Positions 1 to 64,000 of a DNA stretch of 64,000 nt are shown one piece after another. Position numbers and translations under genes: made by a program. Source of the stretch: Candidatus Adlerbacteria bacterium (lineage in GTDB: Bacteria; Patescibacteriota; Minisyncoccia; Phycocordibacterales; SBAW01). Below the pieces are notes generated by a model, which did no database searches, was not told the origin of the DNA, and saw nothing but the letters and a program-made list of their open reading frames with translations. Location of the stretch: the NCBI GenBank assembly GCA_963749085.1, contig CAVVLG010000003.1, positions 155,380 through 219,379 on the forward strand. The letters are read 5' to 3'. Positions within the stretch are counted from its first letter, which is position 1. Each line of letters opens with the position of its first letter.

Positions 1-12
1 TGCGGACGACAA

Positions 13-450
13 ATGGCGGTATTCGATTCATTCGAGGGAATGCCCGAGAACAGCGAAACGCACGGCAAGAGTATTTTCGGGAGAGAACACCACTTCCCCA
101 AAGGAAGCCATGCGGTTTCACAAGAGGAGGTAGAGCGCAATGTCCGGCATTATGGCGATATCAGCCGCTGCAAATTCTATAAAGGATTTTTCAGCGAGAC
201 GATGCCACACTTTAAAGAGAGGACTGCACTCGCCTGTATCAATGCCGACTTGGTGCAGTCGACCAAAGATTGTCTTCATTATCTATACCCTTTGATGCAA
301 AAAGATGGCGTCATTTATTCGCAAGATGCACACTTTCCTTGGATCATAGAGTTGCTACGAAACAATAATTTTTGGAAATACGATATCGGTGTGAACAAAC
401 CAAGAATGGAAAACCTCGGTTCCTCAAAATTGGTCGCTATCTTGCCCTAA
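13..450 (+). CDS. SAM-dependent O-methyltransferase, TylF/MycF-like (possibly 5'-truncated by window edge)
   Basis: ORF abuts left edge; C-terminal region (CINADLVQSTKDCLHYLYPLMQKDGVIY..DAHFPW) resembles macrocin-O-methyltransferase family core. Confidence 0.4.
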   Translation: MAVFDSFEGMPENSETHGKSIFGREHHFPKGSHAVSQEEVERNVRHYGDISRCKFYKGFFSETMPHFKERTALACINADLVQSTKDCLHYLYPLMQKDGVIYSQDAHFPWIIELLRNNNFWKYDIGVNKPRMENLGSSKLVAILP

Positions 451-454
451 AAAA

Positions 455-1030
455 TAAACCACTCCGGACTGAAAGTCCGGAGTATTCTTTTGTGGTCGTT
501 GGGGTCTGCTGGTTCGGATGGAATCCGAACCTCTCTACTGGTCCAGCATGATGAACGTACGGTCTTCGTCTTGTTCCCGCTTGCCCTGTTCGGCGATGTA
601 GTCCCTGACGGTCTTCTCCGTGACACTGCCGGAGGTTGAAACGAAGTAGCCTATCTGCCAGAAGTGCTGTCCCCAGAATGTTTTTCTGAGCTGGGGGAAC
701 TCCAACTGCAGTTTGCGGGAGCTTTCCCCTTTGAGATGTTGGACGATGCGTGACACGGCTATGTACGGTGGTATTTCGAGCATGAGATGCACATGGTCGG
801 CTCCGATGGCTCCTTTGAGTATGGTGACCTTCTCCCCGCTGAGGATCTGGCGGATGATCTCGCGCAGTCGGTATCCAATATCGCCTTGCAGTACCTTCTT
901 GCGGTACTTGGTGATCCAGACGATGTGGTAGAGGCAGGAGTAGGTGGTGTGCGAGGTATGGCGATATTGGCCGCCCATATGCATCTCATCATACTAAAGT
1001 CTCGGACTAAAGTCCGGAGTTTTCCTCTCT
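455..1030. mobile_element. IS200/IS605-family insertion sequence (TnpA only, no TnpB)
   Basis: Y1 transposase ORF flanked by subterminal imperfect palindromes actccggactgaaagtccggagt (461-483) and ctcggactaaagtccggagt (1001-1020), both in same orientation as expected for IS200 left/right ends. Confidence 0.7.
535..984 (-). CDS. tnpA: IS200/IS605 family Y1 (HUH) transposase TnpA
   Basis: YHIVWITKYRKKVL, HUH motif HVHLMLEIPP, catalytic Tyr region VRDYIAEQ; 149 aa typical size. Confidence 0.85.
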   Translation of the reverse strand: MHMGGQYRHTSHTTYSCLYHIVWITKYRKKVLQGDIGYRLREIIRQILSGEKVTILKGAIGADHVHLMLEIPPYIAVSRIVQHLKGESSRKLQLEFPQLRKTFWGQHFWQIGYFVSTSGSVTEKTVRDYIAEQGKREQDEDRTFIMLDQ

Positions 1031-1089
1031 AAGAAGAATAAATACGCTCGGCTGCATACAGCCGAGCGTGAGTCTTCACCGACCCGAAT

Positions 1090-2145
1090 TCAGTTGGGCA
1101 GAGAGATACCATGATATTCGTAATCTTTGCGATACGGTTCGTACGTATCAGGAGCGGGGAACGCCATGATAACCTCCCCCGCTTCATTGCGCACGAGATC
1201 AAGGTCGTCCATGAACTCCAGGGAGCGAGCGCCGAGCAATGTACCCGCAAGGGCAAAGCCCGTGCTCTCCCCGGCACTGATCCTTCTCTCGGGATCATTG
1301 GGGTGTTGTCGCCAGAGAGTCGCGCTGAACTTGAGTGAAGTCGACAAACCGATGTAGTTCACGTCATCGGCGAAAGTGCGCCAGGGCAAACCGGGCCTTC
1401 CCTCGAGCGGGTTGAGCTGGAGTCCTATTTCCGTGCGCACCCCGCCGACCGAATCGCCAAGCTTGACGGCAACGGCGATACAATGCAGTCGTTTGGGGAG
1501 CGTCCGGTCTTTGAACACTCTCCGCATCTCCTCCACACTACCGGCAAACGTCCCACCGCTTCCGACGCCGCCGCCCCAGATACCGAGGTCCGGTAATTGG
1601 TGCGCAACATGAGCCCCTATTTTTTTGTAAATGGCGGAGTTGTCGGTATTCCAGTATTGCCGCGTATATAAGTAGCCATGTACACGAGCAAGTGCTTCTG
1701 CCAGCTTCATCGCCTCGGCTGCATTGTCGGCAAATTCAAGTTCGATGCACTTATGCGCGCGTAATCGGGCTTGTTTCCCCGGCTGCAGCGAACGCGGTAT
1801 AACCGCGATTACACGTTTGATCGGGAAAGTGGGGTCTCGCTCAAGCAGTTGATCAAGAATTTTTGCCAACCCCTCTCCGAAATTTCCAGAGGTGCTTTCG
1901 ATTATAGTATCCGTCTTGAGATGTTCGCCACGTTCGATGGCCCGCGCAATGATATTACCTGCCGGCCATATCTTGATGTTCCCGGCTTCGTTTTCGTAGC
2001 CGATAACAGCAAAGAGACGAATCTTATTCTCGAGGCAAAAATCAGCCCATTGCTTCGGAAGCACCCGCGGATCAACCTCGACGATACGGGGCAGAGGACG
2101 GGCGGCATTGAGGTCGTACCAGTACTGGGGTAGAGGTACATTCAT
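1090..2145 (-). CDS. PLP-dependent enzyme, tryptophan-synthase-beta/cysteine-synthase fold (PALP domain)
   Basis: STSGNFGEGLA and Gly-rich GGGVGSGGTFAG loops typical of fold-type II PLP enzymes. Confidence 0.5.
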   Translation of the reverse strand: MNVPLPQYWYDLNAARPLPRIVEVDPRVLPKQWADFCLENKIRLFAVIGYENEAGNIKIWPAGNIIARAIERGEHLKTDTIIESTSGNFGEGLAKILDQLLERDPTFPIKRVIAVIPRSLQPGKQARLRAHKCIELEFADNAAEAMKLAEALARVHGYLYTRQYWNTDNSAIYKKIGAHVAHQLPDLGIWGGGVGSGGTFAGSVEEMRRVFKDRTLPKRLHCIAVAVKLGDSVGGVRTEIGLQLNPLEGRPGLPWRTFADDVNYIGLSTSLKFSATLWRQHPNDPERRISAGESTGFALAGTLLGARSLEFMDDLDLVRNEAGEVIMAFPAPDTYEPYRKDYEYHGISLPN

Positions 2146-2230
2146 ATCCCATCTCCTGTGATTTCTGAAGGTTCGTGCTTACGAGAGTATGTCATAAAAA
2201 TTTGGGCATCACAAGTTTTTCGGCACAAAA

Positions 2231-3574
2231 CTATTTCGGTATCGGCGGAAGATACGACAAAGGATTTAAATATGCGGGCAACGTTGCTACCGGCATCGTG
2301 TAAATTTTTCCGTAGCATATGGGTCTCGGATTGGTGGTCGGCCACGATTTTATTTCCGAGCCTTGGGTGGCATAGACGCCGAAGTGCAAGTGCGGCCCCG
2401 TGGCGTAGCCAGTAGTGTCGGAATAAGCGATAAGTTGGTCCGTCGAGACCTGCTGTCCCGTCGTAACGAGAATGGTCGAGAGGTGCGCGTACATGGTCGA
2501 GAGCCCGTCGTCGTGCTGGATAAATATCCATTTGCCGAACGACGCCTGTGGGCACGTAAGATCGGTGTTGCCGGTGCCGACGACAACGCCCGCCCGCGCG
2601 GCGTGTATCGGTGTGCCCGGAGGAACACCGATATCTATGCCGTCATGGCCGTGACCGTTATATATGGAAGGATTCTGAGTCGCGAACGGAGTATTGCCGA
2701 AATATTGCGTGATGGTGAGCGTACTTTCATCTATAGGCCACTGCAGCGGGTCGCTACCACTCAGCGGCAGTGATCCAGCCTGGACCGTGAGATCCAAATT
2801 CGCGCCGTTGTTTAAGAGTTCAGTTTCAAATTGAGCCTCCTGTGCCTGTTTCTGTGCAATTTCCGCCTCATAATCGGACTCTTTATCCTGCGTCTGGGAC
2901 AGCAATTGGCTTTGCGACGTGCGCGCTATCGAAAGACCGGTTTTTTGCTCGTTGAGATTTTGCTGGTAGGTGATAAGCTGTGAACGCTTTTGTTGTGCCG
3001 CGGACTCATTCGTTTGTAAGGTGTTCTTAAGCGTCCCCAGCGCTACTATCTTTGCTTCCAAGTCGCTGCGCAAAGACGCGAGCGTGGAGGCATCGTTAAA
3101 AAAGGAAGAGAGCGAGCCGCTGCCCAAGAGCACGTCGATGAGCGGCTCTTGGTCGAGAATCTCCAATTGCTGCAGCGAATCGGCTACTTCCCCTTGCATA
3201 GCGATTATTTGCGCGGACGTGGTGGAAATTGTGACGCCGAGCTGAGTGATTTGCGTATTGCTTTGCGATATCTGCGCTTGCGTCAGCGTAATGCCTTTTT
3301 GGAGCTTCTCGATATCGAGGTTGAGAACCTTGATGGCATTCTGGAGGGTCAGTTTTTGCGTAGTCGTGTCATTAAGCTGCGACTGTAGCTGTGCTATTTC
3401 GTTCTGGAGTTCGGTTATCTGCGCGTTTGTCGCATCAATCTGGCTTTGTGTAGTGGCATCCGTCGAGGTTGATGCCAAAGTCGCGGGGCCTATGACTTGT
3501 GCATTGGAAAACGATAAGGGAACGCACAATGCCGCGCCGGCGCACAGGAGGAAAAGAGTGATACGAAGGCGCAT
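2231..3574 (-). CDS. Secreted M23-family peptidoglycan metallo-endopeptidase with long Gln/Thr-rich coiled-coil
   Basis: N-terminal signal peptide; C-terminal HGHDGIDIG...HLHFGVY LytM/M23 motifs. Confidence 0.8.
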   Translation of the reverse strand: MRLRITLFLLCAGAALCVPLSFSNAQVIGPATLASTSTDATTQSQIDATNAQITELQNEIAQLQSQLNDTTTQKLTLQNAIKVLNLDIEKLQKGITLTQAQISQSNTQITQLGVTISTTSAQIIAMQGEVADSLQQLEILDQEPLIDVLLGSGSLSSFFNDASTLASLRSDLEAKIVALGTLKNTLQTNESAAQQKRSQLITYQQNLNEQKTGLSIARTSQSQLLSQTQDKESDYEAEIAQKQAQEAQFETELLNNGANLDLTVQAGSLPLSGSDPLQWPIDESTLTITQYFGNTPFATQNPSIYNGHGHDGIDIGVPPGTPIHAARAGVVVGTGNTDLTCPQASFGKWIFIQHDDGLSTMYAHLSTILVTTGQQVSTDQLIAYSDTTGYATGPHLHFGVYATQGSEIKSWPTTNPRPICYGKIYTMPVATLPAYLNPLSYLPPIPK

Positions 3575-3589
3575 TCGCCCATTTTACTT

Positions 3590-4726
3590 TTATTTTATGG
3601 CTTTGGCGACCGCCTGTGCCACTCCTATCTCAAAAGGTCCGGGGATTATCTTCTGCGCCGTGGGGTGTTTTACCAGCGCAGCTAAGTTTTTTGCCGCTTT
3701 TAATTTCATCTCATCGGTTATTTTTGAAACGCGATTGTCTAGCGCCCCGCGAAATACCCCGGGAAAGACAAGGGAGTTGTTTATTTGGTTTGGATAGTCG
3801 CTTCGTCCGGTGCCCACGACGAACGCTCCTCCCTTGTTCGCCTCCTCCGGCATGATTTCGGGAGTGGGATTTGCCATTGCGAACACTATCGCCTTTTTTG
3901 CCATGAGTTTGATGTCTCCCGCCACGGCGAGATGGGGGCCGGAGACTCCGATAAGCACATCGGAACCTTCCAGCGCTTCGCGTAAACTGCCGGAAACTTT
4001 CCTTGGATTTGTGCTTCTCGCCAATTCCTTTTTATGTTTCTCTTCTCTTCCTTCATGGATGATCCCCCTGCTGTCAAGCACGATAATATCTCTCACCCCT
4101 GCCTTCAGAAGCAACTTGGCGACCGCAGTGCCCGCCGCCCCTGCGCCGGATATGACCACTCGCAACTTTTTGAAATCTTTTTTGACCACCTTGGCCGCGT
4201 TGATGAGCGCTGCCAACACTGCAATGGCAGTGCCATGCTGATCATCGTGCATTACCGGGATGTCGAGTCGTGTTTTTATTCTGTCTTCGATGTCAAAACA
4301 TCCTGGTGCCTTGAAATCTTCGAGATTAATGCCGCCGAATGCGGGCGCGATGCGGCACACCGTTTCGACTATGTCATCGACGTTCTGCGTATCCAGCGTT
4401 ATTGGAAAGGCATCGACATTCGCAAAGGATTTAAACAGCGCGGCCTTCCCTTCCATGACTGGGAGCGCCCCGAAAGGCCCTATATTGCCGAGACCCAACA
4501 CTGCGGAGCCGTCGGAGATAACGGCTATCATTCTTCCCTTTATCGTATAGTCGCGAGCCTCTTTGGGATGTTTCGCGACGTAGGAGGAAACTGCTGCAAC
4601 GCCGGGGGTGTATATGAGGGAAAGTTCGTTCCTGTTTTTGACCAGCATCGCGGGGGCGATGCGAATTTTACCTTTGAGTTTTCTGTGGAGTGCGAGGGCT
4701 TTCTGTGAGATATCTTTTTTAGCCAT
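3590..4726 (-). CDS. NAD(P)-dependent malic enzyme (small type)
   Basis: LIYTPGVA..., HDDQHGTAIV, GAGAAGTAVAKLL Rossmann motif. Confidence 0.85.
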   Translation of the reverse strand: MAKKDISQKALALHRKLKGKIRIAPAMLVKNRNELSLIYTPGVAAVSSYVAKHPKEARDYTIKGRMIAVISDGSAVLGLGNIGPFGALPVMEGKAALFKSFANVDAFPITLDTQNVDDIVETVCRIAPAFGGINLEDFKAPGCFDIEDRIKTRLDIPVMHDDQHGTAIAVLAALINAAKVVKKDFKKLRVVISGAGAAGTAVAKLLLKAGVRDIIVLDSRGIIHEGREEKHKKELARSTNPRKVSGSLREALEGSDVLIGVSGPHLAVAGDIKLMAKKAIVFAMANPTPEIMPEEANKGGAFVVGTGRSDYPNQINNSLVFPGVFRGALDNRVSKITDEMKLKAAKNLAALVKHPTAQKIIPGPFEIGVAQAVAKAIK

Positions 4727-5217
4727 TGGGACAGTATAACAAAAGGTGGTATATAAAGAATGGATATGTCTTTCGAAGGAACGTTACCGTGCTGACCATC
4801 CTATACACATTATCCGTGGCGCTGATGTGGACTATAGCTGGGCCAACATCAAAATACGTTATCGAAATGCCGTATCAGCTCTATCAAGCCTGCGACACAC
4901 AGGAGGCGGCGAGCAAGGAAATAGCGGCCGATAAAAAATCTCTGGGAAAATACGCAGGTCGTTTCCAATATTATGCATCTGGGGGTGAATTTAAAGATGT
5001 AACGCTACCGGAACTTCCTCCGGTCAAAGGATGTGCTTTGGTTCCGATGAACGGAATGGCCCTAAAAGTCCTCGATGGCACGGAGACGCATCTGCCAAGC
5101 GGTATCATCTATCAGATCATGGTGGTTGATGCCATTACGTCTGACACAGTGCATGTAGGTCTTCTGATGCACAGAAAAGTCATCCTGCGCGAACGCTTGT
5201 TCGCATGGGACATCTAA
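4726..5217 (+). CDS. Hypothetical protein with N-terminal TM helix
   Basis: ORF followed by intrinsic terminator; no recognisable family. Confidence 0.4.
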   Translation: MGQYNKRWYIKNGYVFRRNVTVLTILYTLSVALMWTIAGPTSKYVIEMPYQLYQACDTQEAASKEIAADKKSLGKYAGRFQYYASGGEFKDVTLPELPPVKGCALVPMNGMALKVLDGTETHLPSGIIYQIMVVDAITSDTVHVGLLMHRKVILRERLFAWDI

Positions 5218-5222
5218 AGCTG

Positions 5223-5250
5223 CCCCGCCGGGAAGGCGGGGCTTCTTCTT
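5223..5250 (+). terminator. Rho-independent terminator
   Basis: ccccgccgggaaggcgggg stem-loop plus T-rich tail. Confidence 0.6.
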
Positions 5251-5252
5251 AA

Positions 5253-7445
5253 GTGCGAGACTGGTATACTCTGCGGATGCGATTAGGCGATTCTATCTCC
5301 GAACAGTTCCGCCTCATCGATGCTCAAAAAAGTGCACTCAGCAAGCTTGGCATTAAAACACTGCGCGACCTTATGTTTCACTTCCCTTCCCGCTACGAGC
5401 AAAGCGGCGACTCATCGACCATAAGCGGCTTGGTGGTAGGCATGGATGCGTCGGTGGTCGGCACGCTAGAGAAACTCGCAACAAAGAAATCATGGAAGCG
5501 CAGAATTCCAATTAGCGAGGGCTACCTGCGCGACCAAAGCGGACGCATCAAGCTTATGTGGTTCAATCAGCCCTACATTGCCAAGATGTACACGGACGGC
5601 ACGCTAGTCAAAGCCACCGGTAAAGTGAGTGGCAAGGAGCAAAGTATATATCTTGCCAATCCGGAACTCCAAAAAATATCCGCCATTGAGGCGGCGGGAC
5701 TGTTTGAAAAGGAAACGACAATAGATGCCAATACCGGTGGGGAGAAAAAGCAACTGTTCGCGCAATATCCAGAGAGTCGGGGCATCAGTTCGCTGTGGTT
5801 TCGCCACGCAATTGGAAAAATAATATCGGAAATCGACGAAGACCTTGAAGATCCCATTCCTGCGGACATTCTAAAACGCTATAACTTGCCAACACTGAAA
5901 ACCGCACTAGTATGGATTCACACGCCGCAGAAAATAAAGGACGCGGAGGCGGCGCGTAAACGCTTTGCATTCGAAGAGGTGTTTGTGATACAGCTTGAGC
6001 GCCAGCGCGAGAAAGTTCGTGAACAACGGGAGAAAAGTTTCGCCATTGACGCGCCACAAAAGCATATTGATGCATTTGTACATTCATTCCCATTCGCCGC
6101 AACGAATGCACAGAAACGCGCGATTGGAGCTATTTTGAAAGATATGCGAAGCGGCCACCCGATGTCGCGTCTCCTTGAGGGCGACGTGGGAAGCGGCAAG
6201 ACTGCCATTGCCGCGACGGCAAGTTATGCGGTAGTGCGAACGCGACCCACAGGACAAAATTTCGGAACTCTCCAAGTCGCCTATATGGCGCCGACTGAGA
6301 TCCTGGCGAAGCAGCATTTTGAGTCGTTCATAGAGTATTTTAAGGATTTTCCCATAAACATCGGGCTCATCACCGGCAGCGGATGCTATAAATTCCCCTC
6401 TAAACTTTCACGCGACAAGGCGACCACTATCTCTCGAGCACAACTCCTCAAATGGGTCTCAAACGGCGAGATACCAGTCCTCATCGGCACGCATGCGCTT
6501 ATTCAAAAGGCGGTAAAGTTTAAGCATCTTGCGCTCGTCGTTATCGATGAGCAACATCGCTTCGGCACCAACCAGCGAAAAAAATTGGCAAAAAAAGAAA
6601 TACGGTTGCCGCATTTGCTTTCAATGACCGCAACGCCAATACCGCGCACCTTGGCGCTCACGCTCTATGGTGACCTCGACTTGACACTCCTTGATGAAAT
6701 GCCACCGGGCCGCAAACCAGTCATCACCGAGCTCATAAAGTCCGACCAAAGAGAAAAAGCGTACGCAAAGATGCGGGAGGAACTTGCGGCAGGACGGCAG
6801 GCCTACGTTATATGTCCGCGCATAGACGAGCCTGAACCAGATAAAGCGTTCGCGATTCAGGCGAAGTCAGTGAAGGAAGAGGCAAAGCGGCTTAAAAAAG
6901 ATATATTTCCTGACTATGAAATTGCTGTGTTGCATTCAAAAATGACGACAAAGGAAAAAGACGACACGATGTCGCATTTCGCGAATCATGAGATAGATAT
7001 TTTGGTCGCTACGTCGGTCGTGGAAGTGGGTGTCAACGTGCCCAACGCCACGATGATATTCATCGAAGGAGCCGAGCGGTTCGGGCTGGCGCAACTCCAT
7101 CAGCTACGCGGCCGTGTAGTGCGGTCTGCTATTCAAGCGTATTGTTTCGTCTGTCCTGAGTCCAAAGGTGAGCAAACGCTCGCGCGGCTGAAAGCCCTCA
7201 TTACTGCCAAAAACGGATTCGAACTTGCCGAGCAGGACTTGATGCAGCGTGGACCAGGCGAATTGTCCGGCCGCAAACAATGGGGTATCTCTGACGTTGG
7301 TATGGAGGCTCTTAAAAATTTGAAACTTGTTGAGGCTGCACGCGCCGAAGCACTTTCATTAATAGAAAAGGACGAGGAACTTGCACAACATCCGTTACTA
7401 GCGCAGGAAGTCGCTTCTCGCACGCAAGCCCTTCATTTTGAATGA
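5253..7445 (+). CDS. recG: ATP-dependent DNA helicase RecG
   Basis: Wedge/helicase architecture; DVGSGKT Walker A, VIDEQHRFG DEQH box, helicase C motifs; GTG start in track, a downstream ATG is possible. Confidence 0.85.
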   Translation: MRDWYTLRMRLGDSISEQFRLIDAQKSALSKLGIKTLRDLMFHFPSRYEQSGDSSTISGLVVGMDASVVGTLEKLATKKSWKRRIPISEGYLRDQSGRIKLMWFNQPYIAKMYTDGTLVKATGKVSGKEQSIYLANPELQKISAIEAAGLFEKETTIDANTGGEKKQLFAQYPESRGISSLWFRHAIGKIISEIDEDLEDPIPADILKRYNLPTLKTALVWIHTPQKIKDAEAARKRFAFEEVFVIQLERQREKVREQREKSFAIDAPQKHIDAFVHSFPFAATNAQKRAIGAILKDMRSGHPMSRLLEGDVGSGKTAIAATASYAVVRTRPTGQNFGTLQVAYMAPTEILAKQHFESFIEYFKDFPINIGLITGSGCYKFPSKLSRDKATTISRAQLLKWVSNGEIPVLIGTHALIQKAVKFKHLALVVIDEQHRFGTNQRKKLAKKEIRLPHLLSMTATPIPRTLALTLYGDLDLTLLDEMPPGRKPVITELIKSDQREKAYAKMREELAAGRQAYVICPRIDEPEPDKAFAIQAKSVKEEAKRLKKDIFPDYEIAVLHSKMTTKEKDDTMSHFANHEIDILVATSVVEVGVNVPNATMIFIEGAERFGLAQLHQLRGRVVRSAIQAYCFVCPESKGEQTLARLKALITAKNGFELAEQDLMQRGPGELSGRKQWGISDVGMEALKNLKLVEAARAEALSLIEKDEELAQHPLLAQEVASRTQALHFE

Positions 7446-7528
7446 ATTGACCGCACACTAAGTACGAGATACAATAAAGGTCTAGAAGTTCTCCCCTCGA
7501 CCTCCGGCCATTTGAAAGGAACCCAGCC

Positions 7529-8215
7529 ATGAGCCAGCGGAAATGGAAGCTTGGTGACTCATGTTGCATTGCCGATGTGAATATCGCGCAAGGTAGAATG
7601 CACTTTCGTGTTATGCCCGCGCGAGTGGTGCATATAGCGGGAGTTAACGGTAGGACTGCCACCGCGCAGTCGGTCAACCCGTTACCGAAGTTGCAGTTCG
7701 GTTATTGGGACCCTCTCACCGAAGGACGACCATTCGCGAACCGGTGGTCGGCGTTCGTGCGGGTGTGGCAGGAGATGCGAAAAAATAGCATCTCCCTCTT
7801 CACGCCTATCCGATTCGAAGGTGAAGTGCCGGAAATGAAGAATCTTCCTGCAGACATACCTGAGTTGGGGCAGGTAGTCTACGGCATCGATACTGAAACG
7901 CGCGAACTCTTTGAAGCGCAGATCGGCTATCTGCACTACGCGTATGGCAGGCTTGAAGTCGGCTACGATCAGTCGCCGAACAATCCTGAGGCCTCCAATG
8001 TCCGTATCCAGCAGTGGTGGCCGACACGGGTAGCGGCGGAGGCCTGTGTACATCAAACCCAAAAAGAGGAGTACACCTTCGTCTCTAAGGAGGAGCTGGC
8101 GATACGGACCAATGCGGCTATCGACAAGATCTGGTCGGACGCGGAGGAGCGTATCAAGAGCCCAGCATTTAAAGCTTCGATGGGTAACCTCGTCGAGTCA
8201 TTCATGCGGACGTGA
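7529..8215 (+). CDS. Hypothetical protein
   Basis: Good RBS (gaaaggaa) upstream; terminator downstream; no family recognised. Confidence 0.45.
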   Translation: MSQRKWKLGDSCCIADVNIAQGRMHFRVMPARVVHIAGVNGRTATAQSVNPLPKLQFGYWDPLTEGRPFANRWSAFVRVWQEMRKNSISLFTPIRFEGEVPEMKNLPADIPELGQVVYGIDTETRELFEAQIGYLHYAYGRLEVGYDQSPNNPEASNVRIQQWWPTRVAAEACVHQTQKEEYTFVSKEELAIRTNAAIDKIWSDAEERIKSPAFKASMGNLVESFMRT

Positions 8216-8231
8216 TTTTACTCTGCAGCCC

Positions 8232-8262
8232 GCGGCGCGAAAGTGCCGCGTTTTTCTTTCAT
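8232..8262 (+). terminator. Rho-independent terminator
   Basis: gcggcgcgaaagtgccgc hairpin plus gtttttctttc. Confidence 0.55.
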
Positions 8263-8263
8263 G

Positions 8264-8337
8264 TGGGCGCGGAGGGACTCGAACCCCCAACCCCGGATGT
8301 ATAAGATCCGTGCACTAACCAATTGTGCTACGCGCCC
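8264..8337 (-). tRNA. tRNA with anticodon UAU (predicted tRNA-Ile decoding AUA); CCA not encoded
   Basis: Reverse complement GGGCGCGTAGCACAATTGGTTAGTGCACGGATCTTATACATCCGGGGTTGGGGGTTCGAGTCCCTCCGCGCCCA folds as cloverleaf: 7-bp acceptor, U8, GG in D-loop, anticodon loop CUUAUAC, TTCGAGT T-loop. Confidence 0.7.
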
Positions 8338-8374
8338 AACATTACTGTACTTACAAAAAGACGCTTTGTAAATC

Positions 8375-9040
8375 TTATCCACTAGTTTTTGATTTCAAAA
8401 CCTCTATAGTCATCATTATTTTTTCGTATAAATCTCTGCTGTACACCCATATAGCACAGGTACCAAATCCAAATCGACCTTTATAATTTCTACGCTTATT
8501 GCTTTGCGACTTTTTAATATACGTATTACGAAAAGTAGAGACGGGAAGTTTAAGTTCACTCGCCCAAAATTTCAATTGTTTTTTGGTATTCATGTCAGAA
8601 TAAAGATGGAGACGGGCATGTAACTTATTCTTATCTACGCCAAACAACTTAAGCCATTTAATGAAAAATCTGAGCATTGCTGGGTCGGTATTGGCAAGTA
8701 GTACTGTACTGCGATCAACTTTCATTCCCTCTGCCCAATAGAGAAAGAAACCCACCAGAAGAAATTCCCGTTTTGAAATAGTACCAATCTTTTCAAGAGC
8801 TTCATTAAAGACTACTTGTCTGCGTATTACCTTCTTACGCCGAAATGATTCTCTAAATTTTTCAATCCGTTGAGCACTGTTATCACGCAATGCTCTGATT
8901 CTGTCCTCACTGAGCGGATAATTGACTAACCAATAATGAAGAGTACTTTTACTAATATTCAATTCTTCCTTTATCTGACTATAACTATAGCCCTTGAGCC
9001 GCAAAGTGATTGCTTTTTCTCTTTCTTTTACACGTGCCAT
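8375..9040 (-). CDS. Hypothetical HTH-domain protein (resolvase/transposase-type HTH at N-terminus), low-GC
   Basis: ITLRLKGYSYSQIKEELNISKSTLHYWL helix-turn-helix; about 33 percent GC versus about 50 percent for neighbours; adjacent to tRNA. Confidence 0.45.
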   Translation of the reverse strand: MARVKEREKAITLRLKGYSYSQIKEELNISKSTLHYWLVNYPLSEDRIRALRDNSAQRIEKFRESFRRKKVIRRQVVFNEALEKIGTISKREFLLVGFFLYWAEGMKVDRSTVLLANTDPAMLRFFIKWLKLFGVDKNKLHARLHLYSDMNTKKQLKFWASELKLPVSTFRNTYIKKSQSNKRRNYKGRFGFGTCAIWVYSRDLYEKIMMTIEVLKSKTSG

Positions 9041-9157
9041 AGTATAGATTGTATTATATCATGGTTCGAATTTTCTTTGATTAATCCGATCTATTCAAAA
9101 AACTGCTCCTGTGCTAGCATGCCGTGAGTTGAGATCTTCCAACAAACGAGGAAACCA

Positions 9158-10135
9158 ATGAGTCGCAAACGTGATAGGATGGCAGTAAAGATGCCGAAGC
9201 ATTTGTTGGAGTCACAGGATGTCACTCTCGACCTCCTGTATGAAATCTTCAACAGAGCTGACAAACTTAAAAAGATGGAGCATGAGGGCAAGTTTGATAC
9301 TTGCCTTAAAAACCGATCGGTCATCTTCATACATGATCAACCGAGTAGCCGAACTATTGAATCTTACGCCGAAGCAACACTTGATCTCGGCGGGAGATAT
9401 CGTTCGGTTTTCGTGGAGAATTCTTCCATGAGGAAAGATGAATCGCTAGAGGCGACCGTTATGACCTATGGTGACATCGGTAAAGATGTCGTCATCATCC
9501 GCTACTCCGATGCCAACGCGATATATCGAGCGGCGGTACGCTCAAAGATACCGGTCATCAATGCCGGCTCGAGCAGCGACCAACATCCCTCGCAAGGGAT
9601 ACTCGATCTCAAGACCATCTTTGACCGCGAGGGGAAGTTGGAGGGTACCGCCATCGTATTCGCAGGCAACCTTGCCGAAGGCAGGGCGTCGAACTCTGCC
9701 ATCTATCAATTTTCCAGGATACGGGATGTACATCTGATATTGGCGTCACCTGAAAAATTGAAGGTAAAAGGCCCCCTGCGGTGGCATCTTCATAAGCGCG
9801 AACAGGAAGGAATCATCAAGGTCACTGAGACCAGTGACCTTCGTTGGGGGCTCAGGCAGGTCCGTTTCCTATATCAAACGCGTGATCAGAAGGAGATGTC
9901 GGAAAATCCTAAACTTCTTGCCTTGCTAAAGGATTTCTGGATCACTCGTCAAATGCTTATCGACTATCCCGATCTGGAGGTGTTGCATCCGCTTCCGCAC
10001 AACGACGAGCTTCCGACCGAACTGGAAGATCATCCGCGAGTCCTTATCCACAAACAGATGCGCAATGGCAAGTTTACTCGCCAGGCATGGCTGCAAATGC
10101 TCGCCGAGCATCATCTCGACAGGTACTCCTCCTAA
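9158..10135 (+). CDS. Aspartate/ornithine carbamoyltransferase family protein (PyrB-like)
   Basis: SSRTIESY (degenerate STRTR carbamoyl-phosphate motif), HPSQGILDL (HPxQ), HPLP motif; about 325 aa. Confidence 0.6.
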   Translation: MSRKRDRMAVKMPKHLLESQDVTLDLLYEIFNRADKLKKMEHEGKFDTCLKNRSVIFIHDQPSSRTIESYAEATLDLGGRYRSVFVENSSMRKDESLEATVMTYGDIGKDVVIIRYSDANAIYRAAVRSKIPVINAGSSSDQHPSQGILDLKTIFDREGKLEGTAIVFAGNLAEGRASNSAIYQFSRIRDVHLILASPEKLKVKGPLRWHLHKREQEGIIKVTETSDLRWGLRQVRFLYQTRDQKEMSENPKLLALLKDFWITRQMLIDYPDLEVLHPLPHNDELPTELEDHPRVLIHKQMRNGKFTRQAWLQMLAEHHLDRYSS

Positions 10136-10154
10136 CCTATATCGGCCATCAGAT

Positions 10155-10192
10155 ACCCGTCCCGGATTCATTTCGGGACGGGTTCTTTTTTT
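10155..10192 (+). terminator. Rho-independent terminator
   Basis: acccgtcccg...cgggacgggt hairpin plus T9. Confidence 0.7.
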
Positions 10193-12164
10193 AAAAATCT
10201 ACTTTAATAGAATCGGGAATTATATCCTCCTTCTTTTTCGGCGTGATGCCGTGGACTACAAGAATCTTTTCGAACTCCTCGCGCTCAAGTGTTTCAACTT
10301 CGACTAAACGGTGCGCGATGGCATCGAGCGTCTTGCGGTGCGTGGTGATGATGTCAGTTGCTTTTTTGTACGCTTCGTCGATGATACGTTTTACTTCGGT
10401 GTCGATTTCGCCGGATACTTTCTCAGAATATTCTTTGCCATTAACACCGGCGCCAAAAAGTGCATGGCCATTATCGCCTTCAAGCGCGACGGTTCCCATT
10501 TTATCGCTCATGCCCCACCGGGTCACCATGTTGCGCGCGAGGTTAGTTAAGACCTGCAGGTCGTTGGAGGGGCCTGTGGTTATGTCACCAAAAACCATTT
10601 TCTCGGCGACGTAACCCCCGAGGCTCATGGCAATGTCGTCCAGAAATTCCTTTTTGCTTTGCATACGTTTGTCTTCAAACGGAAGTTTCAGGGTATAACC
10701 CGCCGCACGACCGCGGGAGATGATAGAAATTTTGTGCACGGGGTCGGCATACGGCAGGAGCGAGGCCACGAGTGCATGTCCCGCTTCGTGGTAGGCGGTT
10801 ATTTCCTTTTCTTTTTTATTCAACACATGCGATTTCCGCTCGGGACCAAGCATCACCTTCTCAATCGAGCGGATAAGGTCGTATTGCGCGACGGTCTTAC
10901 GGTTTTCGCGCGCCGCCAAAATGGCGCCTTCGTTCATAAGCGAGAAGAGATCGGCGCCGGAGAAGCCGGGGGTGCGCTCCGCGACCACTTCGAGATTTAC
11001 GTCCTCGGCGAACGGTTTCTTGCGCGAGTGAATTTTCAAAATTTCAAGACGATCCTGCCGGTCGGGCAGCTCAATGACGACGCGGCGGTCGAAGCGGCCG
11101 GGACGAAGCAGCGCCGGATCAAGCACGTCGGGTCGGTTAGTTGCCGCCATGACGATAACCTTTTCATTCGGTTCGAATCCGTCCATCTCCACCAGAATTT
11201 GGTTGAGCGTCTGTTCGCGCTCGTCGTTGCCGCCGCCCACACCAGTTCCGCGTACGCGTCCCACTGCGTCTATCTCGTCGACGAAGATGATTGCCGGCGC
11301 GGCGCGTTTGGCGGTCAAGAAAAGATCCCTCACGCGGCTCGCACCAACACCGACAAACATTTCAACGAACTCCGAACCCGAGATGGAAAAAAACGGCACA
11401 CCCGCCTCCCCGGCTACTGCGCGTGCAAGAAGTGTCTTTCCCGTGCCCGGTGCGCCCATGAGCAAAATACCCTTGGGTATGCGCGCGCCGATATCGAGGA
11501 ATTTTTTTGGATTTTTCAGAAAATCTACTATTTCAAGCAACTCTTCTTTCGCTTCTTTGGCTCCTGCCACATCCTTGAAGGTCACGCGCGTACCCGCATC
11601 GTTAGGGTCAATGACGCGCGGTTTGCTTTGGCCGAAGGAGAACGCCTGCATGCCGGCGCCCCGCACTTGCCTCGAGAGATACCAGACGAAAAACGCGATT
11701 AAGAGAAGCGGCGCGGCGAAGGGCGCCAACAACTGGAGCCAGAACTCCCAGCCGCTCTGGCTGACGATATTTATCGTGACCTTGTTCATCTGCGTACTCG
11801 AAACACCGTAGTCATACAGCGTCTGGGTGAGCGGCGTGCCCGGTTCTTTTTGCGAGGTTTTCTCGGTCGAGGAGGCATTGTTGTAGATGACGTCAAGGTC
11901 GTCTCCGTTGACGTTTATGGTCGCCACCTTCCCCGCCTCGACGTCCTGCGCTACTTGCGAGATAGGTATTGCCTGCGGCTGGGGGCCGCCGCTGGTTGCA
12001 AAATAGGTGTAGGCACCCGCCAGAAGCAGGAGAAGGAGGACTGTAGTGGCCAGATTCACCCAGAAAGAATCTCCCTGCGGTAATTTGGGGAGCCCGGGCA
12101 TGTTACGGCGCGGTTTGGGGGGCTTTTTATCCCCCTGTGTTTGCTTATTCGGAGCGTCTGCCAT
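10191..12164 (-). CDS. ftsH: ATP-dependent zinc metalloprotease FtsH
   Basis: 2 TM, AAA Walker [24 protein letters not shown], second region of homology, HEAGHAL zinc motif; start set at MADAPNKQ to avoid overlap with smpB. Confidence 0.9.
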
Positions 12165-12223
12165 TGCGAAAACATCATAACACTTTCTATGTTTTTTGGC
12201 AAAAAAAATGGTAGAGTGGGCGC

Positions 12224-12667
12224 ATGAACCTGGTTGAACACAAAAAAGCACGGTTGGATTATGAAATCCTCGAAGAATTCGAGGCGGGTATCGAATTATT
12301 CGGTCATGAAGTCAAATCTCTGCGTACGCGACAGGGGAAACTCGAAGGTTCTCACGCCATCGTCAGGAACGGTGAGGCATACGTAGTGGGGATGCAAATT
12401 CCACCCTACCAGCCGGCAAACACGCCTGAAAGTTACGATCCGACACGCAGCCGCCGGTTGCTTTTGACCAAGAAGGAATTGGATGAATTAGAGGCGGCCG
12501 AAGGCAAGAAAGGCTTGACAATTGTTCCACTTTCGGTGTACAATAAGGGTTCGAAGTTAAAACTGCGCCTCGCCATAGCGCGCGGCCGTAAGAAGTATGA
12601 CAAGCGCGATGTCTTGAAGAAGCGCGACGCTGAACGTGAGATTGAAAGAACTTTGAAAAATCAGTAG
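12224..12667 (+). CDS. smpB: SsrA-binding protein SmpB
   Basis: Full-length SmpB similarity (GIEL.G.EVKSLR..., C-terminal basic tail). Confidence 0.9.
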   Translation: MNLVEHKKARLDYEILEEFEAGIELFGHEVKSLRTRQGKLEGSHAIVRNGEAYVVGMQIPPYQPANTPESYDPTRSRRLLLTKKELDELEAAEGKKGLTIVPLSVYNKGSKLKLRLAIARGRKKYDKRDVLKKRDAEREIERTLKNQ

Positions 12668-12705
12668 GCCGTCCCGAAGAGCGCACAATCGGTTGCGCGC
12701 TGTTC

Positions 12706-13071
12706 GGGAGTGCAAGGCCTAGACAATACATACGTCTCTCTGCACGCAAGAGGGCAGCGGGGTTCTGCTCTAAAAACTCCAAAGATAACTGGCAAGTCAG
12801 TTCAATCACCGTATGCGGTGAACGGTTTCGCTTTCGCTAACGCCTAAGCGACCGCGCTCGCTTCTCCTCTCCTGAAAGAGAAGGCCGAGTGTTATATCTC
12901 GGGATATAGTTTCGCAAACTGATTCTCTGCGAAATTGAAACTTGGAATCTGCGGCGTAATTCGATTTCGTCCGTTTCATACGAATTATGTCAAAGACCTC
13001 AAAGCGCACTAGCTCTTGTAGACCTGCTTATAGATCTGTATTGCACGAGGGTTCGAATCCCTCCACTTCCA
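12706..13071 (+). ncRNA. ssrA: tmRNA (ssrA), about 366 nt
   Basis: Directly downstream of smpB; 3' tRNA-like T-arm GAGGGTTCGAATCCCTC plus acceptor strand CACTTCC plus discriminator A pairing with 5' GGGAGTG; P2 helix caataca (12724-12730) with tgtattg (13038-13044); in-frame tag ORF ending TAA at 12845-12847, candidate tag GKSVQSPYAVNGFAFANA. Confidence 0.65.
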
Positions 13072-13200
13072 CAAATTCAAAAGCCCTTATTTTTCAAGGC
13101 TTTACAGAGCCAGATGACAGGTGGTTGGAACCGCCGTTTTTGAGGAAATTGTTAATTTAAGCCTTGGAATAAGGAGTTTTTGCGGTTCGAATTCAGTTAC
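13072..13200 (+). repeat. Structured repeat A1 (about 130 nt), first copy, immediately 3' of tmRNA
   Basis: About 85 percent identical to 13731-13858; nested long-range complementarity (cccttattt/aataaggg, caaggct/agcctt) and inner helix with compensatory change. Confidence 0.6.
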
Positions 13201-13242
13201 TTCTATCTCGAGTTTGAATCCATCTCAGCTTTTACGTTAAAA

Positions 13243-13271
13243 TTGACAGCGTAGTCTTTGTATGTTATCTT
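13243..13271 (+). promoter_or_regulatory. Sigma-70-like promoter (TTGACA-17-TATCTT)
   Basis: Consensus -35 with acceptable -10 at 3' end of repeat A1, upstream of ORF 13307. Confidence 0.45.
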
Positions 13272-13306
13272 ACTTGCAGTCTTAGTCCCAAGCAGGAGAA
13301 GTACAG

Positions 13307-13516
13307 ATGAATAATATCACGAGAATGGGTGTGGTCGCTTTGAGTTGGTTCTTGGTGTCCGTCTCTGCCACCTGGGCATTTACAACGCTCATCCCCGGCT
13401 GTCTGCTTGGATATTTCTGTCTAGGCAAGGAGGGAGGAAAGGAACTTACCAGAACAATCGTCCTTTCCCCACTTCTTTGGACAAGAAGGTTCGTTGTATT
13501 GTCGAATAGCAACTAG
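13307..13516 (+). CDS. Small hypothetical membrane protein (69 aa)
   Basis: AGGAGA RBS 8 nt upstream; one predicted TM helix; terminator downstream. Confidence 0.4.
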   Translation: MNNITRMGVVALSWFLVSVSATWAFTTLIPGCLLGYFCLGKEGGKELTRTIVLSPLLWTRRFVVLSNSN

Positions 13517-13548
13517 GGACAATCTTCAAACAACTTGGATCTGATACC

Positions 13549-13590
13549 CCGCGCCATCAGCAATGATAAGCGCGGGTTTTTCTTTTATTT
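13549..13590 (+). terminator. Rho-independent terminator
   Basis: cccgcgcc...gcgcggg stem plus tttttctttt. Confidence 0.6.
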
Positions 13591-13655
13591 GCTTGGCAAC
13601 TTTGCAATGTATAAATGTATATACGTATTACCAAATTGCCAAGGAGTTCTATTTT
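13588..13655 (+). repeat. Repeat B1 (about 65 nt) containing palindrome ATACGTAT flanked by inverted ttggcaa/ttgccaa
   Basis: Second copy at 15826-15885 (cgtatatacgtattaccaaRttgccaaggagtt shared). Confidence 0.5.
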
Positions 13656-13730
13656 GAACAAAATAGAATCACCACAATAGAATATTCACAGAAGCAGTGA
13701 CAAGTCCTAATTCGGACAAGACAGCTCCAC

Positions 13731-13858
13731 AAATCCAAAAGCCCTTATTTTTCAAGGCTCTACAGAGCCAGGTAACGGGTGGTTAGAACCGCTGTTTTTG
13801 AGGAAATCGTTACAATAAGCCTTTAAATAAGGGTTTCATGCGGTTCGACTCCTGTTTT
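13731..13858 (+). repeat. Structured repeat A2, second copy; preceded by a copy of the tmRNA 3'-terminal motif CTCCACAAAT
   Basis: See A1; upstream 13718-13737 gctccacaaatccaaaagccc mirrors tmRNA end ccacttccacaaattcaaaagccc. Confidence 0.6.
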
Positions 13859-13879
13859 CTCTCCTGGTTCAGATTCTAC

Positions 13880-13907
13880 TTGACAGAGGTGAATTTTAGT
13901 GTATAAT
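13880..13907 (+). promoter_or_regulatory. Near-consensus sigma-70 promoter TTGACA-N16-TATAAT
   Basis: Perfect -35 and -10 hexamers 16 nt apart at 3' end of repeat A2, 40 nt upstream of ORF 13950. Confidence 0.6.
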
Positions 13908-13949
13908 TAATATAGGTTCATCGACACCAAAGCACACAGGAGATCTGTC

Positions 13950-14363
13950 ATGGGGTACTACTTCCCGAAAGCAAGGTCTCTGAAAGACCTTGACCTGCAG
14001 CAGCAAGAGCGATACAAAATCCTTCGCTCGACAGGTAGAAATCAACAGCCAGCACTTCTCAGCCGGATCGAAACAGTTGAAAAGCATGCTGGTCCAATCA
14101 CCTCGGGTGAAATCTGGTCAGCTCTCGAAGAGCTTCTCCAAGATGTCTTCGTCACATGGATACTCGCGGGAGAAGATCCTGAGAAAGTCCAGTGGGTCGA
14201 TCCAGAGGATCTGACTGAACCGACACCTCCTCCGACCGAAGAAGAAAAGCTTAAAACACGGGAGTGGTTGGAAAGTTTATCTAAACGACCGGGGTATAGG
14301 ATACCACAACCGAAGGTAACTTTGTGGGGATTGCTCCGGTCATTCATTCACAGAAGTTCCTGA
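13950..14363 (+). CDS. Hypothetical acidic protein (137 aa)
   Basis: AGGAGA RBS; driven by consensus promoter; terminator at 14382-14416. Confidence 0.45.
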   Translation: MGYYFPKARSLKDLDLQQQERYKILRSTGRNQQPALLSRIETVEKHAGPITSGEIWSALEELLQDVFVTWILAGEDPEKVQWVDPEDLTEPTPPPTEEEKLKTREWLESLSKRPGYRIPQPKVTLWGLLRSFIHRSS

Positions 14364-14381
14364 GTCATTGCCGACATACTC

Positions 14382-14416
14382 GCCGCCTTTCGCAAGAGAG
14401 GCGGTTTCTATTTATT
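14382..14416 (+). terminator. Rho-independent terminator
   Basis: gccgcct...aggcggt hairpin plus T-run. Confidence 0.55.
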
Positions 14417-14538
14417 AGTACTTTCTTACCTTAAACAAGTTATAATTCGGACAAAACATCTCCGCCTGCTTGACGATGTTCGAACCGCTTTTGGTGTTAT
14501 GCTGTGAAGAGGTTATTTATTAGTTTCTATTTATTTTT

Positions 14539-14952
14539 ATGGCACTCACCTATTTTCTCGCTCAAGTGATAGGGCTGTATCTATTGATTGTAGGACTCAC
14601 CATGCTCTTTTGGAAAAAGCGCTGGATGAATGTCCTTCACGAGTTTTGCCAAAGCCAAGGTGAAACGCTTAGATATATGCTGGGGATAGTAGCTCTTCCT
14701 TTCGGACTTCTATTGGTCTTAGTACATAACTACTGGAACATGGGGGTGCTCGCATTGGTAGTGACGCTTTTCGGGTGGATAATCTTGCTTAAAAGCATTC
14801 TGGTGTTGTTTGTGTTTTCTCCAGAACAGATGGGCCGCTTAGTCAAAGTTTTTTGGATAGAGCAATGGTGGTATGTCTACGTTGTAATAATGTTAATCAT
14901 TGGCGCGTACTTGACGCATGCCGGGTTTACTCAAACTGGGCTGTTGCACTAG
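14539..14952 (+). CDS. Hypothetical integral membrane protein (4 TM)
   Basis: Highly hydrophobic 137-aa ORF; preceded by TATAAT-TTCGGACAAAACA motif. Confidence 0.4.
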   Translation: MALTYFLAQVIGLYLLIVGLTMLFWKKRWMNVLHEFCQSQGETLRYMLGIVALPFGLLLVLVHNYWNMGVLALVVTLFGWIILLKSILVLFVFSPEQMGRLVKVFWIEQWWYVYVVIMLIIGAYLTHAGFTQTGLLH

Positions 14953-15175
14953 CACACAATCAACTTCCAGCTCCACTCACAACTTTCTAATTCGAACTCT
15001 AAGCTATGCCTCAGTATTTGGGGATTTAGCGGTTTGAATCATTCCGATCGCCTCTCAAGTTCGGTTTGGTTAGAACACTTTTTACGAACGTCGGTTTGAT
15101 AACCTCGTATCGGACATCCAACTATGGGGTGGAAAGGTGATAGAATAAAAGGATTATAAATCTTTTAAAATATGT

Positions 15176-15643
15176 ATGAATAAACGAGTGACAATAGCTG
15201 CGAATATACTTCGCCTGCTCCTAGGGTGGTTTATGTTCGTCGACGGTCTGCAAATCCTGCTCACTCCAAATTGGAGCGCGAGCAGTTTCCTTCTTGGCGC
15301 AAAAACCTTCCCCGCTTTCTATGCATGGTTCGCTCTGCCGAGCAACGGATGGTGGGTCAATCCTCTGAATGCGTGGGGTATCACACTCGTCGGGGTCGCA
15401 CTACTTCTCGGAGTCGGGACCCGGCCTGCGGCGTGGGCTGGGGCGGCACTCATGATTCTCTATTACTTCCCGCACTATGCGTTCCCGATCGTGCCAAATG
15501 GGTTCATCGTTGAAGATCATATTATCTACGCTTCGGCATTTGTGCTCGTTGCCGTCTTTCCGGCCGCGCAATCCTTCGGTCTCGCCCGATACCTTCGCGA
15601 AACGTTCTTGGAGCGGATACCGGTCGTGAGTGCATTACTATAG
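15176..15643 (+). CDS. DoxX-family membrane protein
   Basis: LLRLLLGWFMF.DG..IL 4-TM DoxX-like profile. Confidence 0.5.
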   Translation: MNKRVTIAANILRLLLGWFMFVDGLQILLTPNWSASSFLLGAKTFPAFYAWFALPSNGWWVNPLNAWGITLVGVALLLGVGTRPAAWAGAALMILYYFPHYAFPIVPNGFIVEDHIIYASAFVLVAVFPAAQSFGLARYLRETFLERIPVVSALL

Positions 15644-15792
15644 GTACGGCCCGCAACACGTTTTCAGATGGAATCTTCCATTAAGGGTGGTCTCCACGAC
15701 CCATGGTCGTCCAAGCCCGAGAACATCGACGGCGGAACGACTCTCCTCGAAGGCGCCGGCTTAGGGTGACACTACCCAACGCCAGCACAAAG

Positions 15793-15820
15793 CCCCGCGC
15801 AAATGCGGGGTTATTTTTTA
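15793..15820 (+). terminator. Rho-independent terminator
   Basis: ccccgcgcaaatgcgggg plus ttatttttt. Confidence 0.7.
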
Positions 15821-15825
15821 CTCTT

Positions 15826-15885
15826 TTTACTTAGCAACTTAGCAACGTATATACGTATTACCAAGTTGCCAAGGAGTTATAATTT
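15826..15885 (+). repeat. Repeat B2 (copy of 13588-13655) followed by TATAAT-TTGGACAAGACAACTCC motif
   Basis: See B1. Confidence 0.5.
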
Positions 15886-15971
15886 GGACAAGACAACTCC
15901 ACATTGCTGAAAAATCCTCCTAGCTGGGAGGATTTTTCTATTTACGAAACCGTGCGATAACCTATTTCTAT

Positions 15972-16103
15972 CTATGGTGTCGTTGAAGTAGTGGCTGGGG
16001 CTGTGGTCGCACTTGAAGACGAGCTCGAGTACCACCACCACCACCCAAGACCAATGACGACAACTACGATGACCACAATCCACACAATGGTTGACGTTTT
16101 CAT
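15972..16103 (-). CDS. Candidate 43-aa single-TM peptide MKTSTIVWIVVIVVVVIGLGWWWWYSSSSSATTAPATTSTTP (below ORF-track size cutoff)
   Basis: Open frame with ATG; hydrophobic helix then WWWW and Ser/Thr-rich tail; weak RBS. Confidence 0.25.
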   Translation of the reverse strand: MKTSTIVWIVVIVVVVIGLGWWWWYSSSSSSATTAPATTSTTP

Positions 16104-16211
16104 ACTCTTAATAATTAACTGATACCATCGTAAGCATAGCATGGAATTTGTGCGGTAAAGCCATCCAAGCGGGAAAAACCCTTTAAACCCTGAGGGGTGT
16201 AGAATAAGGGG

Positions 16212-16421
16212 GTGCTTTTTTCCTTCCTATTCATATGGGGCTCAGTATTTTCGGTTATTGCGGGTGCGATAGCGTTCCTTATTTCCTACAAGGAAATGGT
16301 GCATCATTATGTGCAAAAAAAAGAGCCGCTCAAACAAGCCTCACAGACCGGCATCCTCACCTTCCTATTTTTCATGGCGATAACGATCGCACTGGCATTC
16401 GGCTTGCCTTCCCTGTTCTAA
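16212..16421 (+). CDS. Small 2-TM membrane protein
   Basis: Hydrophobic 69-aa ORF directly upstream of VIT-family gene. Confidence 0.35.
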   Translation: MLFSFLFIWGSVFSVIAGAIAFLISYKEMVHHYVQKKEPLKQASQTGILTFLFFMAITIALAFGLPSLF

Positions 16422-16439
16422 TTCCAATCAATACTTATC

Positions 16440-16928
16440 ATGAAAGAAGTGTACATACGAAATATCATCTTCGGCATCGCCGACAGTTTAGTGTCGACCG
16501 TGGGGCTTCTCGCAGGCATTGACGTTGCGGGTAGCACCCATTCCACCATTATTTTGACCGGTATAGTGTACGCATTTGTCGAATCTCTTTCGATGGCGAT
16601 GGGGAGCTTTCTTTCCGAAGAAGCGACCGAGGAGTTCGAAACTAAAAACGAACACACTTCGACGGCACCGACTGTTGCCGGAGTCGTCATGTTTCTATCA
16701 TTTCTTCTTGCATCGTTCATTCCCCTCTTTCCGTACGTGATTACTGCGTCCTTCTTTGCATTATGGATCTCCATAGGACTTTCGCTTTTCACGCTCTTCA
16801 TAGTTGGTATCGTGATGGCAAAACTTTCAAACATTAAGCTCCTGCGACACGCGGTCAAAATGGTGCTGCTGGGCGGCGCGGCAATACTCGTCGGCGTCAT
16901 CGTCGGCAGATACATCCACATCCAGTAG
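16440..16928 (+). CDS. VIT1/CCC1-family (vacuolar iron transporter-like) membrane protein
   Basis: GIADSLVSTVGLLAG motif and 5-TM profile. Confidence 0.55.
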   Translation: MKEVYIRNIIFGIADSLVSTVGLLAGIDVAGSTHSTIILTGIVYAFVESLSMAMGSFLSEEATEEFETKNEHTSTAPTVAGVVMFLSFLLASFIPLFPYVITASFFALWISIGLSLFTLFIVGIVMAKLSNIKLLRHAVKMVLLGGAAILVGVIVGRYIHIQ

Positions 16929-16930
16929 TG

Positions 16931-18064
16931 TTACTGATACTGGATGAATGACGGCTGCGGAGTGAGCTTGAGTATTTGCGCCGGGGTCAGCATGCCGGAA
17001 CTCGGCGGCAACAGATCGTTTTTATAGAATAGTTTAAAACCCGTAAACTGCACCGGCTCGCCGGCTATAAAGTCGTCATAGGTGGTTATTTTTTTAGCCG
17101 GCGCCCCCCAGCCATCCATATCCATGACTATCTCAACCTGCGGCAGCGGTCGAATCTCTTGATAATTGGTCACCATGTCCTGCGTAAAACGATGCACGAC
17201 CAAGATCTTGGGCGGCAGGTTGTTCTCCGTAACCAGGGTCGCTAAGAAATTAGCAGCAAAATTGATATCGCTTGCATCAAGACTGCCGATAGCGGTATCG
17301 GGACGCTCCCCATTGTGCATCGCGAATTCCGGATCAAGAGAAAGCTCCACCTGGGGGAGACTCAGGTAAGGTGCGAGAAGCGGAACTTCAGTCTCCACAG
17401 TGCTCAACCCCACCTGCACGTCGAGAAACACCAGGCCGTGCACCTGCGCGGCCATGCTGATAGCCTGCTCTATTTGGCTCGCTGGCATCCGCAGTCGATA
17501 CTTCCCGTCGGAACCGGGACTCCCCTGTGCAGTTACAGCAATGTAGTCTATCGCAGGGATAACCGGCGTCGTCGGATCGGCGGCTTGCCACTCGGCGCTC
17601 GTACTTGCAAGCATCTGCAGCACCTGCGAAGGTGGATATTCTCCGAGCACCCCCATCTGAGTTGAGTAAAAATTACCGTAGTAGGCCACGATGCGGTAAA
17701 ACGGCAGTACCGCTCCTGCTTCGGGATAGACAGTCTTGACCGGCCACAGCGAGGTGCTCGTGGCTTCAACGACAGTAGTCGAAGAGATAGTCATCGTTGA
17801 AGAACCGGCTAGGGGAACCTGCACAACTACGGTACGGACGGGCTCGTTGGCGATGGCGATAAGTTTTTGATCATACGCCGCTATGTCGAGCATGGGTGCG
17901 GGATCGGTTTTCGATGGATTGGTGTCCGTAACAATTGCATACTCCACTGAAAAAAGACCTGAGGAGTCGACAAAATATGCAAGTGCCGCGCATGCCGCGC
18001 ACAACACGACACCTCCGGTTATGAGCGAGAGGAGATCTTTGTATTTTTTTAAAAAATGACGCAT
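16931..18064 (-). CDS. Hypothetical membrane-anchored extracytoplasmic protein (377 aa)
   Basis: N-terminal TM; no family assigned. Confidence 0.5.
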   Translation of the reverse strand: MRHFLKKYKDLLSLITGGVVLCAACAALAYFVDSSGLFSVEYAIVTDTNPSKTDPAPMLDIAAYDQKLIAIANEPVRTVVVQVPLAGSSTMTISSTTVVEATSTSLWPVKTVYPEAGAVLPFYRIVAYYGNFYSTQMGVLGEYPPSQVLQMLASTSAEWQAADPTTPVIPAIDYIAVTAQGSPGSDGKYRLRMPASQIEQAISMAAQVHGLVFLDVQVGLSTVETEVPLLAPYLSLPQVELSLDPEFAMHNGERPDTAIGSLDASDINFAANFLATLVTENNLPPKILVVHRFTQDMVTNYQEIRPLPQVEIVMDMDGWGAPAKKITTYDDFIAGEPVQFTGFKLFYKNDLLPPSSGMLTPAQILKLTPQPSFIQYQ

Positions 18065-18233
18065 GTATCTGCGATAGTAGCATTAATAGGGCAAACGCGA
18101 AGCGAAGAAGGGAGCATTTCTAAACAGTAAATACGTATTCGAGGGGCAATTCCCACCCCTTGACTGCAGGGAAGAGAGAGCCATTATACTAAGGTCACGG
18201 TCCATTATCGATTAATTAATAGCATATTTTTAT

Positions 18234-18788
18234 ATGTCAAAGCTTAAATGGGATTGGATAATTCTAGTGGCAGTCGTCGTCATCATTATTATCGCGTTTT
18301 GGTGGAGTGGCATCTTCGGCACGAGTGCCCCAGCGCAGCAATCGGCTGCCACGGTCAATAGCGTCAATTCGCTCCTCACTGAAGCCATCGCCGCTATCGA
18401 TGCTCAGATAGCCATCATCAACATCGAAGTACCGGCGCTTAGTACTACTTCTTCGAAAACACAGATAGGCACGGTTGCTGGGAACTTCCAGACAGTCGCC
18501 AACCTTATCAGGACGCTCTCGATTACCTTAGGGGCAGACATTAGCAACGCGCACAATGCGGGCACTTCGAGTGCTTCTACCGCTGCGGCCCAGGCGGCAC
18601 TGCAGGATCTCAGCCGTCAACTCTCGAACATGACTTCGCAGGCAAATGCGGCGGATGAGAACGTCATGGCCACCTCTTCGACAACTGCAACGCTTCAGCA
18701 TTCAATCACACAGTTCAAAGTGGCGCAGACTGATCTCAAAGCAGCTCGTGCTGACATCACTACCATCGTGCAAAAACTCGATATCTAG
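18234..18788 (+). CDS. Hypothetical N-terminally anchored low-complexity (Ala/Thr/Ser/Gln) helical protein
   Basis: Promoter-like TTGACT-N19-TATACT upstream; strong terminator downstream. Confidence 0.45.
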   Translation: MSKLKWDWIILVAVVVIIIIAFWWSGIFGTSAPAQQSAATVNSVNSLLTEAIAAIDAQIAIINIEVPALSTTSSKTQIGTVAGNFQTVANLIRTLSITLGADISNAHNAGTSSASTAAAQAALQDLSRQLSNMTSQANAADENVMATSSTTATLQHSITQFKVAQTDLKAARADITTIVQKLDI

Positions 18789-18812
18789 TAGACCTTCAGA
18801 TCTAAAGAACAC

Positions 18813-18836
18813 AAACCCCCCCGATCGGGGGGGTTT
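18813..18836. terminator. Bidirectional intrinsic terminator (perfect palindrome aaaccccccc-gatc-gggggggttt)
   Basis: Between convergent genes 18234-18788 (+) and 18839-19798 (-). Confidence 0.75.
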
Positions 18837-18838
18837 GT

Positions 18839-19798
18839 TTAGCGCCACATAACGGAGAAGGAGAAGGTGGTCACAAAGCCCGAAGGAAAAAATTCATAGA
18901 AACGACCCCTGCCGCGGCGGCCGATAGTAATAGTTATCGGTATCGAAGTTACACCCGTGGAGGTCGCGGTCTGCAGCACGTGCCAGCGGTGACCAAAACC
19001 TTGGATGGCAGTGACGCTGGCCGAAGCATTGGTGCGTGTGACCGTAAAGGACGCCCCATCGCCTCCTAAGGTCGAGACGGTCGCAAGCGCCTCACCCTGC
19101 CCATTTATCATCTGAAGCGGCTGCGCACCCGATTGCGAGATGTCTTCCTCCTGACCATTTACCACCGAGGAGCCGTTACTGAAAGAAACGCTACCGAAAG
19201 AATCGAGTGGTAGGAAGGTACTGTTGCCGTTACTCACCATTTCTTCAACCCATTCGGCCGAGGACAACGATGAGTCGTACGTAAGCGTCGTTTGATAGCT
19301 CTGTCCAGTCGACGTATCTTTTATAGTGACCAGCCATTCGTTCGGTGACTCCTCACTCACGCTCGCGGTCACCGAATCACCGCTTTGGACGGAGAGCGGG
19401 ACTGTTTGCGAAAAGCCGGGAAGCGTCTCCACCCACGCGTTGTAGGTGATGGTCCCGTCTTCAACGACCGCCTGCGTGCCTGCCTGGATGAGGTCGGTGG
19501 TTTTGACACCGCCGATACCGATCCAGGTTGCGTCGGCGGTGCTAGAGGTTCCATCCAAAACGGTCGGCACCACCCATGAACCGATGACTGAGGTGTAGGT
19601 GCCTTGCTCGGTTACATAGCCGGACCAGTTGAGCGAAGCATCACCTTGCGGGACGTTCAATTGTTGAGCGTGTGAGAGCGTTTGTGCATAGACAGGCTGC
19701 GTTATAAGCAAACCCGCGAGTAAGAATAGAATGACAAAGAGGTTTTTTAGATATCGCATACTATCGTAGACAGTTAGGTTCATACCATACTTACGCAA
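18839..19798 (-). CDS. Secreted protein resembling peptidase G1 (eqolisin / scytalidoglutamic peptidase) family
   Basis: Signal peptide; NWSGY, GSWVVP, WIGIGG..Q and AEWVEE motifs reminiscent of G1 catalytic Gln/Glu context; family call tentative. Confidence 0.4.
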   Translation of the reverse strand: MRKYGMNLTVYDSMRYLKNLFVILFLLAGLLITQPVYAQTLSHAQQLNVPQGDASLNWSGYVTEQGTYTSVIGSWVVPTVLDGTSSTADATWIGIGGVKTTDLIQAGTQAVVEDGTITYNAWVETLPGFSQTVPLSVQSGDSVTASVSEESPNEWLVTIKDTSTGQSYQTTLTYDSSLSSAEWVEEMVSNGNSTFLPLDSFGSVSFSNGSSVVNGQEEDISQSGAQPLQMINGQGEALATVSTLGGDGASFTVTRTNASASVTAIQGFGHRWHVLQTATSTGVTSIPITITIGRRGRGRFYEFFPSGFVTTFSFSVMWR

Positions 19799-19899
19799 AC
19801 AACCGCATAAGCGGTCTTTTTTAATTCATATTCATAACATTTACAGAATTGAAATCCATTGTAATATAGAGTTAGCTGAACCGTGTGGAGGAAAGAACA

Positions 19900-20079
19900 A
19901 TGTCGTTTGCAGCGCACTTTTTTGAAATGTTGTTAGGAACCCGTGAAAAACGCGCCTCAATCCCAGATCGGCGCAACTTCGGTCTACCGACGAACGAAAG
20001 CAAGCTCGACAAAGTCCCGAGTATCCAGAGTGTCGAGCACGAGAAACATCTCGCCGCCCTTGAGAACCAAAATCGATAA
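19900..20079 (+). CDS. Small hypothetical protein (59 aa) upstream of infC
   Basis: GGAGGA RBS 7 nt upstream of ATG; followed by intrinsic terminator 20099-20131. Confidence 0.3.
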   Translation: MSFAAHFFEMLLGTREKRASIPDRRNFGLPTNESKLDKVPSIQSVEHEKHLAALENQNR

Positions 20080-20098
20080 CATAACCAGTTCCAGGGAG

Positions 20099-20131
20099 AG
20101 CCCCAATTCCCAACGGGGCTTTTCTTTTTTC
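20099..20131 (+). terminator. Rho-independent terminator
   Basis: agcccc...ggggct plus T-run. Confidence 0.6.
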
Positions 20132-20142
20132 TGATTGTCTTT

Positions 20143-20694
20143 TTGGGGCTGTGTGATACACTTCTAAGCAACAAGACCACTTTGGATACACGCATTAATC
20201 ATCAGATACGCGCGGCGACGGTCCGCGTCATAGGACCCGAAGGGGAGAATGTTGGGGTTGTTCCTCTGTCGGAGGCAATAGCGAAGGCACAAGAGTATGG
20301 GCTCGATCTTATTGAGATATCACCCAACGCTGTCCCGCCTGTTGCAAAAATAATGGAGTATGGTAAATTCCATTACGAACAGGAGAAAAAACGCCGTGAT
20401 ATAAAGGCGAAGTCGCATACGACCGAGACGAAATCCGTACAGGTCAAAATTGGCACGGGCGACCATGACATGCAGCTTAAAGCCAAAAAGGCGGCCGAGT
20501 GGCTCGCCGAAGGGCACCGAGTAAAAGTCGACCTGTTCTTGTGGGGACGTTATAAATACATGGAGTTTGGCTTTCTCAAGGAGCGACTCGAACGCTTCCT
20601 AAAATTGATACCGCATGAATACAAGCTCGCCGAACCGATAGCAAAGAGTCCCAAAGGACTCGCGACCGTGCTGGAGCGTGTTGGGAAAAAATAG
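20143..20694 (+). CDS. infC: Translation initiation factor IF-3
   Basis: INHQIRAATVRVIGPEGE...VKIGTGDHDM IF-3 N and C domains; frame opens with TTG at 20143, non-ATG start (ATT/ATA near 20190) also possible. Confidence 0.85.
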   Translation: MGLCDTLLSNKTTLDTRINHQIRAATVRVIGPEGENVGVVPLSEAIAKAQEYGLDLIEISPNAVPPVAKIMEYGKFHYEQEKKRRDIKAKSHTTETKSVQVKIGTGDHDMQLKAKKAAEWLAEGHRVKVDLFLWGRYKYMEFGFLKERLERFLKLIPHEYKLAEPIAKSPKGLATVLERVGKK

Positions 20695-20695
20695 C

Positions 20696-20896
20696 ATGAA
20701 AACGAATAAATCATTCACCAAGAGGCTCAAAATCACCCGCAACGGGAAGCTTGTCGCGCGCAAGCCGGGACAGAATCATTTCAATGCGAAAGAGAGCCGC
20801 AACAAGCAGATGAATAACCGCCGTACACAGCCGTTCAACTTGAGCAAAAAAATGTCTCAGATTTACATCACGACCGCTTCAAAAGCGAAGAATTAA
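20696..20896 (+). CDS. rpmI: 50S ribosomal protein L35
   Basis: MKTNKSFTKRLKITRNGKL. Confidence 0.8.
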   Translation: MKTNKSFTKRLKITRNGKLVARKPGQNHFNAKESRNKQMNNRRTQPFNLSKKMSQIYITTASKAKN

Positions 20897-20899
20897 TAT

Positions 20900-21268
20900 A
20901 TGGTTAGAGTTAAAGGGGGAACAACTTCCAATAAGCACCGGAAAAATATCTTGGCTATGACCAAGGGCTATCGTTTCAGCCGCTCAACCAAAAAGCGGGC
21001 GGCGCGCGAAGCGATATTCCATGCCGGTAAATACGCTTTTGCCCACCGCCGGGACAAAAAGAACGATTTCCGCAAATTGTGGAACGTCCGCATAAACGCC
21101 GGACTCGATGTGCTCGCGGTCAAGGGCTTAAACGGCAAAGAACTTTCCTACAGCCGACTCATCGACGGGCTCAAAAAAAAGAAAATTTTTATAAACCGCA
21201 AAATGCTCGCGACGCTGGCCGAGAAAAATCCGGAAACGTTCGCAAGAATAATAAAACAGGTCGCGTAA
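20900..21268 (+). CDS. rplT: 50S ribosomal protein L20
   Basis: MVRVKGGTTSNKHRKNIL...; infC-rpmI-rplT order. Confidence 0.85.
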   Translation: MVRVKGGTTSNKHRKNILAMTKGYRFSRSTKKRAAREAIFHAGKYAFAHRRDKKNDFRKLWNVRINAGLDVLAVKGLNGKELSYSRLIDGLKKKKIFINRKMLATLAEKNPETFARIIKQVA

Positions 21269-21286
21269 AGATCCTCTCTGATAGCT

Positions 21287-21892
21287 TTACGCCGAATCGG
21301 TGTTTTGGAATCTGAAAGAAGCTCGGTTAATCTGGTCTTTTTTCACCATATCGATCACCTGCCCAACTAAGACTTTCGGATCATCTCCGAAAATAATATG
21401 ATCATTGGGACGATGACCGTTGGTGAGAATCAGTTTTATTTCCTCCGCGGTCGGCCAATTACCCTCATAAATGCCAATAGGTTTGTTGTCTTCAAATGCG
21501 ACCGTGAATTCGTGTATGGTGCCAATGCGTCCGCAGCCGAAGAACATGCCGTCAACCGATCGGGTGAAGATGAGGTCGCGTCCTGGATAGCCAAACCCCG
21601 TGTAAATGAGGATGTCGTGATATTCGATCGGTAGGTTATACGTTTCAATATGTTCCTTTTCGGAGCTTGCGGGAGAAAACCCGACTACGAATCCGCCTGC
21701 TTCCTTGGCACCCATCGCCACCCATAGAGGAAAGCCGGTAGTGGCGCCCGTGACGCACATGGCTCCCGCTTTTGCAATTTCCCTGCCGAGTGCTAGGCCC
21801 TTGTCGTACGCATTGGCGCCGCAATGACCCGTCTCCGCAGCCCCCGATATCCCCAATTTCAGGTGGAGGTGTTCGTTCTGTATAGCAACCAT
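21287..21892 (-). CDS. LOG/TIGR00725-like Rossmann-fold nucleotide-binding protein
   Basis: GxSGAAETG...PGGxGTxxE-like SLOG signatures. Confidence 0.45.
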   Translation of the reverse strand: MVAIQNEHLHLKLGISGAAETGHCGANAYDKGLALGREIAKAGAMCVTGATTGFPLWVAMGAKEAGGFVVGFSPASSEKEHIETYNLPIEYHDILIYTGFGYPGRDLIFTRSVDGMFFGCGRIGTIHEFTVAFEDNKPIGIYEGNWPTAEEIKLILTNGHRPNDHIIFGDDPKVLVGQVIDMVKKDQINRASFRFQNTDSA

Positions 21893-21904
21893 CTTTTCAT
21901 TCTA

Positions 21905-23272
21905 CTACAAATCGATAGACGCTTTCTCCCCTACTTCGGGCGCAATTGCTTTGATGCCGAGATAATCGCGTATCCGCTGCACCAGAGTTAAGGAAGCTGC
22001 AGGTTCTCCCATAACGACAAATACTTCCTTGAGCGGACCCCCTATTTTATTGACGAACTCCACGAGCTGCTCGCCGTCCATATGGGCGGAATACGCATAA
22101 ATCGCTTCAACACGGCAGTGGACGCTTAGTTTTTTACCTTCTATCTGCACTGTTTTTAATCCTTCGATTAAACGTCGACCTAGACTCCCCGCTGCTTGGT
22201 ATCCAACGATAAGCAGGGTTGATGTTTCGTCCGGCAGTACGTGCGTCTCGTGCTCCCGTACGCGGCCGCCGTTGCTCATGCCAGAACCCGCGATAATTAT
22301 TTTCGGCGAGGCAGCAGAATCCGCTTTGCGGGAATCTTCAACGGTGGGAACAAAGTGAAGCTCTGGAAATGCGAAGATATTCTCTCCGGCTTCGATTCGC
22401 GTACGGATGGTCTCGTTGAAATACTTCGGATACGCGAGGAACGACTGGGTTATTTTATCCGCAAGCGGCGAGTCTATATAGACCGGCATGGAAGGCACTT
22501 TTTTCTGCATTATGAGTTCACGTACTTCAAACAGGAGATCCTGCGTGCGCTCGTTTGAAAACGCGGGGATCAGCAAGGTCCCTCCGCGCGTTGCCGTATC
22601 TTCGATGATATCCTCCAGCGCCTCGCGGCGATGTTCTTTTTCGGGTTGTATGCGGTCGCCATATACGCTCTCCATCACTAAATACTCAATGCCCGCAGGA
22701 TTTTCGGACTCCTGAAGAAGCGGGGAATTGCCGCCGCCTAAATCGCCCGTGAATACAATGCTTTTATCCGCGCGAGTTATTTTAACCATAGCCGAGCCCA
22801 GAATATGTCCGGAATTGAGGAACTCAACGCTACACTCATCGACCAGCGGCATTTTTTGGTGATAGGAATGGCCTTCCCATAAGCGCATCGCGGCGGCAAT
22901 ATCCTCTTCGGTATACAACACCTCGGTGTTGCAGCGACGTGCTTCCTGCAGAAGTATTTCCATGCTGTCGAGAAGAAGCGGTCCGCTTATAGCTTTGGTC
23001 GCATCCGTCGATAGTATCCTGCCGTGAAAACCTCTTTTGACCAGAAGCGGAATGCGTCCAACGTGATCGATGTGCGCGTGCGTGACCAACAGGAATGAGA
23101 TATCTTTCGGCTCAAAGGGAAACGGATTCCAATTGGTGTCCTCACAGGTATGCTCGCCTTGCGTAAGCCCGCAGTCTACCAACAATTTCGTGCCACCGGT
23201 GTCGAGTAAAAAATTCGAGCCCGTCACCGAGCCCGCTCCGCCGTAAAAATACACGGTCGATTGCTTCTGCAT
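21905..23272 (-). CDS. MBL-fold beta-CASP ribonuclease (RNase J/CPSF-like)
   Basis: HAHIDHVGRIP metallo-beta-lactamase motif followed by beta-CASP region. Confidence 0.7.
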   Translation of the reverse strand: MQKQSTVYFYGGAGSVTGSNFLLDTGGTKLLVDCGLTQGEHTCEDTNWNPFPFEPKDISFLLVTHAHIDHVGRIPLLVKRGFHGRILSTDATKAISGPLLLDSMEILLQEARRCNTEVLYTEEDIAAAMRLWEGHSYHQKMPLVDECSVEFLNSGHILGSAMVKITRADKSIVFTGDLGGGNSPLLQESENPAGIEYLVMESVYGDRIQPEKEHRREALEDIIEDTATRGGTLLIPAFSNERTQDLLFEVRELIMQKKVPSMPVYIDSPLADKITQSFLAYPKYFNETIRTRIEAGENIFAFPELHFVPTVEDSRKADSAASPKIIIAGSGMSNGGRVREHETHVLPDETSTLLIVGYQAAGSLGRRLIEGLKTVQIEGKKLSVHCRVEAIYAYSAHMDGEQLVEFVNKIGGPLKEVFVVMGEPAASLTLVQRIRDYLGIKAIAPEVGEKASIDL

Positions 23273-23294
23273 AATAGAAGCATTGTAACAAAAA

Positions 23295-23465
23295 ATTCCA
23301 CCCTGCGGTGGAAGTTTTTGTTGGACTCCGGAAGCTCGTCCTGGTTTTCACCAGGTGGGTGCCCTGTGTGCGGCCTTTACGGTCGCCCAACTCCAAGCTC
23401 CCGATTGTGTGTTTAAGGACTTTGCTCCCGTAGTCCTTCCTCCATTATATCAAACTTTTTAGGAA
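23295..23465 (-). ncRNA. Candidate structured small RNA of unknown family, ending in intrinsic terminator
   Basis: 170-nt ORF-free gap between ndk and MBL nuclease gene with multiple hairpins (aaggact..agtcctt, ccuggugaaaaccagg) and ccaccgcagggtgg plus T6 terminator on minus strand. Confidence 0.2.
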
Positions 23466-23473
23466 CGCAAGTC

Positions 23474-24058
23474 CTACTCGTCTATCCCAAAACGCTTATA
23501 TTTAAATATCGTCTTTTTTCCGAACCAATGAGCTATTTCGTGCTTAGCCTCGGCCGAAGTTTCGCTCGCGTGAACCAAATTAAAGACTGCGCGACGTTCA
23601 ATATTGGCCGAGACCGCCGAGTCCACCGAGTAGTCCCCCCGCACGGTACCCATTTCGGCGAGGTTGGGCATCGTGGGGCCGACTATTTTGCGCACCATGT
23701 CAACCGAATGCACACCCTGGACGACCATGCGCACCATGGGAGCGGAGGACATAAAGTCCAGAAGCCAGCCGCGCACGGTTTTGCCTATTTTAATGAGGTC
23801 GCTCGTGCCAAAATCGTCTTTGACATTGTAGCCGTAGTGTACATAGTTGGCCATAGTTTTCTCACCAATGCGGCGCAACCATTTCTCGTCTTTCGGGTAA
23901 TGGCCGTCCATCTCTTTGCGCGAGGAGTGGAACATCTCAAGGGCCACGATTTTCAAATCGCGCTGCTCAAAGCGCTTGATTATCTCGCCGACGAGCCCTT
24001 TGCGCACGCCGTCGGGCTTGATCAAGACGAACGTCTTTTCTTCCTTCGGATTTTGCAT
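23474..24058 (-). CDS. ndk: Nucleoside diphosphate kinase (with insertion)
   Basis: FVLIKPDGV, NLVHASETSAEAKHEIAHWF. Confidence 0.8.
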   Translation of the reverse strand: MQNPKEEKTFVLIKPDGVRKGLVGEIIKRFEQRDLKIVALEMFHSSRKEMDGHYPKDEKWLRRIGEKTMANYVHYGYNVKDDFGTSDLIKIGKTVRGWLLDFMSSAPMVRMVVQGVHSVDMVRKIVGPTMPNLAEMGTVRGDYSVDSAVSANIERRAVFNLVHASETSAEAKHEIAHWFGKKTIFKYKRFGIDE

Positions 24059-24095
24059 CCCAGTACCTTACAATAATTCCATTAAAAACACAATA

Positions 24096-24854
24096 TTATT
24101 GCGTCAAAATTTCAGGACCATCCTTGGTAACCAAAATAGTGTGTTCGAAATGCGCCGCACGCGAGCCGTCTTTGGTGGCATAGGTAAACCCATCGTCTGT
24201 ATCCACCATGACGCCGGAGCGCTCGGCAAAAATCGGCTCTATGGCGATAACCAACCCTTCGACAATTTTTTCTCCTTCACCTTGGTTTCCAAAATTAGGA
24301 ACAAAGGGATCTTCGTGCACCGCGGCACCAACACCGTGGCCCCGTAAATCTTTAACGATCCCCAGCTTGTATTTTTTTGCTACTGCGGCAACCACAGCGC
24401 CAATGTCACCAATATAGCCACCGACGCGAGCAGCAGCAATACCTGTCCTGAGCGCTTCCTCAGTTCCGAGAAGTAAATTGCGGGCCTTGAGATCTATCTG
24501 CCCTACCGCAAGCGTGTGCGCGGTATCCATAAAAAATCCCTTGTATGATAGTCCGAAGTCAATCGAGACCACATCCCCTTCTCGCAAAATTTTTTGCGGA
24601 GTCGGGGGGCTGTGCGCGATATCGTTGTTTATAGAAACACACAGCGCTGCAGGGTATACGTTTCCTTCCTTAACCTTGTGTCCGAGATAGGAAGGGGTCG
24701 CTCCAAGTCGCGCAGTGGTGACACGCGCAGCAGCTTCGAGATCCATGGAAGATACATCGGGAGCGACGAGCTTCAGTACTTCGTGCACTACTTGTGCCAT
24801 GCGTTTGCCCGCCTCCCGCAAGTTTTTTATTTCTTCCTCAGTCTTTGCAATCAT
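24096..24854 (-). CDS. map: Methionine aminopeptidase type I
   Basis: GHGVGAAVHEDP, metal-binding D/H/E pattern. Confidence 0.9.
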   Translation of the reverse strand: MIAKTEEEIKNLREAGKRMAQVVHEVLKLVAPDVSSMDLEAAARVTTARLGATPSYLGHKVKEGNVYPAALCVSINNDIAHSPPTPQKILREGDVVSIDFGLSYKGFFMDTAHTLAVGQIDLKARNLLLGTEEALRTGIAAARVGGYIGDIGAVVAAVAKKYKLGIVKDLRGHGVGAAVHEDPFVPNFGNQGEGEKIVEGLVIAIEPIFAERSGVMVDTDDGFTYATKDGSRAAHFEHTILVTKDGPEILTQ

Positions 24855-25423
24855 GACAGATCAAGCGCTTTGAGAATCTCTGAATGAACTGCTTCGATTG
24901 TTTGGTCGCCGTTAATGACAATGAGTTTACCCTCTTGTTTAAAATAGTGTACCGCTCTCAGTGTCAGGGTACGAAATTTTTCAAACCGCTCCGCGAGCGC
25001 TGCTTTCGCATCATCGGCACGTCCTTCTATCGCTTCGCGCTTATGGAGCCGCTTAGTGAGCGCCTCTTCGCTCGCTTCAAGATATAGTGCGACGTAGGGT
25101 CGCTCAAGCCACAAGGCTACTTCATGGAACCGTCGCGCTTCTTCCTCACTGCGACACGAACCCTCAAACACTATGTTGTCGGATGGTTCGAGGCCGATAA
25201 GAGCTTCTTCAAATAAGTATTGCGATACCCACACCGGCATGAGATCACCCGCCGTCATAACCGCTTTTGCCCGGTTGCCAAAATAGCTCCCCGTTGCAGC
25301 CATTTCGCGCAACCGTGCACCGGAGGAATACACCGTGCCGCCGATTCTATCCGCGAGCAGTTTGGCCTGGGTACCTTTGCCTGAACCCGGCGCTCCTATC
25401 ATCAAGAAGGTTTTTATTTCCAT
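24851..25423 (-). CDS. adk: Adenylate kinase
   Basis: GAPGSGKGTQA P-loop. Confidence 0.9.
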   Translation of the reverse strand: MEIKTFLMIGAPGSGKGTQAKLLADRIGGTVYSSGARLREMAATGSYFGNRAKAVMTAGDLMPVWVSQYLFEEALIGLEPSDNIVFEGSCRSEEEARRFHEVALWLERPYVALYLEASEEALTKRLHKREAIEGRADDAKAALAERFEKFRTLTLRAVHYFKQEGKLIVINGDQTIEAVHSEILKALDLS

Positions 25424-25426
25424 TCC

Positions 25427-26698
25427 TTAATACTCCCGTATAGAAATCTGCGCGTCAACGCGGCGCGAGAGATCCAAAATAACTGAAACGACGATGAGAA
25501 GCGCTGTGCCACCCAAGGTGAGCGACTGGATGCCGGTTACCGACTGCATGATTATTGGCAAGACCGCGATGATACCAAGAAAAAGTGCACCCACGAGTGT
25601 GATGCGGGTTATCACCTTGGCCAAATAATCCGAGGTCGAACCACCGGGACGCACGCCGGGAATAAAGGCGCCGTTCTTTTGGAGATTTTCGGAGATGCTG
25701 TGCGGATCGAAAGTCACCGCCGTATAGAAATAGGTGAAGAGGACGACGAGCACGAAGTAGAGCAAACCATAGATGCCGAGGTTCTGAAACCAGCTCAAAA
25801 TAGCGCCCGATATCGCGGCGAGGATATGGTTGCTTGAGGTCTGAAAGAACGTGGCAAACATCTGCGGTATAAGGAGAAACGACAACGCAAAGATAATCGG
25901 AATGACACCTGCCTGATTGAGTCGAAGCGGCAGATACGTCGAGGAGCCGCCGAAGAATTTCATCCCACGCACGCGCTTGGCATACGTCACTGGCACCGGA
26001 CGCTCAGCCTCCGAGATAATCACTACCGCAGCAACCACTGCGAATGCGGCGGCGATGAAACCTACATAAATCGGTATCTGGCTCGGCTCAAAGGAAAAGA
26101 GAAGCTGGGAAACGTTATTTGGCAGGCGTGCGACGATGCCCGCGAAAATGATGACGGATACTCCATTGCCAAGTCCGAACTCGGAAATAAGCTCGCCGAG
26201 CCACATGAGAAATATCGAGCCCGCGGTCACCACCACAATATTCACGCCGAGCTGAAAAGGCGTGAGCGACGTGATAATACCTTCGCGCTCAAGAATAAGT
26301 ATGAAACTGATACTCTGCACAATGGCGATTGGAAGCGCCAAGAGACGGGAGTACTGACTGAACTGCTTGCGACCGAGTTCCCCCTCTTCTTGATACAGGG
26401 CTTTCAGCCTCGGAACCATAATGGTCAGAAGCTGCATGACGATGGAGGCAGTAATGTAGGGTCCTACGCCGAGGAGCACTATCGAGAGGTTGGAGAGCCC
26501 GCCACCGGAGAAAAGATTGAGGAGTCCGAAGAATTGATTATTATTGAAAAACAGCTGCAGCTGTGTCGCGTTGATGCCCGGTATCGGAATTGACGCCAAC
26601 ACGCGGAAGACCGCAAGTACGCCGAGCACGAAGAGAAGACGGTTGCGCAATGAAGCGTCCGAAATGAGGAGCGTGAATTTTTGAATAAAGGTATTCAT
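25427..26698 (-). CDS. secY: Preprotein translocase SecY
   Basis: 10-TM SecY profile. Confidence 0.9.
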   Translation of the reverse strand: MNTFIQKFTLLISDASLRNRLLFVLGVLAVFRVLASIPIPGINATQLQLFFNNNQFFGLLNLFSGGGLSNLSIVLLGVGPYITASIVMQLLTIMVPRLKALYQEEGELGRKQFSQYSRLLALPIAIVQSISFILILEREGIITSLTPFQLGVNIVVVTAGSIFLMWLGELISEFGLGNGVSVIIFAGIVARLPNNVSQLLFSFEPSQIPIYVGFIAAAFAVVAAVVIISEAERPVPVTYAKRVRGMKFFGGSSTYLPLRLNQAGVIPIIFALSFLLIPQMFATFFQTSSNHILAAISGAILSWFQNLGIYGLLYFVLVVLFTYFYTAVTFDPHSISENLQKNGAFIPGVRPGGSTSDYLAKVITRITLVGALFLGIIAVLPIIMQSVTGIQSLTLGGTALLIVVSVILDLSRRVDAQISIREY

Positions 26699-26701
26699 CG
26701 C

Positions 26702-27148
26702 TTACGCTATGGTGCCGCCCGCTTTTTCTATCTTCTCTTTCGCGCTTTTGGAAACGACACAACCAGAAACAGTGAACTTTTTGGTGAGCTCTCCGTCGCC
26801 GAGTATTTTGACCACCGGACTTTTCGACGCGTGTTTGCGCATGCGGATAAGACCGCGCTCAACGAGCATCTTCGGATTGACCGTATCGCCCGGCGCAAAC
26901 GCCATTTCAAGGGAGGAGAGATTCACGACCAAGGGTTTTGCCTGGATGCTGATAAGCCCGCCCACGCCTCGGCCGCGCAATTTTGGAATTTTCTTTATTT
27001 GCTCGCGAATATTCGGCCATATTTTGTGTCCCGCGCGCGCCTTTTGCCCCTTGGTGCCGCGGCCGGCAGTCTTGCCGCGCAACCCGCCGCGACCGACGCG
27101 TTTTTCGCTTTTTCGGGGAGTTTTTCGTTGTAGTTGGTTGAGTTGCAT
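26702..27148 (-). CDS. rplO: 50S ribosomal protein L15
   Basis: KRVGRGGLRGKTAGRG. Confidence 0.85.
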   Translation of the reverse strand: MQLNQLQRKTPRKSEKRVGRGGLRGKTAGRGTKGQKARAGHKIWPNIREQIKKIPKLRGRGVGGLISIQAKPLVVNLSSLEMAFAPGDTVNPKMLVERGLIRMRKHASKSPVVKILGDGELTKKFTVSGCVVSKSAKEKIEKAGGTIA

Positions 27149-27153
27149 AAAGT

Positions 27154-27768
27154 TTAAGCTTTAAGTTTTTTGAGCGCTTCAATGGCGGCGTGCGCATTGT
27201 TGAGACCGTTCTTGCTCCCGGAATGGACTTTGGCGACCGTATTGGTGATGCCCGCAAGCTCCAACACGGGGCGCACGGAAGAACCGGCGACCAGGCCGCG
27301 ACCGTGAGCGGGCATCAGCGACACGCGCGAAGCGCAGTACTTGGCGGAGACCTCGTGCGCTATGGAGGAATCCTTGGTGAGGACAATCGTCAGCAAATTC
27401 TTTTTGGCGTCGCGTACCGCTTTGTCAATCGCAAGCGTCGTGTCCCCCGCCTTACCGAGACCCACGCCGACCTTCCCCTTTTTATTGCCCAGTATGAGTG
27501 CGACCGAGAAAGAGAAGCGTCGTCCGCCGGCCACGACGCGCGCCACGCGGCGGATAGTGATGAGCGACTGGTCAAATTCGCTTTTGCGCTCGGTGCGCCG
27601 ACCCGCGTTCCCGCGGCCTCCACGTCCGCGGCGCTCGCCACGTCCACGGCGATCCCGAGTCCGTCCCGCAGGGGCGTCGGCGGGCACGGGAATATCTGCG
27701 ACGACTTCCTCAATCACTTCAGGCACCTCGGGCTCCACTATTATGTTTTCTTGTATTTCGTCAGCCAT
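27154..27768 (-). CDS. rpsE: 30S ribosomal protein S5 with about 60-aa Arg/Gly-rich N-terminal extension
   Basis: ITIRRVARVVAGGRRFSF S5 core; no L30 gene between rpsE and rplO. Confidence 0.85.
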   Translation of the reverse strand: MADEIQENIIVEPEVPEVIEEVVADIPVPADAPAGRTRDRRGRGERRGRGGRGNAGRRTERKSEFDQSLITIRRVARVVAGGRRFSFSVALILGNKKGKVGVGLGKAGDTTLAIDKAVRDAKKNLLTIVLTKDSSIAHEVSAKYCASRVSLMPAHGRGLVAGSSVRPVLELAGITNTVAKVHSGSKNGLNNAHAAIEALKKLKA

Positions 27769-27773
27769 ATATA

Positions 27774-28076
27774 TTAAAAAATGAGGCCTCCTCCACGCGC
27801 CGCCTGCGCCAAGGCCATAATTTGTCCAGTATAGCGAAAACCACCGCGGTCAAATACTACTTTCTTGATGCCTTTGGCTTGTGCGCGCTTGGCAAGATCG
27901 CTGCCCAATTGCTTTGCGTTGTCCATTTTACCTGACAGAAGTGTCTTGCCCGCCATATCGTCGATAAGTTGCGCTTCGAGGTAACGGTTCGATTTGTACA
28001 CGCACAATCGCGGGCGCTTTGCAGTTCCCTTTATTTTCGCGCGTATTCTATTGTGACGTCGTTCTCGGTTTTTCAT
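27774..28076 (-). CDS. rplR: 50S ribosomal protein L18
   Basis: RRHNRIRAKIKGTAKRPRL; start trimmed to avoid rplF overlap. Confidence 0.8.
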   Translation of the reverse strand: MKNRERRHNRIRAKIKGTAKRPRLCVYKSNRYLEAQLIDDMAGKTLLSGKMDNAKQLGSDLAKRAQAKGIKKVVFDRGGFRYTGQIMALAQAARGGGLIF

Positions 28077-28080
28077 ATGA

Positions 28081-28614
28081 TTATGCAGCCTTCTTGCCTT
28101 GTTTGCGACGGATGACTTCACCCTCGTAGCGAATACCTTTGCCTTTATAGGGCTCGGGCTTGCGTTGCGCACGAACGTTCGCCGCGAATTGCCCGACCAA
28201 TTCCTTATCAAACCCAGAGACGGTCAGCATACCCTTATCGATAGCAATCGCCAGTCCCTCCGGTACCGGCATTTCAACCTTGTGAGAGAACCCGAGCGAG
28301 AGTACAAGCTTCTTGTCTTGCACTTCCCATTTGTAACCCACACCTTCAACCAGCAATTTCTTGCTATACCCCTTGGTCACACCCTCAAACATGTTGCGGA
28401 TATGGGAGGCGTAGGTGCCGATAAGGGCACGGGATTCAAGCGACCCCGACTTGGGCGACACTTGCACTCCTTCCTTCCCCACTTCAATTAAGACCAGACG
28501 GTGAGTAGGGCGGGTTAGTACTCCCTTAGGACCTTTGACACGCACCAAGCCCTCCGTGACGCTGATTTCGGTCCCGGACGGCGTAGCTATGGGTCTTTTT
28601 GCAAGTCGTGACAT
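28081..28614 (-). CDS. rplF: 50S ribosomal protein L6
   Basis: MSRLAKRPIATPSGTEI. Confidence 0.85.
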   Translation of the reverse strand: MSRLAKRPIATPSGTEISVTEGLVRVKGPKGVLTRPTHRLVLIEVGKEGVQVSPKSGSLESRALIGTYASHIRNMFEGVTKGYSKKLLVEGVGYKWEVQDKKLVLSLGFSHKVEMPVPEGLAIAIDKGMLTVSGFDKELVGQFAANVRAQRKPEPYKGKGIRYEGEVIRRKQGKKAA

Positions 28615-28621
28615 AAATAAT

Positions 28622-29017
28622 TTACCAAATCTCAAACAACGCTTCGCCGCCGACGCGTTTTTCATGTGCTTCTTTGCCGGAAATAACTCCGCTCGGGGTT
28701 GAGAGCACGAGAAGTCCATGGCCGCGTTTGACCGGTTTGATGTCGTGAACGCCCATATACATGCGGCGCGAGGGTTTTGAAATTCTTTTCACACCCGAGA
28801 TCGCCGGGCGACCATTTTTATAAGAAAGTATTATTGAAAGCGAATTTCCGCCAAGCGGATTCTTAACCGTTTTCAATTCGCTGACATAGCCTTCTTTGGC
28901 GAGAATTTCCGCGATGGCAAGCTTCATGCGCGAGTAGGGCGCCGACACGCGGGACTTGCCCGCCATGGAAGCGTTCTGTAAACGGATAAGCAAATCTGCT
29001 ATTGGGTCGGTTACCAT
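28622..29017 (-). CDS. rpsH: 30S ribosomal protein S8
   Basis: [16 protein letters not shown]. Confidence 0.85.
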
Positions 29018-29196
29018 GATGATTTTCGGATGCCCGGTATAAGCCCCTCGTTGGCAGCTTCTCTGAAGCAGGCGCGGCACATGCCAAAATCGCGCATGAA
29101 GGCGCGTTTGCGCCCGCAGCGGAAACAGCGTCGAACCACCCGGGATTTAAATTTGGGTGGGCGGTTTGACCTTGCAACTGTTGATTTTTTTGCCAT
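29011..29196 (-). CDS. rpsZ: 30S ribosomal protein S14, Zn-ribbon type Z (61 aa)
   Basis: [23 protein letters not shown]. Confidence 0.85.
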
Positions 29197-29236
29197 GTAT
29201 ATGATTCTGTTGGTTTCCCCCGTTTGGGGGACCTTG

Positions 29237-29263
29237 CAGAAAAAAGGAGCCCCGACTGGGCTC
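29237..29263 (-). terminator. Rho-independent terminator closing the island's minus-strand transcript
   Basis: Minus-strand gagcccagtcggggctc followed by cttttttct; lies between island and rpsZ start. Confidence 0.65.
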
Positions 29264-29328
29264 ACAAGATACTACGCGAATTGGATTTAGAAGTCAAATT
29301 ACCTTATAGATTGCAGCGTAGAAGAAGG

Positions 29329-30042
29329 TCAAAATGGTATTTGAGCTTGTACACGATACGACAATATATTCGTGACTGGCACGCACGTACCCATCAGTCT
29401 GGTGCACAATATCCTTTTTCCGACGTATCCATGCAGGTTAAAGATAAAGGCATTGGCGATGCTTTCGGCAACGATGAGTGCAAAAATCGTTGCGGCTGGC
29501 AGAAGCCATTCGTCAGCATAAACAGCATCACGCGCCAGACGGTTGTCGGCTCTGAATTTTTTCAGGCCGCGCAGACGCCTACGCTCGACGAGCCGGCTCG
29601 CCTCCAGCGTCGCGCCGTGAGCAAGCTTTGCCTCTGCAACCGAGGCACGTGCGTCGGCAACCGCGAGTGTCACGTCGAGCTGGCGCGGCATGCGCGCCCG
29701 GATTTTCTCGTCGGCGTCGTGGAGCTGACTTGCGAGAAACTGCTTAAGTAAGTTGGCGCCCGACTGGATTTCAGCCACGATTTGCCGCTGCGGATCGTTC
29801 AGATCGGCATCGTCTTTGTGCGGACGGTTCTCGACGCCATCGTCTCGCGCCCGCTCGACCAAGCGCAATGACCTGGCCAAGCGCTCAAAGGCGGGACGGA
29901 GGTGGTCATTGACCTCCGGTAGCCAGCGAGTACGCGTCCATGTCGGAGATTTGGAGAAGGTATTCATCGAGCCGCGGAAGTTCATGGCAGTCACCTTAAT
30001 TATTGGTTTGAGCGTGGCCAGTTGTCGCCTGGCTGAAGACAT
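29329..30042 (-). CDS. Hypothetical charged helical protein with C-terminal TM (tail-anchored); contains direct repeat DR1 in its 3' end
   Basis: 237-aa ORF in GC-rich segment; overlapping plus-strand ORF 29224-29751 judged spurious; coding status uncertain. Confidence 0.35.
   Translation of the reverse strand: MSSARRQLATLKPIIKVTAMNFRGSMNTFSKSPTWTRTRWLPEVNDHLRPAFERLARSLRLVERARDDGVENRPHKDDADLNDPQRQIVAEIQSGANLLKQFLASQLHDADEKIRARMPRQLDVTLAVADARASVAEAKLAHGATLEASRLVERRRLRGLKKFRADNRLARDAVYADEWLLPAATIFALIVAESIANAFIFNLHGYVGKRILCTRLMGTCVPVTNILSYRVQAQIPF
29400..29437. repeat. 38-bp perfect direct repeat DR1 (tggtgcacaatatcctttttccgacgtatccatgcagg)
   Basis: Identical copy at 33679-33716; partial copy ggtgcacaata..tccgacg at 33579-33601. 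Confidence 0.9.
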
Positions 30043-30187
30043 CCATGCTTTCGCTGGGTGGTGAGCACAAACTCTTCGCTAAGAAGGTGTCTAAGCGGGA
30101 TCTGTTTTTTGAACAAAGGCATTGCCGGTGCACTAAATGTGAAGAACGGCGTTTCAGGGTTCGAACGCTTCTCGACTACTTGCGCTG

Positions 30188-31249
30188 ATGTGTGGCCGAA
30201 GCTTCGGATTTTTGAGCGCCCGGCGCAGCGTCATTGAATCTTTCGATCGAGAAGGCTATGTCCGCTTACGCGAAGTGGTTGCTCAGAACCCCGAAATTCG
30301 AGTTGCAGGCTTGGCGCAGGGCGGTGGGTGTCTGAAAAAAAGTGCGCTGATATCAACCGAGAAATGGGCGGGTGGGGAGATGGTCATCGAGCGGAAGGCC
30401 GAAAATTTCAGGTTTTTCCATCCGCGGGAGCCCTGGGGTAAAGGCGGGACTGATTATGTCCAGGTGCATTGTCGTCTGGACGATTTATACGGAATGACTG
30501 GACCGGACGCTGAAACAAATAAAGGGCTCTATAACGCGGCAAAGAGTGAAGGCAATTTTAGGGCCGCATACGAGATAATAGTTAGGCATCGCTCCGAGGA
30601 AAAGTTGAAGGCTCTGAAAGAGGTTATTGCCACGTTGAAGACGCCTGCGCTTTTCGTTTATCCACGGAAGCTGGATTTTGGTGACTCGGGCCGCACATTG
30701 GACCCGGAGAGGCCTACGAACGCCTTGCCGGTGACGCTTACCCGGTTCGTAAGCGCGCGAGTAGGCGGAGAGATATGCAAGGACATAATCCAGATGAGGA
30801 TAAGAAAGCGGACGACTCTCAATCGTCTAATACGCTTTCTTTATCAGCCGGCTTTTAAGGGCCGGGTCATTCCTGGCAGGCGATATGTTCTTGTGGACGA
30901 TGTCATTTCATCGGGGGCGCTATTCGCCTCTCTTCGAAGTCACATCGTGAAGGGCGGCGGCCTTGTCATCGGCATGACAGCGCTTGCGCATGTATCAGGT
31001 AGAGATCAGAAATTGGCGATTTCAAGGGATTCGCTGCAGGCAATGAGGATCGAATTTGGCGAAAAGATTGATGCTTTCTGGAACGGGAAGTTCGGGCACG
31101 GAATTGAGCACCTTACCGACCAAGAAGCAAAGTACCTCTTGGGTCGCTGGCGCTCGCAGCATCAGAGCATTCTGTCGGGTTCTCAGCTGCTTGAATGCCT
31201 TGCTGGCGAGATCGAGCATATTCAAATAGCACACTCCAAATATTCGTAG
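30188..31249 (+). CDS. Phosphoribosyltransferase (PRTase type I) domain protein with about 230-aa uncharacterised N-terminal region
   Basis: RRYVLVDDVISSGALFASL PRPP-binding motif; start codon uncertain (no obvious RBS). Confidence 0.55.
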   Translation: MCGRSFGFLSARRSVIESFDREGYVRLREVVAQNPEIRVAGLAQGGGCLKKSALISTEKWAGGEMVIERKAENFRFFHPREPWGKGGTDYVQVHCRLDDLYGMTGPDAETNKGLYNAAKSEGNFRAAYEIIVRHRSEEKLKALKEVIATLKTPALFVYPRKLDFGDSGRTLDPERPTNALPVTLTRFVSARVGGEICKDIIQMRIRKRTTLNRLIRFLYQPAFKGRVIPGRRYVLVDDVISSGALFASLRSHIVKGGGLVIGMTALAHVSGRDQKLAISRDSLQAMRIEFGEKIDAFWNGKFGHGIEHLTDQEAKYLLGRWRSQHQSILSGSQLLECLAGEIEHIQIAHSKYS

Positions 31250-31297
31250 ATCGCAGTATTTTGCCTTATAATTCATGCTTTTTCATGCTCCCTTGAC

Positions 31298-31332
31298 AAT
31301 TGTACTGTATTTGATAGTATATCCAAAGTTGT
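31298..31332 (+). promoter_or_regulatory. Promoter (TTGACA-16-TAGTAT) overlapped by repeated TTGTACT(G/T)TA / GTAC palindromic operator-like sites
   Basis: cccttgacaattgtactgtatttgatagtatatccaaagttgtactttacagcagtac upstream of ORF 31375. Confidence 0.45.
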
Positions 31333-31374
31333 ACTTTACAGCAGTACTTCGTCAAATCTCCAGTCCGATCCTCG

Positions 31375-31671
31375 GTGCCTGACAAATCGGGCATCGACAA
31401 CTCGGAATGGAGGTTGCTAATGGCACATTCACAATGTTGCAGCGCAAACTCGCCTGACGCGTCACGCGCTGATATCGAAGACGAAGCTTGTCGTCGGCTG
31501 ATGATTTCGCTCTACGGCAGTGAAGCCGAGGCGAGGCTTGTCGCTGAGGCCCTCTTACGGGACATAACGCCCGAAGAGGAGGAACTGATCGAGCGGCGGT
31601 ACAATGCCGGCGACCAAATCGCTGACCAAATTGTGCGCGAGCTTGGTTTCCCTCCCGAACCGGAAAGATAA
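31375..31671 (+). CDS. Small HTH protein, sigma-70 region-4-like (98 aa)
   Basis: ITPEEEELIERRYNAGDQIADQIVREL resembles region 4.2 HTH; C-terminal 55 aa duplicated at N-terminus of ORF 32704. Confidence 0.5.
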   Translation: MPDKSGIDNSEWRLLMAHSQCCSANSPDASRADIEDEACRRLMISLYGSEAEARLVAEALLRDITPEEEELIERRYNAGDQIADQIVRELGFPPEPER

Positions 31672-31715
31672 GGTGAGGGTGGCCGAGCGAGCAATTGGTA
31701 AGCGACTTCGACTTA

Positions 31716-31745
31716 AGACCCCGTAAATGCGGGGTCTTTTTGTAT
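31716..31745 (+). terminator. Rho-independent terminator
   Basis: aagaccccgtaaatgcggggtcttttt. Confidence 0.75.
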
Positions 31746-31855
31746 GCGCTTTATTTTTGGGTATTCTTCAAAAAACGGTGCTGGTTTGGACACTCTGGGT
31801 ACATAGGGTCGCTTAGCCTATCATAGTGGAGTAGAACTCTAGCACGAGAACGGCA

Positions 31856-32707
31856 ATGATACGACTGCAGCAAGCTAGAGTCTCGAAACGCGGTCCAATT
31901 CCGATGGAACGTCGGCGACCATGCGACTATTTAAAAGCACTGACCCCGGCGCATATGAGGGACGTTCGTGAGCATTTAAAAGCAATATACGCGGTGTATT
32001 CAGGGCGTCAGTTGGCGGACGATTGTGCCCAAGTAGCAATACTGTTCCTGTGGAAATACCCCTATGACTTAGAAATCGGTCCGTCCATGGGGGATGAACG
32101 CGATGCCGCTTGGTACGTAGCTGTACATAATTCGCTTCTGCGCTTCGCCAAGTCTCGCGAATTTAGAGGGTCGGTATTGCGGACCGTTTATAAGGGCAAC
32201 TTTAGCAAAGTGTCCCAAACAGAATCCGAAGGCGAACAAGACCCAGATCCAAATTGGGATACGAGCATTCGATGGTTTGAGGGTAATCTCCATTGGGAAA
32301 AGGTTTTCAAAAGTTTCCGAGCATTTTTGGCGGAGCAACCGGATATCGATCCCCTAGAGATTCAGTTGATCGACCAGCTCCACAAAAACGCCGTGCGTGA
32401 GACGATAGATGAAGGAATGGAAGATGTTTTTCGAGGCGAGAGCTTTCAAGTCGTTCACCAGCCGCTGCTAGAAGCATTGCAAGAGCATTTTCGAGCAACA
32501 GGCTGGAATATTGAAATGGTGCGAGTAACGCTCGCGAAAATTCGCCGTCATGCGATCCAATATCGGGAATCTCTAACCACTGGTGACCTTTTAGAATTTC
32601 ATGGACCCCTTCGAACTCAAGCAGATAGCCAATCGTCTATCGAGAAGAAGAAATCCAATGCCGAGCTTTGTCAGCAGACAACATCGACCAAAAGGCCAGT
32701 ATCATGA
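31856..32707 (+). CDS. Hypothetical protein with ECF-sigma region-2-like N-terminal part
   Basis: QLADDCAQVAILFLWKY and AWYVAVHNSLLRFAKSRE resemble sigma-70 regions 2.2 and 2.4; ATGA-overlapped with next gene. Confidence 0.4.
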   Translation: MIRLQQARVSKRGPIPMERRRPCDYLKALTPAHMRDVREHLKAIYAVYSGRQLADDCAQVAILFLWKYPYDLEIGPSMGDERDAAWYVAVHNSLLRFAKSREFRGSVLRTVYKGNFSKVSQTESEGEQDPDPNWDTSIRWFEGNLHWEKVFKSFRAFLAEQPDIDPLEIQLIDQLHKNAVRETIDEGMEDVFRGESFQVVHQPLLEALQEHFRATGWNIEMVRVTLAKIRRHAIQYRESLTTGDLLEFHGPLRTQADSQSSIEKKKSNAELCQQTTSTKRPVS

Positions 32708-33570
32708 CCAAAAAACCCACCCCTGTGAGCGGAACGACAAACGAAGACGAAGCTTGTCGTCGGCTGATGATTTCGCTCTACGGCAGTGAAGCCGAGGCGA
32801 GGCTTGTCGCTGAAGCCCTCTTACGGGACATAACGCCAGAAGAGGAGGAACTGATCGAGCGGCGGTACAATGCCGGCGACCAAATCGCTGACCAAATTGT
32901 GCGCGAAGCTGGATTAGAGTCAAAAGTGCCGGCCGCGATGGGTTATGACGTTGATATCCCGTTCACCGAAGAACAGGAAAAGGAATTTGTCTCATTCGTG
33001 GAAGCAGTTTATCGCCGAGCAGAAGATCAACAAGATCGCACTGCACCTTTAGAGCGAGTTCCAGCTGGCGTCCTGGGCGCTCTGGCAGAACTCGGGCATG
33101 TTGCAGCGGCTAAAGTGGTGTCCGTAGCCGATGTAGTTGGGGAATGGCTATCTTTGCCTTTGCAGGCCTTTAATACGATCGACCTCGCGTACGGGAAGCC
33201 TGCTTTAGCGACTGCCGAGGTCGCTAGCGAACAGGTGCTGCATAAAGTCGGCAAGCGTGTTTTTCTGGCTGACCTAGGCGCAGAAAGCTCGCAGCTAGCG
33301 GAGAGCAAATGGCGATCTGCTGAGATAAGATTGATATTGTCAATTAATTCGCGTCGCGAAATTGATGACGTGAGCATCACGGCTCGTGGAAGTGAACTCG
33401 ATAAATTGACGAATGAAATTCTTGATGTGCGCCTGAGGGATCGAGCGGGTAACAAGCGGACCATTGCTCTTTCTCGGGAACGGCTGCAAGGCTACATGCG
33501 AGGTAAATCACTTTCCGGCGATCTCGCAGAATTAGAGCTACTGGTTCATGTCGACCATCGACCAACGTAA
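32704..33570 (+). CDS. Hypothetical protein with N-terminal sigma-region-4-like HTH (duplicated module)
   Basis: N-terminal 55 aa identical to C-terminus of ORF 31375 (165 nt, 2 mismatches). Confidence 0.5.
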   Translation: MTKKPTPVSGTTNEDEACRRLMISLYGSEAEARLVAEALLRDITPEEEELIERRYNAGDQIADQIVREAGLESKVPAAMGYDVDIPFTEEQEKEFVSFVEAVYRRAEDQQDRTAPLERVPAGVLGALAELGHVAAAKVVSVADVVGEWLSLPLQAFNTIDLAYGKPALATAEVASEQVLHKVGKRVFLADLGAESSQLAESKWRSAEIRLILSINSRREIDDVSITARGSELDKLTNEILDVRLRDRAGNKRTIALSRERLQGYMRGKSLSGDLAELELLVHVDHRPT

Positions 33571-33678
33571 GCTACCGGGGTGCACAATAGAACCTCCGAC
33601 GCTGATCGGCGCTATCGCTCGCGAACTCGAACGTGAGTTGAATGAAGCGATTCCCGCGGAGCTGAAAAGTTGTCGGCT

Positions 33679-33716
33679 TGGTGCACAATATCCTTTTTCC
33701 GACGTATCCATGCAGG
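33679..33716. repeat. 38-bp perfect direct repeat DR2
   Basis: Identical to 29400-29437; 17 nt from cas2 stop. Confidence 0.9.
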
Positions 33717-33733
33717 AGCCAGTAAATTAAGGC

Positions 33734-34045
33734 TTATTTGACTATCCGCACAATCTCATACGCGGGCTTGCCCGTGATGGCCTGTAGCGTCTCATGCCCT
33801 ATGCTAGCATCCTTTGTGCACGACGCACACATAGCGAACGAATAATGCGAATCAGTCTTTCCGCAGAACAGAGTCTTCAGTTTGCTGTCGAGCGACACAC
33901 GTTCCTCCCGATATAAGGTCCCAATATACAGCTTTTTATGTAGCGGCCTGAGCCCAAAATCCTTGCACCAATTCTCAGCCTGTCGCGTCCTGCGCCAGTT
34001 ACGCGTTTGCCAGGATACGACTACCGTAAATAGCAGATTGTTCAT
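33734..34045 (-). CDS. cas2: Putative CRISPR-associated endoribonuclease Cas2
   Basis: Immediately follows cas1 (6-nt gap); about 100 aa; N-terminal LLFTVVVS..RRTRQ pattern like E. coli-type Cas2 (MLVVVTENVPPRLRGRL). Confidence 0.5.
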   Translation of the reverse strand: MNNLLFTVVVSWQTRNWRRTRQAENWCKDFGLRPLHKKLYIGTLYREERVSLDSKLKTLFCGKTDSHYSFAMCASCTKDASIGHETLQAITGKPAYEIVRIVK

Positions 34046-34051
34046 AGTGTG

Positions 34052-35062
34052 TTAGAGCAGCAAGGAGAAATCAAATGCTGCATATGTGTCCTGCTTTTCC
34101 AAGAAATAGCGGGCAAGCGCCCTGCTTTGCTCCTCGATAATTACTTGGAGGGTGCGTTGCTTGCCTTTCCATTTTACCGTTTTATTAAGCTGTTTGAATA
34201 CTGCCTCAACTACCTTGGCCTTCCCCTCGGGAGAGAGCCGGTACTCCGTGTTGTTTACTTTCTCAAAATCGCCCCGCCTGCCCAGCTTTTTTTCGAGAAA
34301 GAGCGGAAAGATTGCCGAATCCACCACTGGCACGCGGAATTCTTCGACCATGTCCAAAACTAGGGCCGGTTTGCCATAACGCTCGGAGTGATACAAGCCA
34401 AGGTACGGGTCAAGGCCGATATAGAGGCAGGCACGTTCTACTTCGTTGTAGAGAATGCCGTAGCCGTAGTTGATAGCACTGTTGAATTTGTCGCGGCCTT
34501 GCGGGATGCGACCCGGAAACTTATGTAATTGCCTAAGCGATTGCCAATACTTTTCTGCAATGAATCCTTCGATGCCGAACAACTGCTCGCGAGCCTTGTC
34601 GCTCGGAGGAATGGTATTGATGGTCTTGGAGAGCGTCTCGGCCTGAACGATTCCCTTTTCAAAGTCAGCTCCGCACTTGGCCATCAAGAATTTCAAATAG
34701 GTGATTTGGTTTTTGCATTTTCCCGCGATGAAGCTTTTGGCGAGCGAGAGCGCCTGCGGAAGGTCAGTCGCGACCTCGAGCTGGGCGCGTCGAGTCGTAG
34801 CTAACCCTCGCGCATCACTGCCAAAAATCCTGCCGACAGGTTTGCCGAAGGATCCGAGATACACGATGTCAACTTCGTGCTCAAGGGCAAGCTTTACGGC
34901 GTGGGTCGAAATGGAAGAGGGCCGAAGAATGACGATTTTGCTGAGCCTGCGTATCGGATATTCTTTGGTAATCCGCTTCTTGGTCTTCGAGGGCAGGCGC
35001 AAGACAAGGCGCTCACCTGTCGAACCTATATACGTGCCGTAGGTGTCGATGAGGAGGTCCAT
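34052..35062 (-). CDS. cas1: CRISPR-associated endonuclease Cas1 (start trimmed to MDLLIDTYG)
   Basis: NSAINYGYGILYNEVERACLYIGLDPYLGLYH...LVLDMVEEFRVPVVD matches Cas1 catalytic His/Asp signature; upstream part of listed ORF overlaps rplE and is discarded. Confidence 0.85.
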   Translation of the reverse strand: MDLLIDTYGTYIGSTGERLVLRLPSKTKKRITKEYPIRRLSKIVILRPSSISTHAVKLALEHEVDIVYLGSFGKPVGRIFGSDARGLATTRRAQLEVATDLPQALSLAKSFIAGKCKNQITYLKFLMAKCGADFEKGIVQAETLSKTINTIPPSDKAREQLFGIEGFIAEKYWQSLRQLHKFPGRIPQGRDKFNSAINYGYGILYNEVERACLYIGLDPYLGLYHSERYGKPALVLDMVEEFRVPVVDSAIFPLFLEKKLGRRGDFEKVNNTEYRLSPEGKAKVVEAVFKQLNKTVKWKGKQRTLQVIIEEQSRALARYFLEKQDTYAAFDFSLLL

Positions 35063-35083
35063 GGGGAATATATAACAGGCGGG

Positions 35084-35110
35084 TAATAAAAAAGGATACC
35101 AGAAGTATCC
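35084..35110 (-). terminator. Rho-independent terminator after rplE, upstream of cas1
   Basis: Minus-strand ggatacuucugguaucc followed by U6. Confidence 0.65.
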
Positions 35111-35153
35111 GAGCAGAGACGATACCAACCTTGGAGAGAGAAGTAAAGAGTTT

Positions 35154-35690
35154 CTACTTTTTGAACGGGAACCCGAGGTGTGCGAGATACTCCTCGGCTT
35201 CTTTTTTATTTTTCGCAGTGGTGACGATAGTCGTCGCCATACCGAACACGTCCTTAAGTTCTTCATCGGTGGTCTCTGGAAAAACAATATGTTCTTTGAT
35301 GCCAAGTGTATAGTTGCCCATTTCATCAATGGCACCTTTTGAGATTCCTTTGAAGTCTTTAGTGCGCGGGAGCGCCACATGGATGAGACGGTTCAAAAAA
35401 TCTTCGGCACGCTTGCCGCGCAGTGTTACTTGGTATCCTACTTTGTCGCCAATGCGCGTTTTGTACGTCGCAATGGACTTTTTGGCTCCTCGCGTGGCTG
35501 GTTTTTGTCCTGTTATCTTTGCCAAGCGGTCGGCAACCAATTCAACCTTCGGTTTATCCTTGGCCATCTTGCCCACACCAACTGAAATAACCACTTTTTC
35601 TATACGCGGTACTTGCATGGCGTTTTTCCATTTGAATTCGGTTTTCAAAGCGCTGAAAGCCTTTTTCTGTTTGACTTGAATAAGTTCCAT
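35154..35690 (-). CDS. rplE: 50S ribosomal protein L5
   Basis: Full-length L5 similarity. Confidence 0.9.
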   Translation of the reverse strand: MELIQVKQKKAFSALKTEFKWKNAMQVPRIEKVVISVGVGKMAKDKPKVELVADRLAKITGQKPATRGAKKSIATYKTRIGDKVGYQVTLRGKRAEDFLNRLIHVALPRTKDFKGISKGAIDEMGNYTLGIKEHIVFPETTDEELKDVFGMATTIVTTAKNKKEAEEYLAHLGFPFKK

Positions 35691-35693
35691 AGG

Positions 35694-35921
35694 TTATTTC
35701 TTCCGAGCAACTTTGCTCACGTGGATGGGAAATTGCTTGTCTATAATCTGACCTTTCTGCCCTTCTTTTCGCGGCTTCTGGTGCTTTTTGCGCAGCCCCA
35801 CGCCTTCAATAACCACGAGTTGTAATTTCGGGAACGTTTCGATCACCTTCCCTGATTTGCCTTTTTCATTACCGGAGATGACCATCACGGTGTCGCCTTT
35901 TTTTACATGCAACGTATTCAT
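35694..35921 (-). CDS. rplX: 50S ribosomal protein L24
   Basis: KOW motif KKGDTVMVISGNEKGKSGKV. Confidence 0.85.
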   Translation of the reverse strand: MNTLHVKKGDTVMVISGNEKGKSGKVIETFPKLQLVVIEGVGLRKKHQKPRKEGQKGQIIDKQFPIHVSKVARKK

Positions 35922-35924
35922 ACC

Positions 35925-36305
35925 TTATACGACTTCGGGAGCGCGAGAAATAATGGTCTGATAACCCAATTCCTGAAGCTCGCGTGGAATAGGTCCGAAG
36001 ATGCGTCCGGCCTTTGGCTCTTTCTTATCCTTGCCGGAAGTCTCCAGTATTACTACCGCGTTCTCATCAAATCGAAGGTAGGAGCCGTCTTTACGACGAA
36101 ACGGCTGGCGCTGGCGAACGACTACGGCCGTGAGCACATCCTTCTTTTTGACCGCTTTGCGAGGTTCGGCACTTTGCACCGAGAGAATAACTAGCTCGCC
36201 GATTTGCGCGTAGCGTTTCTTGGAGGAGCCCGGTATTTTGAAAATGCGGCCGATTTTGGCGCCGGTATTGTCTGCTATGACGACTAAAGAGCGGTCTTGA
36301 ATCAT
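35925..36305 (-). CDS. rplN: 50S ribosomal protein L14
   Basis: MIQDRSLVVIADNTGAK. Confidence 0.9.
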   Translation of the reverse strand: MIQDRSLVVIADNTGAKIGRIFKIPGSSKKRYAQIGELVILSVQSAEPRKAVKKKDVLTAVVVRQRQPFRRKDGSYLRFDENAVVILETSGKDKKEPKAGRIFGPIPRELQELGYQTIISRAPEVV

Positions 36306-36313
36306 AAAAAAAT

Positions 36314-36559
36314 TTACTTAAATACGATCTCGAAGGATTTGGTCTTGGACAGCGGGCGGCACGAGCGGATAGTGACCGTCTCGCCCTCCTTGGCACGATT
36401 TCCCTCGTTGTGCGCGTGGAACTTCTTCGTTATCTTCATGTACTTCTTGTACTTCGGATGCTTCACGTAGCGTGAAACCGCCACCACGGCGGTGTTTTGC
36501 ATTTTATTCGAGGTAACGATGCCCCGAAGCGTCTTTCTATGTGTAGTCTTTTGTTCCAT
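36314..36559 (-). CDS. rpsQ: 30S ribosomal protein S17
   Basis: RKTLRGIVTSNKMQNTAVV. Confidence 0.85.
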   Translation of the reverse strand: MEQKTTHRKTLRGIVTSNKMQNTAVVAVSRYVKHPKYKKYMKITKKFHAHNEGNRAKEGETVTIRSCRPLSKTKSFEIVFK

Positions 36560-36560
36560 G

Positions 36561-36749
36561 TTATTTTCTCGAATGCTGCTCGGTCAGTGCGCGGGCTATT
36601 TCCTTGCGCAAAGTGCTCGCGAGTTTTACGTTGCGATTTTTACTCCCTGCGACGCTAAAACGCAAGGCGCGCAGCTCTTCGCGCTTGTCGTGAACGAGCT
36701 GGTGCAAATCCTCGACCGAATGATTGATGAGAGTTTTTTTCTTTGCCAT
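36561..36749 (-). CDS. rpmC: 50S ribosomal protein L29
   Basis: 62 aa, EELRALRFSVAG. Confidence 0.8.
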   Translation of the reverse strand: MAKKKTLINHSVEDLHQLVHDKREELRALRFSVAGSKNRNVKLASTLRKEIARALTEQHSRK

Positions 36750-36757
36750 ACACTATC

Positions 36758-37177
36758 CTAGTGGCGCATAACCACTTTTGCTTTGAGCGGGAGCTTCTTC
36801 GCCGCTTTGGTGAGGGTCTCGACCGCCAATTGATCCTCGACCCCGTCCACTTCAAAGATGACTCGGCCCGGCCACACTTCGACTTCGTAACCCACCGGAT
36901 CGCCCTTGCCCTTGCCGAGCTTCACTTCGGGCGGCTTCTGCGTAAACGGCTTATCAGGGAATATGCGCAGCCACATTTTGCCGTTCTTCCCTAGACTGCG
37001 CACCACTACTTTGCGGGCGCTTTCTATCTGGTTGGAGCGCACGCGCCCATGGGAGGTGGCCTTAAGCCCGTGGGAGCCGAATGCGACCGTGACGCCGCGC
37101 GTCGCGACCTTGTTAACTTTCGCGTTGCGACGCATGGTGTGCCATTTTCTATATTTTACTTTTTTGGGAAATAACAT
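36758..37177 (-). CDS. rplP: 50S ribosomal protein L16
   Basis: MLFPKKVKYRKWH. Confidence 0.9.
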   Translation of the reverse strand: MLFPKKVKYRKWHTMRRNAKVNKVATRGVTVAFGSHGLKATSHGRVRSNQIESARKVVVRSLGKNGKMWLRIFPDKPFTQKPPEVKLGKGKGDPVGYEVEVWPGRVIFEVDGVEDQLAVETLTKAAKKLPLKAKVVMRH

Positions 37178-37179
37178 AC

Positions 37180-37845
37180 TTATTTTTTAGCTGCCTCCGC
37201 AAATACTTCGCCCTTGTATATCCATACTTTGACCCCGATAACGCCGAGCGGCAGATTGGCACGCTCCCGTGCAAAGTCGATGTCGGAGCGGAAGGTCTGA
37301 AGCGGAATGCGGCCTTTCTTGAGCTGCTCATTGCGCGACATAGAACCGCCGCCGAGCATGCCGCCTAATGCAATGCGTACGCCTTTGACGTCTCTATTCG
37401 CCATTACTTTTTCAACCGTCTGCTTCAGCACCCGGCGAAACGGGAGGCGCTTCTCAAGTCCTTCGGCAACCATAAAGGCGACTATAGCTGCATTGCTCTC
37501 CGGCGAGCGGATTTCCTCAATATCGAGTTTCAAAGAAGGAACGGTAAGTTTCTTCTTTTGCAAAAAAGATATGATCTTATTTTTCAGCTTGGTAGAACCT
37601 TCGCCGGAGCGGCCGATGATAAGGCCAGGGCGCGACGTTTTGATGATGACGCGCAAGGTGCCCCCGCCGCGCTCTATCTCAATGCCCCCGACGTACATAC
37701 CTCGCAGCTCTTTAATCAAAAATTCGCGCAAGAGAATATCTGCCTTAAGATTTTTTTGGTAGAGCTCCCCGGTCGCGAACCAGCGATGACGCCAATCGCG
37801 TAAGATGCCGAGCCGATGTGAATATGGATGGACGACTTTAGACAT
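37180..37845 (-). CDS. rpsC: 30S ribosomal protein S3
   Basis: KH domain, S3 C-terminal domain. Confidence 0.9.
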   Translation of the reverse strand: MSKVVHPYSHRLGILRDWRHRWFATGELYQKNLKADILLREFLIKELRGMYVGGIEIERGGGTLRVIIKTSRPGLIIGRSGEGSTKLKNKIISFLQKKKLTVPSLKLDIEEIRSPESNAAIVAFMVAEGLEKRLPFRRVLKQTVEKVMANRDVKGVRIALGGMLGGGSMSRNEQLKKGRIPLQTFRSDIDFARERANLPLGVIGVKVWIYKGEVFAEAAKK

Positions 37846-37846
37846 A

Positions 37847-38197
37847 TTATTTTTTTGACTCCGCCCGGCGTGAAAGCCCCAAGGTAATGTGGCTGGTGCG
37901 CTTCAGAATCTGCGACGCGCGACCGCGCGCGCGAGGCATTGAGCGCTTGAACACCATGCCGCCATTGACCTGTACGGTCGAAATCACTAAGTCGCCAGCC
38001 GCAAGACCTCCTTTTGTGCGAGCATTGGAGACTGCGGAGCGTATGAGTTTGGTGAGCGGCTCGCTTGCTTTCTTTGGCAAGGTCGCAAGGAGGGAGAGCG
38101 CCCGTTCGGCAGTTTTTCCCCGTATCAAATCAGCAACGAGGCGCACTTTGCGCGGCGCCTGGCGGTAATTTTTCAGTTGTGCGGTTGCGTCAGTCAT
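37847..38197 (-). CDS. rplV: 50S ribosomal protein L22
   Basis: L22 profile. Confidence 0.85.
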   Translation of the reverse strand: MTDATAQLKNYRQAPRKVRLVADLIRGKTAERALSLLATLPKKASEPLTKLIRSAVSNARTKGGLAAGDLVISTVQVNGGMVFKRSMPRARGRASQILKRTSHITLGLSRRAESKK

Positions 38198-38200
38198 ACC

Positions 38201-38569
38201 TTATTTTGCGGGAGCGGCTGCGGCTTTTGCGCCGGCTACGTCGGCTGCAGCTTTGGCCGCTTGTGCCGCCGCAATCTCGGCCTCTTTGGCTTTTGCTTCC
38301 ATTTCCTTCTGCATCTTGCCGCCGTGGCGAGTGAACTTCTTGGTTGGCGAGAATTCCCCGAGCCGATGCCCCACCATGTCCTCACTCACCAAAACTTCAA
38401 TATGAGTCTTGCCGTTGTAGACGCCGAACTTGAATCCAACCATTTCCGGAGCGATTTGGCTGCGACGCGCCCATGTTTTAAAAAGCTCAGAGCCCTGAGC
38501 TTTTTTACCCTCAATTTTCTTGAGGAGTTTTTCATCCACATAGGGACCTTTTTTGAGCGATCGCGCCAT
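38201..38569 (-). CDS. rpsS: 30S ribosomal protein S19 with about 30-aa Ala/Lys-rich C-terminal extension
   Basis: [19 protein letters not shown]...[10 protein letters not shown]. Confidence 0.85.
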
Positions 38570-38723
38570 ACTGTTAAATAAAAACCCCTGCCTGCCGGCA
38601 GGCGGTGGCCTGGTCGGAAACAGCTAAGAGTTGCCGACACTATATAGGAAAGTTCCGACTTGCGCAAGGTTTATTTAAACGATAGAGTCTGAGCGGATGT
38701 TTTAACCTCAAGGAGAGCGTCCT

Positions 38724-38951
38724 ATGAGCGAGCAGGCTAGCTCTGAGTTTGGTTGCATGTTTGTCAGATTTAACGCCGCCGAACTCGCCCACATTGATGC
38801 GTGCGCCCGACGACTGAACAATGCCCCTCGAGAAGTGGCTCTTCGCACAATCATTTGTGCGTTTGGAAAAAAATGGGATATCGATATTCCCTTCAATATT
38901 CCTTCCGAGTGTCCTGCCTTTATCCCCAATGCGGCTACGAGCCATACATAA
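38724..38951 (+). CDS. Ribbon-helix-helix (MobC/CopG-like) small DNA-binding protein inserted between rplB and rpsS on opposite strand
   Basis: FVRFNAAELAHIDACARRLNNAPREVALRTII RHH pattern; AAGGAGA RBS 7 nt upstream; TTGCGC-17-TAGAGT promoter-like upstream. Confidence 0.5.
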   Translation: MSEQASSEFGCMFVRFNAAELAHIDACARRLNNAPREVALRTIICAFGKKWDIDIPFNIPSECPAFIPNAATSHT

Positions 38952-38958
38952 GAGAAGG

Positions 38959-39111
38959 ATGCAAAAATTAGCCGCCAGTCGCAGTGTCGGAGTGGTTATT
39001 CCCGGACGTCAAAGCGGAAATTGGGTCGAGCGACTGATTCAAGCGAGCGGGGTCCCCTTCATCGCAAGCATTGAGCGTGCTGTCAGCGAGTTTGAAGCGG
39101 TTACACAATAA
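38959..39111 (+). CDS. Possible small partner ORF (about 50 aa) downstream of RHH gene
   Basis: Open frame between RHH gene and terminator; weak evidence. Confidence 0.2.
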   Translation: MQKLAASRSVGVVIPGRQSGNWVERLIQASGVPFIASIERAVSEFEAVTQ

Positions 39112-39150
39112 AAACGCCCTGGAGAAATCCAGGGTATTCTTTTTTATTTT
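39108..39150. terminator. Bidirectional intrinsic terminator (ccctggagaaatccaggg flanked by A-run and T-run)
   Basis: Terminates plus-strand cassette and minus-strand rplB. Confidence 0.7.
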
Positions 39151-39992
39151 CCCTTATTTCGCTTCCCGACCTTGCGACGAGAGACAATAAGATAATTGGA
39201 ATATTTTTTCGGTCGGCGCGATTTCTGACCCTTGCCGGTTGGCTTGCCCCACAACGACTTTGCGCGACGAAGCCCTCGTCCTTGACGGCCTTCACCCCCG
39301 CCGTGGGGGTGATCAACCGGATTCATCGCAGTACCGCGCACAGTCGGACGAACTCCCATCCAACGACTGCGGCCGGCTTTGCCTATGGTCACCAAATGAT
39401 GTTCGTCATTTGAAACTTCACCTATAGTTGCCCAGCATGACTCGAGTACTTTTCGTACCTCGCTTGAAGGCATCTTAAGATCAACATATCCTTGGTCGCG
39501 GGCGACAACTTCAATGTGCGTTCCTGCTGCCCGGCCGAGCTTGCCGCCTTGCCCTGGTTTGAGCTCAACGTTATAGACGAAACCACCGATAGGTACCGCC
39601 CTCAGCGGCAGACGATTGCCCGGTGTTGCCGTTGCAGATTCTGCGCTTTCGATAGTATTTCCAACCTTTATAGACTTCGGCAACAGGGCGTAGCGGCGCT
39701 CCCCGTCGCGATAGAGAAGAAGCCCGATAAAGCCGGAACGGTTTGGATCATATTCAATCGTCTCTACGCGAGCTGGCACATGTTTGTCGTACCCAAAATC
39801 AACATCTCTCCACAAACGTTTTGAACCGCCGCCCTTATGGCGCACAGTGATGCGGCCCGCGTTATTGCGACCCATGAAGCGCTTGCCGCCGTGCGTGAGC
39901 GCTTTGTGGGGCTCGCCCACGGTGAGCGTCTTCCTGAAAGAAGGCGTTGACATATGGCGACGTGATTTGGTGTATGGTCTGTAATTTTTCAT
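39144..39992 (-). CDS. rplB: 50S ribosomal protein L2
   Basis: Full-length L2 similarity. Confidence 0.9.
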   Translation of the reverse strand: MKNYRPYTKSRRHMSTPSFRKTLTVGEPHKALTHGGKRFMGRNNAGRITVRHKGGGSKRLWRDVDFGYDKHVPARVETIEYDPNRSGFIGLLLYRDGERRYALLPKSIKVGNTIESAESATATPGNRLPLRAVPIGGFVYNVELKPGQGGKLGRAAGTHIEVVARDQGYVDLKMPSSEVRKVLESCWATIGEVSNDEHHLVTIGKAGRSRWMGVRPTVRGTAMNPVDHPHGGGEGRQGRGLRRAKSLWGKPTGKGQKSRRPKKYSNYLIVSRRKVGKRNKGK

Positions 39993-40000
39993 AATTATAT

Positions 40001-40297
40001 TTAGATGAGCTCAATCGTCTCTCCTTTTTTGAGGAATACGTATGCTTTTTTGCCGCCCCCGCTGATACCTTTTCGATTAGTGCCGCGCGTGACTGTTTGT
40101 TTGTGCGGAATGCTAAGCATGGTGACCTTGCGGGGCGTTACTTTGAATATTTCATGTACCGCGCGCGCGACGTCGTGCTTGGTTGCGTCGGTGGCAACTT
40201 CAAATACGTAGCATCCGAGCTCCGATAGATATGCCCCCTTTTCGGTGATGCGCGGTGAGATAAGAATGTGGGCAGAGTGTTTTTGCATATAGTTCAA
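40001..40297 (-). CDS. rplW: 50S ribosomal protein L23
   Basis: L23 profile. Confidence 0.85.
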   Translation of the reverse strand: MNYMQKHSAHILISPRITEKGAYLSELGCYVFEVATDATKHDVARAVHEIFKVTPRKVTMLSIPHKQTVTRGTNRKGISGGGKKAYVFLKKGETIELI

Positions 40298-40953
40298 GCG
40301 CGGACTACTTTTTTCTTCGATAATATCTCAATTGCCGCCGCCGGATTCGCCAGAATCAGAAATTTATTGGAGAGCACCGATATCGGGTTGAGATTGCGTA
40401 CGTCAACCACTTCGACGTTGCCGAAGTTGTTGAAGCTCTTCATTGTCGGTACGTGCGCTGCGGGAAGCGCGATGAGAGCAGCATTCTTCCTTTTGTATGT
40501 GAGGCCGGCTTTGGCGAGGCCCGACAATATGCCCTTTGCTGCCTTGCTCTTGGGTTCCTGCGTTTCAATAGCATTGATTAAAATCAGCTCCCCGTCCTTG
40601 AACTTTCGGGAGAGTGCAATCAGGAGAGCTTTCTGGCGCGCCTGGCGGTTTATTTTCTTATCGTAGTTTTTCTCACTAAGCGGCCCATGCGTGACACCCC
40701 CGCCCTTCCATATCGGCGAGCGTATCGAGCCATGGCGCGCACGACCGGTGCCCTTTTGTTGCCAGGGTTTTCGACCTCCGCCGCGCACTTCTCCGCGACC
40801 TTTAGTATTCGCGGTACCCGCACGCGCGTTGCTTCGCATCGACACGACAACTTGATGCATGAGGTCGGCATTCCACGGCAAACCGAAAAGGTTCTCAGGG
40901 AGAGTCATCGTCCCCGTTTCTTTGCCCTCAGTGTTGTAAATCTTAGTTTCCAT
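40294..40953 (-). CDS. rplD: 50S ribosomal protein L4
   Basis: L4 profile. Confidence 0.9.
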   Translation of the reverse strand: METKIYNTEGKETGTMTLPENLFGLPWNADLMHQVVVSMRSNARAGTANTKGRGEVRGGGRKPWQQKGTGRARHGSIRSPIWKGGGVTHGPLSEKNYDKKINRQARQKALLIALSRKFKDGELILINAIETQEPKSKAAKGILSGLAKAGLTYKRKNAALIALPAAHVPTMKSFNNFGNVEVVDVRNLNPISVLSNKFLILANPAAAIEILSKKKVVRA

Positions 40954-40961
40954 ATACTTAG

Positions 40962-41597
40962 TTAACCTCGGATTTCAACTAACGTGCCGCGGCGGCCGGG
41001 TATGGCGCCCGCGATAACGATTTCGTTTGTTTCAGGTAATACCTGTAGCACCGGAAGATTGCGTACGGTGACGCGTTCATTTCCCATACGTCCAGCCATG
41101 CGCATGCCGCGGGCAACCCGGCCACCGGCGCGACCGCCTGAGCCACCAATGGAGCCAGGGGAGCGTTCGGAGTGTTTTTGACCATGACTACGCGGACCAC
41201 CATGAAAACCATGGCGCTTTACAACACCCTGGAAGCCTTTGCCTTTGGAGACTGCGGAGACACTTACTTTGTCGCCTTCTGCAAACATCGACACATCAAC
41301 TGAGGTACCTACTTCGACATCTTTCGGTAGAGCGCCGTCGCGCTGACGCAATTCACGGAATGAAGAAAGGGCAGTACCTTTGCCGAGCATCTTTGCGTGA
41401 CCGACTTGCGGTTTGTTGACCCGCGATTCTTTTTTTTCAAGCGCGCCAATCTGCACCGCGTTGTATCCGTCCTTCTCAGTCGTTTTTATCTGCGTCACGG
41501 TGACGGGTGGAGCGTTGATAATAGTTGCGGCATAGGCGCGGCCGTCTCCGGTGTAGACGGTCGTCATTTTGACCTTGGTGCCAAGGATGAATTTCAT
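40962..41597 (-). CDS. rplC: 50S ribosomal protein L3
   Basis: L3 profile. Confidence 0.9.
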   Translation of the reverse strand: MKFILGTKVKMTTVYTGDGRAYAATIINAPPVTVTQIKTTEKDGYNAVQIGALEKKESRVNKPQVGHAKMLGKGTALSSFRELRQRDGALPKDVEVGTSVDVSMFAEGDKVSVSAVSKGKGFQGVVKRHGFHGGPRSHGQKHSERSPGSIGGSGGRAGGRVARGMRMAGRMGNERVTVRNLPVLQVLPETNEIVIAGAIPGRRGTLVEIRG

Positions 41598-41680
41598 GTT
41601 GTCTGTAGGTCCCCGAGGGGACGCGGATCAACGCTATTTCTAACGTCTCGGGCACTATAACCGAACGAGAAGTTTTATGC

Positions 41681-41708
41681 AAGAAAAAAATTCCCCCTTC
41701 GGGGAATT
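41681..41708 (-). terminator. Rho-independent terminator 3 nt after rpsJ stop, before rplC
   Basis: Minus-strand aauuccccgaagggggaauu plus U8. Confidence 0.7.
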
Positions 41709-41711
41709 CCT

Positions 41712-42119
41712 TTAGGCCATTTTGACATCAATAGTGACGCCGGACGGCAAGCTCAAGTTCGTTAATGCTTCGATGACCTTCGGGGTCGGATCAAGAATGT
41801 CAATGAGTCGTTTGTGAACTCGCATCTCAAATTGTTCTCGTGCATCCTTGTAGATAAATGTCGAACGATTGACAGTATATTTTTTGATTTCGGTCGGAAG
41901 CGGTATAGGGCCTGCGACTTTCGCGTCATAGCGCAGGGCGGTATCGAGAATTTGCTTTATCGATGCGTCCAGCACTTTGTGCTCGTAGGCACGTACTTTG
42001 ATACGCAAACGCTGCACTGCGACTGGTGCCGCAGCTTTTTTTGTTCTTTTCGGAGCAGCCTTGGGCTTAGCCGCAGAAGCGGCAGTGGAAACTTTTTTCT
42101 CTTTCACTGCGGCTGACAT
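41712..42119 (-). CDS. rpsJ: 30S ribosomal protein S10 with about 35-aa Lys/Ala-rich N-terminal extension
   Basis: QRLRIKVRAYEHKVLD... Confidence 0.9.
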   Translation of the reverse strand: MSAAVKEKKVSTAASAAKPKAAPKRTKKAAAPVAVQRLRIKVRAYEHKVLDASIKQILDTALRYDAKVAGPIPLPTEIKKYTVNRSTFIYKDAREQFEMRVHKRLIDILDPTPKVIEALTNLSLPSGVTIDVKMA

Positions 42120-42124
42120 CTCTT

Positions 42125-43324
42125 TTAGGCAACTATCTTGGTAACCACGCCAGCACCGACGGTCTTACCTCCTTCGCGGACTGCAAAACGCGTTTGCGCT
42201 TCAAGTGCGACGGGAGCTACAAGTTTAACTTTAAAGGTAATGGTGTCGCCGGGCATCACCATCTCAGTCCCTGCCGGAAGGGTAACCTCGCCAGTGACGT
42301 CAGTAGTGCGGACATAGAATTGCGGTTTGTAGCCGGTGAAAAACGGCGTATGTCTGCCACCCTCTTCTTTAGTGAGGATGTAAACTTCAGCCTCAAATTC
42401 GGTATGCGGAGTCACTGAACCCGGCTTTGCCAAGACTTGGCCGCGATGGATAGCCTCCTTCGCGGTACCGCGCAGGAGTATGCCCGCGTTGTCGCCCGCC
42501 TGGCCGACTTCGAGCTGCTTGTTGAACATTTCGATGCCGGTGATGGTGGTCTTGGTGGTAGGCTGAAGACCGACTATTTCAACTTCCTCTCCCACTTTTA
42601 TTTGACCGCGCTCGATGCGGCCGGTCACGACGGTACCACGGCCTTCAATGGAGAATATATCTTCAACCGGCATAAGAAACGGCTTATCGAGTTCGCGAAC
42701 TGGCATGGGGATATAGCTATCGAGAGTCTTAACGAGTTCAAGCACTTTCTGTGACCACTCAGAGGAGAGGTCTTTGCTCTCCAAAGCCTTGAGCCCTGAG
42801 CCGCGTATAACCGGCGTATTCTTGCCGTCGTAGCCTTGCTTGGTAAGGAGATCGCGGACTTCCTCCTCGACGAGATCAACGAGATCTTTATCGTCAACCA
42901 TGTCCACTTTATTGAGAAACACGACGATTTTTGGCACACCGACCTGCTTTGCGAGAAGAATGTGCTCGCGGGTCTGTGGCATCACGCCGTCGGTTGCTGC
43001 AACCACAAGAATAGCGCCATCCATCTGCGCGGCACCGGTAATCATGTTCTTGATATAGTCAGCGTGACCCGGCGCATCGATGTGCGCGTAGTGGCGATTG
43101 GGCGTCCAGTACTCGGAGTGGTGGAGTGCGATGGTAATACCGCGCGCTTTTTCCTCAGGCGCATTGTCGATGCCGTCAACACCCTCGACACGTGCGCCGT
43201 AGCCCTCTGCCTTGTCCATATCAAGCGTATGCAAAATGGCCGCGGTGAGCGTCGTCTTGCCGTGGTCAACGTGGCCGATGGTGCCGACGTTAAGGTGCGG
43301 TTTCTGTCTATCAAAATTTGCCAT
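42125..43324 (-). CDS. tuf: Elongation factor Tu
   Basis: [18 protein letters not shown]. Confidence 0.95.
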
Positions 43325-43446
43325 AAATAATAACTATACTAACGGATAATAATTTTAGAGCACACTAAAGCACGCCCTGTTGCGTTAGTGGGTATACTAG
43401 CAAAGTCCGAAAAAAGTGCAACCCCTGTGTATAAAAGTCCTGTAGC

Positions 43447-45597
43447 TTATTTCCTTCCGGCTATGATGGTTGCCGCCACGTTCGGTGGGACGACTTCATA
43501 GTGGTCAAACTCCATAGTGAAACTAGCCCGACCTTCAGTCATTGAGCGGAGCGATGTAGTGTAACCGAACATTTCAGAGAGCGGCACTTTGGCTCTAATA
43601 GCACGGGCAAGACCGCGTTCTTCCATTCCTTCAATCTGCCCGCGCTTAGAATTGAGACTACCGGTAATATCACCCATGAATTTCTCAGGCACGACGACTT
43701 CCACTTTCATTATTGGCTCAAGCAAGACTGGTTTTGCCATTTTTGCCGCGTCTTGAAAGCCCATAGATGCCGCTATTTTAAACGCAATCTCACTGGAGTC
43801 AACGTCGTGATAGGAACCATCGTACAGCTCGACTGAGATATCAACCAATTTAAAGCCCGCGACGATACCGCGCTCCATGGCCTCGCGCACTCCCTTCTCG
43901 ACTGCAGGGATATATTCCTGCGGCACGACACCGCCCTTGATGTTGTTGACGAACTCAAAATGATCCTCACGCGTGGTGTTTTTGGACACTTTTTTCCCCT
44001 CCACGACCGGTTCGAGCGGTTTGATGCGCAAGCGCACATCGCCGTACTGGCCGCGACCACCGGTCTGCTTGATATATTTTCCTTCCGCTTCAGCGCTCCG
44101 CGTTATCGTCTCACGATATGCGACCTGTGGTTTGCCCACATTAGCTTCAACACCAAACTCCCTCTTCATGCGGTCAACCAAGATCTCAAGATGGAGCTCG
44201 CCCATGCCTGAGATAAGCGTCTCCATGGTCTCAGAGTCGGTTGAGACTTTAAACGTAGGGTCTTCATCGGCAAGTTTTTTCATTGCCATGCCCATTTTTT
44301 CCTGATCGGCCTTTGTTTTCGGTTCAATGCGCAGACTAATGACGGGCTCGGGGAATTTAATTTGCTCGAGGATTATCGGATGAGCTTCATCACAAAGGGT
44401 ATGGGACGTTTTGGTGTCCTTGAGGCCCACCGCGGCGGCAATTTCGCCTGCGAACACTTTTTTCACTTCTTCGCGCTGGTTGGCCTGCAGGCGTACGATG
44501 CGACCCAAACGCTCCTTGCTTCCGGTCGTTGAGTTATATAAATAGGAGCCGGATTCGATAGTACCCGAATAGACACGGAAGAATGTAAGCTGGCCCACAA
44601 AAGGGTCGGCTTGCAATTTAAAGGCGAGCGCGCAGAACGGCTCCTCATCGCTGGCGTGCCGTTCAACCTCCTCCCCCGTTTTGGGATTGATACCTTTGAC
44701 CGGCGGCATATCCAAGGGCGACGGCAAATAGTCGACGACTGCATCGAGCACCAACTGCACGCCTTTGTTTTTGAGCGCTGAGCCGGTATAGACCGGGAAA
44801 ATCTTATTGGCGATGACTGCTTTGCGAAGCGTAGTTTTCAATTGCTCCATAGTCGGCTCTTTACCGTCAAGATAACTGGTCATTAATGCATCGTCGTGCT
44901 CAACAATTTTCTCGATGAGCTGCGCGCGATACATATTTGCGTCGGAGCGATGATTCTCGGGAATCTCCATCTCAATCACTTCCTTGCCCATCTCGCCTTC
45001 GAAGGTATACGCTTTCATTTTCAGAAGATCGATGACGCCTTCAAACCCTTCTTCGGCTCCGATAGGTAGCTGCATACGCACCGCGTATTTGGTAAGCCTA
45101 TCGAGAATACTCTGGAACGATTTTTCAAATGACGCTCCCATACGGTCAAGCTTGTTGATGAAACATATGCGCGGCACATTGGCCTCATCGGCATAGCGCC
45201 AGTTGGTTTCGCTCTGGGGTTCCACGCCCGCCACACCGTCAAACACGACGATAGCACCATCCAGGACGCGCATGGAGCGCTTCACTTCGACCGTGAAGTC
45301 GATATGACCCGGAGTATCAATAATATTGAAGCGATATTTCTTGGCGATATCTTTTTTATCCGGCTCATCTGTCTTAGTCCAAAAGCACGTTATAGCGGCG
45401 GCGGTTATCGTGATACCACGCTCGCGTTCCTGCTCCATCCAGTCGGTGGTAGTCTCTCCTTCGTGCACCTCCCCTATCTTGTGTTGGGCGCCGGTGTAAT
45501 ACAGCACCCGTTCGGACGTGGTAGTCTTGCCCGCATCAATGTGCGCGATGATACCAAAATTTCGTACTTTTTCGAGTGGATAATCCCGTTGTGGCAT
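43447..45597 (-). CDS. fusA: Elongation factor G
   Basis: AHIDAGKTT, full five-domain EF-G. Confidence 0.95.
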
Positions 45598-46004
45598 AAA
45601 AATAAAACGCCCAAGGCGTAGTCGACAGAATAGCAGAAAGTATGAAAAAGAAAAGGCCCGCAGAAACGGGCCGAGGCAGGTGGATCGTACTCAGGCGGCA
45701 TCTGATTGAGCAGTCTGCGCCAACTGGCGAGTACCTCTTCATCTACCTTTAAGCAAGGTAAGAATTCCCTTGCCAGTTGATATTGCTCAATGAACTCGAG
45801 CACCAAACTTTGAGCATAGGGGCTTTGACCAACAAAAAGAAATGGCCTGGCTTTGCGCCAAGCATAAAAGAGCTCTTTGGCCCTTTCATAACGTTCCGTT
45901 GCTTTCTCGTAGCGTGTAAACTGTCGACTATCTCGCAACGCGCCGCTAATAGCCCCTGCGAGAAAAATTGACAGCGCTATCTCAACTGCCAGAATCATGC
46001 TCAT
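45474..46004 (-). CDS. Hypothetical N-terminally membrane-anchored protein inserted between rpsG and fusA (3' end uncertain; listed frame runs through the terminator into fusA)
   Basis: TAAGGAGT RBS 6 nt upstream of ATG at 46004; N-terminal TM then charged helical region. Confidence 0.35.
45640..45676 (-). terminator. Rho-independent terminator between rpsG-downstream ORF and fusA
   Basis: Minus-strand ggcccguuucugcgggcc plus U-rich tail. Confidence 0.6.
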
Positions 46005-46104
46005 GGCATACTCCTTAGTTCTGACTTCAAACTTCTATGAACAGTTTACAAAGAAATATGCAAAAAGAAAAGCAAAAATGAATGGTAGTTCCAAGAACTT
46101 CAAA

Positions 46105-46575
46105 TTACCACGCGAAATGGGCAAATGCTTTGTTGGCTTCGGCCATGCGATGTGTGTCTTCGCGTTTTTTGACTGCCGAACCTTCGTTGCTTGAAGCCGA
46201 GATTATTTCTGCCGCAAGTTTTTGTGCCATGGGCTTACCCTTGCCGCCCCGCGCGGCAATTAGGATCCAGCGAAAGGCCAACGCCTGCTTGCGCTCGGGG
46301 CGCACTTCGCGCGGCACCTGGTAGTTTGCACCGCCGACTCGGCGCGAACGTATCTCCATTGCGGGACCGACATTGCGAACAGCGGTTTCAAAAAGTTCTA
46401 TCGGATTTTCCGCCTTTGTTTTTTCTTTGATGATGTCAAACGCATCGTAGACCACCTTGCGCGCAGTCGACTTCTTGCCGTCCCACATGACCGAGTTTAT
46501 GAATTTCTCCACGCGAACAGAGTTATATCTCAAATCGGGACCGACTATGTTTCTGTTTTTTACTGGGCGTCGCAT
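46105..46575 (-). CDS. rpsG: 30S ribosomal protein S7
   Basis: S7 profile. Confidence 0.9.
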
Positions 46576-46577
46576 AC

Positions 46578-46985
46578 TTATTTCTTTTTCTTCACTCCAT
46601 AGCGGCTGCGCGACACATTGCGCTTCTCAACCGGAGCGGCGTCCAGGCGTCCACGCACGACTTGATAGCGTACGTTGATGTCCTTCACGCGCCCTGCGCG
46701 TACCATAACGACTGAATGTTCCTGAAGATTGTGGCCTTCGCCGGGGATATAGGCGGTGATTTCCTGCCCGTTGGTAAGGCGAACACGAGCAATTTTGCGG
46801 ATAGCGGAGTTCGGTTTTCGGGGCGTTACAGTCGTCACCTTGGTGCATACGCCGCGCTTAAAGGGAGAGGGGTAATAGACGGGGCGATTCTTAAGTACGT
46901 TGAAACCGCGCGTCAATGCCGGTGAGCGGTCTTTGTGAATTCTGTCTTTGCGTCCTTTGCGGACGAGTTGTGAAATGCGTGCCAT
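46578..46985 (-). CDS. rpsL: 30S ribosomal protein S12
   Basis: [16 protein letters not shown]. Confidence 0.95.
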
Positions 46986-47026
46986 TGGAATTAAAAACGC
47001 GCCCTGCGCGCTGCAGCTAATCTATC

Positions 47027-47710
47027 TTAAAAAGATACTCCTGTCAAAAGCTGAAAAAGTGAGGAGAGGAGGGCCTCAAAATAGGGGGCCAGCAAATAGA
47101 GAACTATTATATAAAGGAGGATACCCGAGAGGAACCCGAGGTGCTCAAAGCTGTTTTTAAAATCATTCCAGCTTTGTGCGAGGCGGCGCGAAAATATAGT
47201 GAAGATGCCGCCGAGCACCTTGGAGCCGTCCAGAAACGGCAGCGGCAACAAGTTAAACATGGCTAGAAGCATATTGATGTACGTTATCGTCGCGAACGCA
47301 TCGATGAGCGGTGTCTCGGGGCCTCCGATAAAGCGAATAGCGAGTCCGAAAATAACGGCGAGCAGGATATTTGTGGCGGGTCCAGCCCCCGCAACCAAGG
47401 CCTCATCATATTCCCCCGGCAAATTGTACGGGTTATATGGCACCGGCTTGGCGTAGCCGATGAGAATCGGCGAGTGCGTAAAAACCAAAATCACCGGCAA
47501 TAAAACGGAGCCTATCGGATCTATGTGAGAGATTGGATTGAGGGTAAGTCTTCCCGCCAGACGCGCGGTTGGATCGCCGAGATAGTTGGCCATATAGCCG
47601 TGCGCTACTTCGTGCAAAATAACGGAGACGATGAGAATGATGAGGGAGAATATGAGAGCCATAGGCCAATTGGCGGATTCAGCAATGTATGATAGCATAT
47701 CGAGGTTCAA
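47027..47710 (-). CDS. Site-2 protease family (M50) zinc metalloprotease
   Basis: HEVAHG zinc motif in TM helix, multi-TM. Confidence 0.65.
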   Translation of the reverse strand: MNLDMLSYIAESANWPMALIFSLIILIVSVILHEVAHGYMANYLGDPTARLAGRLTLNPISHIDPIGSVLLPVILVFTHSPILIGYAKPVPYNPYNLPGEYDEALVAGAGPATNILLAVIFGLAIRFIGGPETPLIDAFATITYINMLLAMFNLLPLPFLDGSKVLGGIFTIFSRRLAQSWNDFKNSFEHLGFLSGILLYIIVLYLLAPYFEALLSSLFQLLTGVSF

Positions 47711-47721
47711 AAAAATTCTCT

Positions 47722-47964
47722 ATGGCAAAGATTTGTCCAATAACCAACAAGGGCTCAAAAGTCGCCGGCCGCTACAGTAACCGCGTGCGCGCGACTAAAT
47801 TCAACCCGAGCGGCAATGTCCGTAAACAACCTAACCTTCAGAAAAAGCGCATCTTCGTGCCAGAGCTTAACCGCCATGTCACGCTGACGCTCTCCACCCA
47901 GGGCATCAAGACGATAGCCAAGAACGGCGCGTATAAGACGCTGAAGAAAGCTGGCGTTATTTAA
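47722..47964 (+). CDS. rpmB: 50S ribosomal protein L28
   Basis: MAKICPITNKGSKVAGRYSNRVRATK. Confidence 0.8.
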   Translation: MAKICPITNKGSKVAGRYSNRVRATKFNPSGNVRKQPNLQKKRIFVPELNRHVTLTLSTQGIKTIAKNGAYKTLKKAGVI

Positions 47965-47974
47965 TCTCGTAAAA

Positions 47975-48005
47975 AAGACCGCCCCCAATTGGAGGCGGTT
48001 GTTAC
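47975..48005. terminator. Bidirectional intrinsic terminator (accgcccccaattggaggcggt)
   Basis: A-run upstream and T-rich downstream; between rpmB (+) and small minus-strand ORFs. Confidence 0.5.
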
Positions 48006-48032
48006 ACGCAGATTTATCCGCTTCACTCTGCG

Positions 48033-48143
48033 GTAGAAACGCGGATGTCTTTATCTCGCTCCTTGTAGTTGACCAGCCGATAGATAAGACAAGCGATAGC
48101 CGCGACGACGAGTACGACGAGAATTGTTTTCATGACAGTATCC
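48033..48143 (-). CDS. Candidate 36-aa single-TM peptide MKTILVVLVVAAIACLIYRLVNYKERDKDIRVSTAE
   Basis: Below ORF-track cutoff; AAAGGGGA RBS-like upstream; hydrophobic. Confidence 0.3.
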
Positions 48144-48166
48144 CCTTTGAGGCTAAGGTGGAAGCA

Positions 48167-48304
48167 TCATCTGCGAGTGAATGCGGCGACCGGGAAGAGC
48201 CATTGGCGAATGGCCACCCGGTACGCGTAGATGAACACAGCTCCTGCACCCCCCGCGAACAGAAGAAGCTTTGAGATTTCGTGCATGTGGTGATGAACAC
48301 CCAT
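48167..48304 (-). CDS. Candidate 45-aa membrane peptide MGVHHHMHEISKLLLFAGGAGAVFIYAYRVAIRQWLFPVAAFTRR
   Basis: GGAGGA RBS 8 nt upstream of ATG; tandem with 48033-48143 ORF. Confidence 0.35.
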   Translation of the reverse strand: MGVHHHMHEISKLLLFAGGAGAVFIYAYRVAIRQWLFPVAAFTRR

Positions 48305-48448
48305 GACATTTCCTCCTGCGTTTTCTTTCTTTCAATTTCCGAGGCTATGGTAACAAAAATAAGCTAAACAATCAATAAAAGAGCGGGCGTGGAGTTTACA
48401 TCATAAAAAAAGACCCCGAGGATAAGCCGGGGTCTTCTGCTTGGAAAA

Positions 48449-48799
48449 TCACGTTAGGTGTGACGCCGACTTCATGGTATTGATTGGCTGTTTCGGGGAC
48501 GGATCAACTAGCAGTCTCGACTTGCCGACCACAGCGGCGTTTAGAGGCTGCTTGTTGCCCTTGAGCGACCGATTCACTTCTTGGGCTGGAGCCTGTTGAA
48601 TGAAAACCGGGGCCGACGTGCCCATGAACTTCCAACCGAACACCACTGCGCCCGCAGCTACTTGCCTCACCTGCATTAGCAGCAAGTTCTCGAGCACTTT
48701 CGGAGCAACGACCAGAACCGATGCTATTGCGGCTGAGATGACAACCGCCATTACACCGCGACGAACCATACTTGCATTCCACATTGTGAGCCCTCCCAA
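48449..48799 (-). CDS. Hypothetical membrane protein
   Basis: N-terminal TM helix; no family. Confidence 0.35.
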   Translation of the reverse strand: MGGLTMWNASMVRRGVMAVVISAAIASVLVVAPKVLENLLLMQVRQVAAGAVVFGWKFMGTSAPVFIQQAPAQEVNRSLKGNKQPLNAAVVGKSRLLVDPSPKQPINTMKSASHLT

Positions 48800-48902
48800 G
48801 GCTTACTTTATCTTTCAAGAGTATGGCACAAATATGGTAAATTGCAAGCAGCCTGTGTATTCACGAAATATTTCCTTATTAATGTTAGTATTTTAGATAG
48901 CT

Positions 48903-49496
48903 ATGGAATACCAAGAAAAAAAGTTTTTGCTGCCCGAGCTTGAGGGCATTTCAAAAAAGTCGGTTGAGGAGCATTTGGGACTCTATGCGGGGTACGTCAA
49001 AAATTTCAACGCGATAAGTGCGACTATTGAGGGTCTTTTGTCCGATCCGGAGAAGAACGCACTTGCGATAGCGGAACTGCGGCGCCGACATTCCTTTGAA
49101 TTCGACGGGATGAAACTCCACGAGTTGTATTTCCCTCAATTTGAGGGGGGCGCCAAGGCGCTTACCGCAGATTCCGCACTGGGAGCGGCCCTTATCAAGC
49201 ACTGGGACAACACTCAGACAGCAACAGAGCGCCTGTGGCAGACTGGCATGATGCGTGGACCCGGCTGGTCAATTCTCTACTACAATCCTGAAAACGGCAT
49301 GTTCCATATGGGATTCGTGGGCGAGCAGCACCAGGGGCATTTTGCAACCTTGCCCATCATAGTGGCGCTCGATGTGTGGGAGCACGCCTTTTTGCTCGAT
49401 TACGGGGCTCAGGGCAAGGGTAAATACATAGACGCTTTCTTCAAAAACCTCAATTGGGGATCGATCGAGGCTCGGTTTGAGGCAGTGAGGAAATAG
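48903..49496 (+). CDS. sodA: Fe/Mn superoxide dismutase
   Basis: DVWEHAF, metal-ligand His/Asp pattern. Confidence 0.85.
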   Translation: MEYQEKKFLLPELEGISKKSVEEHLGLYAGYVKNFNAISATIEGLLSDPEKNALAIAELRRRHSFEFDGMKLHELYFPQFEGGAKALTADSALGAALIKHWDNTQTATERLWQTGMMRGPGWSILYYNPENGMFHMGFVGEQHQGHFATLPIIVALDVWEHAFLLDYGAQGKGKYIDAFFKNLNWGSIEARFEAVRK

Positions 49497-49730
49497 AAGA
49501 GTTACTCCTCGGCTAGAAGTGGCGTCGGAGACTTTTTTCGCTCACGGAGAATTTTACTGCACAGTTGTTGTCGCCACTTCAGTCGTAGACGAAGCAGGTT
49601 GTGTTTGACTTTGTGTAATAGCCTCAACGATAACCGCGCGGGTTGAGGTGCCTTATGAAGCTTCCGGGTCACTAGGGTATTTTCTAAAATGAGACAAATA
49701 AGACGATCCAGCGTGTCTTATAAGCATGTC

Positions 49731-50036
49731 TCATTTTCTAGCTCTTCTACTGAGCACAAACTTCTGCGAAGGGCTTAATGTCTTACCCTTCCGGTGAACG
49801 CAGCCATACCAACAGCAGGGACGACGCATTCCTTCCTTAAGTTCCGAGACGACTCTGTCGACATGCTCCTTCCTCTTCTCTGGGGTTTTAACGGAGATAG
49901 TCCAACAAATCCATTCGTTGCGCGAGAGCGGAGTAATGTCTTCCCAAGCCGCCAGAGCTTTACGATCGGACAATAAAGCTTTCCGCAAGTCTGTCGGTAG
50001 CTCATGTGCGACGCCACCGGAAATTTTTCTGCTCAT
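49731..50036 (-). CDS. YdeI/OmdA-family small protein
   Basis: LRKALLSDRKALAAWEDITPLSRNEWICWI. Confidence 0.5.
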   Translation of the reverse strand: MSRKISGGVAHELPTDLRKALLSDRKALAAWEDITPLSRNEWICWTISVKTPEKRKEHVDRVVSELKEGMRRPCCWYGCVHRKGKTLSPSQKFVLSRRARK

Positions 50037-50127
50037 AAGTTTATTATACGCTTCACAACAAAATATCCCAAGGCCCTCGGGTCTGTCCGATACAAAAGTC
50101 TTCAGGCGGTGTCTTCGAGATTCGAAC

Positions 50128-50553
50128 TTATTTCAAGCCTTTATCTATCGCTTCATTCACCAATCTATCGGCCTCGGCATTCTTCTCACGATAGACGTGT
50201 GAAAATATCATATTAGGAAAGTCTTCAAGCCGTAGCTGGGCTATGTGCGCAAACTTTTCTTTTAACATAGGCTCCTTAACTTTATACACCCCACTCAGCT
50301 GCCGCACCACGAGCTCGCTGTCCATCCTCACTTCAAATCGTATATCGCGTACCTTCGTCCCAAACATTTTTTTTACTTCCTTAAGCGCGCGAATAAGCGC
50401 CTCGTACTCCGCCACGTTATTCGTCTGCTCTCCGATATATTCGGAAATTTCTTTCAGCACTTTTCCCCTTTCATTTAAAATGACGGCGCCGATGCCGGCC
50501 GGTCCCGGATTTCCCCTCGCTCCCCCGTCGGTGTAAAGAATAATTCGCTCCAT
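50128..50553 (-). CDS. rnhA: Ribonuclease HI
   Basis: YTDGGARGNPGPAGIG, NNVAEYEAL, ..ADRLVNEA. Confidence 0.8.
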   Translation of the reverse strand: MERIILYTDGGARGNPGPAGIGAVILNERGKVLKEISEYIGEQTNNVAEYEALIRALKEVKKMFGTKVRDIRFEVRMDSELVVRQLSGVYKVKEPMLKEKFAHIAQLRLEDFPNMIFSHVYREKNAEADRLVNEAIDKGLK

Positions 50554-50554
50554 A

Positions 50555-52228
50555 TCAAATGACATCGACAATGCGGATCCGAGGAGAACCCCTCCAATCC
50601 AGTTCGACGTGGCCGACCACATCGACGCGGGCGCCCTGTTCTATCTTTTTTTGAAACGAGTCCAGGGTCGAGAAAAAGGCGATGCCTTTAATACGTGCAT
50701 CAATAAACCCAAGTTCAGTCGAAGCATCGCTTATACTCACCTCAAGATGATTATTCGTTTTGCCGAAGGTGCGCACACTGCCGACGGAGACATTTGAAAA
50801 TATAAAAAGAGGTTTTTCATTGCCGATGCCGAACGGCGCGAGCTTCCTTACATCGCGCATGGCGTGGGGCACGTCGGCCAATTGCATTTGCCTATCAACG
50901 ACAATTTCCATCTCCTTGCTCGCTGACGTGGATAATTTTTCGTAAGCACTTTGCAAACGAGTGGGGAGCTCGTGCACCTTCTCCTGCGTCAAAGAAAATC
51001 CCCCGGCACCCTGGTGTCCGCCGAACTCGGCAAACACGTCGCTCACTTCCTGCATGCACGCAACGACATTTAAAATACCGTCGGAACGACACGATCCTTT
51101 TATATCTTCGCCTCCCTCGCGCCCCCACAAAAAAACGGGTTTGCCGTGTGTCTCAACCAAAGCGCTTGCCACCAGTCCCAATATTCCCGGCCGCCAATTG
51201 GGATTGCCGAGTACGATAATGGGGCTTGGCATGCTGCCCGACGCAAGGCGTTTGTTCGCTTCCTTGACCGTCGCGGCGACAACGCCTTTGCGTTCATCGT
51301 TGAGTGTCTGCAATTGCTGAGCCAGACGCTCCGCCTCCTCTCTCTCTGTAGCCGCAAGCAAGTGCGCGGCGGTCGAAGGACTTCCCATTCTCGAGGCGGC
51401 GTTGATACGGGGCGAAATCATAAATCCGATGTCATCCTCGGTGAGCGCTCGGGGTTCAATGCGAAGCATCCGCAGAAGCGCGTTTAATCCCGGACGCCGC
51501 GCTCGGCGCATGACGGTGAGACCGAAGTGCGCGAGCATGCGGTTCTCCCCTACGAGCGGCACCATGTCGGAAAGGGTCGCAATGCCGACCAAATCGAGCA
51601 GCCATTTTTCCTGTCCCTCAGGAGTAGTGAACGCATTCGTTAGAAGAATTGCCTGTACTAACTTCCAGGCGACCCCTGCGCCGCATAGACCGTCAAACGG
51701 ATATTTCGAATCCACGCGTTTGGGATTTATCACGGCATAGGCGGGGGGCAGATCATGAGCGACCAGGTGATGATCCGTCACAATGACATCGATATGTTTA
51801 TCCCTCGCGTAGGCGATGCCCGCGTGCTCGCTCGTGCCAAGGTCGATGGTGATAATGAGGGTGACGCCAAGCGACGCGAGCTCCTCTATTCCTTCAGTAT
51901 TCAATCCGTAGCCTTCCGCGTACCGGTGCGGAATATAGTGTGTGACCGATACACCTAGACCGCGCAAAAACTCACTGAGCATGACGCCGCCCGGGATGCC
52001 GTCGCAGTCATAATCGCTCCACACCGCCACCTGCTCACTGTTTTTCGACGCAGCGACGATGCGCTCAACCGCCCGTTTCATGTCGGGGAGAAGATAGGGA
52101 TCATGGCTGTCGCGCACAAAATCAGGTTCCAGAAACTTCTCCGCGTCACTCTGCGCTATACCGCGTGCCTGGAGCAAATCGTTGAGAAGTTCTTCGTGTG
52201 CTCGCTCCCGGAGTCGGTACTTTTTCAT
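50555..52228 (-). CDS. recJ: Single-stranded-DNA-specific exonuclease RecJ
   Basis: DHH motifs DYDCDGI, ITIDLG, VTDHH; DHHA1 domain. Confidence 0.8.
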   Translation of the reverse strand: MKKYRLRERAHEELLNDLLQARGIAQSDAEKFLEPDFVRDSHDPYLLPDMKRAVERIVAASKNSEQVAVWSDYDCDGIPGGVMLSEFLRGLGVSVTHYIPHRYAEGYGLNTEGIEELASLGVTLIITIDLGTSEHAGIAYARDKHIDVIVTDHHLVAHDLPPAYAVINPKRVDSKYPFDGLCGAGVAWKLVQAILLTNAFTTPEGQEKWLLDLVGIATLSDMVPLVGENRMLAHFGLTVMRRARRPGLNALLRMLRIEPRALTEDDIGFMISPRINAASRMGSPSTAAHLLAATEREEAERLAQQLQTLNDERKGVVAATVKEANKRLASGSMPSPIIVLGNPNWRPGILGLVASALVETHGKPVFLWGREGGEDIKGSCRSDGILNVVACMQEVSDVFAEFGGHQGAGGFSLTQEKVHELPTRLQSAYEKLSTSASKEMEIVVDRQMQLADVPHAMRDVRKLAPFGIGNEKPLFIFSNVSVGSVRTFGKTNNHLEVSISDASTELGFIDARIKGIAFFSTLDSFQKKIEQGARVDVVGHVELDWRGSPRIRIVDVI

Positions 52229-52249
52229 CAAAATAAGTATACTAGAGGA

Positions 52250-52660
52250 ATGGGGAACTGTATCTTCTGCAAAATAGTCGGAGGCGAGATACCCTCGTAC
52301 AAAATCTATGAGGACAAAGACACGTTCGCATTCCTTGATATCCATCCAGTCAATCCAGGTCACACGTTAGTCATACCGAAGGCCCATTCGTATAACATCC
52401 TCGATATTGACCCAAAAGACTGGCTCGCTGTTTCAGATACGGTACGAAAGATATCCCGCATACTGCACGACGCCATCCAGGCCGACGGCATTAACTTGCA
52501 AATGAACAACCGAGAACATGCGGGACAGGTTGTCGATCACCCTCATGTGCACGTGATTCCGCGTTACAAAGGAGACGGCCTCCCCCACTGGCCCGGCAAA
52601 ACGTACAAAGCAGGCGAAGCGGAGGAACTACTGAAGAAAATACAAGCGGTAATGAAATAA
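52250..52660 (+). CDS. HIT-family (histidine triad) nucleotide hydrolase
   Basis: HPHVHVIPR; AGAGGA RBS; start 21 nt from divergent recJ start. Confidence 0.8.
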   Translation: MGNCIFCKIVGGEIPSYKIYEDKDTFAFLDIHPVNPGHTLVIPKAHSYNILDIDPKDWLAVSDTVRKISRILHDAIQADGINLQMNNREHAGQVVDHPHVHVIPRYKGDGLPHWPGKTYKAGEAEELLKKIQAVMK

Positions 52661-52668
52661 AAATCCGT

Positions 52669-53646
52669 TTATTCCTTCTCCTTCAAGACTTCTATACCTG
52701 GCAACGTGCCTGCCACCAAAAACTCAAGTGCGGCTCCCCCGCCGGTTGAGATAAAGATTTTCTGAAGATCAAACGAGAATGTGGCGAGCGCCGCCGCCGT
52801 ATCTCCGCCGCCGATAACCGCCCTGATGCCGAAATCCACTAATGCTTGCGCCAGCGCATGGGTACCTTCGGCATAGCCTTTTTCATACCAACCAACGGGA
52901 CCATCCCATAGTACAAAGGAGGCATGCTGAATCTCTCGCACCCACGCATCCTTTGTGCGAGGACCGATATCAAACATCTCCTTAAATTGCGGTACGCCAT
53001 CTTCAGGCAACAGTACATTGGATGCGGGCTTTTGGAGAAGTTCATTGGCAAGTGCGCCGCCCACGAGTACTTTGCTATATATACGTGATAATTTGTCGAT
53101 GAGTGGAAGTTTCGTTTCAAATTTATTGCCTCCGATGATTGCGAGCGAGGGAGTCGGCGGAGTGAGCGCTTGCGAAAGATTGGCGATTTCTTTCTCAACT
53201 AGAAGCCCGGCGTAGGCAGGCAAGAAGTTTGTGATGCCTACTATCGAAGCGTGCGAGCGGTGCAGTGCGGCGAATGCGTCATTGACAAATATATCCGCCT
53301 GCGCGGCAAGGATTCGTGCAAACGCGGGATCGTTTGCTTCTTCGCCCGGGTTAAAGCGCAAATTCTCGAGCATTTCGATATTCGTCGTATCAATGAGCCC
53401 TTGCAGATGTTTAAAGATAGGCTTGGTGCTGAGATCTGGCACGACTGTGCCGTTGGGACGACCCACGTGGGTCGCCAACACAATTGTAGCCACCCTATGC
53501 TCACGCAGGAGCGCGATGGTTGGGAGCGTTGCCCGAATACGCGAATCATCTCTGACTACTCCATCTTTAAGGGGTACATCGTAATCAACACGCAGGAACA
53601 CGCGCTTACCTTCCACCGGTGCTTGTTCTATGGACCTTATTTGCAT
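52669..53646 (-). CDS. pgk: Phosphoglycerate kinase (short form, 325 aa)
   Basis: VFLRVDYDVPL, RFNPGEE, Gly-rich ATP site. Confidence 0.8.
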   Translation of the reverse strand: MQIRSIEQAPVEGKRVFLRVDYDVPLKDGVVRDDSRIRATLPTIALLREHRVATIVLATHVGRPNGTVVPDLSTKPIFKHLQGLIDTTNIEMLENLRFNPGEEANDPAFARILAAQADIFVNDAFAALHRSHASIVGITNFLPAYAGLLVEKEIANLSQALTPPTPSLAIIGGNKFETKLPLIDKLSRIYSKVLVGGALANELLQKPASNVLLPEDGVPQFKEMFDIGPRTKDAWVREIQHASFVLWDGPVGWYEKGYAEGTHALAQALVDFGIRAVIGGGDTAAALATFSFDLQKIFISTGGGAALEFLVAGTLPGIEVLKEKE

Positions 53647-54395
53647 CGTGTGAGAATGCCCATAAACGAATCCAGCTGCGCGCTTGCGTGTCCCACCAAA
53701 AAACCGTTTACATTCCCTTCGGTGATGAGGACGTGGGCATTGTCGGGCTCAACCGAGCCCCCATAGAGTAGGGGGACGCGCATTGCAATCTTGCGCTCGA
53801 ACATATCCGTCAACGTTTTTTTAATAAAGATACTCATCTCACGCACGTCATGCGGCTTCATCGCGTCCTCGGCACTTTTGCCTATAGCCCAGACCGGCTC
53901 GTAGGCGATGACCAGTTTCGAAGGAGATAGTTTCGGAATCTGTTTGAGAGCCGAGGAGAGTTGCGCTTCAACAAATGAAAAGTGGGCGCCTCCGGCGTCG
54001 CGCTCTGCCTCACCGACGCATAAAATGGAGGTAAGGCCCGCAGCGGCGACCGAACGGAGCTCCTCGTGGACCATAGCATTGGACTCTCCCGCCGCGCGAC
54101 GCTCGGAATGGCCCACAATGACGAAAGAGGCTCCTGCTTGTTTGAGCATCGGGGCAGACACTTCGCCTGTGTGCTTCTCTCCAGCAAAAGAAGAAGCCGC
54201 TTGGGCGCCGACTTTTATCGACGAGCCTTTAAGCGCCGTCGCGACCGCGGGTATAAGAGGATGCGGAGGAGCCAGTACGACGTCAACGCCGTTGAATGCG
54301 CGGCCCTTTTTGCGCAACGCAGCGGCAAATGCCCTTGCCTCCTCGGGAGACTCTATGTACATCTTCCAATTCCCGACCACGAGGCGCTTGGACAT
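53637..54395 (-). CDS. tpiA: Triosephosphate isomerase
   Basis: VGNWKM, VGHSERR, AYEPVWAIG. Confidence 0.85.
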   Translation of the reverse strand: MSKRLVVGNWKMYIESPEEARAFAAALRKKGRAFNGVDVVLAPPHPLIPAVATALKGSSIKVGAQAASSFAGEKHTGEVSAPMLKQAGASFVIVGHSERRAAGESNAMVHEELRSVAAAGLTSILCVGEAERDAGGAHFSFVEAQLSSALKQIPKLSPSKLVIAYEPVWAIGKSAEDAMKPHDVREMSIFIKKTLTDMFERKIAMRVPLLYGGSVEPDNAHVLITEGNVNGFLVGHASAQLDSFMGILTRCK

Positions 54396-54415
54396 GCCAA
54401 AACTATACCACCCCC

Positions 54416-55861
54416 TTACTCGCTCGCCAGTTTTATGATTTCCTCGAGGCTGGTAAGACCTTGTACAACTTTAAAAAGACCGTCTTCCAGTAGAGTGAGG
54501 CCGCTAGACCACTTGTCGTTGATTTCCTGCAAACCGATCATCCCTTGGAATCCGTCTTCGCACCTATCACACCCATGGGGCCGGTATATCTGCAGCTCTT
54601 TCCATTGTGTATCCTGCGGCATAATCTCTTCCTCCTTTAATGAAGCGAGCACTGCGCCGAAATCAATCACGTTCTCGAGGACAGAGAGTTCACTGCGCGA
54701 TGGTTTATATGCTTCTGTGCATTGTAGGCAGAGTTTTTTAACGAGGCGCTGGTATATGAGCACGTCTGCCTGCTCAACTACCGCAGGATCCTCAGCCGCT
54801 CCGAGCATAAATACGCCGCGTTTTGTCGCCTGAGACATCAACGCCGCCACATCGCTCGATTCGATATCGCCAACCATCACAACATCGGGGTCGGTGCGGA
54901 GGATGGCACGCAAGCCCGCGAGCATGGAGAGCCCGATATCGCGACGCGTGCGCGTTTGCGCCACCTGCGGCAGTCGATATTCGATATGGTTCTCTATCGT
55001 CGCGAGAGCGAGATGCGGAGCGCTTAAGATATCGAGCAGGGTGTAGAGCATCGTGGTTTTGCCACTTCCGGTTGGCCCGCACACCGCCAAAAATTGCGAT
55101 TTCTTATCTAGCAATTCCTGCACGTGCTCGAGCCCTTCGCCATGAAATCCGAGCGAACGCAGGTTGAAGCCCGTCTGGCCTTGCTTTTCGTGCGACAGCC
55201 GCAGATGTACTTTTTCTCCTGCGGCAGTTGGCACGGTAGATATATGGACGGTAACTATCTCATCGCCATGTTCTACTTTAAATCTGCCTTCTTGAAACGC
55301 AGACGGGAGGGCAAATAACCGAGCGAGCGATTTTAGGCGCTCTGAAATCTTCTCGCCGACATCCTGAGGCAAGCGCATTGCCTCGTGAAGTGCTCCTTGT
55401 ATACGGTAGCGAACCAGCATGCCCGCCGCGGCTGGTTCCAGATGTATGTGCGTGGCCTGGCTGTAGAGCGCGTGGCGCAGCAAGGAGTCAGCAGCTTCCA
55501 CTCCCCGCTCCACCATGCCGGAGAATTTCTCCTTCAGTTTTTTCTGGTACACCAAGAGCGCCCGTTTTATCGAGTCGCGGTCGGTTAGACGCGTCTTAAC
55601 TTTTATCTGTGCCTGCAAAAAATCAAGAGCGGGAAGGTCGGCAATATCGAGAAGCGCAACTTCGACTTCCTCTTCTCCCCTGCGATATGCGACGACGTTG
55701 CGGGAGCGCGAAAGCGGCTCGGGAATAAGTTCGAGGACATCGGGGTGAATATCCTCTCGTGTAAGGATGACGAACGGAATGCCGAGCGCAAGGGCGCTCT
55801 CACGCCGCATTTCATCTTCACTTAAAAAATCGCTTTTTAGCCAACCTATCTCCTTCTCCAT
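54416..55861 (-). CDS. Type IV pilus / type II secretion assembly ATPase (PilB/GspE family)
   Basis: VCGPTGSGKTT Walker A, Asp and His boxes, tetra-Cys motif; TAGGAGAA RBS; start trimmed to MEKEIGWL. Confidence 0.8.
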   Translation of the reverse strand: MEKEIGWLKSDFLSEDEMRRESALALGIPFVILTREDIHPDVLELIPEPLSRSRNVVAYRRGEEEVEVALLDIADLPALDFLQAQIKVKTRLTDRDSIKRALLVYQKKLKEKFSGMVERGVEAADSLLRHALYSQATHIHLEPAAAGMLVRYRIQGALHEAMRLPQDVGEKISERLKSLARLFALPSAFQEGRFKVEHGDEIVTVHISTVPTAAGEKVHLRLSHEKQGQTGFNLRSLGFHGEGLEHVQELLDKKSQFLAVCGPTGSGKTTMLYTLLDILSAPHLALATIENHIEYRLPQVAQTRTRRDIGLSMLAGLRAILRTDPDVVMVGDIESSDVAALMSQATKRGVFMLGAAEDPAVVEQADVLIYQRLVKKLCLQCTEAYKPSRSELSVLENVIDFGAVLASLKEEEIMPQDTQWKELQIYRPHGCDRCEDGFQGMIGLQEINDKWSSGLTLLEDGLFKVVQGLTSLEEIIKLASE

Positions 55862-56027
55862 TTCTCCTATTATATATGACAGGGTTAGATATGAGTGGCA
55901 TGAGATAGGTTCGAGCGGACTGTAGATATGAGAAAACATCCACATTCTCTAAGCTTGACCCGTATATAAAGACGGCGTTAACTTAGGGTAGTTTTCTCCC
56001 CTCGGTCTTTCACAGAAAGGCACCACC

Positions 56028-56225
56028 ATGGTCAGCGAGGACTTCAGGCGTCAACTGCAAGGATACGGACTCACGACCGCAAATATCCTCTACCGCAGGC
56101 CAGACCACCTATGGCTCCTCCAGAGCTATGTTTGGCAGGATTATGACCTCTGTCCATCCTTTCCTCAGCTGAATAAATTCTCGATTTCTGGCTGGAGAAA
56201 CTTGAAGGCCCACTTCACTCAATGA
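56028..56225 (+). CDS. Usg-like small protein
   Basis: ILYRRPDHLWLLQSYVWQDYD motif; followed by terminator 56312-56340. Confidence 0.4.
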   Translation: MVSEDFRRQLQGYGLTTANILYRRPDHLWLLQSYVWQDYDLCPSFPQLNKFSISGWRNLKAHFTQ

Positions 56226-56311
56226 CGGTAGCTCACGCACGGCTCATCAAGCCAGCCGAAATCCGCGCCGTTGATGGCGAGTTCCGGCTCCACTGATTTC
56301 GATACTCCACA

Positions 56312-56340
56312 GCCACTCCTCAGGAGTGGCTTTTCCTTTC
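56312..56340 (+). terminator. Rho-independent terminator
   Basis: gccactcctcaggagtggc plus ttttcctttc. Confidence 0.65.
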
Positions 56341-56539
56341 TCTACTTCCCCACTAACTCCTTCCTCAACGCCTACTCGGGTGAGGAATAGAATGTGACCC
56401 AATCTATCGTTCGGAAGTCGTCTGCTGTAGCGAGGAGGGGCCCATCCTGGAGGCTGGAGTAGCTTACTTCACTGGTGAAGTATTTCCGTACTATTCCTTG
56501 ACAATACGTTTCATCAAGAGTAACCTTAGGTTGTCTGGT

Positions 56540-56566
56540 AACCGCCCCGAGTGGGTGGTTTTTTAG
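56540..56566 (+). promoter_or_regulatory. Hairpin plus T-run immediately upstream of nusA (attenuator-like leader element)
   Basis: aaccgccccgagtgggtggtt plus tttttag, 20 nt before nusA ATG; TTGACA box about 50 nt upstream. Confidence 0.4.
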
Positions 56567-56587
56567 TTCCAGAATAAAAAACATACT

Positions 56588-57820
56588 ATGTTTGATCTTA
56601 AAGTAATGAACTCCGTGTTGGGCGAGCTTGAGGAAGAGCGGGGTATTCCGCGCGAAAAAGTCATCGAGGCTATAGAGGCAGCACTCGCAACCGCTTACAA
56701 AAAAGAATACGCCAAGCGAGGACAAATAATCCGCGCCCATTTGGATTTAAATACCGGCACTACTGAATTTCAACAGGTAAAGGAAGTCGTCGACGAGAAT
56801 ACTGTTCGCTTTGTCGAGGAAGGCGAGGAGGAGCCTGGACCGAAACATTTTCACAGCGAGCGGCCACATCGCGAAGAAGTGTCGAAAGAACTCGCCGAAG
56901 GCGAAGTGGCGGAACTTCCACGCTTTAATCCAGAGCAGCACATCATGCTCGCGGACGCCAAACTCATCAAACGCGACGCGAAAGTAGGCGACGAGCTGGT
57001 GTTCCCTCTTGAGATGAAGGAGGAGTACGGACGCATCGCGGCGCAGACCGCCAAACAGGTCATCATTCAGAAGATCCGCGAGGCGGAGAAGGTATCTGTC
57101 GTAGCCGAATTCGGCCAGCGCCAGGGCGAAATAGTCTCCGGCACGGTACAGCGCATGGAGCGCGGTAATCTGTATGTGGACCTCGGCCGCGCAACCGGCA
57201 TCCTTCCCTATGACGAGCAGATACCTGGGGAGCGCTACCGCCAGGGAGAACGTATCCGTGCGCTTCTCTACCAAGTGGAGGAGTCTCCTCGCGGCATTTA
57301 CCTGCGTCTTTCCAGAGCGCATCCAAACTTCCTTGCGAAACTGTTTGAAATGGAAGCTCCCGAGGCCGCCCACGGCACAGTCGTGTTCAAGGCGATTGCA
57401 CGCGAGGCGGGCAGCCGCTCCAAAGTGGCGGTCGTCTCAACCGACGCGCACGTCGATCCGGTAGGCTCTCTCGTCGGCCAGCGCGGCGTACGCGTTTCCA
57501 CCGTTACCTCTGAGTTGGGAGGCGAGAAAATCGACATCGTGGAATGGTCGGAGGACACCAAACACTTTATAGAGGAAGCCCTATCTCCCGCGCGCATTAT
57601 GTCGGTTGAACTCGACGAGGCCGAGCACAAGGCGACCATAAAAGTTGCCGAGGACCAGCAGAGTTTGGCGATAGGACGCGGCGGACAAAATGTGCGCCTT
57701 GCGGCAAAGTTGACTGGTTGGCGTCTCGATATTCAATCTACCGGAGGTGCCAAAATAGCAGAGACGACTGAAACGGGAGAAGTGAAAGAGAAGGAAGCTG
57801 AAACTCCGGGCACTGAATAA
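56588..57820 (+). CDS. nusA: Transcription termination/antitermination factor NusA
   Basis: N-terminal domain, S1, two KH domains. Confidence 0.85.
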   Translation: MFDLKVMNSVLGELEEERGIPREKVIEAIEAALATAYKKEYAKRGQIIRAHLDLNTGTTEFQQVKEVVDENTVRFVEEGEEEPGPKHFHSERPHREEVSKELAEGEVAELPRFNPEQHIMLADAKLIKRDAKVGDELVFPLEMKEEYGRIAAQTAKQVIIQKIREAEKVSVVAEFGQRQGEIVSGTVQRMERGNLYVDLGRATGILPYDEQIPGERYRQGERIRALLYQVEESPRGIYLRLSRAHPNFLAKLFEMEAPEAAHGTVVFKAIAREAGSRSKVAVVSTDAHVDPVGSLVGQRGVRVSTVTSELGGEKIDIVEWSEDTKHFIEEALSPARIMSVELDEAEHKATIKVAEDQQSLAIGRGGQNVRLAAKLTGWRLDIQSTGGAKIAETTETGEVKEKEAETPGTE

Positions 57821-57847
57821 CTGAAATAATTACGTTATACTAGCCGT

Positions 57848-58384
57848 ATGAACCTCTGGCACGATATACCCTTGGGCGATGATGCTCCTGATGAGATAAA
57901 CGTCATTATTGAAATCCCGAAGGGCTCGCATAATAAGTACGAGATAGATAAAGAAACAGGACTTATTAAGCTCGACCGGGCGAACTATTCCGACGCCGCA
58001 TTCCCCTATGATTATGGTTTTGCTCCCCAGACGCTGTGGGATGACGGGGACGCGCTCGACGTCATTGTGCTTACCACCTACCCCCTCCAGACCGGCATTT
58101 TAGTGAACGTGAGGCCGGTCGCGGTCATGGACATGGTTGATTCTGGTGAATCCGATTTCAAGATTATCGCCGTCCCCACCGAAGATAAACGGTGGGAAGA
58201 TGTACAGGATTTGGGCGATGTAAATAAGCATTCTCTCAAAGAATTCCAGCACTTTTTGGAAACGTATAAGGCGCTCAAAGGCAAACCCGCTCCAGTTGAG
58301 ATACAGGGCATCTATGGAAAAACCGAAGCTATCGCAGCGGTTAAGAAATCGGTGGATCTCTACAAGAAAAAATTCCAAAAATAG
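57848..58384 (+). CDS. ppa: Inorganic pyrophosphatase (family I)
   Basis: IEIPKGS.NKYE, DGDALDV. Confidence 0.85.
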   Translation: MNLWHDIPLGDDAPDEINVIIEIPKGSHNKYEIDKETGLIKLDRANYSDAAFPYDYGFAPQTLWDDGDALDVIVLTTYPLQTGILVNVRPVAVMDMVDSGESDFKIIAVPTEDKRWEDVQDLGDVNKHSLKEFQHFLETYKALKGKPAPVEIQGIYGKTEAIAAVKKSVDLYKKKFQK

Positions 58385-58402
58385 TCCTGTGGATAAGCGC
58401 GC

Positions 58403-58606
58403 ATGCGCTATACTACTAAGGATATGGATGACGCTCCCCGATCTGAACAGGAACAAAAGGGGGGCGTAGGTCCGTTCGTCGGCATCATTATCGTGGTCGT
58501 ATTAGTTGCGCTCGGCGGCCTCTATCTGGTACTGCAGGAAATTAAATTGCACCAAACTCCCACTCCGGAGAATGTGCCGGCGCAGACCGGACAAGAAAGC
58601 TCGTAG
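58403..58606 (+). CDS. Small single-TM protein
   Basis: 67-aa ORF with central hydrophobic helix. Confidence 0.3.
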   Translation: MRYTTKDMDDAPRSEQEQKGGVGPFVGIIIVVVLVALGGLYLVLQEIKLHQTPTPENVPAQTGQESS

Positions 58607-58638
58607 CGAAATACTAGGGGTGTGATAGTATCCGTTGG

Positions 58639-59691
58639 ATGAAATTCGAAGAACTGGCAAAATCCTTCACAAAAAAGGAATTGCCGGAGTCAGAGGTTGA
58701 ATTGAGCGGTGACGTACCCGCCGACACAATCGCGCAGTATCGCGAGGCTGCACTTCTCCATATCGCAGAGGAGCTCAACCTGTCGGGATTTCGCAAAGGC
58801 CACGTGCCGCCTGACATCGCGCTCAAAAAAGTCGGCGAAGTCGCCGCGCTTGAAGAAGCGGTCGAGCTTTTTGTGCGGGACTTTTATCCCGAGCTTATCG
58901 ACGTACAAAAAATAGACGCGGTCGGTCGGCCCGACATCCGCATAACCAAACTTGCGCCACAAAATCCTGTGGGGCTTCTGATACGCGCGAGTGTTTACCC
59001 GCAGGTGACACTGCCTAACAATTGGAAAACTACCGGCGAGAACATACAGCTCGAACCGGTGCCGTCGGCAACAGAGGAGGAGGTGAACAAAACGCTTGAG
59101 GATGTGCGCCAAAGCCGGGCCAAACCGAATGAGCTTCTCGACACCGAAGGCAAACCGCTGCCTCCGACCTTGCCAGAACTCAATGATGATTTCGCAAAAT
59201 CAGTGGGTGCTTTCGAAAATATCGATGCACTCAAGGCGCAAATTAGAAAAGGCATAGGAGAGGAAAAGGAACGCGCCGAACACGATAAGCGCCGAGGCAA
59301 CATAGTCGATGCGCTACTTGAGAATACTGCAGTTGACGTGCCGCGAATATTTATTGAAAGCGAACAGGACAAAATAATCTCACAGATGCGTGAAGATGTC
59401 GCACGTTTCGGCCTTTCCTTTGAGGATTATCTGAAACAATCGAAAAAAACCGAAGAGAGTGTGCGCAACGACTTTCGTGAACAGGCGGCAAAGCGTGCCA
59501 AGCTCCAATTGACGCTCAATAAAATAGCGGACGAAGAAAAGATAGGGGTCGACAAAGAAGCGGTTACTACCGAAATGAAACAGGCGCTGGAACACTTCCC
59601 TAATGCGCGGCCTGAGCTCTTAAGAATTCATATAGAAACCGTCTTGAGAAACGAAAAAGTTTTGAAGCTACTTGAAGAAGTTAAGAAATAG
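58639..59691 (+). CDS. tig: Trigger factor (short, 350 aa)
   Basis: GFRKGHVP ribosome-binding signature; upstream of clpP. Confidence 0.7.
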   Translation: MKFEELAKSFTKKELPESEVELSGDVPADTIAQYREAALLHIAEELNLSGFRKGHVPPDIALKKVGEVAALEEAVELFVRDFYPELIDVQKIDAVGRPDIRITKLAPQNPVGLLIRASVYPQVTLPNNWKTTGENIQLEPVPSATEEEVNKTLEDVRQSRAKPNELLDTEGKPLPPTLPELNDDFAKSVGAFENIDALKAQIRKGIGEEKERAEHDKRRGNIVDALLENTAVDVPRIFIESEQDKIISQMREDVARFGLSFEDYLKQSKKTEESVRNDFREQAAKRAKLQLTLNKIADEEKIGVDKEAVTTEMKQALEHFPNARPELLRIHIETVLRNEKVLKLLEEVKK

Positions 59692-59706
59692 GAGTAGAGT
59701 TCACCC

Positions 59707-60336
59707 ATGCAAAACAAGAAAACAGAACTATACGATCAACTCGTGCCCATGGTCATTGAAAAATCGCCTTTTGGGGAGCGAGCTTTCGATATTTATTCAC
59801 GCCTTCTTAAGGAACGTATTATCTTCCTTGCCGGGCCCATTGAGGATCATACGGCGAATCTCGTCATTGCCCAGCTTCTCTTTCTGGAATCCGAGGACCC
59901 GAAGAAAGATATCCAGCTGTATATAAACTCTCCCGGAGGCTCAGTGAGTGCCGGCCTCGCAATGCTCGACACGATGAATCACATCAAGCCCGACGTGGCG
60001 ACTGTGTGCGTGGGTATAGCGGCTTCAGCAGCGGCCATCATTCTCGCCGCAGGACATAAGGGTAAGCGCTTCGCACTTCCCAATGCCGAAGTGATGATCC
60101 ATCAGCCGTGGGGTGGCGCACAAGGCCAGGCGACTGACATTGAGATAACTGCCAAGCACATTATCGCGACCCGCGAGCGACTCAACAAAATTTTAGCAAA
60201 AGCGACTGGGCAGCCGCTCGAGAAAGTAGAAAAGGACGTTGATCGAGACTACTTCATGAGCGCCGAGGAGGCTAAAAAGTACGGCATTATAGACGAAATC
60301 TTCACCCAAAAAGGGGTTACTAGCCTTAAAAAATAA
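59707..60336 (+). CDS. clpP: ATP-dependent Clp protease proteolytic subunit
   Basis: Ser-His-Asp triad context GGSVSAG, MIHQP. Confidence 0.9.
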
Positions 60337-60547
60337 AAGCGTTGCACGAGGAAGCCTTTTCTGCTACTCTAAGGGTGTTCTAGTGCCTATCAATTTTTGT
60401 TATCAAAAGTTTAGTCAATTCCCGTCCCGCTAGCTTCTTATAAACTTTACGAATTTCTCTGTGAACACGGCAGCCATGTTCAGTAGCGCGCACCTCACAG
60501 TAACCGTCTAGTACGGGGGTCTAGCGGTTTGGGAAACCAAATCGCCT

Positions 60548-62077
60548 ATGTCATTAAAACTATTGTTCTCGCTTCTCGGGGCCGCAGCGCTGTTGGGCGC
60601 GGTCATCGGCTACGTGTTCCGCTGGCTTCTGGTCCTGTCGCGCAAAGGCTCCATTGAAGTTGAGATAAAGCAGATACTGCTCGATGCGCGCGAAAAAGCG
60701 GAGAAAATAACCGCCGAGGCGGAGGCCGCGGCGCGAGAAAAACTTGCGCTCGCTGAAATAGACCTCAAAGAAAAAGAGGAAAAAATAACGCGTGCCGAGG
60801 AGCGGGTTTTTAAGCGTGAAGAAGCGCTTGATAAAAAACAAGGGGAGCTCGATTCTGAAATCCAGGCCGTCAAAGGAAAAATAGAGGAAGTGCGGATGAT
60901 AAAAGAAAAGGCCGAGGCACTTTTAAGCGAGCGCTCAAACGAACTCGCCAAGGTCGCGGGGCTCACCAAAGAGCAAGCCAAGCTACAGCTTCTTGCGGAA
61001 CTTGAGCGTGAATCCGGAGAGGACCTTATGATGCGCCTCGCCAAGCTTGAGCGCGACGGGCAGGAGAAACTCGAGCGACGCGCCAAGGAAATAATTACCA
61101 CGGCCATACACCGTCTCGGCAACTCGGTTGCCTCCGACACCATGGCAACGGCAGTTACTATTCCCAATGATGAAATAAAGGGGAAAATAATAGGTAAGGA
61201 GGGCCGCAACATCAAGGCGTTCGAGCGCGCAACCGGAGTAGAGGTCATCATTGACGATACTCCGGGTTCTATCGTCCTTTCCTCCTATGATCCGGTACGC
61301 CGCGCGGTCGCGCGAGTCGCATTGGAGAATTTGATAATCGACGGCCGCATACAGCCTGCCAAAATCGAAGAAGTAGTCGAAAAGGCTAAGAATGAGATAA
61401 ATAAAATAATCAAAGAAAAGGCTGAGGCGGCCGCCTTTGAGGTCGGGGTGCTCAATCTTGACCCGCGGCTTATGCAAATCTTGGGCCGCCTTTACTTCCG
61501 CACTTCCTACGGACAATCAGTGCTCCAACACAGCGTTGAGATGGCACATATCTCCGGCATGATAGCCGAGGAGATAGGTGCCAATCCGGCCGTGGCTCGC
61601 GCGGGGGCACTCCTTCATGACATTGGCAAAGCGCTCGATCACGAGGTCCAGGGAACGCACGTTGAAATTGGCCGCAGGGTTTTGCAGAAATTCGGTGTTT
61701 CGGAGGAAGTGGTCAAGGCAATGCAAGCGCACCATGAAGAATATCCGTATGAGACTGTTGAGAGTGTTATCGTTCAAGTTGCGGATGCAATCTCAGGCGG
61801 CCGCCCCGGTGCACGACGCGACTCGGTTGAAAATTATCTCAAACGACTCGCTGATATCGAGCAGATTGCAAACTCATTTACTGGGGTGGAAAAATCCTAT
61901 GCCATTTCAGCCGGTCGTGAAGTACGTGTGTTCGTCAAACCGGATGAAATGTCGGACTTTGCCGCTCGCGAGCTCGCACGCAATATAGCACTGCGTATCG
62001 AAAATGACCTCAAATACCCAGGGGAGATAAAAGTGTTAGTTATCCGCGAGACTCGCGCTATCGAATTTGCCCGATAA
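60548..62077 (+). CDS. rny: Ribonuclease Y
   Basis: N-terminal TM, coiled coil, KH (GKIIGKEGRNI), HD domain (LLHDIGK). Confidence 0.85.
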   Translation: MSLKLLFSLLGAAALLGAVIGYVFRWLLVLSRKGSIEVEIKQILLDAREKAEKITAEAEAAAREKLALAEIDLKEKEEKITRAEERVFKREEALDKKQGELDSEIQAVKGKIEEVRMIKEKAEALLSERSNELAKVAGLTKEQAKLQLLAELERESGEDLMMRLAKLERDGQEKLERRAKEIITTAIHRLGNSVASDTMATAVTIPNDEIKGKIIGKEGRNIKAFERATGVEVIIDDTPGSIVLSSYDPVRRAVARVALENLIIDGRIQPAKIEEVVEKAKNEINKIIKEKAEAAAFEVGVLNLDPRLMQILGRLYFRTSYGQSVLQHSVEMAHISGMIAEEIGANPAVARAGALLHDIGKALDHEVQGTHVEIGRRVLQKFGVSEEVVKAMQAHHEEYPYETVESVIVQVADAISGGRPGARRDSVENYLKRLADIEQIANSFTGVEKSYAISAGREVRVFVKPDEMSDFAARELARNIALRIENDLKYPGEIKVLVIRETRAIEFAR

Positions 62078-62157
62078 GCTATTTTGGGCTTTCGGTATTT
62101 GCATTCTATCTGCATTAGACGTATGGCCTTTGCAGCTTGGTCTATCGCATAACTCTA

Positions 62158-63004
62158 GAACCAATCTCAAAAATACCGTTGTAGACTAAAGGCACAGGGC
62201 GTTACCCGTAATTTGCCTGCCCATGCCTCTCACCAACGAGCAGTGGAGCGTCATCGCTCCGTTTGTCACACCCCTCAAGCGTTTGGAAACCCGCGGCCGT
62301 CCCCGGCAGGACGACCGCAAGATACTGGAAGGTATCCTCTGGGCACTGAAGACCGGCGCCCAGTGGAAGCACCTGCCGAAAGACTACCCGCCCTACCAGA
62401 CCTGCCATCGCAGGTTCCAGCAGTGGGTGGAGAGCGGCGCCTTTGACCGCATCGTCGAAGCCCTGGCCATGGACATGGAATACCGGGGGCGCATCAAGCT
62501 CAGGAGCTGCTTTCTCGATGCCACCTTCGCGGGGGCAAAAAAGGGGGTCTTGGCGTGGGACCCACGAAGCGTGGGAAAGGCACCAAGATCATGGCGATTG
62601 CGGACGAAGGCTCTCTTCCAGTCGCCGTCTATGTGGCCTCTGCTTCTCCGAGCGAAGTCCGGTTGGTTGAAGACACGCTTGCCCGGCGATTTACCCGACA
62701 GAATCCGCTTCGCCTCACGGCTGACCGAGCATATGATTCCGATCCGCTGGATGGAACGCTCCTGAACAAATACCGCATCAAACTCATTTCACCGCATCGC
62801 AGAGGCCGGGTGCGCAGAGCAACACAGGACGGCAGGGCGCTGCGCTCCTACAAGCGCCGGTGGAAGATTGAGCGGCTGTTCGCGTGGATGCACAACTGGA
62901 GAAAGCTCGTGACTCGCTACGAATACAAACTGCAGAACTTTGCCGCCTTCGTGAAGCTCGCGTGCATCATGCTATTACTCAAACATTATTTTTGAGACTG
63001 GTTC
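62158..63004 (+). mobile_element. IS5-family (IS427/IS1031 group) insertion sequence, about 847 bp, with TA target-site duplication
   Basis: Terminal inverted repeats gaaccaatctcaaaaata (62158-) and tatttttgagactggttc (-63004); TA at 62156-62157 and 63005-63006; GC-rich relative to flanks. Confidence 0.8.
62223..62995 (+). CDS. IS5/IS427-family DDE transposase, two overlapping frames joined by programmed -1 frameshift
   Basis: orfA 62223-62765 and orfB 62555-62995; slippery AAAAAAG at 62537-62543; YKRRWKIERLFAWM C-terminal signature. Confidence 0.8.
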
Positions 63005-63016
63005 TAGGAGGCACCC

Positions 63017-63472
63017 GTGGTTCCAGACACCGTCATAGGAGTGGGATTCAGTAATCTATGTGTTCTGAAGGTAAGGGATTTGCTCACCGCGAATGTAGGC
63101 GACCGAGTCCTGGTCACGCCAATCTTTAATGTTCACGACGAACCTCGACCATATGACTTGGGGAAACAGGAGGCTCAAGAAATAGCTGTTAAGTTGTCGA
63201 GGCAATATAAAGCGTCTCTCTCAATTGGAATCATATGCGTAACGTTCCACTCACCGAACCCAAAATTCGTGGGGGCAAAAGTAGACATTGCCACGATCAT
63301 CGAAAGAGGGGTGCTCTTAGAACGCGAGGTACCACTCAACCCCATCTCCTGCAAACGCGCCGCACTTGGTCGATCGATACATGAAGCCCTCTATGCTCAT
63401 GAAGCGGCCGAAACCCTGGTAGAGCTAGTCAAAACTCGTAGACGAGGCCTGCTACTCGAACACATCGGCTAA
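63017..63472 (+). CDS. Hypothetical protein (151 aa), GTG start with AGGAGG RBS spanning the IS right junction
   Basis: ctaggaggcacccGTG; no family assigned. Confidence 0.35.
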   Translation: MVPDTVIGVGFSNLCVLKVRDLLTANVGDRVLVTPIFNVHDEPRPYDLGKQEAQEIAVKLSRQYKASLSIGIICVTFHSPNPKFVGAKVDIATIIERGVLLEREVPLNPISCKRAALGRSIHEALYAHEAAETLVELVKTRRRGLLLEHIG

Positions 63473-63667
63473 AAAATCCTCAAAAAAGCTCCTTTCTTTG
63501 GGGCTTTTCTTTATATTTTAGGGCTTTATTGGGTAGTAGTAATATTTAGCCTTATTTATCAACATTTTATACACAGGATCAATCTAAGTGGCTCTATTGC
63601 AGGGTTTTTGGCGAGGCGTATACTACCTCCTGCAGGGTTTGAACCATTATTCGTCATTTAAACGCAT

Positions 63668-63940
63668 ATGAATAAACAGGATATAGCGGAAAAAGTGCAC
63701 ACCGTCTTGGGTAGCACCAAGGCCGATGCAGAGCGCGCGGTTGAGGCAATGATAGAGACCATAGTTTCTTCGCTCAAGAAGAACGAAGATGTCTCTATAG
63801 CTGGTCTCGGCATCTTTAAGACCAAAATGCGCGCGGCTCGTACGGCGCGCAATCCGCGCACGGGTGCTTCTGTCCACGTGCCCTCCATGCGCGTGCCGAA
63901 GTTCCAGGCCGCCAAGGCTCTCAAGGAAGCAGTCAGGTAA
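63668..63940 (+). CDS. hup: DNA-binding protein HU
   Basis: Full-length HU/IHF-family similarity, GLGIFK...RNPRTG. Confidence 0.85.
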   Translation: MNKQDIAEKVHTVLGSTKADAERAVEAMIETIVSSLKKNEDVSIAGLGIFKTKMRAARTARNPRTGASVHVPSMRVPKFQAAKALKEAVR

Positions 63941-63965
63941 GTTTTAAGTATCCTCTCGAAACGAA

Positions 63966-63992
63966 AGGGTCCCCCACGGGGGATTTTTTCGT
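63966..63992 (+). terminator. Rho-independent terminator
   Basis: ggtcccccacgggggat plus tttttcg. Confidence 0.6.
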
Positions 63993-64000
63993 TTGTGGTG

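Follow-up and report, generated by a model that had tools for sequence, protein, structure and literature searches.

The window, a 64-kb stretch of DNA from a Candidatus Adlerbacteria bacterium, carries on its plus strand a listed ORF for smpB (12224..12667), the conserved left flank of the region described here, followed by the tmRNA gene, ssrA (12706..13072/74; ARAGORN, and Rfam RF00023 at 75.5 bits). The SmpB protein is 80% identical to SmpB of Adlerbacteria/Paceibacterota, and L081 has an identical smpB gene, there recorded with the Pfam SmpB family. Two independent Logan contigs match the window at 100% identity over 11208-12730 and 12701-18363, which excludes an assembly artefact as the source of the arrangement.

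An insert follows the tmRNA gene. Its left boundary lies at the last tmRNA bases, ..CACTTCCAC followed by AAAT. The right boundary is marked by a tmRNA-end-like core, CTCCAC, with a strong palindromic terminator (15895..15938; GAAAAATCCTCCTAG/CTGGGAGGATTTTTC, inverted repeat I4, 93% complementary, -18.6 kcal/mol), and beyond it stand the conserved right-flank genes ORF56 (15972-16142, minus strand) and o69b (16212-16421, plus strand). In relative L003 the order is the same, TCTCCACA with a terminator and then an o69b homologue (71% identity), and L091 has an ORF56-like sequence, read directly, at 2581-2700. Because the core and terminator stand ahead of flank genes common to the closest relatives, the stretch 13073-15900 is recognized as a 2.8-kb insert, and 15895..15938 was probably the flank that originally followed the tmRNA gene, now displaced. 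The insert has the low GC noted in the sequence-only reading (0.457, against 0.512 for the window, within the lowest 1.3% of 2.8-kb windows). It also lacks an integrase, as that reading held: no recombinase occurs in the region, nor among the 30 larger window ORFs tested.

Two 131-nt repeats and the genes behind them

Two plus-strand repeats, R1 (13068..13198) and R2 (13726..13856), found by repeat comparison and blastn, form the left-end modules of units E1 and E2. They are 131 nt long and 84-85% identical without gaps, in agreement with the approximately 130-nt repeats first noticed, and the 64-kb window holds no further copy. R1 starts at the common TCCACAAAT. A copy of the tmRNA terminal motif had been claimed ahead of the second repeat; since the tmRNA 3' terminus reads CTTCCACAAAT and not CTCCACAAAT, the stretch in common there is only the 9 nt of TCCACAAAT.

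Both repeats contain a terminator-like hairpin (13120-13135 in R1, 13778-13793 in R2) followed by GTTTTTGAGG. At 13162-13181 R1 has a second small hairpin with a T-run, and its end is a degenerate copy of the tmRNA segment from T-loop to 3' end (13184-13203; repeat family D5, 75%). The 3'-part hairpin and its counterparts, in L003 and at 15004-15045, show covariation (CCTT/AAGG, CCTCA/TGAGG, CCTCA/TGGGG). In their hairpins and T-runs, and in this covariation, the repeats resemble intrinsic (Rho-independent) terminators. They differ from them in that the local hairpins, at -3 to -9 kcal/mol, are weak beside the clear terminators of the neighbourhood (-15 to -19), and in that three hairpins within a conserved 131-nt unit go beyond what a simple terminator needs.

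Each repeat is followed by a promoter near the consensus, as had been described. The promoter-like site of E1 (13243..13271, plus strand) has TTGACA, a 17-nt spacer and a TG-extended TATCTT, for 10/12 matches, while the consensus promoter of E2 (13880..13907, plus strand) has TTGACA, a 16-nt spacer and TATAAT, for 12/12. The small ORF reported behind each repeat is there too, with 69 and 137 aa respectively, but the first is a doubtful gene. ORF69 (13307..13516, plus strand) is an orphan hydrophobic ORF that may not be a gene, with no protein family, no homologue and no gene call in the public assembly; a terminator hairpin of -17.4 kcal/mol follows it at 13548-13575. ORF137a (13950..14363, plus strand), the cargo of E2, is a member of a small protein family of unknown function whose genes stand singly in other CPR genomes. 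Its L016 homologue lies directly 3' of the L016 tmRNA gene; homologues elsewhere lie in unrelated contexts and have none of the unit ends seen here. Terminator prediction and hairpin energy place a terminator behind ORF137a at 14382-14405.

The remainder, E3 (14467..15900, plus strand), is delimited by its ORFs, R remnants, terminator and repeats, and may be two units. It carries ORF137b, a membrane protein (14539-14952, plus strand, a listed ORF), ORF155, a DoxX protein (15176-15643, plus strand, E=1.3e-8), and a terminator at 15791-15812 (from the same two kinds of evidence). Two putative remnants of the long repeat, both statistically weak, follow two further copies of the D3 motif described below: one of its centre at 14476-14492 (E = 3.2) and one of its 3' part at 15004-15045 (nhmmer E=0.21), with hairpin, T-run and GCGGTTTGAAT. 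At least two units, E1 and E2, have a promoter of their own, and most units have a terminator.

Right-end repeats and unit boundaries

The right ends have repeats of their own. The 63-nt family B, noted earlier, consists of D2a in E1 (13599..13661, plus strand) and D2b in E3 (15829-15891), 84% identical; D2a is an imperfect palindrome, CTTGGCAA..TTGCCAAG, around the palindrome ATACGTAT that had drawn attention to the family. With blastn the homology of D2a to the E3 right end extends to 13572-13661. The motif seen three times in the sequence-only reading lies at 13708, 14443 and 15880, and TAATTYGRAC has a fourth copy at 14988. The four copies are all on the plus strand between 13.7 and 15.9 kb, against 0.57 expected by chance in the whole window. 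The motif lies within D3, which closes E1 (D3a with core, 13700..13731, plus strand, ACAAGTCCTAATTCGGACAAGACAGCTCCAC followed by AAA, the last bases mimicking the tmRNA 3' end), E2 (D3b with a degenerate core, 14435..14466, plus strand, ..ACATCTCCGC) and E3 (D3c, 15872-15900, plus strand, from repeat comparison); the fourth motif copy, TAATTCGAAC, precedes the 3'-part remnant at 15004-15045.

Core-like CWNCTCCRC occurs in four copies in the region, all on the plus strand. The repeated core is short (6-9 nt), and D3 bears a weak resemblance, about 57% by eye, to the tmRNA segment from T-loop to end, so the classical, clean displaced tmRNA 3' fragment is missing. Similarity between units found by blastn is confined to their ends: for E1 and E2, 140 nt at the left (R1 against R2, 83.6%) and a right-end stretch of 29 nt (86%); for E1 and E3, 90 nt (76.7%) and a right-end stretch of 29 nt; for E2 and E3, a right-end stretch of 26 nt.

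The tmRNA end in related genomes

The order ftsH-smpB-tmRNA is kept in about 35 relatives, and in every relative examined the tmRNA 3' end is the exact point at which synteny is lost, with different content downstream. This bears out the proposal of an accessory, horizontally variable region with att-like repeats at a tmRNA hotspot. The closest relatives, L003 and L091, have different inserts of about 0.9 kb ahead of the same flank genes: 0.86 kb in L003, between the tmRNA gene and its core and terminator, and a third insert of about 0.95 kb ahead of the ORF56-like gene in L091.

Large serine recombinase genes adjoin the tmRNA gene in L002, L007 and L031, with a homologue partly at the same position in L039. 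Those of L007 and L031 are minus-strand ORFs that run into the tmRNA 3' end and have the domains Resolvase, Recombinase and Zn_ribbon_recom. L016 has similar small tandem units after its tmRNA gene, with boundaries CTCCAC/AAAG and GTCCAC/AAAC and a 46-nt repeat at the 3' ends, and L011 has a 63-nt repeat, 87% identical, ahead of two unrelated ORFs. No copy of R, D2 or D3 was found in any other genome or metagenome, a third R was absent from two metagenome and three viral scans, and no excised or empty-site variant was found among other genomes and metagenomes.

Origin of the region

On balance, 13073-15900 probably consists of three or four very small cassettes without an integrase, integrated in tandem at the tmRNA 3' end, and is best read as decayed or trans-mobilised mini-islands. 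Since the units are alike at their ends only, R1 and R2 would be element arms and not copies of an RNA gene; most likely they are the matching left ends of two stacked small cassettes. Units of about 0.5-0.9 kb, with one gene each, would have piled up between the single tmRNA gene and its original terminator. The left end of a unit would be R or what remains of it, R beginning at the tmRNA-end core TCCACAAAT and containing weak terminator-like hairpins and T-runs, with an outward-facing cargo promoter after it. The right end would comprise the terminator of the cargo, in some units the palindromic D2, and D3 ending in the tmRNA-like CTCCAC core. R1 and R2 would then be homologous element-side arms beside the recombination core, on the P' side of an attP-like junction D2-D3-core-R, brought in as two related elements inserted successively. 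As a likely secondary role, R1 would keep transcription of the highly expressed tmRNA gene from running on into the cargo. The presumed mobility of the cassettes would depend on a recombinase acting in trans or since lost, for which the best candidate would be a tmRNA-specific large serine recombinase as in the relatives.

A possible, if rather unlikely, alternative is local duplication or rearrangement of the intergenic control region behind tmRNA, without site-specific recombination or a mobile element: unequal or illegitimate recombination would have copied R (terminator and promoter) and D2/D3, and the intervening genes would have been replaced or decayed. L011 offers a parallel, as its 63-nt repeat is a promoter and 5' UTR module doubled before the two ORFs, the second copy without a preceding CCAC core. 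The lack of a recombinase in the region and the ORFs tested, the shortness of the core identity and the resemblance, by eye, of D3 to an interior stretch of R (GGA..TTxTAATTT), which fits a common repeat origin, all point the same way. A tandem duplication should, however, keep interiors similar, and here ends that are 84-88% identical enclose interiors that cannot be aligned; four times, always on one strand, a boundary falls at a tmRNA-end-like core, the base composition of the region is foreign, and serine recombinase islands use the same site in relatives. It is very improbable that R is a miniature inverted-repeat transposable element. Inverted repeats of about 22 nt, AAAAGCCCTTATTTTTCAAGGCT and AGCCTTGGAATAAGGAGTTTTT, do bound a unit of about 103 bp, which in copy 1 folds into a long hairpin (-36.7 kcal/mol), but just two copies occur in 64 kb, both directly after the TCCACAAAT core, and 93 related loci, the metagenomes and the viral contigs have none; a target-site duplication is not to be seen, and the similarity of R1 and R2 runs past the inverted repeats on both sides.

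The sequence-only reading took R for a structured RNA with nested helices under selection, which could derive from the tmRNA transcript as an sRNA or 3' trailer, or else regulate the downstream ORF in cis. We consider this improbable, and identification of the repeats as a new structured RNA is not supported. The nested helices do exist, as 28 pairs with 92.9% of cells paired, against 25-57% with partners slid, a control that is biased because the structure came from the same two sequences. The plus strand folds better than shuffled sequence (z-scores -2.74 for R1, -2.34 for R2), unlike the minus strand of copy 2 (z = -0.65). Broken pairs are fewer than under random mutation (P = 0.017 starting from copy 1, 0.16 from copy 2), and there are two wobble-preserving changes. 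The compensatory change offered as the sign of conserved structure, however, is a single pair (columns 47/78, A-U to G-C), which in simulation with two sequences arises by chance with P = 0.23-0.25 and is reached in 271/500 shuffles, while four pairs are broken in one copy, among them an A.A at 42/83 within the inner helix that holds the compensatory pair. Paired columns (44%) hold 9 of the 20 differences, showing no depletion of substitutions. RNAalifold prefers another consensus with no compensatory pair. The minimum-free-energy folds of R1 and R2 differ from each other, and both are better by 6-15 kcal/mol than the structure proposed. The proposed Rfam search gave no match for the repeats, and a covariance model run over 1.28 Mb of relatives recovered only R1 and R2, the next match (29 bits, in L029) being an AT-rich stretch away from the tmRNA end; metagenomes and viral contigs gave no matches. 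The predicted promoters lie downstream of R, so that the 5' leaders of the ORFs do not include it. A simpler cause accounts for the long-range complementarity: R holds two similar small palindromes, AGCC(C)TT..AAGGCT and AGCCTT..AAGG, that necessarily cross-pair.

As a probable tandem array of small cassettes, the region invites comparison with several known systems. Integron cassettes are mostly promoterless and anchored on attI, with R''/R' cores RYYYAAC/GTTRRRY. Integron arrays, including integrase-less attC clusters, share with this one the single-gene units in one orientation, the absence of a nearby integrase and imperfectly palindromic non-coding spacers of about 60-140 nt. They differ in that R lacks the RYYYAAC/GTTRRRY cores, E1 and E2 have promoters, most units have terminators, and the anchor is a tmRNA gene, with no IntI found. 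Islander islands are defined by an integrase gene and a displaced target-gene fragment (Hudson et al. 2015, PMC4383910). The tmRNA 3' end is likewise targeted here and a target-like fragment displaced to the far end, but recombinase and a good displaced fragment are both missing, and insertion is at or after the last tmRNA bases, so the tmRNA gene is not split.

The array is most likely a known kind of insertion hotspot in miniature and without an integrase, as seen in the Dehalococcoides ssrA islands (ssrA-GIs) described by McMurdie et al. 2011 (PMC3146451), which also occur in tandem, in some cases lack the integration module, and have a conserved motif immediately before the repeat. Those islands are much larger than units of 0.5-0.9 kb with one small gene and have a six-gene integration module, where this array has neither module nor recombinase; their clean 20 bp contrasts with a repeated core of 6-9 nt here, a 131-nt non-coding module takes the place of a recombinase gene as the conserved left end, and the host is a CPR bacterium. 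In common are the tandem stack directly 3' of a single tmRNA gene, boundaries marked by the ssrA 3' end or its repeat, a short motif upstream of the repeat that does not align with ssrA (here D3), the missing integration module of some islands, and low GC with disrupted synteny. The recombinases of L007, L031 and L002, of about 510-580 aa, on the reverse strand and with the ORF running into ssrA, match the DsiB layout.

Boundaries of the insert behind the tmRNA gene

The source of the window is an uncultured, Adlerbacteria-like member of Paceibacterota (CPR), whose SmpB is at most 80% identical to that of any species representative; the best other match among 5.8 billion proteins is 88% identical and lies on contigs of about 1 kb. 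Exact look-ups for closer relatives return identical contigs only. Because two independent Logan contigs match the window at 100% identity, over 11208-12730 and 12701-18363, the arrangement is no assembly artefact. (The Logan assembly of ERR12036785 has two contigs that overlap by only 30 nt, window 12701-12730, at the 5' edge of the tmRNA gene, which hints at an assembly-graph branch, possibly strain variation, just upstream of the locus.)

The genes ftsH (10191-12251, minus strand), smpB (12224-12667, plus strand) and tmRNA (12706-13072/74, plus strand) precede the insert. All relatives keep ftsH-smpB-tmRNA, and synteny ends exactly at the tmRNA 3' end; many of them have a strong terminator directly 3' of the tmRNA gene. 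In the window, a perfect palindromic terminator (15909-15938, -18.6 kcal/mol) stands 2.8 kb downstream, just after the CTCCAC that ends D3c, the last copy of a short boundary motif. It is followed by two small ORFs, ORF56 (15972-16142, minus strand) and the 69-aa o69b (16212-16421, plus strand), and then by a VIT1-family gene (16440-16928). In L003, one of the two closest relatives, the tmRNA gene is followed by a different 0.86-kb insert with one ORF, by TCTCCACA plus a terminator, and then by an o69b homologue (71% identical); in L091, the other, a third insert of about 0.95 kb precedes an ORF56-like gene. These two relatives confirm that the 15909-15938 terminator with ORF56 and o69b represents the original tmRNA flank, which makes 13073-15900 an insert specific to this lineage that now separates the tmRNA gene from the terminator it once had.

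The sequence-only reading had called this stretch an accessory region rather than conserved core, and the different inserts that L003 and L091 carry before shared flank genes bear it out. Its low GC content is likewise real (0.457 against 0.512 for the window, placing it in the lowest 1.3% of 2.8-kb windows), as is the absence of an integrase from the region. A tblastn search of 12900-16300 shows no recombinase remnant, the cargo ORFs have no match to any recombinase family, no recombinase was found among the 30 larger ORFs of the window, and the ORFs tested include no tyrosine recombinase.

Repeats and units of the insert

The repeats described in the sequence-only reading are present. The long repeat, R, is 131 nt long, with copies R1 at 13068-13198 and R2 at 13726-13856 that are 85% identical (blastn aligns 140 nt at 83.6%) and no further copy anywhere in the 64-kb window. 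The second repeat family, D2, occurs at 13599-13661 and 15829-15891, and the short motif D3, which runs into a core resembling the tmRNA end, at 13708, 14443 and 15880 (D3a, D3b and D3c). A fourth match to the first ten bases of D3, TAATTYGRAC, lies at 14988; each of these copies is on the plus strand, and 0.57 chance matches would be expected in the whole window. The cores are enriched and strand-specific, and they are short, 6-9 nt: the bases shared with the tmRNA end at the boundaries are only TCCACAAAT (9 nt, D3a), CTCCAC (D3c) and CTCCGC (D3b). The first of these is what the R copies have in common with the tmRNA end; the form given for it in the sequence-only reading, CTCCACAAAT, is one base off because the tmRNA gene ends in CTTCCACAAAT. 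No stretch within the insert matches the tmRNA end at 16 or more of 22 nt, and the sole downstream match at that level, at 16023, lies in the unrelated low-complexity region of ORF56.

The cores delimit three units, E1 (13073-13731), E2 (13732-14466) and E3 (14467-15900). Compared with blastn, these are similar at their ends only; the interiors are unalignable and the ORFs unrelated. E1 and E2 have in common 140 nt on the left (R) and 29 nt on the right (D3), E1 and E3 a 90-nt right-end module (terminator flank plus D2) together with D3, and E2 and E3 just D3. The ORF69 of E1 is an orphan, with no homologue and not called as a gene. ORF137a of E2 has ten homologues, solitary genes in various CPR contexts; one of them lies directly after a tmRNA gene, in L016 only, and those outside L016 have no R, D3 or core at their ends. 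E3 encodes a membrane protein (ORF137b) and a DoxX protein (ORF155).

Promoter-like sites do lie downstream of both R copies, with 10/12 matches for R1 and 12/12 for R2. R1 also contains a terminator-like hairpin, GGTGGTTGGAACCGCC and then GTTTTTGAGG, for which a terminator scan finds a counterpart in R2, so that each copy has a stem-loop followed by a T-run; the two stems are weak, at -8.7 and -6.4 kcal/mol, and R hairpins overall range from -3 to -9 kcal/mol. The 3' end of R is a degenerate copy of the tmRNA sequence from the T-loop to the 3' end (the pseudo tmRNA end, D5). That R might duplicate the whole terminal 130 nt of tmRNA was rejected, the resemblance being limited to these final 20 nt. 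Behind D3b (14476-14492) and behind the fourth copy of the motif (15004-45, with hairpin, T-run and GCGGTTTGAAT) there are weak R remnants. The L003 insert opens with the same hairpin/T-run/GCGGTTC module as the latter remnant, and the stem of this module covaries across copies: CCTT/AAGG, CCTCA/TGAGG, CCTCA/TGGGG.

R as a candidate structured RNA

A compensatory change in an inner helix had been offered in the sequence-only reading as an argument that R forms a conserved RNA structure. The nested helices it proposed are present (28 pairs, 92.9% of cells paired), and on the plus strand R1 and R2 each form a more stable fold than shuffled sequence does (z = -2.74 and -2.34). The argument from covariation does not hold. 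Exactly one pair, at columns 47/78, is compensatory, whereas four are disrupted in one of the copies, among them an A.A at 42/83 in that same inner helix. When the 20 differences are scattered at random, 23-25% of trials contain one or more compensatory pairs, or P about 0.24 by chance. Column shuffles reach the observed covariation in 271 of 500 cases, and significance is in any case out of reach with two sequences. Paired columns make up 44% of the alignment and hold nine of the 20 differences, so the helices are not protected from change. The RNAalifold consensus differs from the proposed structure and has 31 pairs, 0 of them compensatory. Minimum-free-energy folds differ between R1 and R2, the proposed structure being 6-15 kcal/mol worse than either. 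The long-range complementarity itself exists because two similar small palindromes, AGCC(C)TT..AAGGCT near the start and AGCCTT..AAGG near the end of R, necessarily cross-pair.

Searches for further members find none. Rfam has no match to R, either at the gathering threshold or with the limit relaxed to E = 10, and nhmmer finds no homologue over 93 related loci. A covariance model built on the proposed structure, run against 1.28 Mb of relatives, recovers only the two R copies (165 and 164 bits); the next match, at 29 bits in L029, is treated as chance, as it lies in an AT-rich stretch away from the tmRNA end. Neither R nor D3 turns up in metagenomes (0 for a 28-nt block of R, 0 for D3 plus core), in exact-pattern scans of viral contigs (0 for a 30-mer of R, 0 for D3) or in the 93 loci, and blastn of the whole insert yields 0 matches in phage and plasmid collections. 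The 20-mer AGCCCTTATTTTTCAAGGCT of R does occur exactly in three IMG/VR contigs, L082 (3013-3032), L083 (7743-7762) and L084 (3221-3240). The contexts are unrelated, one inside a terminator and one beside iterons, and the matches are taken as chance; the 20-mer is commoner in viral contigs than expected for its length, probably a compositional coincidence.

It would appear, then, decidedly unlikely that R is a genuine structured RNA. A single covarying pair between two diverged copies of a repeat is no evidence for RNA structure, and the boundary modules of stacked islands can resemble structured RNA genes.

The tmRNA site in relatives and the origin of the insert

Two relatives carry large serine recombinases (Resolvase + Recombinase + Zn_ribbon_recom) at the same site, L007 at 10936-12480 and L031 at 10673-12406, both on the minus strand and both with reading frames that extend into the tmRNA 3' end in antisense. 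From the T-stem on, the tmRNA 3' end of L031 has the same sequence as that of the window. Homologues are found at this position in L002 (10830-12362, minus strand, frame again into the tmRNA antisense) and partly in L039. The right ends of the L007, L031 and L002 islands were not found within 9.5 kb. Their layout is that of DsiB in the Dehalococcoides ssrA islands, which are tandem and lie downstream of ssrA, bounded by ssrA 3'-end repeats that are preceded by a conserved motif not aligning with ssrA (PMC3146451). Some of those islands are without an integration module, and these are presumed either to be fixed or to be mobilised in cis (PMC3146451). The FLKN codons of the L007 and L031 recombinases have GTTTTTGAGGAA as their reverse complement, and R was therefore considered as a decayed 3' end of such a recombinase gene. 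This reading was rejected: low-stringency tblastn returns only words of 4-5 residues, their order is reversed relative to a GFETA-like motif, and the only real match is to the antisense of tmRNA itself.

Other relatives have small arrays. L016 (10875-12090) has two tandem promoter-ORF-terminator units after tmRNA, whose boundaries read CTCCAC|AAAG and GTCCAC|AAAC and whose 3' ends carry a 46-nt repeat. In L011 (878-1800), a 64-nt insert after tmRNA ends in a pseudo acceptor end (..GCGACACCAC) and is followed by two unrelated ORFs, each behind a copy of one 63-nt promoter-plus-leader module (87% identical). Among repeats of the tmRNA-end 7-mer in relatives, an L025 match at +5251, which extends across core genes, is probably due to chance, and an L030 match is uncertain. 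Integration at tmRNA genes is already known, as are tandem, partly integrase-less ssrA islands (PMC3146451; PMC4383910). Against known ssrA islands, the insert is unusual in its very small single-gene units, its 131-nt conserved non-coding end and its CPR host; it has the synteny break at tmRNA and the distinct composition of an ssrA island, but no recombinase within.

From the observed anatomy and comparative pattern, we lean modestly toward related small elements having been inserted successively at the last bases of the tmRNA gene. The joined ends of such an element would read D2-D3-core-R, and each newcomer would be placed between the tmRNA gene and the previous element, giving the order tmRNA-core-R1...D3a-core-R2...D3b-core...D3c-core-terminator, with R1 and R2 as homologous element-side arms beside the core. 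The hairpins and T-runs of R may stop read-through from tmRNA, while the outward-facing promoter would serve the cargo. We infer that insertion was site-specific, that a recombinase was involved, and that R serves as an insulator. No empty site, excised circle or copy of the element elsewhere was found, the only other assemblies of the locus being identical to the window. A rather less probable course of events is that a control module between genes was duplicated locally and no mobile element took part, of which L011 looks like a case. MITEs should show many dispersed copies with terminal inverted repeats and target-site duplications; with two adjacent copies and no target-site duplication seen, it is hardly credible that R is one.

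A broader form of the successive-insertion reading is speculative and on the whole unlikely: the tmRNA 3' end of Adlerbacteria-like CPR might be a platform that captures miniature single-gene cassettes, each self-transcribed, with a tmRNA-specific large serine recombinase moving them in trans. Such a system would resemble an integron, but with a serine recombinase and an anchor on tmRNA; D2-D3-core-R would form the cassette ends, and the L016 and L011 arrays and the single inserts of L003 and L091 would be further examples. True integrons have IntI and attC sites with R''/R' core sites (RYYYAAC/GTTRRRY), and their cassettes are mostly promoterless, whereas E1 and E2 carry their own promoters; by inspection, GTTAATT and GTTACAA misfit GTTRRRY. 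If the narrower reading, that of small cassettes inserted one by one, is right, it would illustrate how bacteria whose genomes are extremely reduced can still acquire and shed small accessory genes, by exchange at a single safe position next to an essential RNA gene and in units far below the usual island size. The cargo would be mostly membrane proteins and proteins of unknown function.

Several other features were observed at tmRNA genes and in the window. A non-coding insert of 170-200 nt follows the tmRNA terminator in five Paceibacterota genomes (L005 11669-11850, L010 10874-11070, L012 4261-4460, L022 8389-8590, L033 11338-11540). It includes the tmRNA 3' end in inverted orientation and a conserved core, GCGAGCCGGGGTCGCGAAAA...TTATTYGTGAC, is adjoined on its 3' side by a direct duplicate of the tmRNA sequence from the T-loop to the 3' end, and matches no Rfam family at the gathering threshold. 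In L012, a LOOT RNA (RF03000, 71.3 bits) lies at 4556-4674, about 300 nt downstream of the tmRNA gene. In the window itself, 8263-9150 has a GC content of 0.36 (window mean 0.51), adjoins tRNA-Ile(TAT) (8263-8337, minus strand) and holds a 221-aa ORF (8375-9040, minus strand) in which an HTH_23 domain is recognised; this stretch, too, may be a small insert, here at a tRNA gene. Within 29000-35700, a Cas1 gene (34052-35380, minus strand; PF01867, E=1.4e-66, the domain beginning at residue 109) is situated inside the spc ribosomal-protein operon, with rplE (35154-35690), rplN and rplP just upstream of it and secY (25427-26698) downstream. The stretch at 28-39 kb of the window yielded no CRISPR array. 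Beside the gene are a 103-aa ORF and three plus-strand ORFs without Pfam matches (30188-33570), and the region looks like a solo-Cas1 island splitting the ribosomal operon.

Follow-up and report, generated by a model that had tools for sequence, protein, structure and literature searches.

The gap between rplE and rpsZ in this Candidatus Adlerbacteria genome contains an orphan cas1-cas2 module, followed by a short leader and by two identical 37-bp repeats that enclose 4,242 bp of plasmid-like DNA. The reading that we favor, with moderate confidence, is that Cas1-Cas2 integrates long DNA fragments at the leader end and that the repeat becomes duplicated in the process. The arrangement recurs, with unrelated cargo, at five related loci. 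The features discussed here are collected in Table 1, where coordinates refer to the window, i.e. the whole 64-kb stretch of DNA analyzed.

Table 1. Features in and around the rplE-rpsZ gap
Feature	Position	Strand	Basis
rpsZ (zinc-type S14, 61 aa)	29011-29196	-	Pfam Ribosomal_S14 1.2e-19
Conserved structured 5' leader of rpsZ	29197-29263	-	motif scan and RNAalifold
Promoter-like site for rpsZ, TTGACT-17-TAGTAT	29269-29297	-	sequence scan
Repeat 2 (37 bp), same sequence as repeat 1, no leader motif	29401-29437	-	
Insert ("giant spacer"), plasmid-like DNA fragment	29438-33679	n/a	bounded by identical repeats
5' gene fragment, codons 1-201 of a ~500-aa membrane protein	29438-30042	-	homologue alignment
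353-aa cargo protein, weak PRPP-binding (PRTase-like) motif	30188-31249	+	phrog_22413 8.4e-27
98-aa cargo ORF	31375-31671	+	homologue in L167
283-aa cargo ORF	31856-32707	+	47% identical to L167 7195-7971
300-aa cargo ORF	32668-33570	+	N-terminal half 49% identical to L167 259-aa protein
Repeat 1 (37 bp, CCTGCATGGATACGTCGGAAAAAGGATATTGTGCACC), leader-proximal	33680-33716	-	identical copy of repeat 2; adjoins cas2
Leader end, 24 nt directly upstream of repeat 1	33717-33740	-	conservation across loci
Divergent cas2-like gene (103 aa)	33734-34045	-	PADLOC Cas2b 1.1e-6
cas1 (336 aa), orphan	34052-35062	-	Pfam Cas_Cas1 5.9e-67; TIGR00287 4.9e-68
Terminator-like hairpin GGATACTTCTGGTATCC plus T-run, 3' of rplE	35085-35110	-	terminator scan
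rplE (ribosomal protein L5)	35154-35690	-	Pfam Ribosomal_L5 1.2e-18, L5_C 2.6e-31

A first-pass annotation of this DNA had described an island of about 6 kb, with terminators at both ends, splitting a ribosomal-protein operon at a supposedly inviolable site. The size is borne out (5,957 bp, 29197-35153, with Pfam-recognized L5 and S14 genes on the two sides), and minus-strand terminator-like hairpins with T-runs were indeed found by a terminator scan at 35110-35094 and 29263-29247. The site itself proved anything but inviolable. In 65 species-level relatives (Candidatus Adlerbacteria/Paceibacteria) with both genes on the same contig, the gap is between 73 and 3,946 bp long with a median of 617, reaching at least 300 bp in 49 of them and at least 1 kb in 29, and its contents are mutually unrelated (DsbA/thioredoxin, GT2, ROK, HicB, Phd, MerR and lytic transglycosylase genes). 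An identical rpsZ protein is preceded by gaps of varying size in L003-L005. The upstream transcription unit ends with rplE and the downstream unit opens with rpsZ, and relatives carry equivalent TTGACT...TATATT/TAGTAT sites 5' of rpsZ. The rpsZ leader consists of a hairpin and U-run followed by a UUCUG...CAGAA stem that encloses a hairpin; a scan of 69 upstream regions found the hairpin plus T-run motif in 31, and RNAalifold on 21 sequences gave 14 pairs, 5 of them with compensatory changes, while no Rfam family matched. The hairpin after rplE, the promoter-like site and the structured leader together argue that the operon was already two transcription units. Comparison thus shows a spc operon that, as judged from sequence, is naturally divided at rplE/rpsZ in Candidatus Adlerbacteria and related Paceibacteria (CPR). 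With a terminator-like hairpin after rplE and a separate promoter and leader for rpsZ, the gap is a permissive site that tolerates and accumulates accessory DNA, as the survey of relatives shows. The island's cas1 is not a core gene of the gap, being absent from it in all 80 relatives compared, which argues that the cas1-bearing cargo is specific to this genome.

The cas1-cas2 pair lies on the ribosomal-protein strand, as first annotated, and starts 91 nt past rplE with a modest hairpin between. The assignment of cas1 is secure (229.6 bits against TIGR00287, where the cutoff is 71.7), its best match among solved structures is 4n06 (1.3e-32), and residues E165, H225, D237 and E240 are invariant across 30 relatives. 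The cas2-like gene is weakly supported on its own, with a Pfam match of 0.086 that falls under the cutoff; cas1 is trailed by a conserved partner gene in all relatives, and the homologues in L130 and L117 match Cas2b at 1.3e-13 and 1e-7. Estimated dN/dS values of 0.028 for cas1 (against L169) and 0.065 for cas2 show both genes to be under purifying selection. The module is related to the adaptation genes of type V-F (Cas12f/Cas14b) systems. No effector, Cas12f or Cas4 turned up among the ORFs of the 64-kb window, nor in the examined flanks of relatives; an effector or a regular array may lie elsewhere in the genome. Cas1 relatives with 79-94% identity reside at differing sites, beside tpiA, dnaN or a gene for an Xer-like recombinase; the last of these is L169, where the Xer-like gene lies 25 nt upstream of cas1. 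The window and L169 share 89% DNA identity from the cas1 ATG through the last base of the repeat, and the similarity ends exactly there. An independent Logan contig (L001) has the same rplE-hairpin-cas1 junction, and the Logan assembly reproduces the order rplE-cas1-cas2-repeat.

The perfect direct repeats (38 bp, 29400-29437 and 33679-33716) have no third copy in the window, and a repeat of this length arose 0 times in shuffled sequence. They had been taken to frame the whole island, but what they enclose is the 4.24-kb opposite-strand block, with cas1-cas2 lying outside, directly upstream of repeat 1. The role of island boundary was rejected in favor of that of a CRISPR-type repeat that is attached to cas2 and flanks a kilobase insert. 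A homologous 37-nt element occurs 15-80 nt 3' of cas2 in 34-36 distinct loci. Its length and termini (xTGCA...TGCAAC) match those of regular 37-nt array repeats found beside Cas1 proteins of 38-39% identity, and one such array locus, L148, encodes cas1-cas2-cas4-cas12f (PADLOC 1.5e-172). On these sequence grounds the 37-bp repeat is CRISPR-derived. The leader end overlaps the cas2 stop and terminates in GGCT. It is conserved 5' of the first repeat in 30 loci, the final 4 nt reading GGCY in 26-30 of the 30, and the motif was not found ahead of later repeat copies.

The insert's genes p353-p98-p283-p300 are syntenic with L167, a contig bearing Replic_Relax, and this synteny argues that the cargo comes from a mobile element; the initial view that foreign DNA lies between rplE and rpsZ is upheld. 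Of the five cargo ORFs, four run against the direction of the ribosomal-protein genes. At the right end of the insert no cut gene is evident, since the 60-aa ORF there has no homologues. No terminal inverted repeats or target-site duplications were seen, and searches of Pfam, PADLOC and NCBIfam recognized no recombinase, transposase or replication gene. Composition is less telling than had been supposed: the GC content, described as visibly higher than that of the flanks, is 0.516 for the island and 0.524 for the insert, against 0.512 for the window and 0.520-0.536 for the ribosomal-protein flanks, and 22% of equal-sized segments are at least as GC-rich as the island segment tested; the tetranucleotide distance of the insert falls only in the top 7%.

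Several proposed gene identities also changed. The PRTase assignment of the 353-aa protein survives only as a weak motif-level match (NCBIfam PRTase 4.9e-4, ShosT 7.8e-3); the protein has just nine homologues, and its AF2 model (pLDDT 54.6) is too poor for use. The 98-, 283- and 300-aa ORFs, thought to resemble sigma regions 2 and 4, match nothing significant in Pfam, NCBIfam or PHROGs; the 283-aa ORF has no PADLOC match either, and the sole PADLOC match of the 300-aa ORF is non-significant (0.011). The 98-aa ORF and the 300-aa ORF, the latter in its 5' portion, share a 174-nt duplication with 97% identity. What had been called a tail-anchored ORF is the 5' end of a longer gene, which specifies a membrane protein of ~500 aa. 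As listed, the ORF has 237 aa and runs on through repeat 2 to 29329, so that the repeat and chromosomal flank supply its apparent tail. Its 109 homologues are mostly 470-550 aa long, and only their N-terminal ~180 residues align, to query residue 201, with homology ending between ...ANAFIF and NLHGY (alignment A5). The alignment thus shows a gene that, by homology, was cut exactly at the junction of insert and repeat 2, and the insert appears to have been cut without regard to gene borders.

The census of the family covers 36 related loci, 30 of which have at least 100 nt of sequence beyond the first repeat. A normal-sized spacer was found in none of the 30. Six loci, including the window, hold identical 37-bp repeats, with spacings of 4,279 bp in the window, 1,299 and 1,519 bp in L089/L090/L095 (one structure, recovered from several metagenome and MAG records), 7,709 bp in L094, 220 bp in L110, 586 bp in L117 and 4,796 bp in L130. 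The inserts thus range from 183 bp (L110) through about 550 bp (L117) to 7.7 kb. The cargo is unrelated from locus to locus, every locus has its own repeat variant, and the insert ends show neither inverted terminal repeats nor conservation. Truncation at the repeat border recurs: in L130, whose insert includes chromosomal-type genes, uvrA breaks off at codon 529 (of ~950) and aligns to residues 22-514 of 972 in 2r6f, and in L094 the Pfam match of a Mutator transposase ends at the border, at profile position 270 of 379. L089 holds two cargo segments whose ORFs look complete and are co-oriented with cas1-cas2, and this cargo looks more like cassettes than random fragments. Most loci have a single repeat, implying that integration is rare or that inserts are often lost.

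Our preferred model of these observations starts from a gap containing cas1, the divergent cas2, the conserved leader and a single CRISPR-type repeat of 37 bp. The Cas1-Cas2 integrase would join the two 3' ends of a long fragment to both borders of the leader-proximal repeat, and gap repair would then duplicate the repeat. The chemistry would be that of spacer acquisition without the usual ~35-bp length ruler, casposase-like in lacking it. Cas1-Cas2 is presumably the catalyst, and integration may benefit the cell. Characterized CRISPR integrases measure prespacer length, and no Cas1-Cas2 is known from biochemistry to integrate DNA of kilobase size; nor did we find a published precedent for the integration of kilobase fragments.

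The same product, an insert between two identical repeats, would also arise if the chromosomal repeat recombined with a single copy, a solitary repeat unit, on a circular plasmid or virus. Such an exchange could be homologous or could be driven by a tyrosine recombinase, for instance the Xer-like protein encoded beside cas1 in L169. The entire circle would then end up between the repeats, and Cas1-Cas2 would be a bystander. The likeness of the cargo to plasmid-like L167 fits this route, and the Logan unitigs, which break at both repeats, are compatible with a free circle. However, an intact replicon should not begin within a gene of which 201 of ~500 codons are present, nor would one expect it to end in a housekeeping uvrA and carry chromosomal-type genes, as in L130. 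The copies match each locus's diverged variant, so donors would have needed the recipient's exact repeat; the 4.2-kb insert has no recognized replication or recombinase gene, no recombinase was called within 10 kb in L086-L092, and the repeat is absent from IMG/VR. We regard this route as unlikely, though worth keeping in mind. The breaks inside both repeats, in the Logan k=31 assembly of ERR12036785, also bear on whether the true order is simply cas2, repeat and rpsZ leader, with the 4.24-kb segment stitched in from another molecule or organism. The junction of repeat 2 with rpsZ is spanned by no independent contig and comes from a single MAG assembly, the insert is mildly atypical in tetranucleotide usage, and short reads would give one and the same assembly graph for the integrated form and for an empty site accompanied by a 4.28-kb circle. 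Such an artefact is nonetheless improbable: chance is not expected to give an unrelated molecule a perfect 38-bp copy of a lineage-specific CRISPR-type repeat, the architecture is seen again at five further loci that derive from different samples and assemblers, including the repeatedly recovered L089/L090/L095 structure, and any circle would be an excision product of the same integration.

A transposable element that later entered the spacer of an ordinary mini-array (repeat, ~36-bp spacer, repeat) predicts identical 37-bp borders too, and a Mutator-family transposase fragment does lie beside the distal repeat of L094. Yet an intact short spacer occurs in none of 30 loci while long inserts occur in six, the inserts of L110 and L117 are too small for transposable elements, that of the window lacks the hallmarks of one (terminal inverted repeats, target-site duplications, transposase), and genes truncated right at the repeat border leave no space for spacer remnants; this history is very improbable. 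Hardly any weight attaches to the suggested functional coupling of the island genes to transcription of the ribosomal operon, e.g. by growth-linked read-through of cas1-cas2 from the ribosomal-protein promoter. The shared orientation and short distance from rplE past a modest hairpin are all that speak for it, whereas close Cas1 relatives sit at unrelated sites, none of the 80 relatives has cas1 in the gap, gap cargo differs from genome to genome and most of the cargo ORFs here point the other way.

The locus partly resembles several known systems. The rplE-rpsZ gap is like other integration hotspots between core genes in having highly conserved flanking genes and in varying in length and content without a resident integrase; it differs in its lineage-specific rpsZ promoter and structured leader, and in sitting within an operon that is elsewhere among the most conserved in bacteria (PMC8046335). 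The type V-F adaptation module is matched in a Cas1 whose catalytic-type residues are conserved, in the Cas2 homologue next to it, in a conserved leader motif that abuts the first repeat, in the length and termini of the repeat (as in L148) and in its exact duplication around inserted DNA. Unlike that module, the present one has no Cas12f or Cas4 in the window or the relatives' flanks examined, its Cas2 is highly divergent, and short regular spacers, found in none of the 30 informative loci, give way to inserts of 183 bp to 7.7 kb with whole and truncated genes and chromosomal-type DNA such as uvrA. Casposons likewise link a Cas1-family enzyme with kilobase DNA integration and target duplication, and among solved structures the casposase 6opm ranks third as a match to this Cas1 (6.7e-25). 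In contrast to casposons, cas1 here lies outside the inserted DNA, which varies by locus and lacks terminal inverted repeats and PolB, a Cas2 partner and leader are present, and the duplication is a 37-bp CRISPR repeat rather than 14-15 bp. Integrons (IntI, attI, attC) offer the parallel of a fixed platform beside an integrase gene, with a polar array in which a repeated site divides unrelated segments that carry genes, as in the two cargo segments of L089 with ORFs co-oriented with the integrase genes. The enzyme here would be Cas1-Cas2 instead of a tyrosine recombinase, the repeats are identical direct copies within a locus instead of diverse imperfect palindromic attC sites, and the segments include truncated genes where integrons carry discrete promoterless ORFs.

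The genes for ribosomal proteins L5 (rplE) and S14 (rpsZ) are indeed set apart in the window, as the first-pass annotation had described, with 5,957 bp in between. The coordinates of the island and its surroundings are collected in the table. The 38-bp sequence that follows the cas2-like gene occurs in two copies only in the window, and in none in shuffled sequence. One minus-strand ORF and four plus-strand ORFs lie between the copies, and the promoter-like site and the U-run hairpin both fall within the stretch of about 200 bp from the second copy to rpsZ. The direct repeats had been thought to frame the whole segment; the perfect pair is real, with cas1 lying outside the DNA that it bounds. 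An elevated GC content had also been claimed, and this was not borne out by measurement (island 0.516, insert 0.524, window 0.512, r-protein flanks 0.520-0.536); tetranucleotide usage is atypical to a mild degree only. Neither inverted repeats nor target duplications were found at the ends of the cas1-cas2-repeat module. The gene order L14-L24-L5-cas1-cas2 is reproduced by an independent Logan assembly, which ends inside the repeat.

Features of the window in and around the island
Feature	Coordinates	Strand or direction	Remarks
rplE	35154-35690	minus	ribosomal-protein strand
Terminator-like hairpin with T-run	35110-35094	r-protein direction	
cas1	34052-35062	r-protein direction	Pfam 5.9e-67; TIGR00287 229.6 bits (cutoff 71.7)
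cas2-like gene, 103 aa	33734-34045	r-protein direction	PADLOC Cas2b 1.1e-6; under Pfam cutoff
38-bp perfect match pair	33679-33716 and 29400-29437		4,279 bp apart; first copy 17 nt past cas2-like gene
174-nt direct duplication	31476-31649 and 32742-32915		97% identity
Promoter-like site TTGACT-17-TAGTAT	29297-29269		ahead of rpsZ
Hairpin with U-run	29263-29247		ahead of rpsZ
rpsZ (61-aa zinc-type S14)	29011-29196	minus	ribosomal-protein strand
tmRNA gene	12706-13074	plus	with the tRNA gene, sole Rfam gathering-threshold matches in window
tRNA gene	8264-8337	minus	
pgk-tpiA	52672-55945	minus	adjoins T2SSE ATPase gene

A published account (PMC8046335) counts the spc cluster among the most conserved arrays of genes, and its L5-S14 junction had been called supposedly inviolable in the first-pass annotation. 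A synteny check among relatives retrieved with the window's L5 protein (80 at the species level, all Candidatus Adlerbacteria, Paceibacteria or Patescibacteria) overturned this view. In 65 relatives rplE and rpsZ share a contig, and the gap between them ranges from 73 to 3,946 bp (median 617), is at least 300 bp in 49 and at least 1 kb in 29, and holds mixed accessory genes. These include DsbA/thioredoxin, GT2, ROK, IMP-cyclohydrolase-like, MerR, HicB, Phd and lytic transglycosylase families, while the majority of the gap ORFs have no known family. The gap ORFs of the relatives (L006-L085) showed no integrase, and cas1 is in the gap in none of the 80. On contigs with an identical S14 protein, the gap is occupied by an RHH-YafQ toxin pair or by two small ORFs. 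Long gaps, of up to 3.9 kb, are exemplified by L027 (10529-14473) and L034 (10529-14474), and S14 was not found within 10 kb in the relatives L012, L065, L069, L079 and L082.

Across Paceibacteria the rplE-rpsZ junction is therefore a hotspot of variable accessory genes. The relatives also have a promoter-like site upstream of rpsZ, with a conserved leader, GCCC-N4-GGGCUCCUUUUUUCUG ... CAGAAUCAUAAC; together with the variable gaps, these argue that the spc operon of this lineage consists of two transcription units with a permissive space between them. Homologous recombination can exchange hotspots that lie between conserved core genes, and competence genes are encoded by CPR bacteria; the two would account for the turnover of the gap. 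The supposedly invariant L5-S14 junction is a lasting hotspot throughout a large lineage of bacteria. A literature search found no publication on such a hotspot in CPR bacteria, an absence that does not prove novelty.

The rpsZ promoter and leader occur in the window (29197-29297, minus strand), in the related loci L003 (5540-5712) and L024 (9184-9289) and in about 25 others. In Adlerbacteria the leader consists of a U-run hairpin followed by a UUCUG/CAGAA stem that encloses a GGUGCCGC...GCGAGGCAAACC hairpin; a third hairpin, CUCCC/GGGAG, is often present, and the window has a compact version. RNAalifold gave 14 pairs from 21 leader sequences, 5 of them with compensatory changes, and Rfam at gathering thresholds gave no match inside the island or the leader. 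This previously undescribed structured leader may be an autoregulatory leader for an r-protein (S8 or S14?) or an attenuator.

The window's Cas1 has 1,386 homologues at E<=1e-20, many of them 60-94% identical and from Patescibacteria. Its catalytic-type residues, E165, H225, D237 and E240, do not vary among 30 relatives and match the E/H/D of 4n06 in the alignment. Comparison with L169, a contig whose Cas1 is 94% identical, gives dN/dS values of 0.028 for cas1 and 0.065 for cas2; both genes are under strong purifying selection. The product of the 103-aa gene scores only 13.5 bits in Pfam against a cutoff of 23.8 and has no NCBIfam match. Its orthologues match PADLOC Cas2b, with 1.3e-13 in L130 and 1e-7 in L117 (loci with more distant Cas1 proteins), and the gene is probably a true but divergent cas2.

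Where Cas1 is 79-82% identical, the cas1-cas2 pair lies elsewhere on the chromosome, beside tpiA-pgk (L086-L091) or dnaN-dnaA (L092), and no effector genes were found within 10 kb of these pairs. The tpiA site of the window has neither a cas module nor a repeat, unlike L086 and L089, where an orphan cas1-cas2 pair lies beside tpiA. The neighborhood of cas1 in L169 argues that the cas1-cas2-repeat module occupies different sites even among close relatives. A divergently oriented fragment of an Xer-like tyrosine recombinase gene (1-456, minus strand) lies 25 nt upstream of cas1 in L169, and the module may sometimes travel with a recombinase. Cas12f and cas4 are absent from the island ORFs by Pfam and PADLOC profile searches, and no cas effector appeared in the 25 most frequent of 66 Pfam families for 44 other ORFs of the 64-kb window, the part of the genome inspected.

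The repeat itself can be delimited by comparison with L169. The two sequences are 89% identical from the cas1 ATG exactly to the last base of the repeat and unrelated past it, arguing that the true unit is 37 bp and that the 38th matching base is a coincidence. A homologous element of about 37 nt is found 15-80 nt after cas2 in every case; the family counts 34 different loci, and a further two whose repeats are more diverged, and has the consensus CCTGCA-N8-GTCGCAMAA-N6-TTGTGCAAC. Conservation extends to the 24 nt ahead of the first copy, with GGCY at their end in 26-30 of 30 loci, and later copies do not have this leader. IMG/VR contains no match to the exact 38-bp repeat. TRF and k-mer scans detected no regular array in the window or at any locus with a Cas1 at least 43% identical. 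At 30 loci the sequence continues for 100 nt or more past the first repeat, and none of these has a second copy at CRISPR-like spacing. Regular arrays (37-nt repeat GTTGCAG...ATGCAAC, period 72-76) occur solely beside Cas1 proteins that are 38-39% identical to that of the window, and one of these loci, in the distant relative L148, encodes cas1-cas2-cas4-cas12f (Cas12f/Cas14b 1.5e-172, Cas4b 3.1e-27). Regular arrays and a cas12f locus beside related Cas1 proteins argue that the orphan modules derive from a V-F-like adaptation module.

Further repeat copies, identical within each locus and at much longer spacing, were found at five loci besides the window. With Cas1 proteins 79% identical to the window's, L089/L090/L095 has three copies spaced 1,299 and 1,519 bp apart, a structure seen in several metagenome and MAG records, and L094 has a spacing of 7,709 bp. 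The spacing is 220 bp in L110 (Cas1 61% identical), 586 bp in L117 (58%) and 4,796 bp in L130 (43%). In all six loci the duplicated unit is the same 37-bp element (CYTGCA...TGCRAY) and the leader adjoins the first copy, with each locus having its own variant of the repeat and an unrelated cargo. No common motif or inverted repeat is present at the insert ends across the six, and the orientation of the cargo relative to cas1-cas2 is inconsistent (antisense in the window, sense in L089 and L094). The flanks of L086 match those of L089 in gene order on either side, the two loci differing solely between cas2 and the conserved downstream genes. In L086 (11378-13409), a single repeat is followed by a 475-aa minus-strand gene that is absent from L089 and has no second repeat after it; this region may be an older insert that has lost its distal repeat.

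The inserts are fragments whose ends ignore gene borders. The distal minus-strand ORF of the window insert has 109 matching proteins, mostly of 470-550 aa, which align by their N-terminal ~180 residues only and always up to query residue 201, the insert/repeat junction. Homology stops at ...ANAFIF|NLHGY with some 300 residues missing, and the "tail" of the window ORF is coded by the repeat and the chromosomal flank. Similarly, the final ORF of the L130 insert consists of uvrA codons 1-529, cut at the repeat (aligned to residues 22-514 of the 972-residue UvrA 2r6f, 4.2e-165), and the other cargo there, a PGA_cap capsule protein and a PG-binding/Ig protein, is also chromosomal in type. A Mutator-family transposase lies at the distal repeat of L094, with a Pfam match that stops at profile position 270 of 379, again at the repeat border. 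Fusions with cas1 occur as well. L122, an 88%-identical allele of L096/L099, has cas1 codon ~234 fused to an intact repeat (37/37 identical; 2150-2270) at exactly the leader-side border, and in L163 (6020-6132) and L165 (1440-1543) cas1 is cut at codon 99 and likewise fused to the repeat. Such fusions may have been left behind by Cas1 reactions that went astray or by deletions between repeats. Taken together, the truncations and fusions argue for breakage and joining precisely at the repeat borders, the site at which Cas1-Cas2 acts in spacer integration. At the right end of the window insert, a 60-aa ORF that enters repeat 1 has no homologue besides itself and no significant similarity to a 1042-aa protein of L167.

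L167 is a 22-kb Logan contig in which four consecutive genes are syntenic with the window's plus-strand ORFs p353, p98, p283 and p300 (47-59% identity). It also carries Replic_Relax, Ppx-GppA and transglycosylase-like genes along with that for the 1042-aa protein (1-16644), and is a candidate plasmid or ICE of CPR bacteria. The donor of the window cargo was a plasmid- or ICE-like element of such bacteria. Through the 174-nt duplication, the 300-aa ORF has at its N-terminus the same domain of ~58 residues as the 98-aa ORF, and the same paralogy is seen in L167 between a 77-aa and a 259-aa gene. The 353-aa protein has a weak PRPP-binding motif and matches a PHROG of unknown function; its AlphaFold2 model (9 homologues, pLDDT 54.6) was too poor for use. 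The 98-, 283- and 300-aa ORFs and the cut gene have no significant family match in Pfam, NCBIfam, PHROGs or PADLOC, and the sigma and HTH labels of the first-pass annotation find no support in these profiles. IMG/VR holds no relative of the 353-aa protein, tblastn against phages gave three weak partial matches only (32-36% identity), and blastn of the whole insert against PLSDB gave nothing.

The anatomy of the island is that of a product of CRISPR spacer integration, except that the "spacer" is 0.2-7.7 kb long. The leader, the succession of repeat, foreign DNA and identical repeat, the polarity, the exact borders, the cut genes, the lack of a recombinase and the selection on Cas1-Cas2 lead us to propose that long fragments are integrated. 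In such a reaction, Cas1-Cas2 would join a long DNA fragment at the leader-proximal repeat, and the 37-bp repeat would be copied around the integrated fragment. From comparative sequence evidence, we consider it somewhat probable that this Cas1-Cas2 clade works in this way. Casposases are Cas1-family enzymes able to integrate kilobase DNA. Cas4 is a prespacer trimmer and Cas2 is part of the length ruler in characterized complexes, and the absence of Cas4 together with a divergent Cas2 would fit a relaxed length requirement. The benefit to the host could be gene capture or an effector-independent record of invading DNA, or there could be none, with the activity being selfish or a relict.

The same architecture would be produced if a repeat-bearing circular element had recombined with the repeat, possibly by means of an Xer-like recombinase such as that encoded in L169, but this would leave unexplained the truncated housekeeping gene, the locus-specific repeat variants and a cargo without replication and recombination genes. 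Against the landing of a transposon in what was once a short spacer stand the complete absence of short spacers from the 30 loci with enough downstream sequence and truncations that fall exactly at the borders. Ambiguity of assembly at the window's two repeats is a real concern, since Logan unitigs break at both and the repeat-2/rpsZ junction is known from one MAG. Equal structures nevertheless recur at other loci, and a 4.28-kb circle, if any, would simply be the excised form. Beyond the integration of long fragments by Cas1-Cas2, a broader and more doubtful possibility is that the clade of effector-less Cas1-Cas2 modules in Paceibacteria (CPR) serves as a general DNA-capture platform, in which hundreds to thousands of bp from plasmids and chromosomes would be inserted at the leader-proximal 37-bp repeat to build arrays of gene-bearing segments.

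A passage in PMC12455944, citing Burstein 2016, describes CPR bacteria as mostly without CRISPR-Cas. With Cas1, a probable Cas2 and a leader-repeat junction, the island locus has what defines a CRISPR adaptation module, and it falls outside the definitions of CRISPR arrays, V-F systems, casposons, integrons and self-integrating elements. CRISPR arrays have short, regular spacers of ~25-50 bp, whereas the repeats of the orphan-module loci are 220-7,709 bp apart, and in type V-F systems cas1-cas2 and the array are accompanied by a Cas12f (Cas14) effector and in most cases by cas4, neither of which is found in the island. A casposon carries Cas1 and PolB inside terminal inverted repeats, with a short target-site duplication; here Cas1 is outside the repeat-bounded segment, the insert ends have no inverted repeats, and Pfam and NCBIfam gave no polymerase match. 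With regard to integrons (IntI, attI and attC cassettes), no recombinase was found among the island ORFs (Pfam, PADLOC, NCBIfam), the Xer-like fragment being confined to L169; the repeats are direct copies of identical sequence, at whose borders genes are cut. An integrative element, prophage or ICE with attL/attR is argued against by the lack of an integrase, by a terminal gene cut at codon 201 of ~500, and by a duplicated unit that is exactly the CRISPR-type repeat in six loci.

A literature search found no publication on Cas1-Cas2 arrays with kilobase inserts, which is not proof of novelty. To our knowledge, Cas1-Cas2 integrases insert only spacers of ~30-40 bp, and casposases, which carry their own inverted-repeat ends, are the only Cas1-family enzymes that move kilobase DNA. 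If long-fragment integration is true, CRISPR adaptation can do without its length ruler, CPR bacteria have a new route of gene acquisition, and the enzyme could find practical use in the sequence-specific integration of long DNA; the system would also be a living model for the proposed casposon-to-CRISPR transition. A capture platform, if it exists, would allow bacteria with tiny genomes to acquire genes from taken-up DNA or to archive such DNA, and would constitute either an integron analogue based on Cas1 or a stage in evolution that lies between casposons and CRISPR.

What the first reader, a model, noticed from the sequence alone, without database searches (positions are those of the whole stretch)
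29400..33716. 38-bp perfect direct repeats bounding a 4.3-kb gene block, with a degenerate third copy
tggtgcacaatatcctttttccgacgtatccatgcagg occurs identically at 29400-29437 and 33679-33716. A partial copy (ggtgcacaata...tccgacg) sits at 33579-33601, 100 nt upstream of the second repeat. Candidate interpretations, from reading alone:
- attL/attR of an integrated element, although no integrase is present.
- Remnants of a CRISPR repeat next to cas2, with an element inserted between repeats.
- A recent segmental duplication.
The repeat is not palindromic. In the reverse orientation it ends GTGCACC.
Basis: seen in the sequence. Interest (0 to 1): 0.7.

Follow-up and report, generated by a model that had tools for sequence, protein, structure and literature searches.

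The report
CRISPR repeats flanking a kilobase-sized insert
The two identical 38-base sequences are CRISPR-type repeats next to cas1 and cas2 that enclose a 4.2-kb piece of plasmid-like DNA where a 30-40-base spacer would normally sit, and the same layout recurs in many uncultivated bacteria, which suggests a CRISPR integrase that stores long DNA fragments.

Summary
The 38-mer occurs exactly twice (29400-29437, 33679-33716), with none expected by chance.

It is a 37-nt CRISPR-type repeat. One copy lies 17 nt after cas2 (33734-34045), which follows cas1 (34052-35062). No effector gene lies in the window.

The 4242 bp between the copies is a fragment of a plasmid-like element. Four of its genes are syntenic with a contig that carries a replication-relaxation gene. 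A fifth gene, about 500 aa in relatives, is cut off exactly at the distal repeat.

This layout is not a one-off. About 100 loci carry closely related Cas1. Most that reach past cas2 have the homologous repeat 17-60 nt after it, preceded by a conserved leader-like motif. Nineteen loci have 2-8 identical, same-strand copies. These are separated by 41 distinct, mutually unrelated inserts of 140-8291 bp (median 1.4 kb), often with genes cut at the boundaries. No locus has a normal short-spacer array.

Best explanation (inferred): Cas1-Cas2 integrated long DNA at the leader-proximal repeat and duplicated the repeat.

The "third copy" is weak (p about 0.02).

I found no description of such arrays in ten full-text searches.

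The parts
33680..33716 (-). Leader-proximal copy of the 37-nt CRISPR-type repeat, CCTGCATGGATACGTCGGAAAAAGGATATTGTGCACC. Exact identity with the other copy extends one base further, to 33679.
   Evidence: Exact duplicate. Matches the family repeat profile, E=6e-7. Homologous repeats lie at the same place after cas2 in related loci.
29401..29437 (-). Distal copy of the same repeat. Identity extends to 29400.
   Evidence: Same strand and orientation as the proximal copy.
29438..33679 (.). 4242-bp insert in the position of a spacer: a fragment of a plasmid-like element, with GC content 0.52.
   Evidence: Bounded by the two repeats. Four of its genes are syntenic with L004 5832-8743, a contig with a Replic_Relax gene and a weak T4CP-like gene. 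One end cuts a gene.
33717..33733 (-). Leader-like junction between the cas2 stop and the first repeat, GCCTTAATTTACTGGCT. It ends in the family-conserved ..ctGGCT motif.
   Evidence: Conserved upstream of the first repeat only, in 54 distinct loci. The sequences before later repeats show no such motif.
33734..34045 (-). cas2 (103 aa)
   Evidence: PADLOC Cas2b E=1e-6 and other Cas2 models. Conserved next to cas1 in 27 of 33 loci.
34052..35062 (-). cas1 (336 aa). The mechanical ORF runs on to 35380, but homology starts at the Met encoded at 35062.
   Evidence: Pfam PF01867 E=1e-66. PADLOC Cas1b E=5e-72. PDB 4n06 E=1e-32. E165, H225, D237 and E240 are invariant in 28 relatives. 681 relatives at E<1e-40.
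29438..29985 (-). N-terminal fragment (about 183 codons) of a gene that is 470-550 aa in relatives, cut at the distal repeat. The mechanical ORF reads on through the repeat to 29329.
   Evidence: In 128 homologues only the first ~200 residues align. Most alignments end at query residue 201-205, which is the repeat boundary. The alignment loses similarity after F201.
30188..31249 (+). p353, a gene with a PRTase-like motif (VLVDDVISSG). Homologues are 270-300 aa, so the true start is probably near 30380.
   Evidence: phrog_22413 E=8e-27. Homologues are listed. 59% identical to L004 5832-6644. Relatives at 30-37% identity occur in IMG/VR viral contigs.
31375..31671 (+). p98, a small gene that shares a domain with the N-terminus of p300. 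It is flanked by a promoter-like site (31293-31320) and a terminator-like hairpin (31715-31738).
   Evidence: tblastn to L004 6753-7010, 55% identity. Consensus scan.
31856..32707 (+). p283, unknown function, syntenic with the L004 258-aa gene.
   Evidence: 47% identity over 230 aa to L004 7183-7869. No Pfam, PHROG or PADLOC match.
32668..33570 (+). p300, unknown function, syntenic with the L004 259-aa gene. The likely start is the ATG at 32704.
   Evidence: 50% identity over 129 aa to L004 7958-8326.
33579..33601 (.). It resembles the 3' two-thirds of the repeat, with a 2-nt gap.
   Evidence: Local score 25, reached by 11 of 500 shuffles. Not a recurrent feature in relatives. It is either a truncated relic of a middle repeat or chance.
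29011..29196 (-). rpsN (S14, zinc type, 61 aa), the host gene on the distal side. 203 nt separate it from the distal repeat.
   Evidence: Translation. A promoter-like site on the - strand lies at 29297-29269.
35154..35690 (-). rplE (L5), the host gene upstream of cas1. A terminator-like hairpin at 35110-35094 lies between them.
   Evidence: Pfam Ribosomal_L5 and L5_C. Hairpin.

Best explanation
The two 38-mers are two copies of a 37-nt CRISPR-type repeat. They belong to an effector-less cas1-cas2-leader-repeat module inserted in the ribosomal-protein operon of a Patescibacteria-like genome.

The 4242 bp between them sits where a spacer would be, and it is a fragment of a plasmid-like mobile element.

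The most likely origin is ordinary CRISPR adaptation chemistry without length control. Cas1-Cas2 made staggered attacks on the two ends of the leader-proximal repeat and joined a long linear DNA fragment. Gap repair then duplicated the repeat, giving two perfectly identical, same-orientation copies.

Shown here:
- The repeat's identity and its homology across loci.
- Its position after cas2 and the conserved leader-like junction.
- Intact Cas1 catalytic residues.
- The fragment nature and plasmid-like affinity of the insert.
- Recurrence of kilobase inserts across the clade.
- Absence of canonical arrays and of linked effectors.

Inferred:
- That Cas1-Cas2 performed the integration.
- That integration is leader-proximal.

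What the stored DNA is used for is unknown. Candidates are a defence memory read out by unlinked factors, a DNA or gene capture device, or a tolerated by-product.
For: (1) Two exact copies on the same strand, none expected by chance.

(2) cas2 and cas1 lie directly upstream. The Cas1 catalytic residues E165, H225, D237 and E240 are invariant in relatives.

(3) 30 of 32 genome loci with related Cas1 (54-81% identity), and most metagenome loci that reach past cas2, carry a homologous 37-nt repeat 17-60 nt after cas2. There are 53 sequence variants, with consensus CcTGCAnannnnngTCGcAnAAaGGanaTTGTGCaaC.

(4) A leader-like motif (..ctGGCT) is conserved before the first repeat only.

(5) 19 loci have 2-8 copies, all on the cas strand and identical within a locus apart from one substitution in L012 and a changed 5' end in L028. 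They enclose 41 distinct inserts of 140-8291 bp, median 1429. These include a closed 876-kb chromosome (L022, 8 copies).

(6) Inserts share no similarity between loci. Genes lie in both orientations and many are cut at the boundaries:
- window gene cut at residue ~202 of ~500
- Pkinase profile positions 157-259 of 263
- GntR 12-64 of 64
- FAD_binding_3 1-220 of 349
- dnaX missing its first few codons, an estimate from typical DnaX N-termini

(7) Sequences on the two sides of a repeat are unrelated genes, and no target-site duplication flanks the repeat.

(8) A close relative (L038, Cas1 94% identical) resembles the window at DNA level exactly from the cas1 start to the end of the repeat and not beyond. 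L039 has a single repeat and no insert, the 'empty' state.

(9) Only outgroup Cas1 (28% identity) have ordinary arrays with 70-79-nt periods.

(10) Only cas1 and cas2 are conserved within 10 kb of these loci. The window's large ORFs are RecG, FtsH and RNase Y.
Against: - No experiment shows that any Cas1-Cas2 integrates kilobase DNA. Known complexes measure prespacers of about 30-40 bp (established knowledge).
- No donor with a near-identical sequence was found, so the foreign origin of the window insert rests on protein-level synteny. Its GC content equals the host's.
- No population polymorphism or acquisition order could be shown. One Cas1 identical across 10 groundwater contigs has the same downstream gene in nine (the tenth contig is too short to tell), and a single repeat where I scanned for it.
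- Some loci have a repeat abutting a truncated cas1 (L033, L069, L095). This shows that rearrangements other than simple acquisition also occur.
- The partial repeat at 33579-33601 is not explained by the simple model.
- An effector encoded elsewhere in these genomes cannot be excluded.
Confidence: 0.7

Rival explanations
1. An ordinary CRISPR array, or its remnant, in which a mobile element inserted itself into a spacer. The two repeats would simply be neighbours pushed apart.
For: cas1-cas2 are adjacent. The block resembles mobile-element genes. A possible degenerate repeat lies 78 nt from the proximal copy.
Against: - No spacer remnants: plasmid-like coding sequence abuts the distal repeat directly, and a gene is cut exactly there.
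- The block has no transposase, integrase, terminal inverted repeats or target duplication.
- The same architecture, with unrelated inserts, occurs in 18 other loci, and no member of the clade has short spacers.
Confidence: 0.05
2. attL/attR of a circular element that recombined with the chromosomal repeat. This could be site-specific recombination by a recombinase acting in trans, or homologous recombination with a repeat-like sequence carried by the element (a solitary repeat unit).
For: Perfect direct repeats at both ends. The partial repeat-like sequence inside the block near one end (33579-33601) could be a relic of an element-borne site. Phages that integrate into CRISPR repeats are known (bioRxiv 10.1101/2020.10.09.333658, listed; I read only the title and the start of the abstract).
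Against: - No integrase in the block.
- The block is not a complete element; its distal end truncates a gene.
- The related plasmid-like contig L004 has no repeat-like site.
- The repeat consensus is absent from IMG/VR.
- Inserts in other loci are pieces of ordinary cellular genes such as ndk, dnaX and a kinase, which cannot all carry a repeat.
Confidence: 0.1
3. The 37-mer is itself a tiny mobile unit, inserted by Cas1 or another enzyme into pre-existing DNA downstream of cas2. The 'inserts' would then be native DNA chopped up by repeat insertions.
For: The repeat has short inverted termini, TGCA...TGCA. Some junctions give an open frame across the repeat once it is removed.
Against: - In the best such case, the two sides are unrelated proteins: an FAD monooxygenase N-terminus and a T4CP-like C-terminus.
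- No target-site duplications.
- In the window, the gene cut at the distal repeat does not continue on the other side, where the rpsN upstream region lies.
Confidence: 0.04
4. Assembly artefact or recent segmental duplication.
For: Perfect identity of the two copies.
Against: - Only 37-38 nt are duplicated, which is shorter than a read.
- An independent k=31 assembly of run ERR12036785 has the same junction sequences and breaks inside the repeat, as expected for a true two-copy sequence.
- The feature is conserved in long-read MAGs and in a closed chromosome.
Confidence: 0.02

Closest known systems
Canonical CRISPR adaptation: Cas1-Cas2 integrating a spacer at the leader-proximal repeat, with repeat duplication (for example E. 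coli type I-E)
   Same: - cas1 and cas2 are adjacent, with catalytic residues conserved.
- A 37-nt direct repeat, identical within a locus and all in one orientation.
- A conserved leader-repeat junction.
- Inserts are unique and unrelated to each other.
- A single-repeat 'empty' state exists.
- The repeat's 3' end resembles the ...GGATTGAGAC ends of repeats in outgroup loci.
   Different: - Inserts are 140-8291 bp (4242 bp here) instead of about 30-40 bp, and are not uniform in length.
- They contain whole and truncated genes.
- No effector, Cas4 or Cas6 is linked.
- No predicted repeat RNA structure.
- Some inserts look like cellular, possibly self, genes.
Casposons: Cas1-solo 'casposase' transposons
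   Same: A Cas1-family integrase inserts kilobase-long DNA and duplicates the target sequence. PDB casposase 6opm matches this Cas1 at E=7e-25.
   Different: - Casposons carry terminal inverted repeats, a family B polymerase and 14-15-bp target duplications (established knowledge).
- Here there are no inverted ends and no polymerase.
- cas2 is present.
- The duplicated sequence is a fixed 37-nt repeat beside the cas genes.
- The inserted DNAs are arbitrary fragments.
- The Cas1 scores best against I-B-type Cas1 models.
Integrons: integrase plus an array of gene cassettes
   Same: A recombination enzyme gene sits next to a growing array of kilobase-scale, unrelated DNA segments separated by a repeated site, with a fixed entry point next to the enzyme gene.
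   Different: - No tyrosine recombinase.
- The separators are identical unstructured 37-mers, not variable folded attC sites.
- Segments are in both orientations and often cut genes, so they are not tidy promoterless cassettes.
Prophage integration into CRISPR repeats in Streptococcus pyogenes (bioRxiv 10.1101/2020.10.09.333658)
   Same: A large foreign DNA ends up between two CRISPR repeats.
   Different: From general knowledge of that system (I read only the title and the start of the abstract), a complete phage uses its own integrase and an attP that mimics the repeat. Here there is a truncated fragment, no integrase and no repeat in the related donor contig.
Stand-alone adaptation modules (Hudaiberdiev et al. 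2017, PMC5704561)
   Same: cas1-cas2 without effector genes.
   Different: Those modules are described as arising by deletion of the effector genes; their arrays are not discussed in the passages I read. This is a large conserved clade with non-canonical arrays.

Membership tests
CRISPR-Cas adaptation module with CRISPR array | cas1 with an intact integrase active site | tested here: met
   PF01867 E=1e-66. E165, H225, D237 and E240 invariant.
CRISPR-Cas adaptation module with CRISPR array | cas2 adjacent to cas1 | tested here: met
   PADLOC Cas2 models, best E=1e-6. Conserved synteny.
CRISPR-Cas adaptation module with CRISPR array | Direct repeats of 23-50 nt, near-identical, same orientation, beside the cas genes | tested here: met
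   37-nt unit, two exact copies, first copy 17 nt after cas2.
CRISPR-Cas adaptation module with CRISPR array | Conserved leader upstream of the first repeat | tested here: met
   A-rich tract plus ..ctGGCT directly before the first repeat in 54 distinct loci. It is very short and partly overlaps the end of cas2, and its function is not tested.
CRISPR-Cas adaptation module with CRISPR array | Regularly sized short spacers (about 26-72 bp) | tested here: not met
   4242 bp here. 140-8291 bp in 41 inserts of relatives. No short-period array in any clade member, whereas my finder detects arrays in outgroups.
CRISPR-Cas adaptation module with CRISPR array | Linked effector (interference) module and crRNA processing | tested here: not met
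   Only cas1 and cas2 are conserved within 10 kb in 33 loci. No effector in the 64-kb window. The rest of the genomes was not searched.
CRISPR-Cas adaptation module with CRISPR array | Spacers derived from mobile elements (protospacer matches) | tested here: inconclusive
   The window insert is syntenic at protein level with a plasmid-like contig. No near-identical donor was found. Other inserts are mostly cellular-type genes.
Casposon | Terminal inverted repeats, a family B DNA polymerase and a short variable target-site duplication | tested here: not met
   No inverted ends on the insert. No polymerase among the insert genes. The duplicated sequence is the fixed repeat.
Integron | IntI tyrosine recombinase, attI/attC sites, and complete cassettes in one orientation | tested here: not met
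   No recombinase in the module. The repeat is unstructured. Inserts lie in both orientations with cut genes.
Integrative element bounded by attL/attR | Element-encoded integrase and complete element ends | tested here: not met
   No integrase. The distal end truncates a roughly 500-aa gene.

The most novel reading that the evidence does not exclude
This Cas1-Cas2 clade, widespread in Patescibacteria and some other uncultivated bacteria, would be a natural integrase without a length ruler. It would write DNA fragments of hundreds to thousands of base pairs into a leader-adjacent 37-nt repeat and work without any CRISPR effector. That would make it a CRISPR-derived DNA archive or gene-capture system rather than a classical immune system.
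Probability: 0.5. Interest if true: 0.9.

Novelty: new variant of a known kind. Interest (0 to 1): 0.8.

Why it matters
CRISPR adaptation is defined by tightly measured short spacers. A conserved Cas1-Cas2 clade that leaves kilobase inserts between repeats, with no effector nearby, would mean one of two things: the integrase can work without its length ruler, or another process imitates it very precisely.

This would bridge casposons, which integrate long DNA through Cas1, and CRISPR arrays, a long-discussed evolutionary link.

It would also offer an explanation for why 'CRISPR-poor' Patescibacteria nevertheless keep highly conserved cas1-cas2 genes.

Finally, it would point to an enzyme pair that inserts kilobase DNA at a defined 37-bp site without homology, which has obvious engineering value.

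For annotation, it shows that standard CRISPR finders miss these arrays entirely.

Tried and rejected
- **Repeat search in public collections.** An exact 25-mer of the repeat found nothing in IMG/VR, GTDB genomes or JGI metagenomes. The family consensus found nothing in IMG/VR.
- **Block against known plasmids and phages.** blastn of the block found nothing.
- **Non-coding features.** Rfam gave only chance-level hits. Tandem Repeats Finder found no array in the window.
- **Canonical arrays.** A search in about 100 related loci found them only in three outgroups.
- **Degenerate repeats inside inserts.** Not above the shuffled background.
- **End motifs, PAM-like signals and target duplications.** None were convincing. 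There is a possible T enrichment at insert position 5 (21 of 41), which I did not pursue.
- **Repeat RNA structure.** None.
- **'Repeat inserted into a contiguous gene'.** Rejected.
- **The 60-aa ORF at the proximal end of the insert.** I compared it with the next gene of L004. It is too short to show homology.
- **Strain-level acquisition polymorphism.** Cas1 P0017, identical in 10 contigs, showed none.
- **Conserved neighbours or effectors.** None.
- **Literature.** Ten full-text searches found nothing on kilobase spacers, Cas1-Cas2 in Patescibacteria or the repeat sequence. Two papers I opened were not relevant to this architecture.

Full report
**Observation.** The 38-mer TGGTGCACAATATCCTTTTTCCGACGTATCCATGCAGG occurs exactly at 29400-29437 and 33679-33716. 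No further match turns up with up to three mismatches, and none occurred in 100 shuffles. An independent k=31 assembly of run ERR12036785 carries the same sequences, and its contigs stop inside the repeat: L001 ends 30 nt into it and L002 starts at window 29410. That is what a true two-copy sequence produces. The repeat is also shorter than a read, so a collapse artefact is not credible. The 'third copy' at 33579-33601 exists as described but is weak: its local score of 25 is reached by 11 of 500 shuffled repeats.

**Context.** The region lies on the minus strand of a ribosomal-protein (spc) operon.
- L15, S5, L18, L6, S8 and S14 end at 29196.
- L5, L24 and L14 start again at 35154.
- Between rplE and rpsN, which are normally adjacent (established operon order), lie about 5.9 kb.

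In minus-strand order, this stretch contains:
- a terminator-like hairpin;
- cas1, 34052-35062 (Pfam PF01867 E=1e-66);
- cas2, 33734-34045 (PADLOC Cas2 models);
- 17 nt of junction sequence;
- the first repeat copy;
- 4242 bp of insert;
- the second repeat copy;
- 203 nt, and then rpsN.

The window has no other array and no effector. Its largest ORFs are RecG, FtsH and RNase Y.

**The block.** It carries four plus-strand genes (353, 98, 283 and 300 aa) and one minus-strand ORF. None is an integrase or transposase.
- The four genes are syntenic, at 47-59% protein identity, with L004 5832-8743. L004 is a 22-kb contig that also encodes a Replic_Relax protein (E=5e-21), a weak T4CP-like protein and a transglycosylase-domain protein, so it is plasmid-like.
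- The 353-aa protein matches phrog_22413 and has distant relatives on IMG/VR contigs.
- The minus-strand ORF is decisive. Its 128 homologues are mostly 470-550 aa and align only by their first ~200 residues. Most alignments end at query residue 201-205, which is exactly where the repeat begins at 29437/29438.

The block is therefore a fragment of a larger element, cut inside a gene at the repeat boundary. It is not a complete integrated element.

**The repeat is a family feature.** The Cas1 belongs to a large, highly conserved clade: 681 proteins at E<1e-40, many labelled Parcubacteria, Paceibacterota or Patescibacteria. I fetched 32 genome loci and 73 metagenome loci.
- A profile built from the repeats found a homologous 37-nt sequence 17-60 nt after cas2, on the cas strand, in 30 of 32 genome loci. 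It also found it in most metagenome loci with at least 55% Cas1 identity that extend past cas2.
- There are 53 variants, with consensus CcTGCAnannnnngTCGcAnAAaGGanaTTGTGCaaC.
- The closest relative, L038 (Cas1 94% identical), has CCTGCATAGATACGTCGCAAAAAGGAGCTTGTGCACC. It resembles the window at DNA level precisely from the cas1 start to the last base of the repeat, and nowhere else.
- A leader-like motif (an A-rich tract, then ..ctGGCT) is conserved directly before the first repeat in 54 distinct loci. It is absent before later repeats.
- The repeat has no predicted RNA structure, only a TGCA...TGCA terminal inverted motif.

**Kilobase inserts are the rule.**
- Nineteen loci, including the window, have 2-8 repeat copies, all on the cas strand. 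Copies are identical within a locus, apart from one substitution in L012 and a changed 5' end in L028.
- The 41 distinct inserts measure 140-8291 bp, median 1429. Two of the 41 contain cas genes.
- The set includes long-read MAGs and a closed 876-kb chromosome (L022, 8 copies).
- No clade member has an ordinary array. My array finder does detect arrays with 70-79-nt periods in three outgroup loci whose Cas1 is 28% identical.
- L039 has a single repeat directly followed by dnaN and dnaA, the 'empty' state.

**Nature of the inserts.**
- They share no similarity between loci.
- Genes lie in both orientations (9693 aa against 7655 aa). 21 of 78 ORFs are open at their 5' end at an insert boundary, and 16 of 78 at their 3' end.
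- Domain matches show real truncation at the repeats: Pkinase profile positions 157-259 of 263, GntR 12-64 of 64, and FAD_binding_3 1-220 of 349. A dnaX gene lacks only its first few codons, an estimate from typical DnaX N-termini.
- The content is a miscellany of cellular-type genes: isochorismatase, SDR, MFS, methyltransferases, polyprenyl synthase, and an internal ndk fragment 78% identical to a relative's chromosome.
- A few mobile-element genes also occur, namely an integrase and a T4CP-like protein.
- Insert GC is usually below that of the host flank. In the window it is equal.
- The two sides of a repeat are unrelated genes, and no target duplication flanks the repeat. This rejects the idea that the 37-mer was inserted into contiguous DNA.
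- Only cas1 and cas2 are conserved within 10 kb.

**Mechanism.** Perfect duplication of a fixed 37-bp sequence around unrelated linear fragments, next to an intact Cas1-Cas2 pair and a conserved leader junction, is the signature of CRISPR spacer integration. That reaction makes staggered attacks at both repeat ends, and repair then duplicates the repeat (established mechanism).
- The only departure is insert length.
- I therefore infer that this Cas1-Cas2 clade integrates long DNA.
- The window's pair of repeats would be the product of one such event, capturing 4.2 kb of a plasmid-like element.
- If the weak partial repeat at 33579-33601 is a relic of a middle repeat, there were two events followed by an internal deletion.
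- The integration step, its polarity and any downstream use of the stored DNA are inferred, not shown.
- Loci where a repeat abuts a truncated cas1 (L033, L069, L095) show that other rearrangements also occur.

**Comparison with known systems.**
- Canonical CRISPR adaptation: it meets the tests for cas1, cas2, repeat and leader, and fails those for short regular spacers and a linked effector.
- Casposon: it is not one, because it has no inverted ends, no polymerase, and cas2 is present.
- Integron: it is not one, because it has no tyrosine recombinase or attC sites, and the fragments are cut.
- attL/attR element: it is not one, because it has no integrase and its ends are truncated.
- The closest annotated Cas1 in plasmids is 35% identical, and in phages 26%.
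- Ten full-text searches found no description of kilobase inserts between CRISPR repeats or of this repeat. Subscription-only literature is not covered, so prior description cannot be excluded.

**Verdict.** The feature is best described as a member of a previously unrecognised, or at least not found in the literature, variant of CRISPR adaptation loci: cas1-cas2, a leader and 37-nt repeats separated by kilobase DNA fragments, without effectors.
- Confidence that these are CRISPR-type repeats of the adjacent module: high.
- Confidence that Cas1-Cas2 itself inserted the 4.2-kb fragment: about 0.7.

Noticed in passing
window 29011-35690: The whole cas1-cas2-array module (about 5.9 kb, with plus-strand genes and terminator-like hairpins) interrupts the spc ribosomal-protein operon between rplE and rpsN. 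None of the 32 related genome loci I compared has ribosomal genes beside cas1. A promoter-like site on the minus strand at 29297-29269 might drive rpsN and the genes after it.
   Followed up: partly
window 31476-31649 and 32742-32915: A 174-nt direct repeat, 97% identical, lies inside the insert. The 98-aa gene and the N-terminus of the 300-aa gene share a domain. The same paralogy exists in the plasmid-like contig L004, but there the two copies share only part of this stretch at about 70% nucleotide identity to the window sequence. This suggests recent gene conversion here.
   Followed up: partly
L017, L021, L031, L033 (one MAG, MFD05512.bin.1.167): The 1.5-kb unit, made of about 100 nt upstream sequence plus cas1, cas2, the leader and the repeat, occurs at least three times in one genome at 99.8% identity, each copy with different downstream inserts. 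The unit starts at a hairpin (TGTCCACGACGGGGACCC..). The module itself therefore seems to be mobile or duplicated.
   Followed up: partly
L033 9966-11120; L069 1533-2266; L095 5807-6129: In several loci a repeat directly abuts a truncated cas1 (residues 98-330, 1-234 or 1-99). This points to deletions or integrations within the cas genes themselves.
   Followed up: no
L012, L014, L022, L025, L084: In five of 31 loci scanned, a tRNA gene ends less than 150 nt upstream of cas1. tRNA genes are a common landing place for mobile DNA.
   Followed up: no
L123-L132: An identical Cas1 (P0017) occurs in 10 groundwater contigs. Nine share the same downstream gene (the tenth is too short to tell), and the one I scanned (L130 = L044) has a single repeat. 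There are two different upstream contexts, one of them a divergently oriented tyrosine recombinase abutting cas1.
   Followed up: no
window 30188-31249: The 353-aa insert gene has a phosphoribosyltransferase-like motif (VLVDDVISSG) and a weak PADLOC ShosT hit (E=0.008). Its family occurs on plasmid-like and viral contigs. Its function is unknown.
   Followed up: partly
window 8263-8337 and 12706-13072: A tRNA-Ile with a TAT anticodon and a tmRNA gene (tag GKSVQSPYAVNGFAFANA) lie elsewhere in the window.
   Followed up: no
inserts of all loci, position 5 after the upstream repeat: T occurs at insert position 5 in 21 of 41 inserts. This could be a weak end preference or chance, given the many positions examined.
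   Followed up: no
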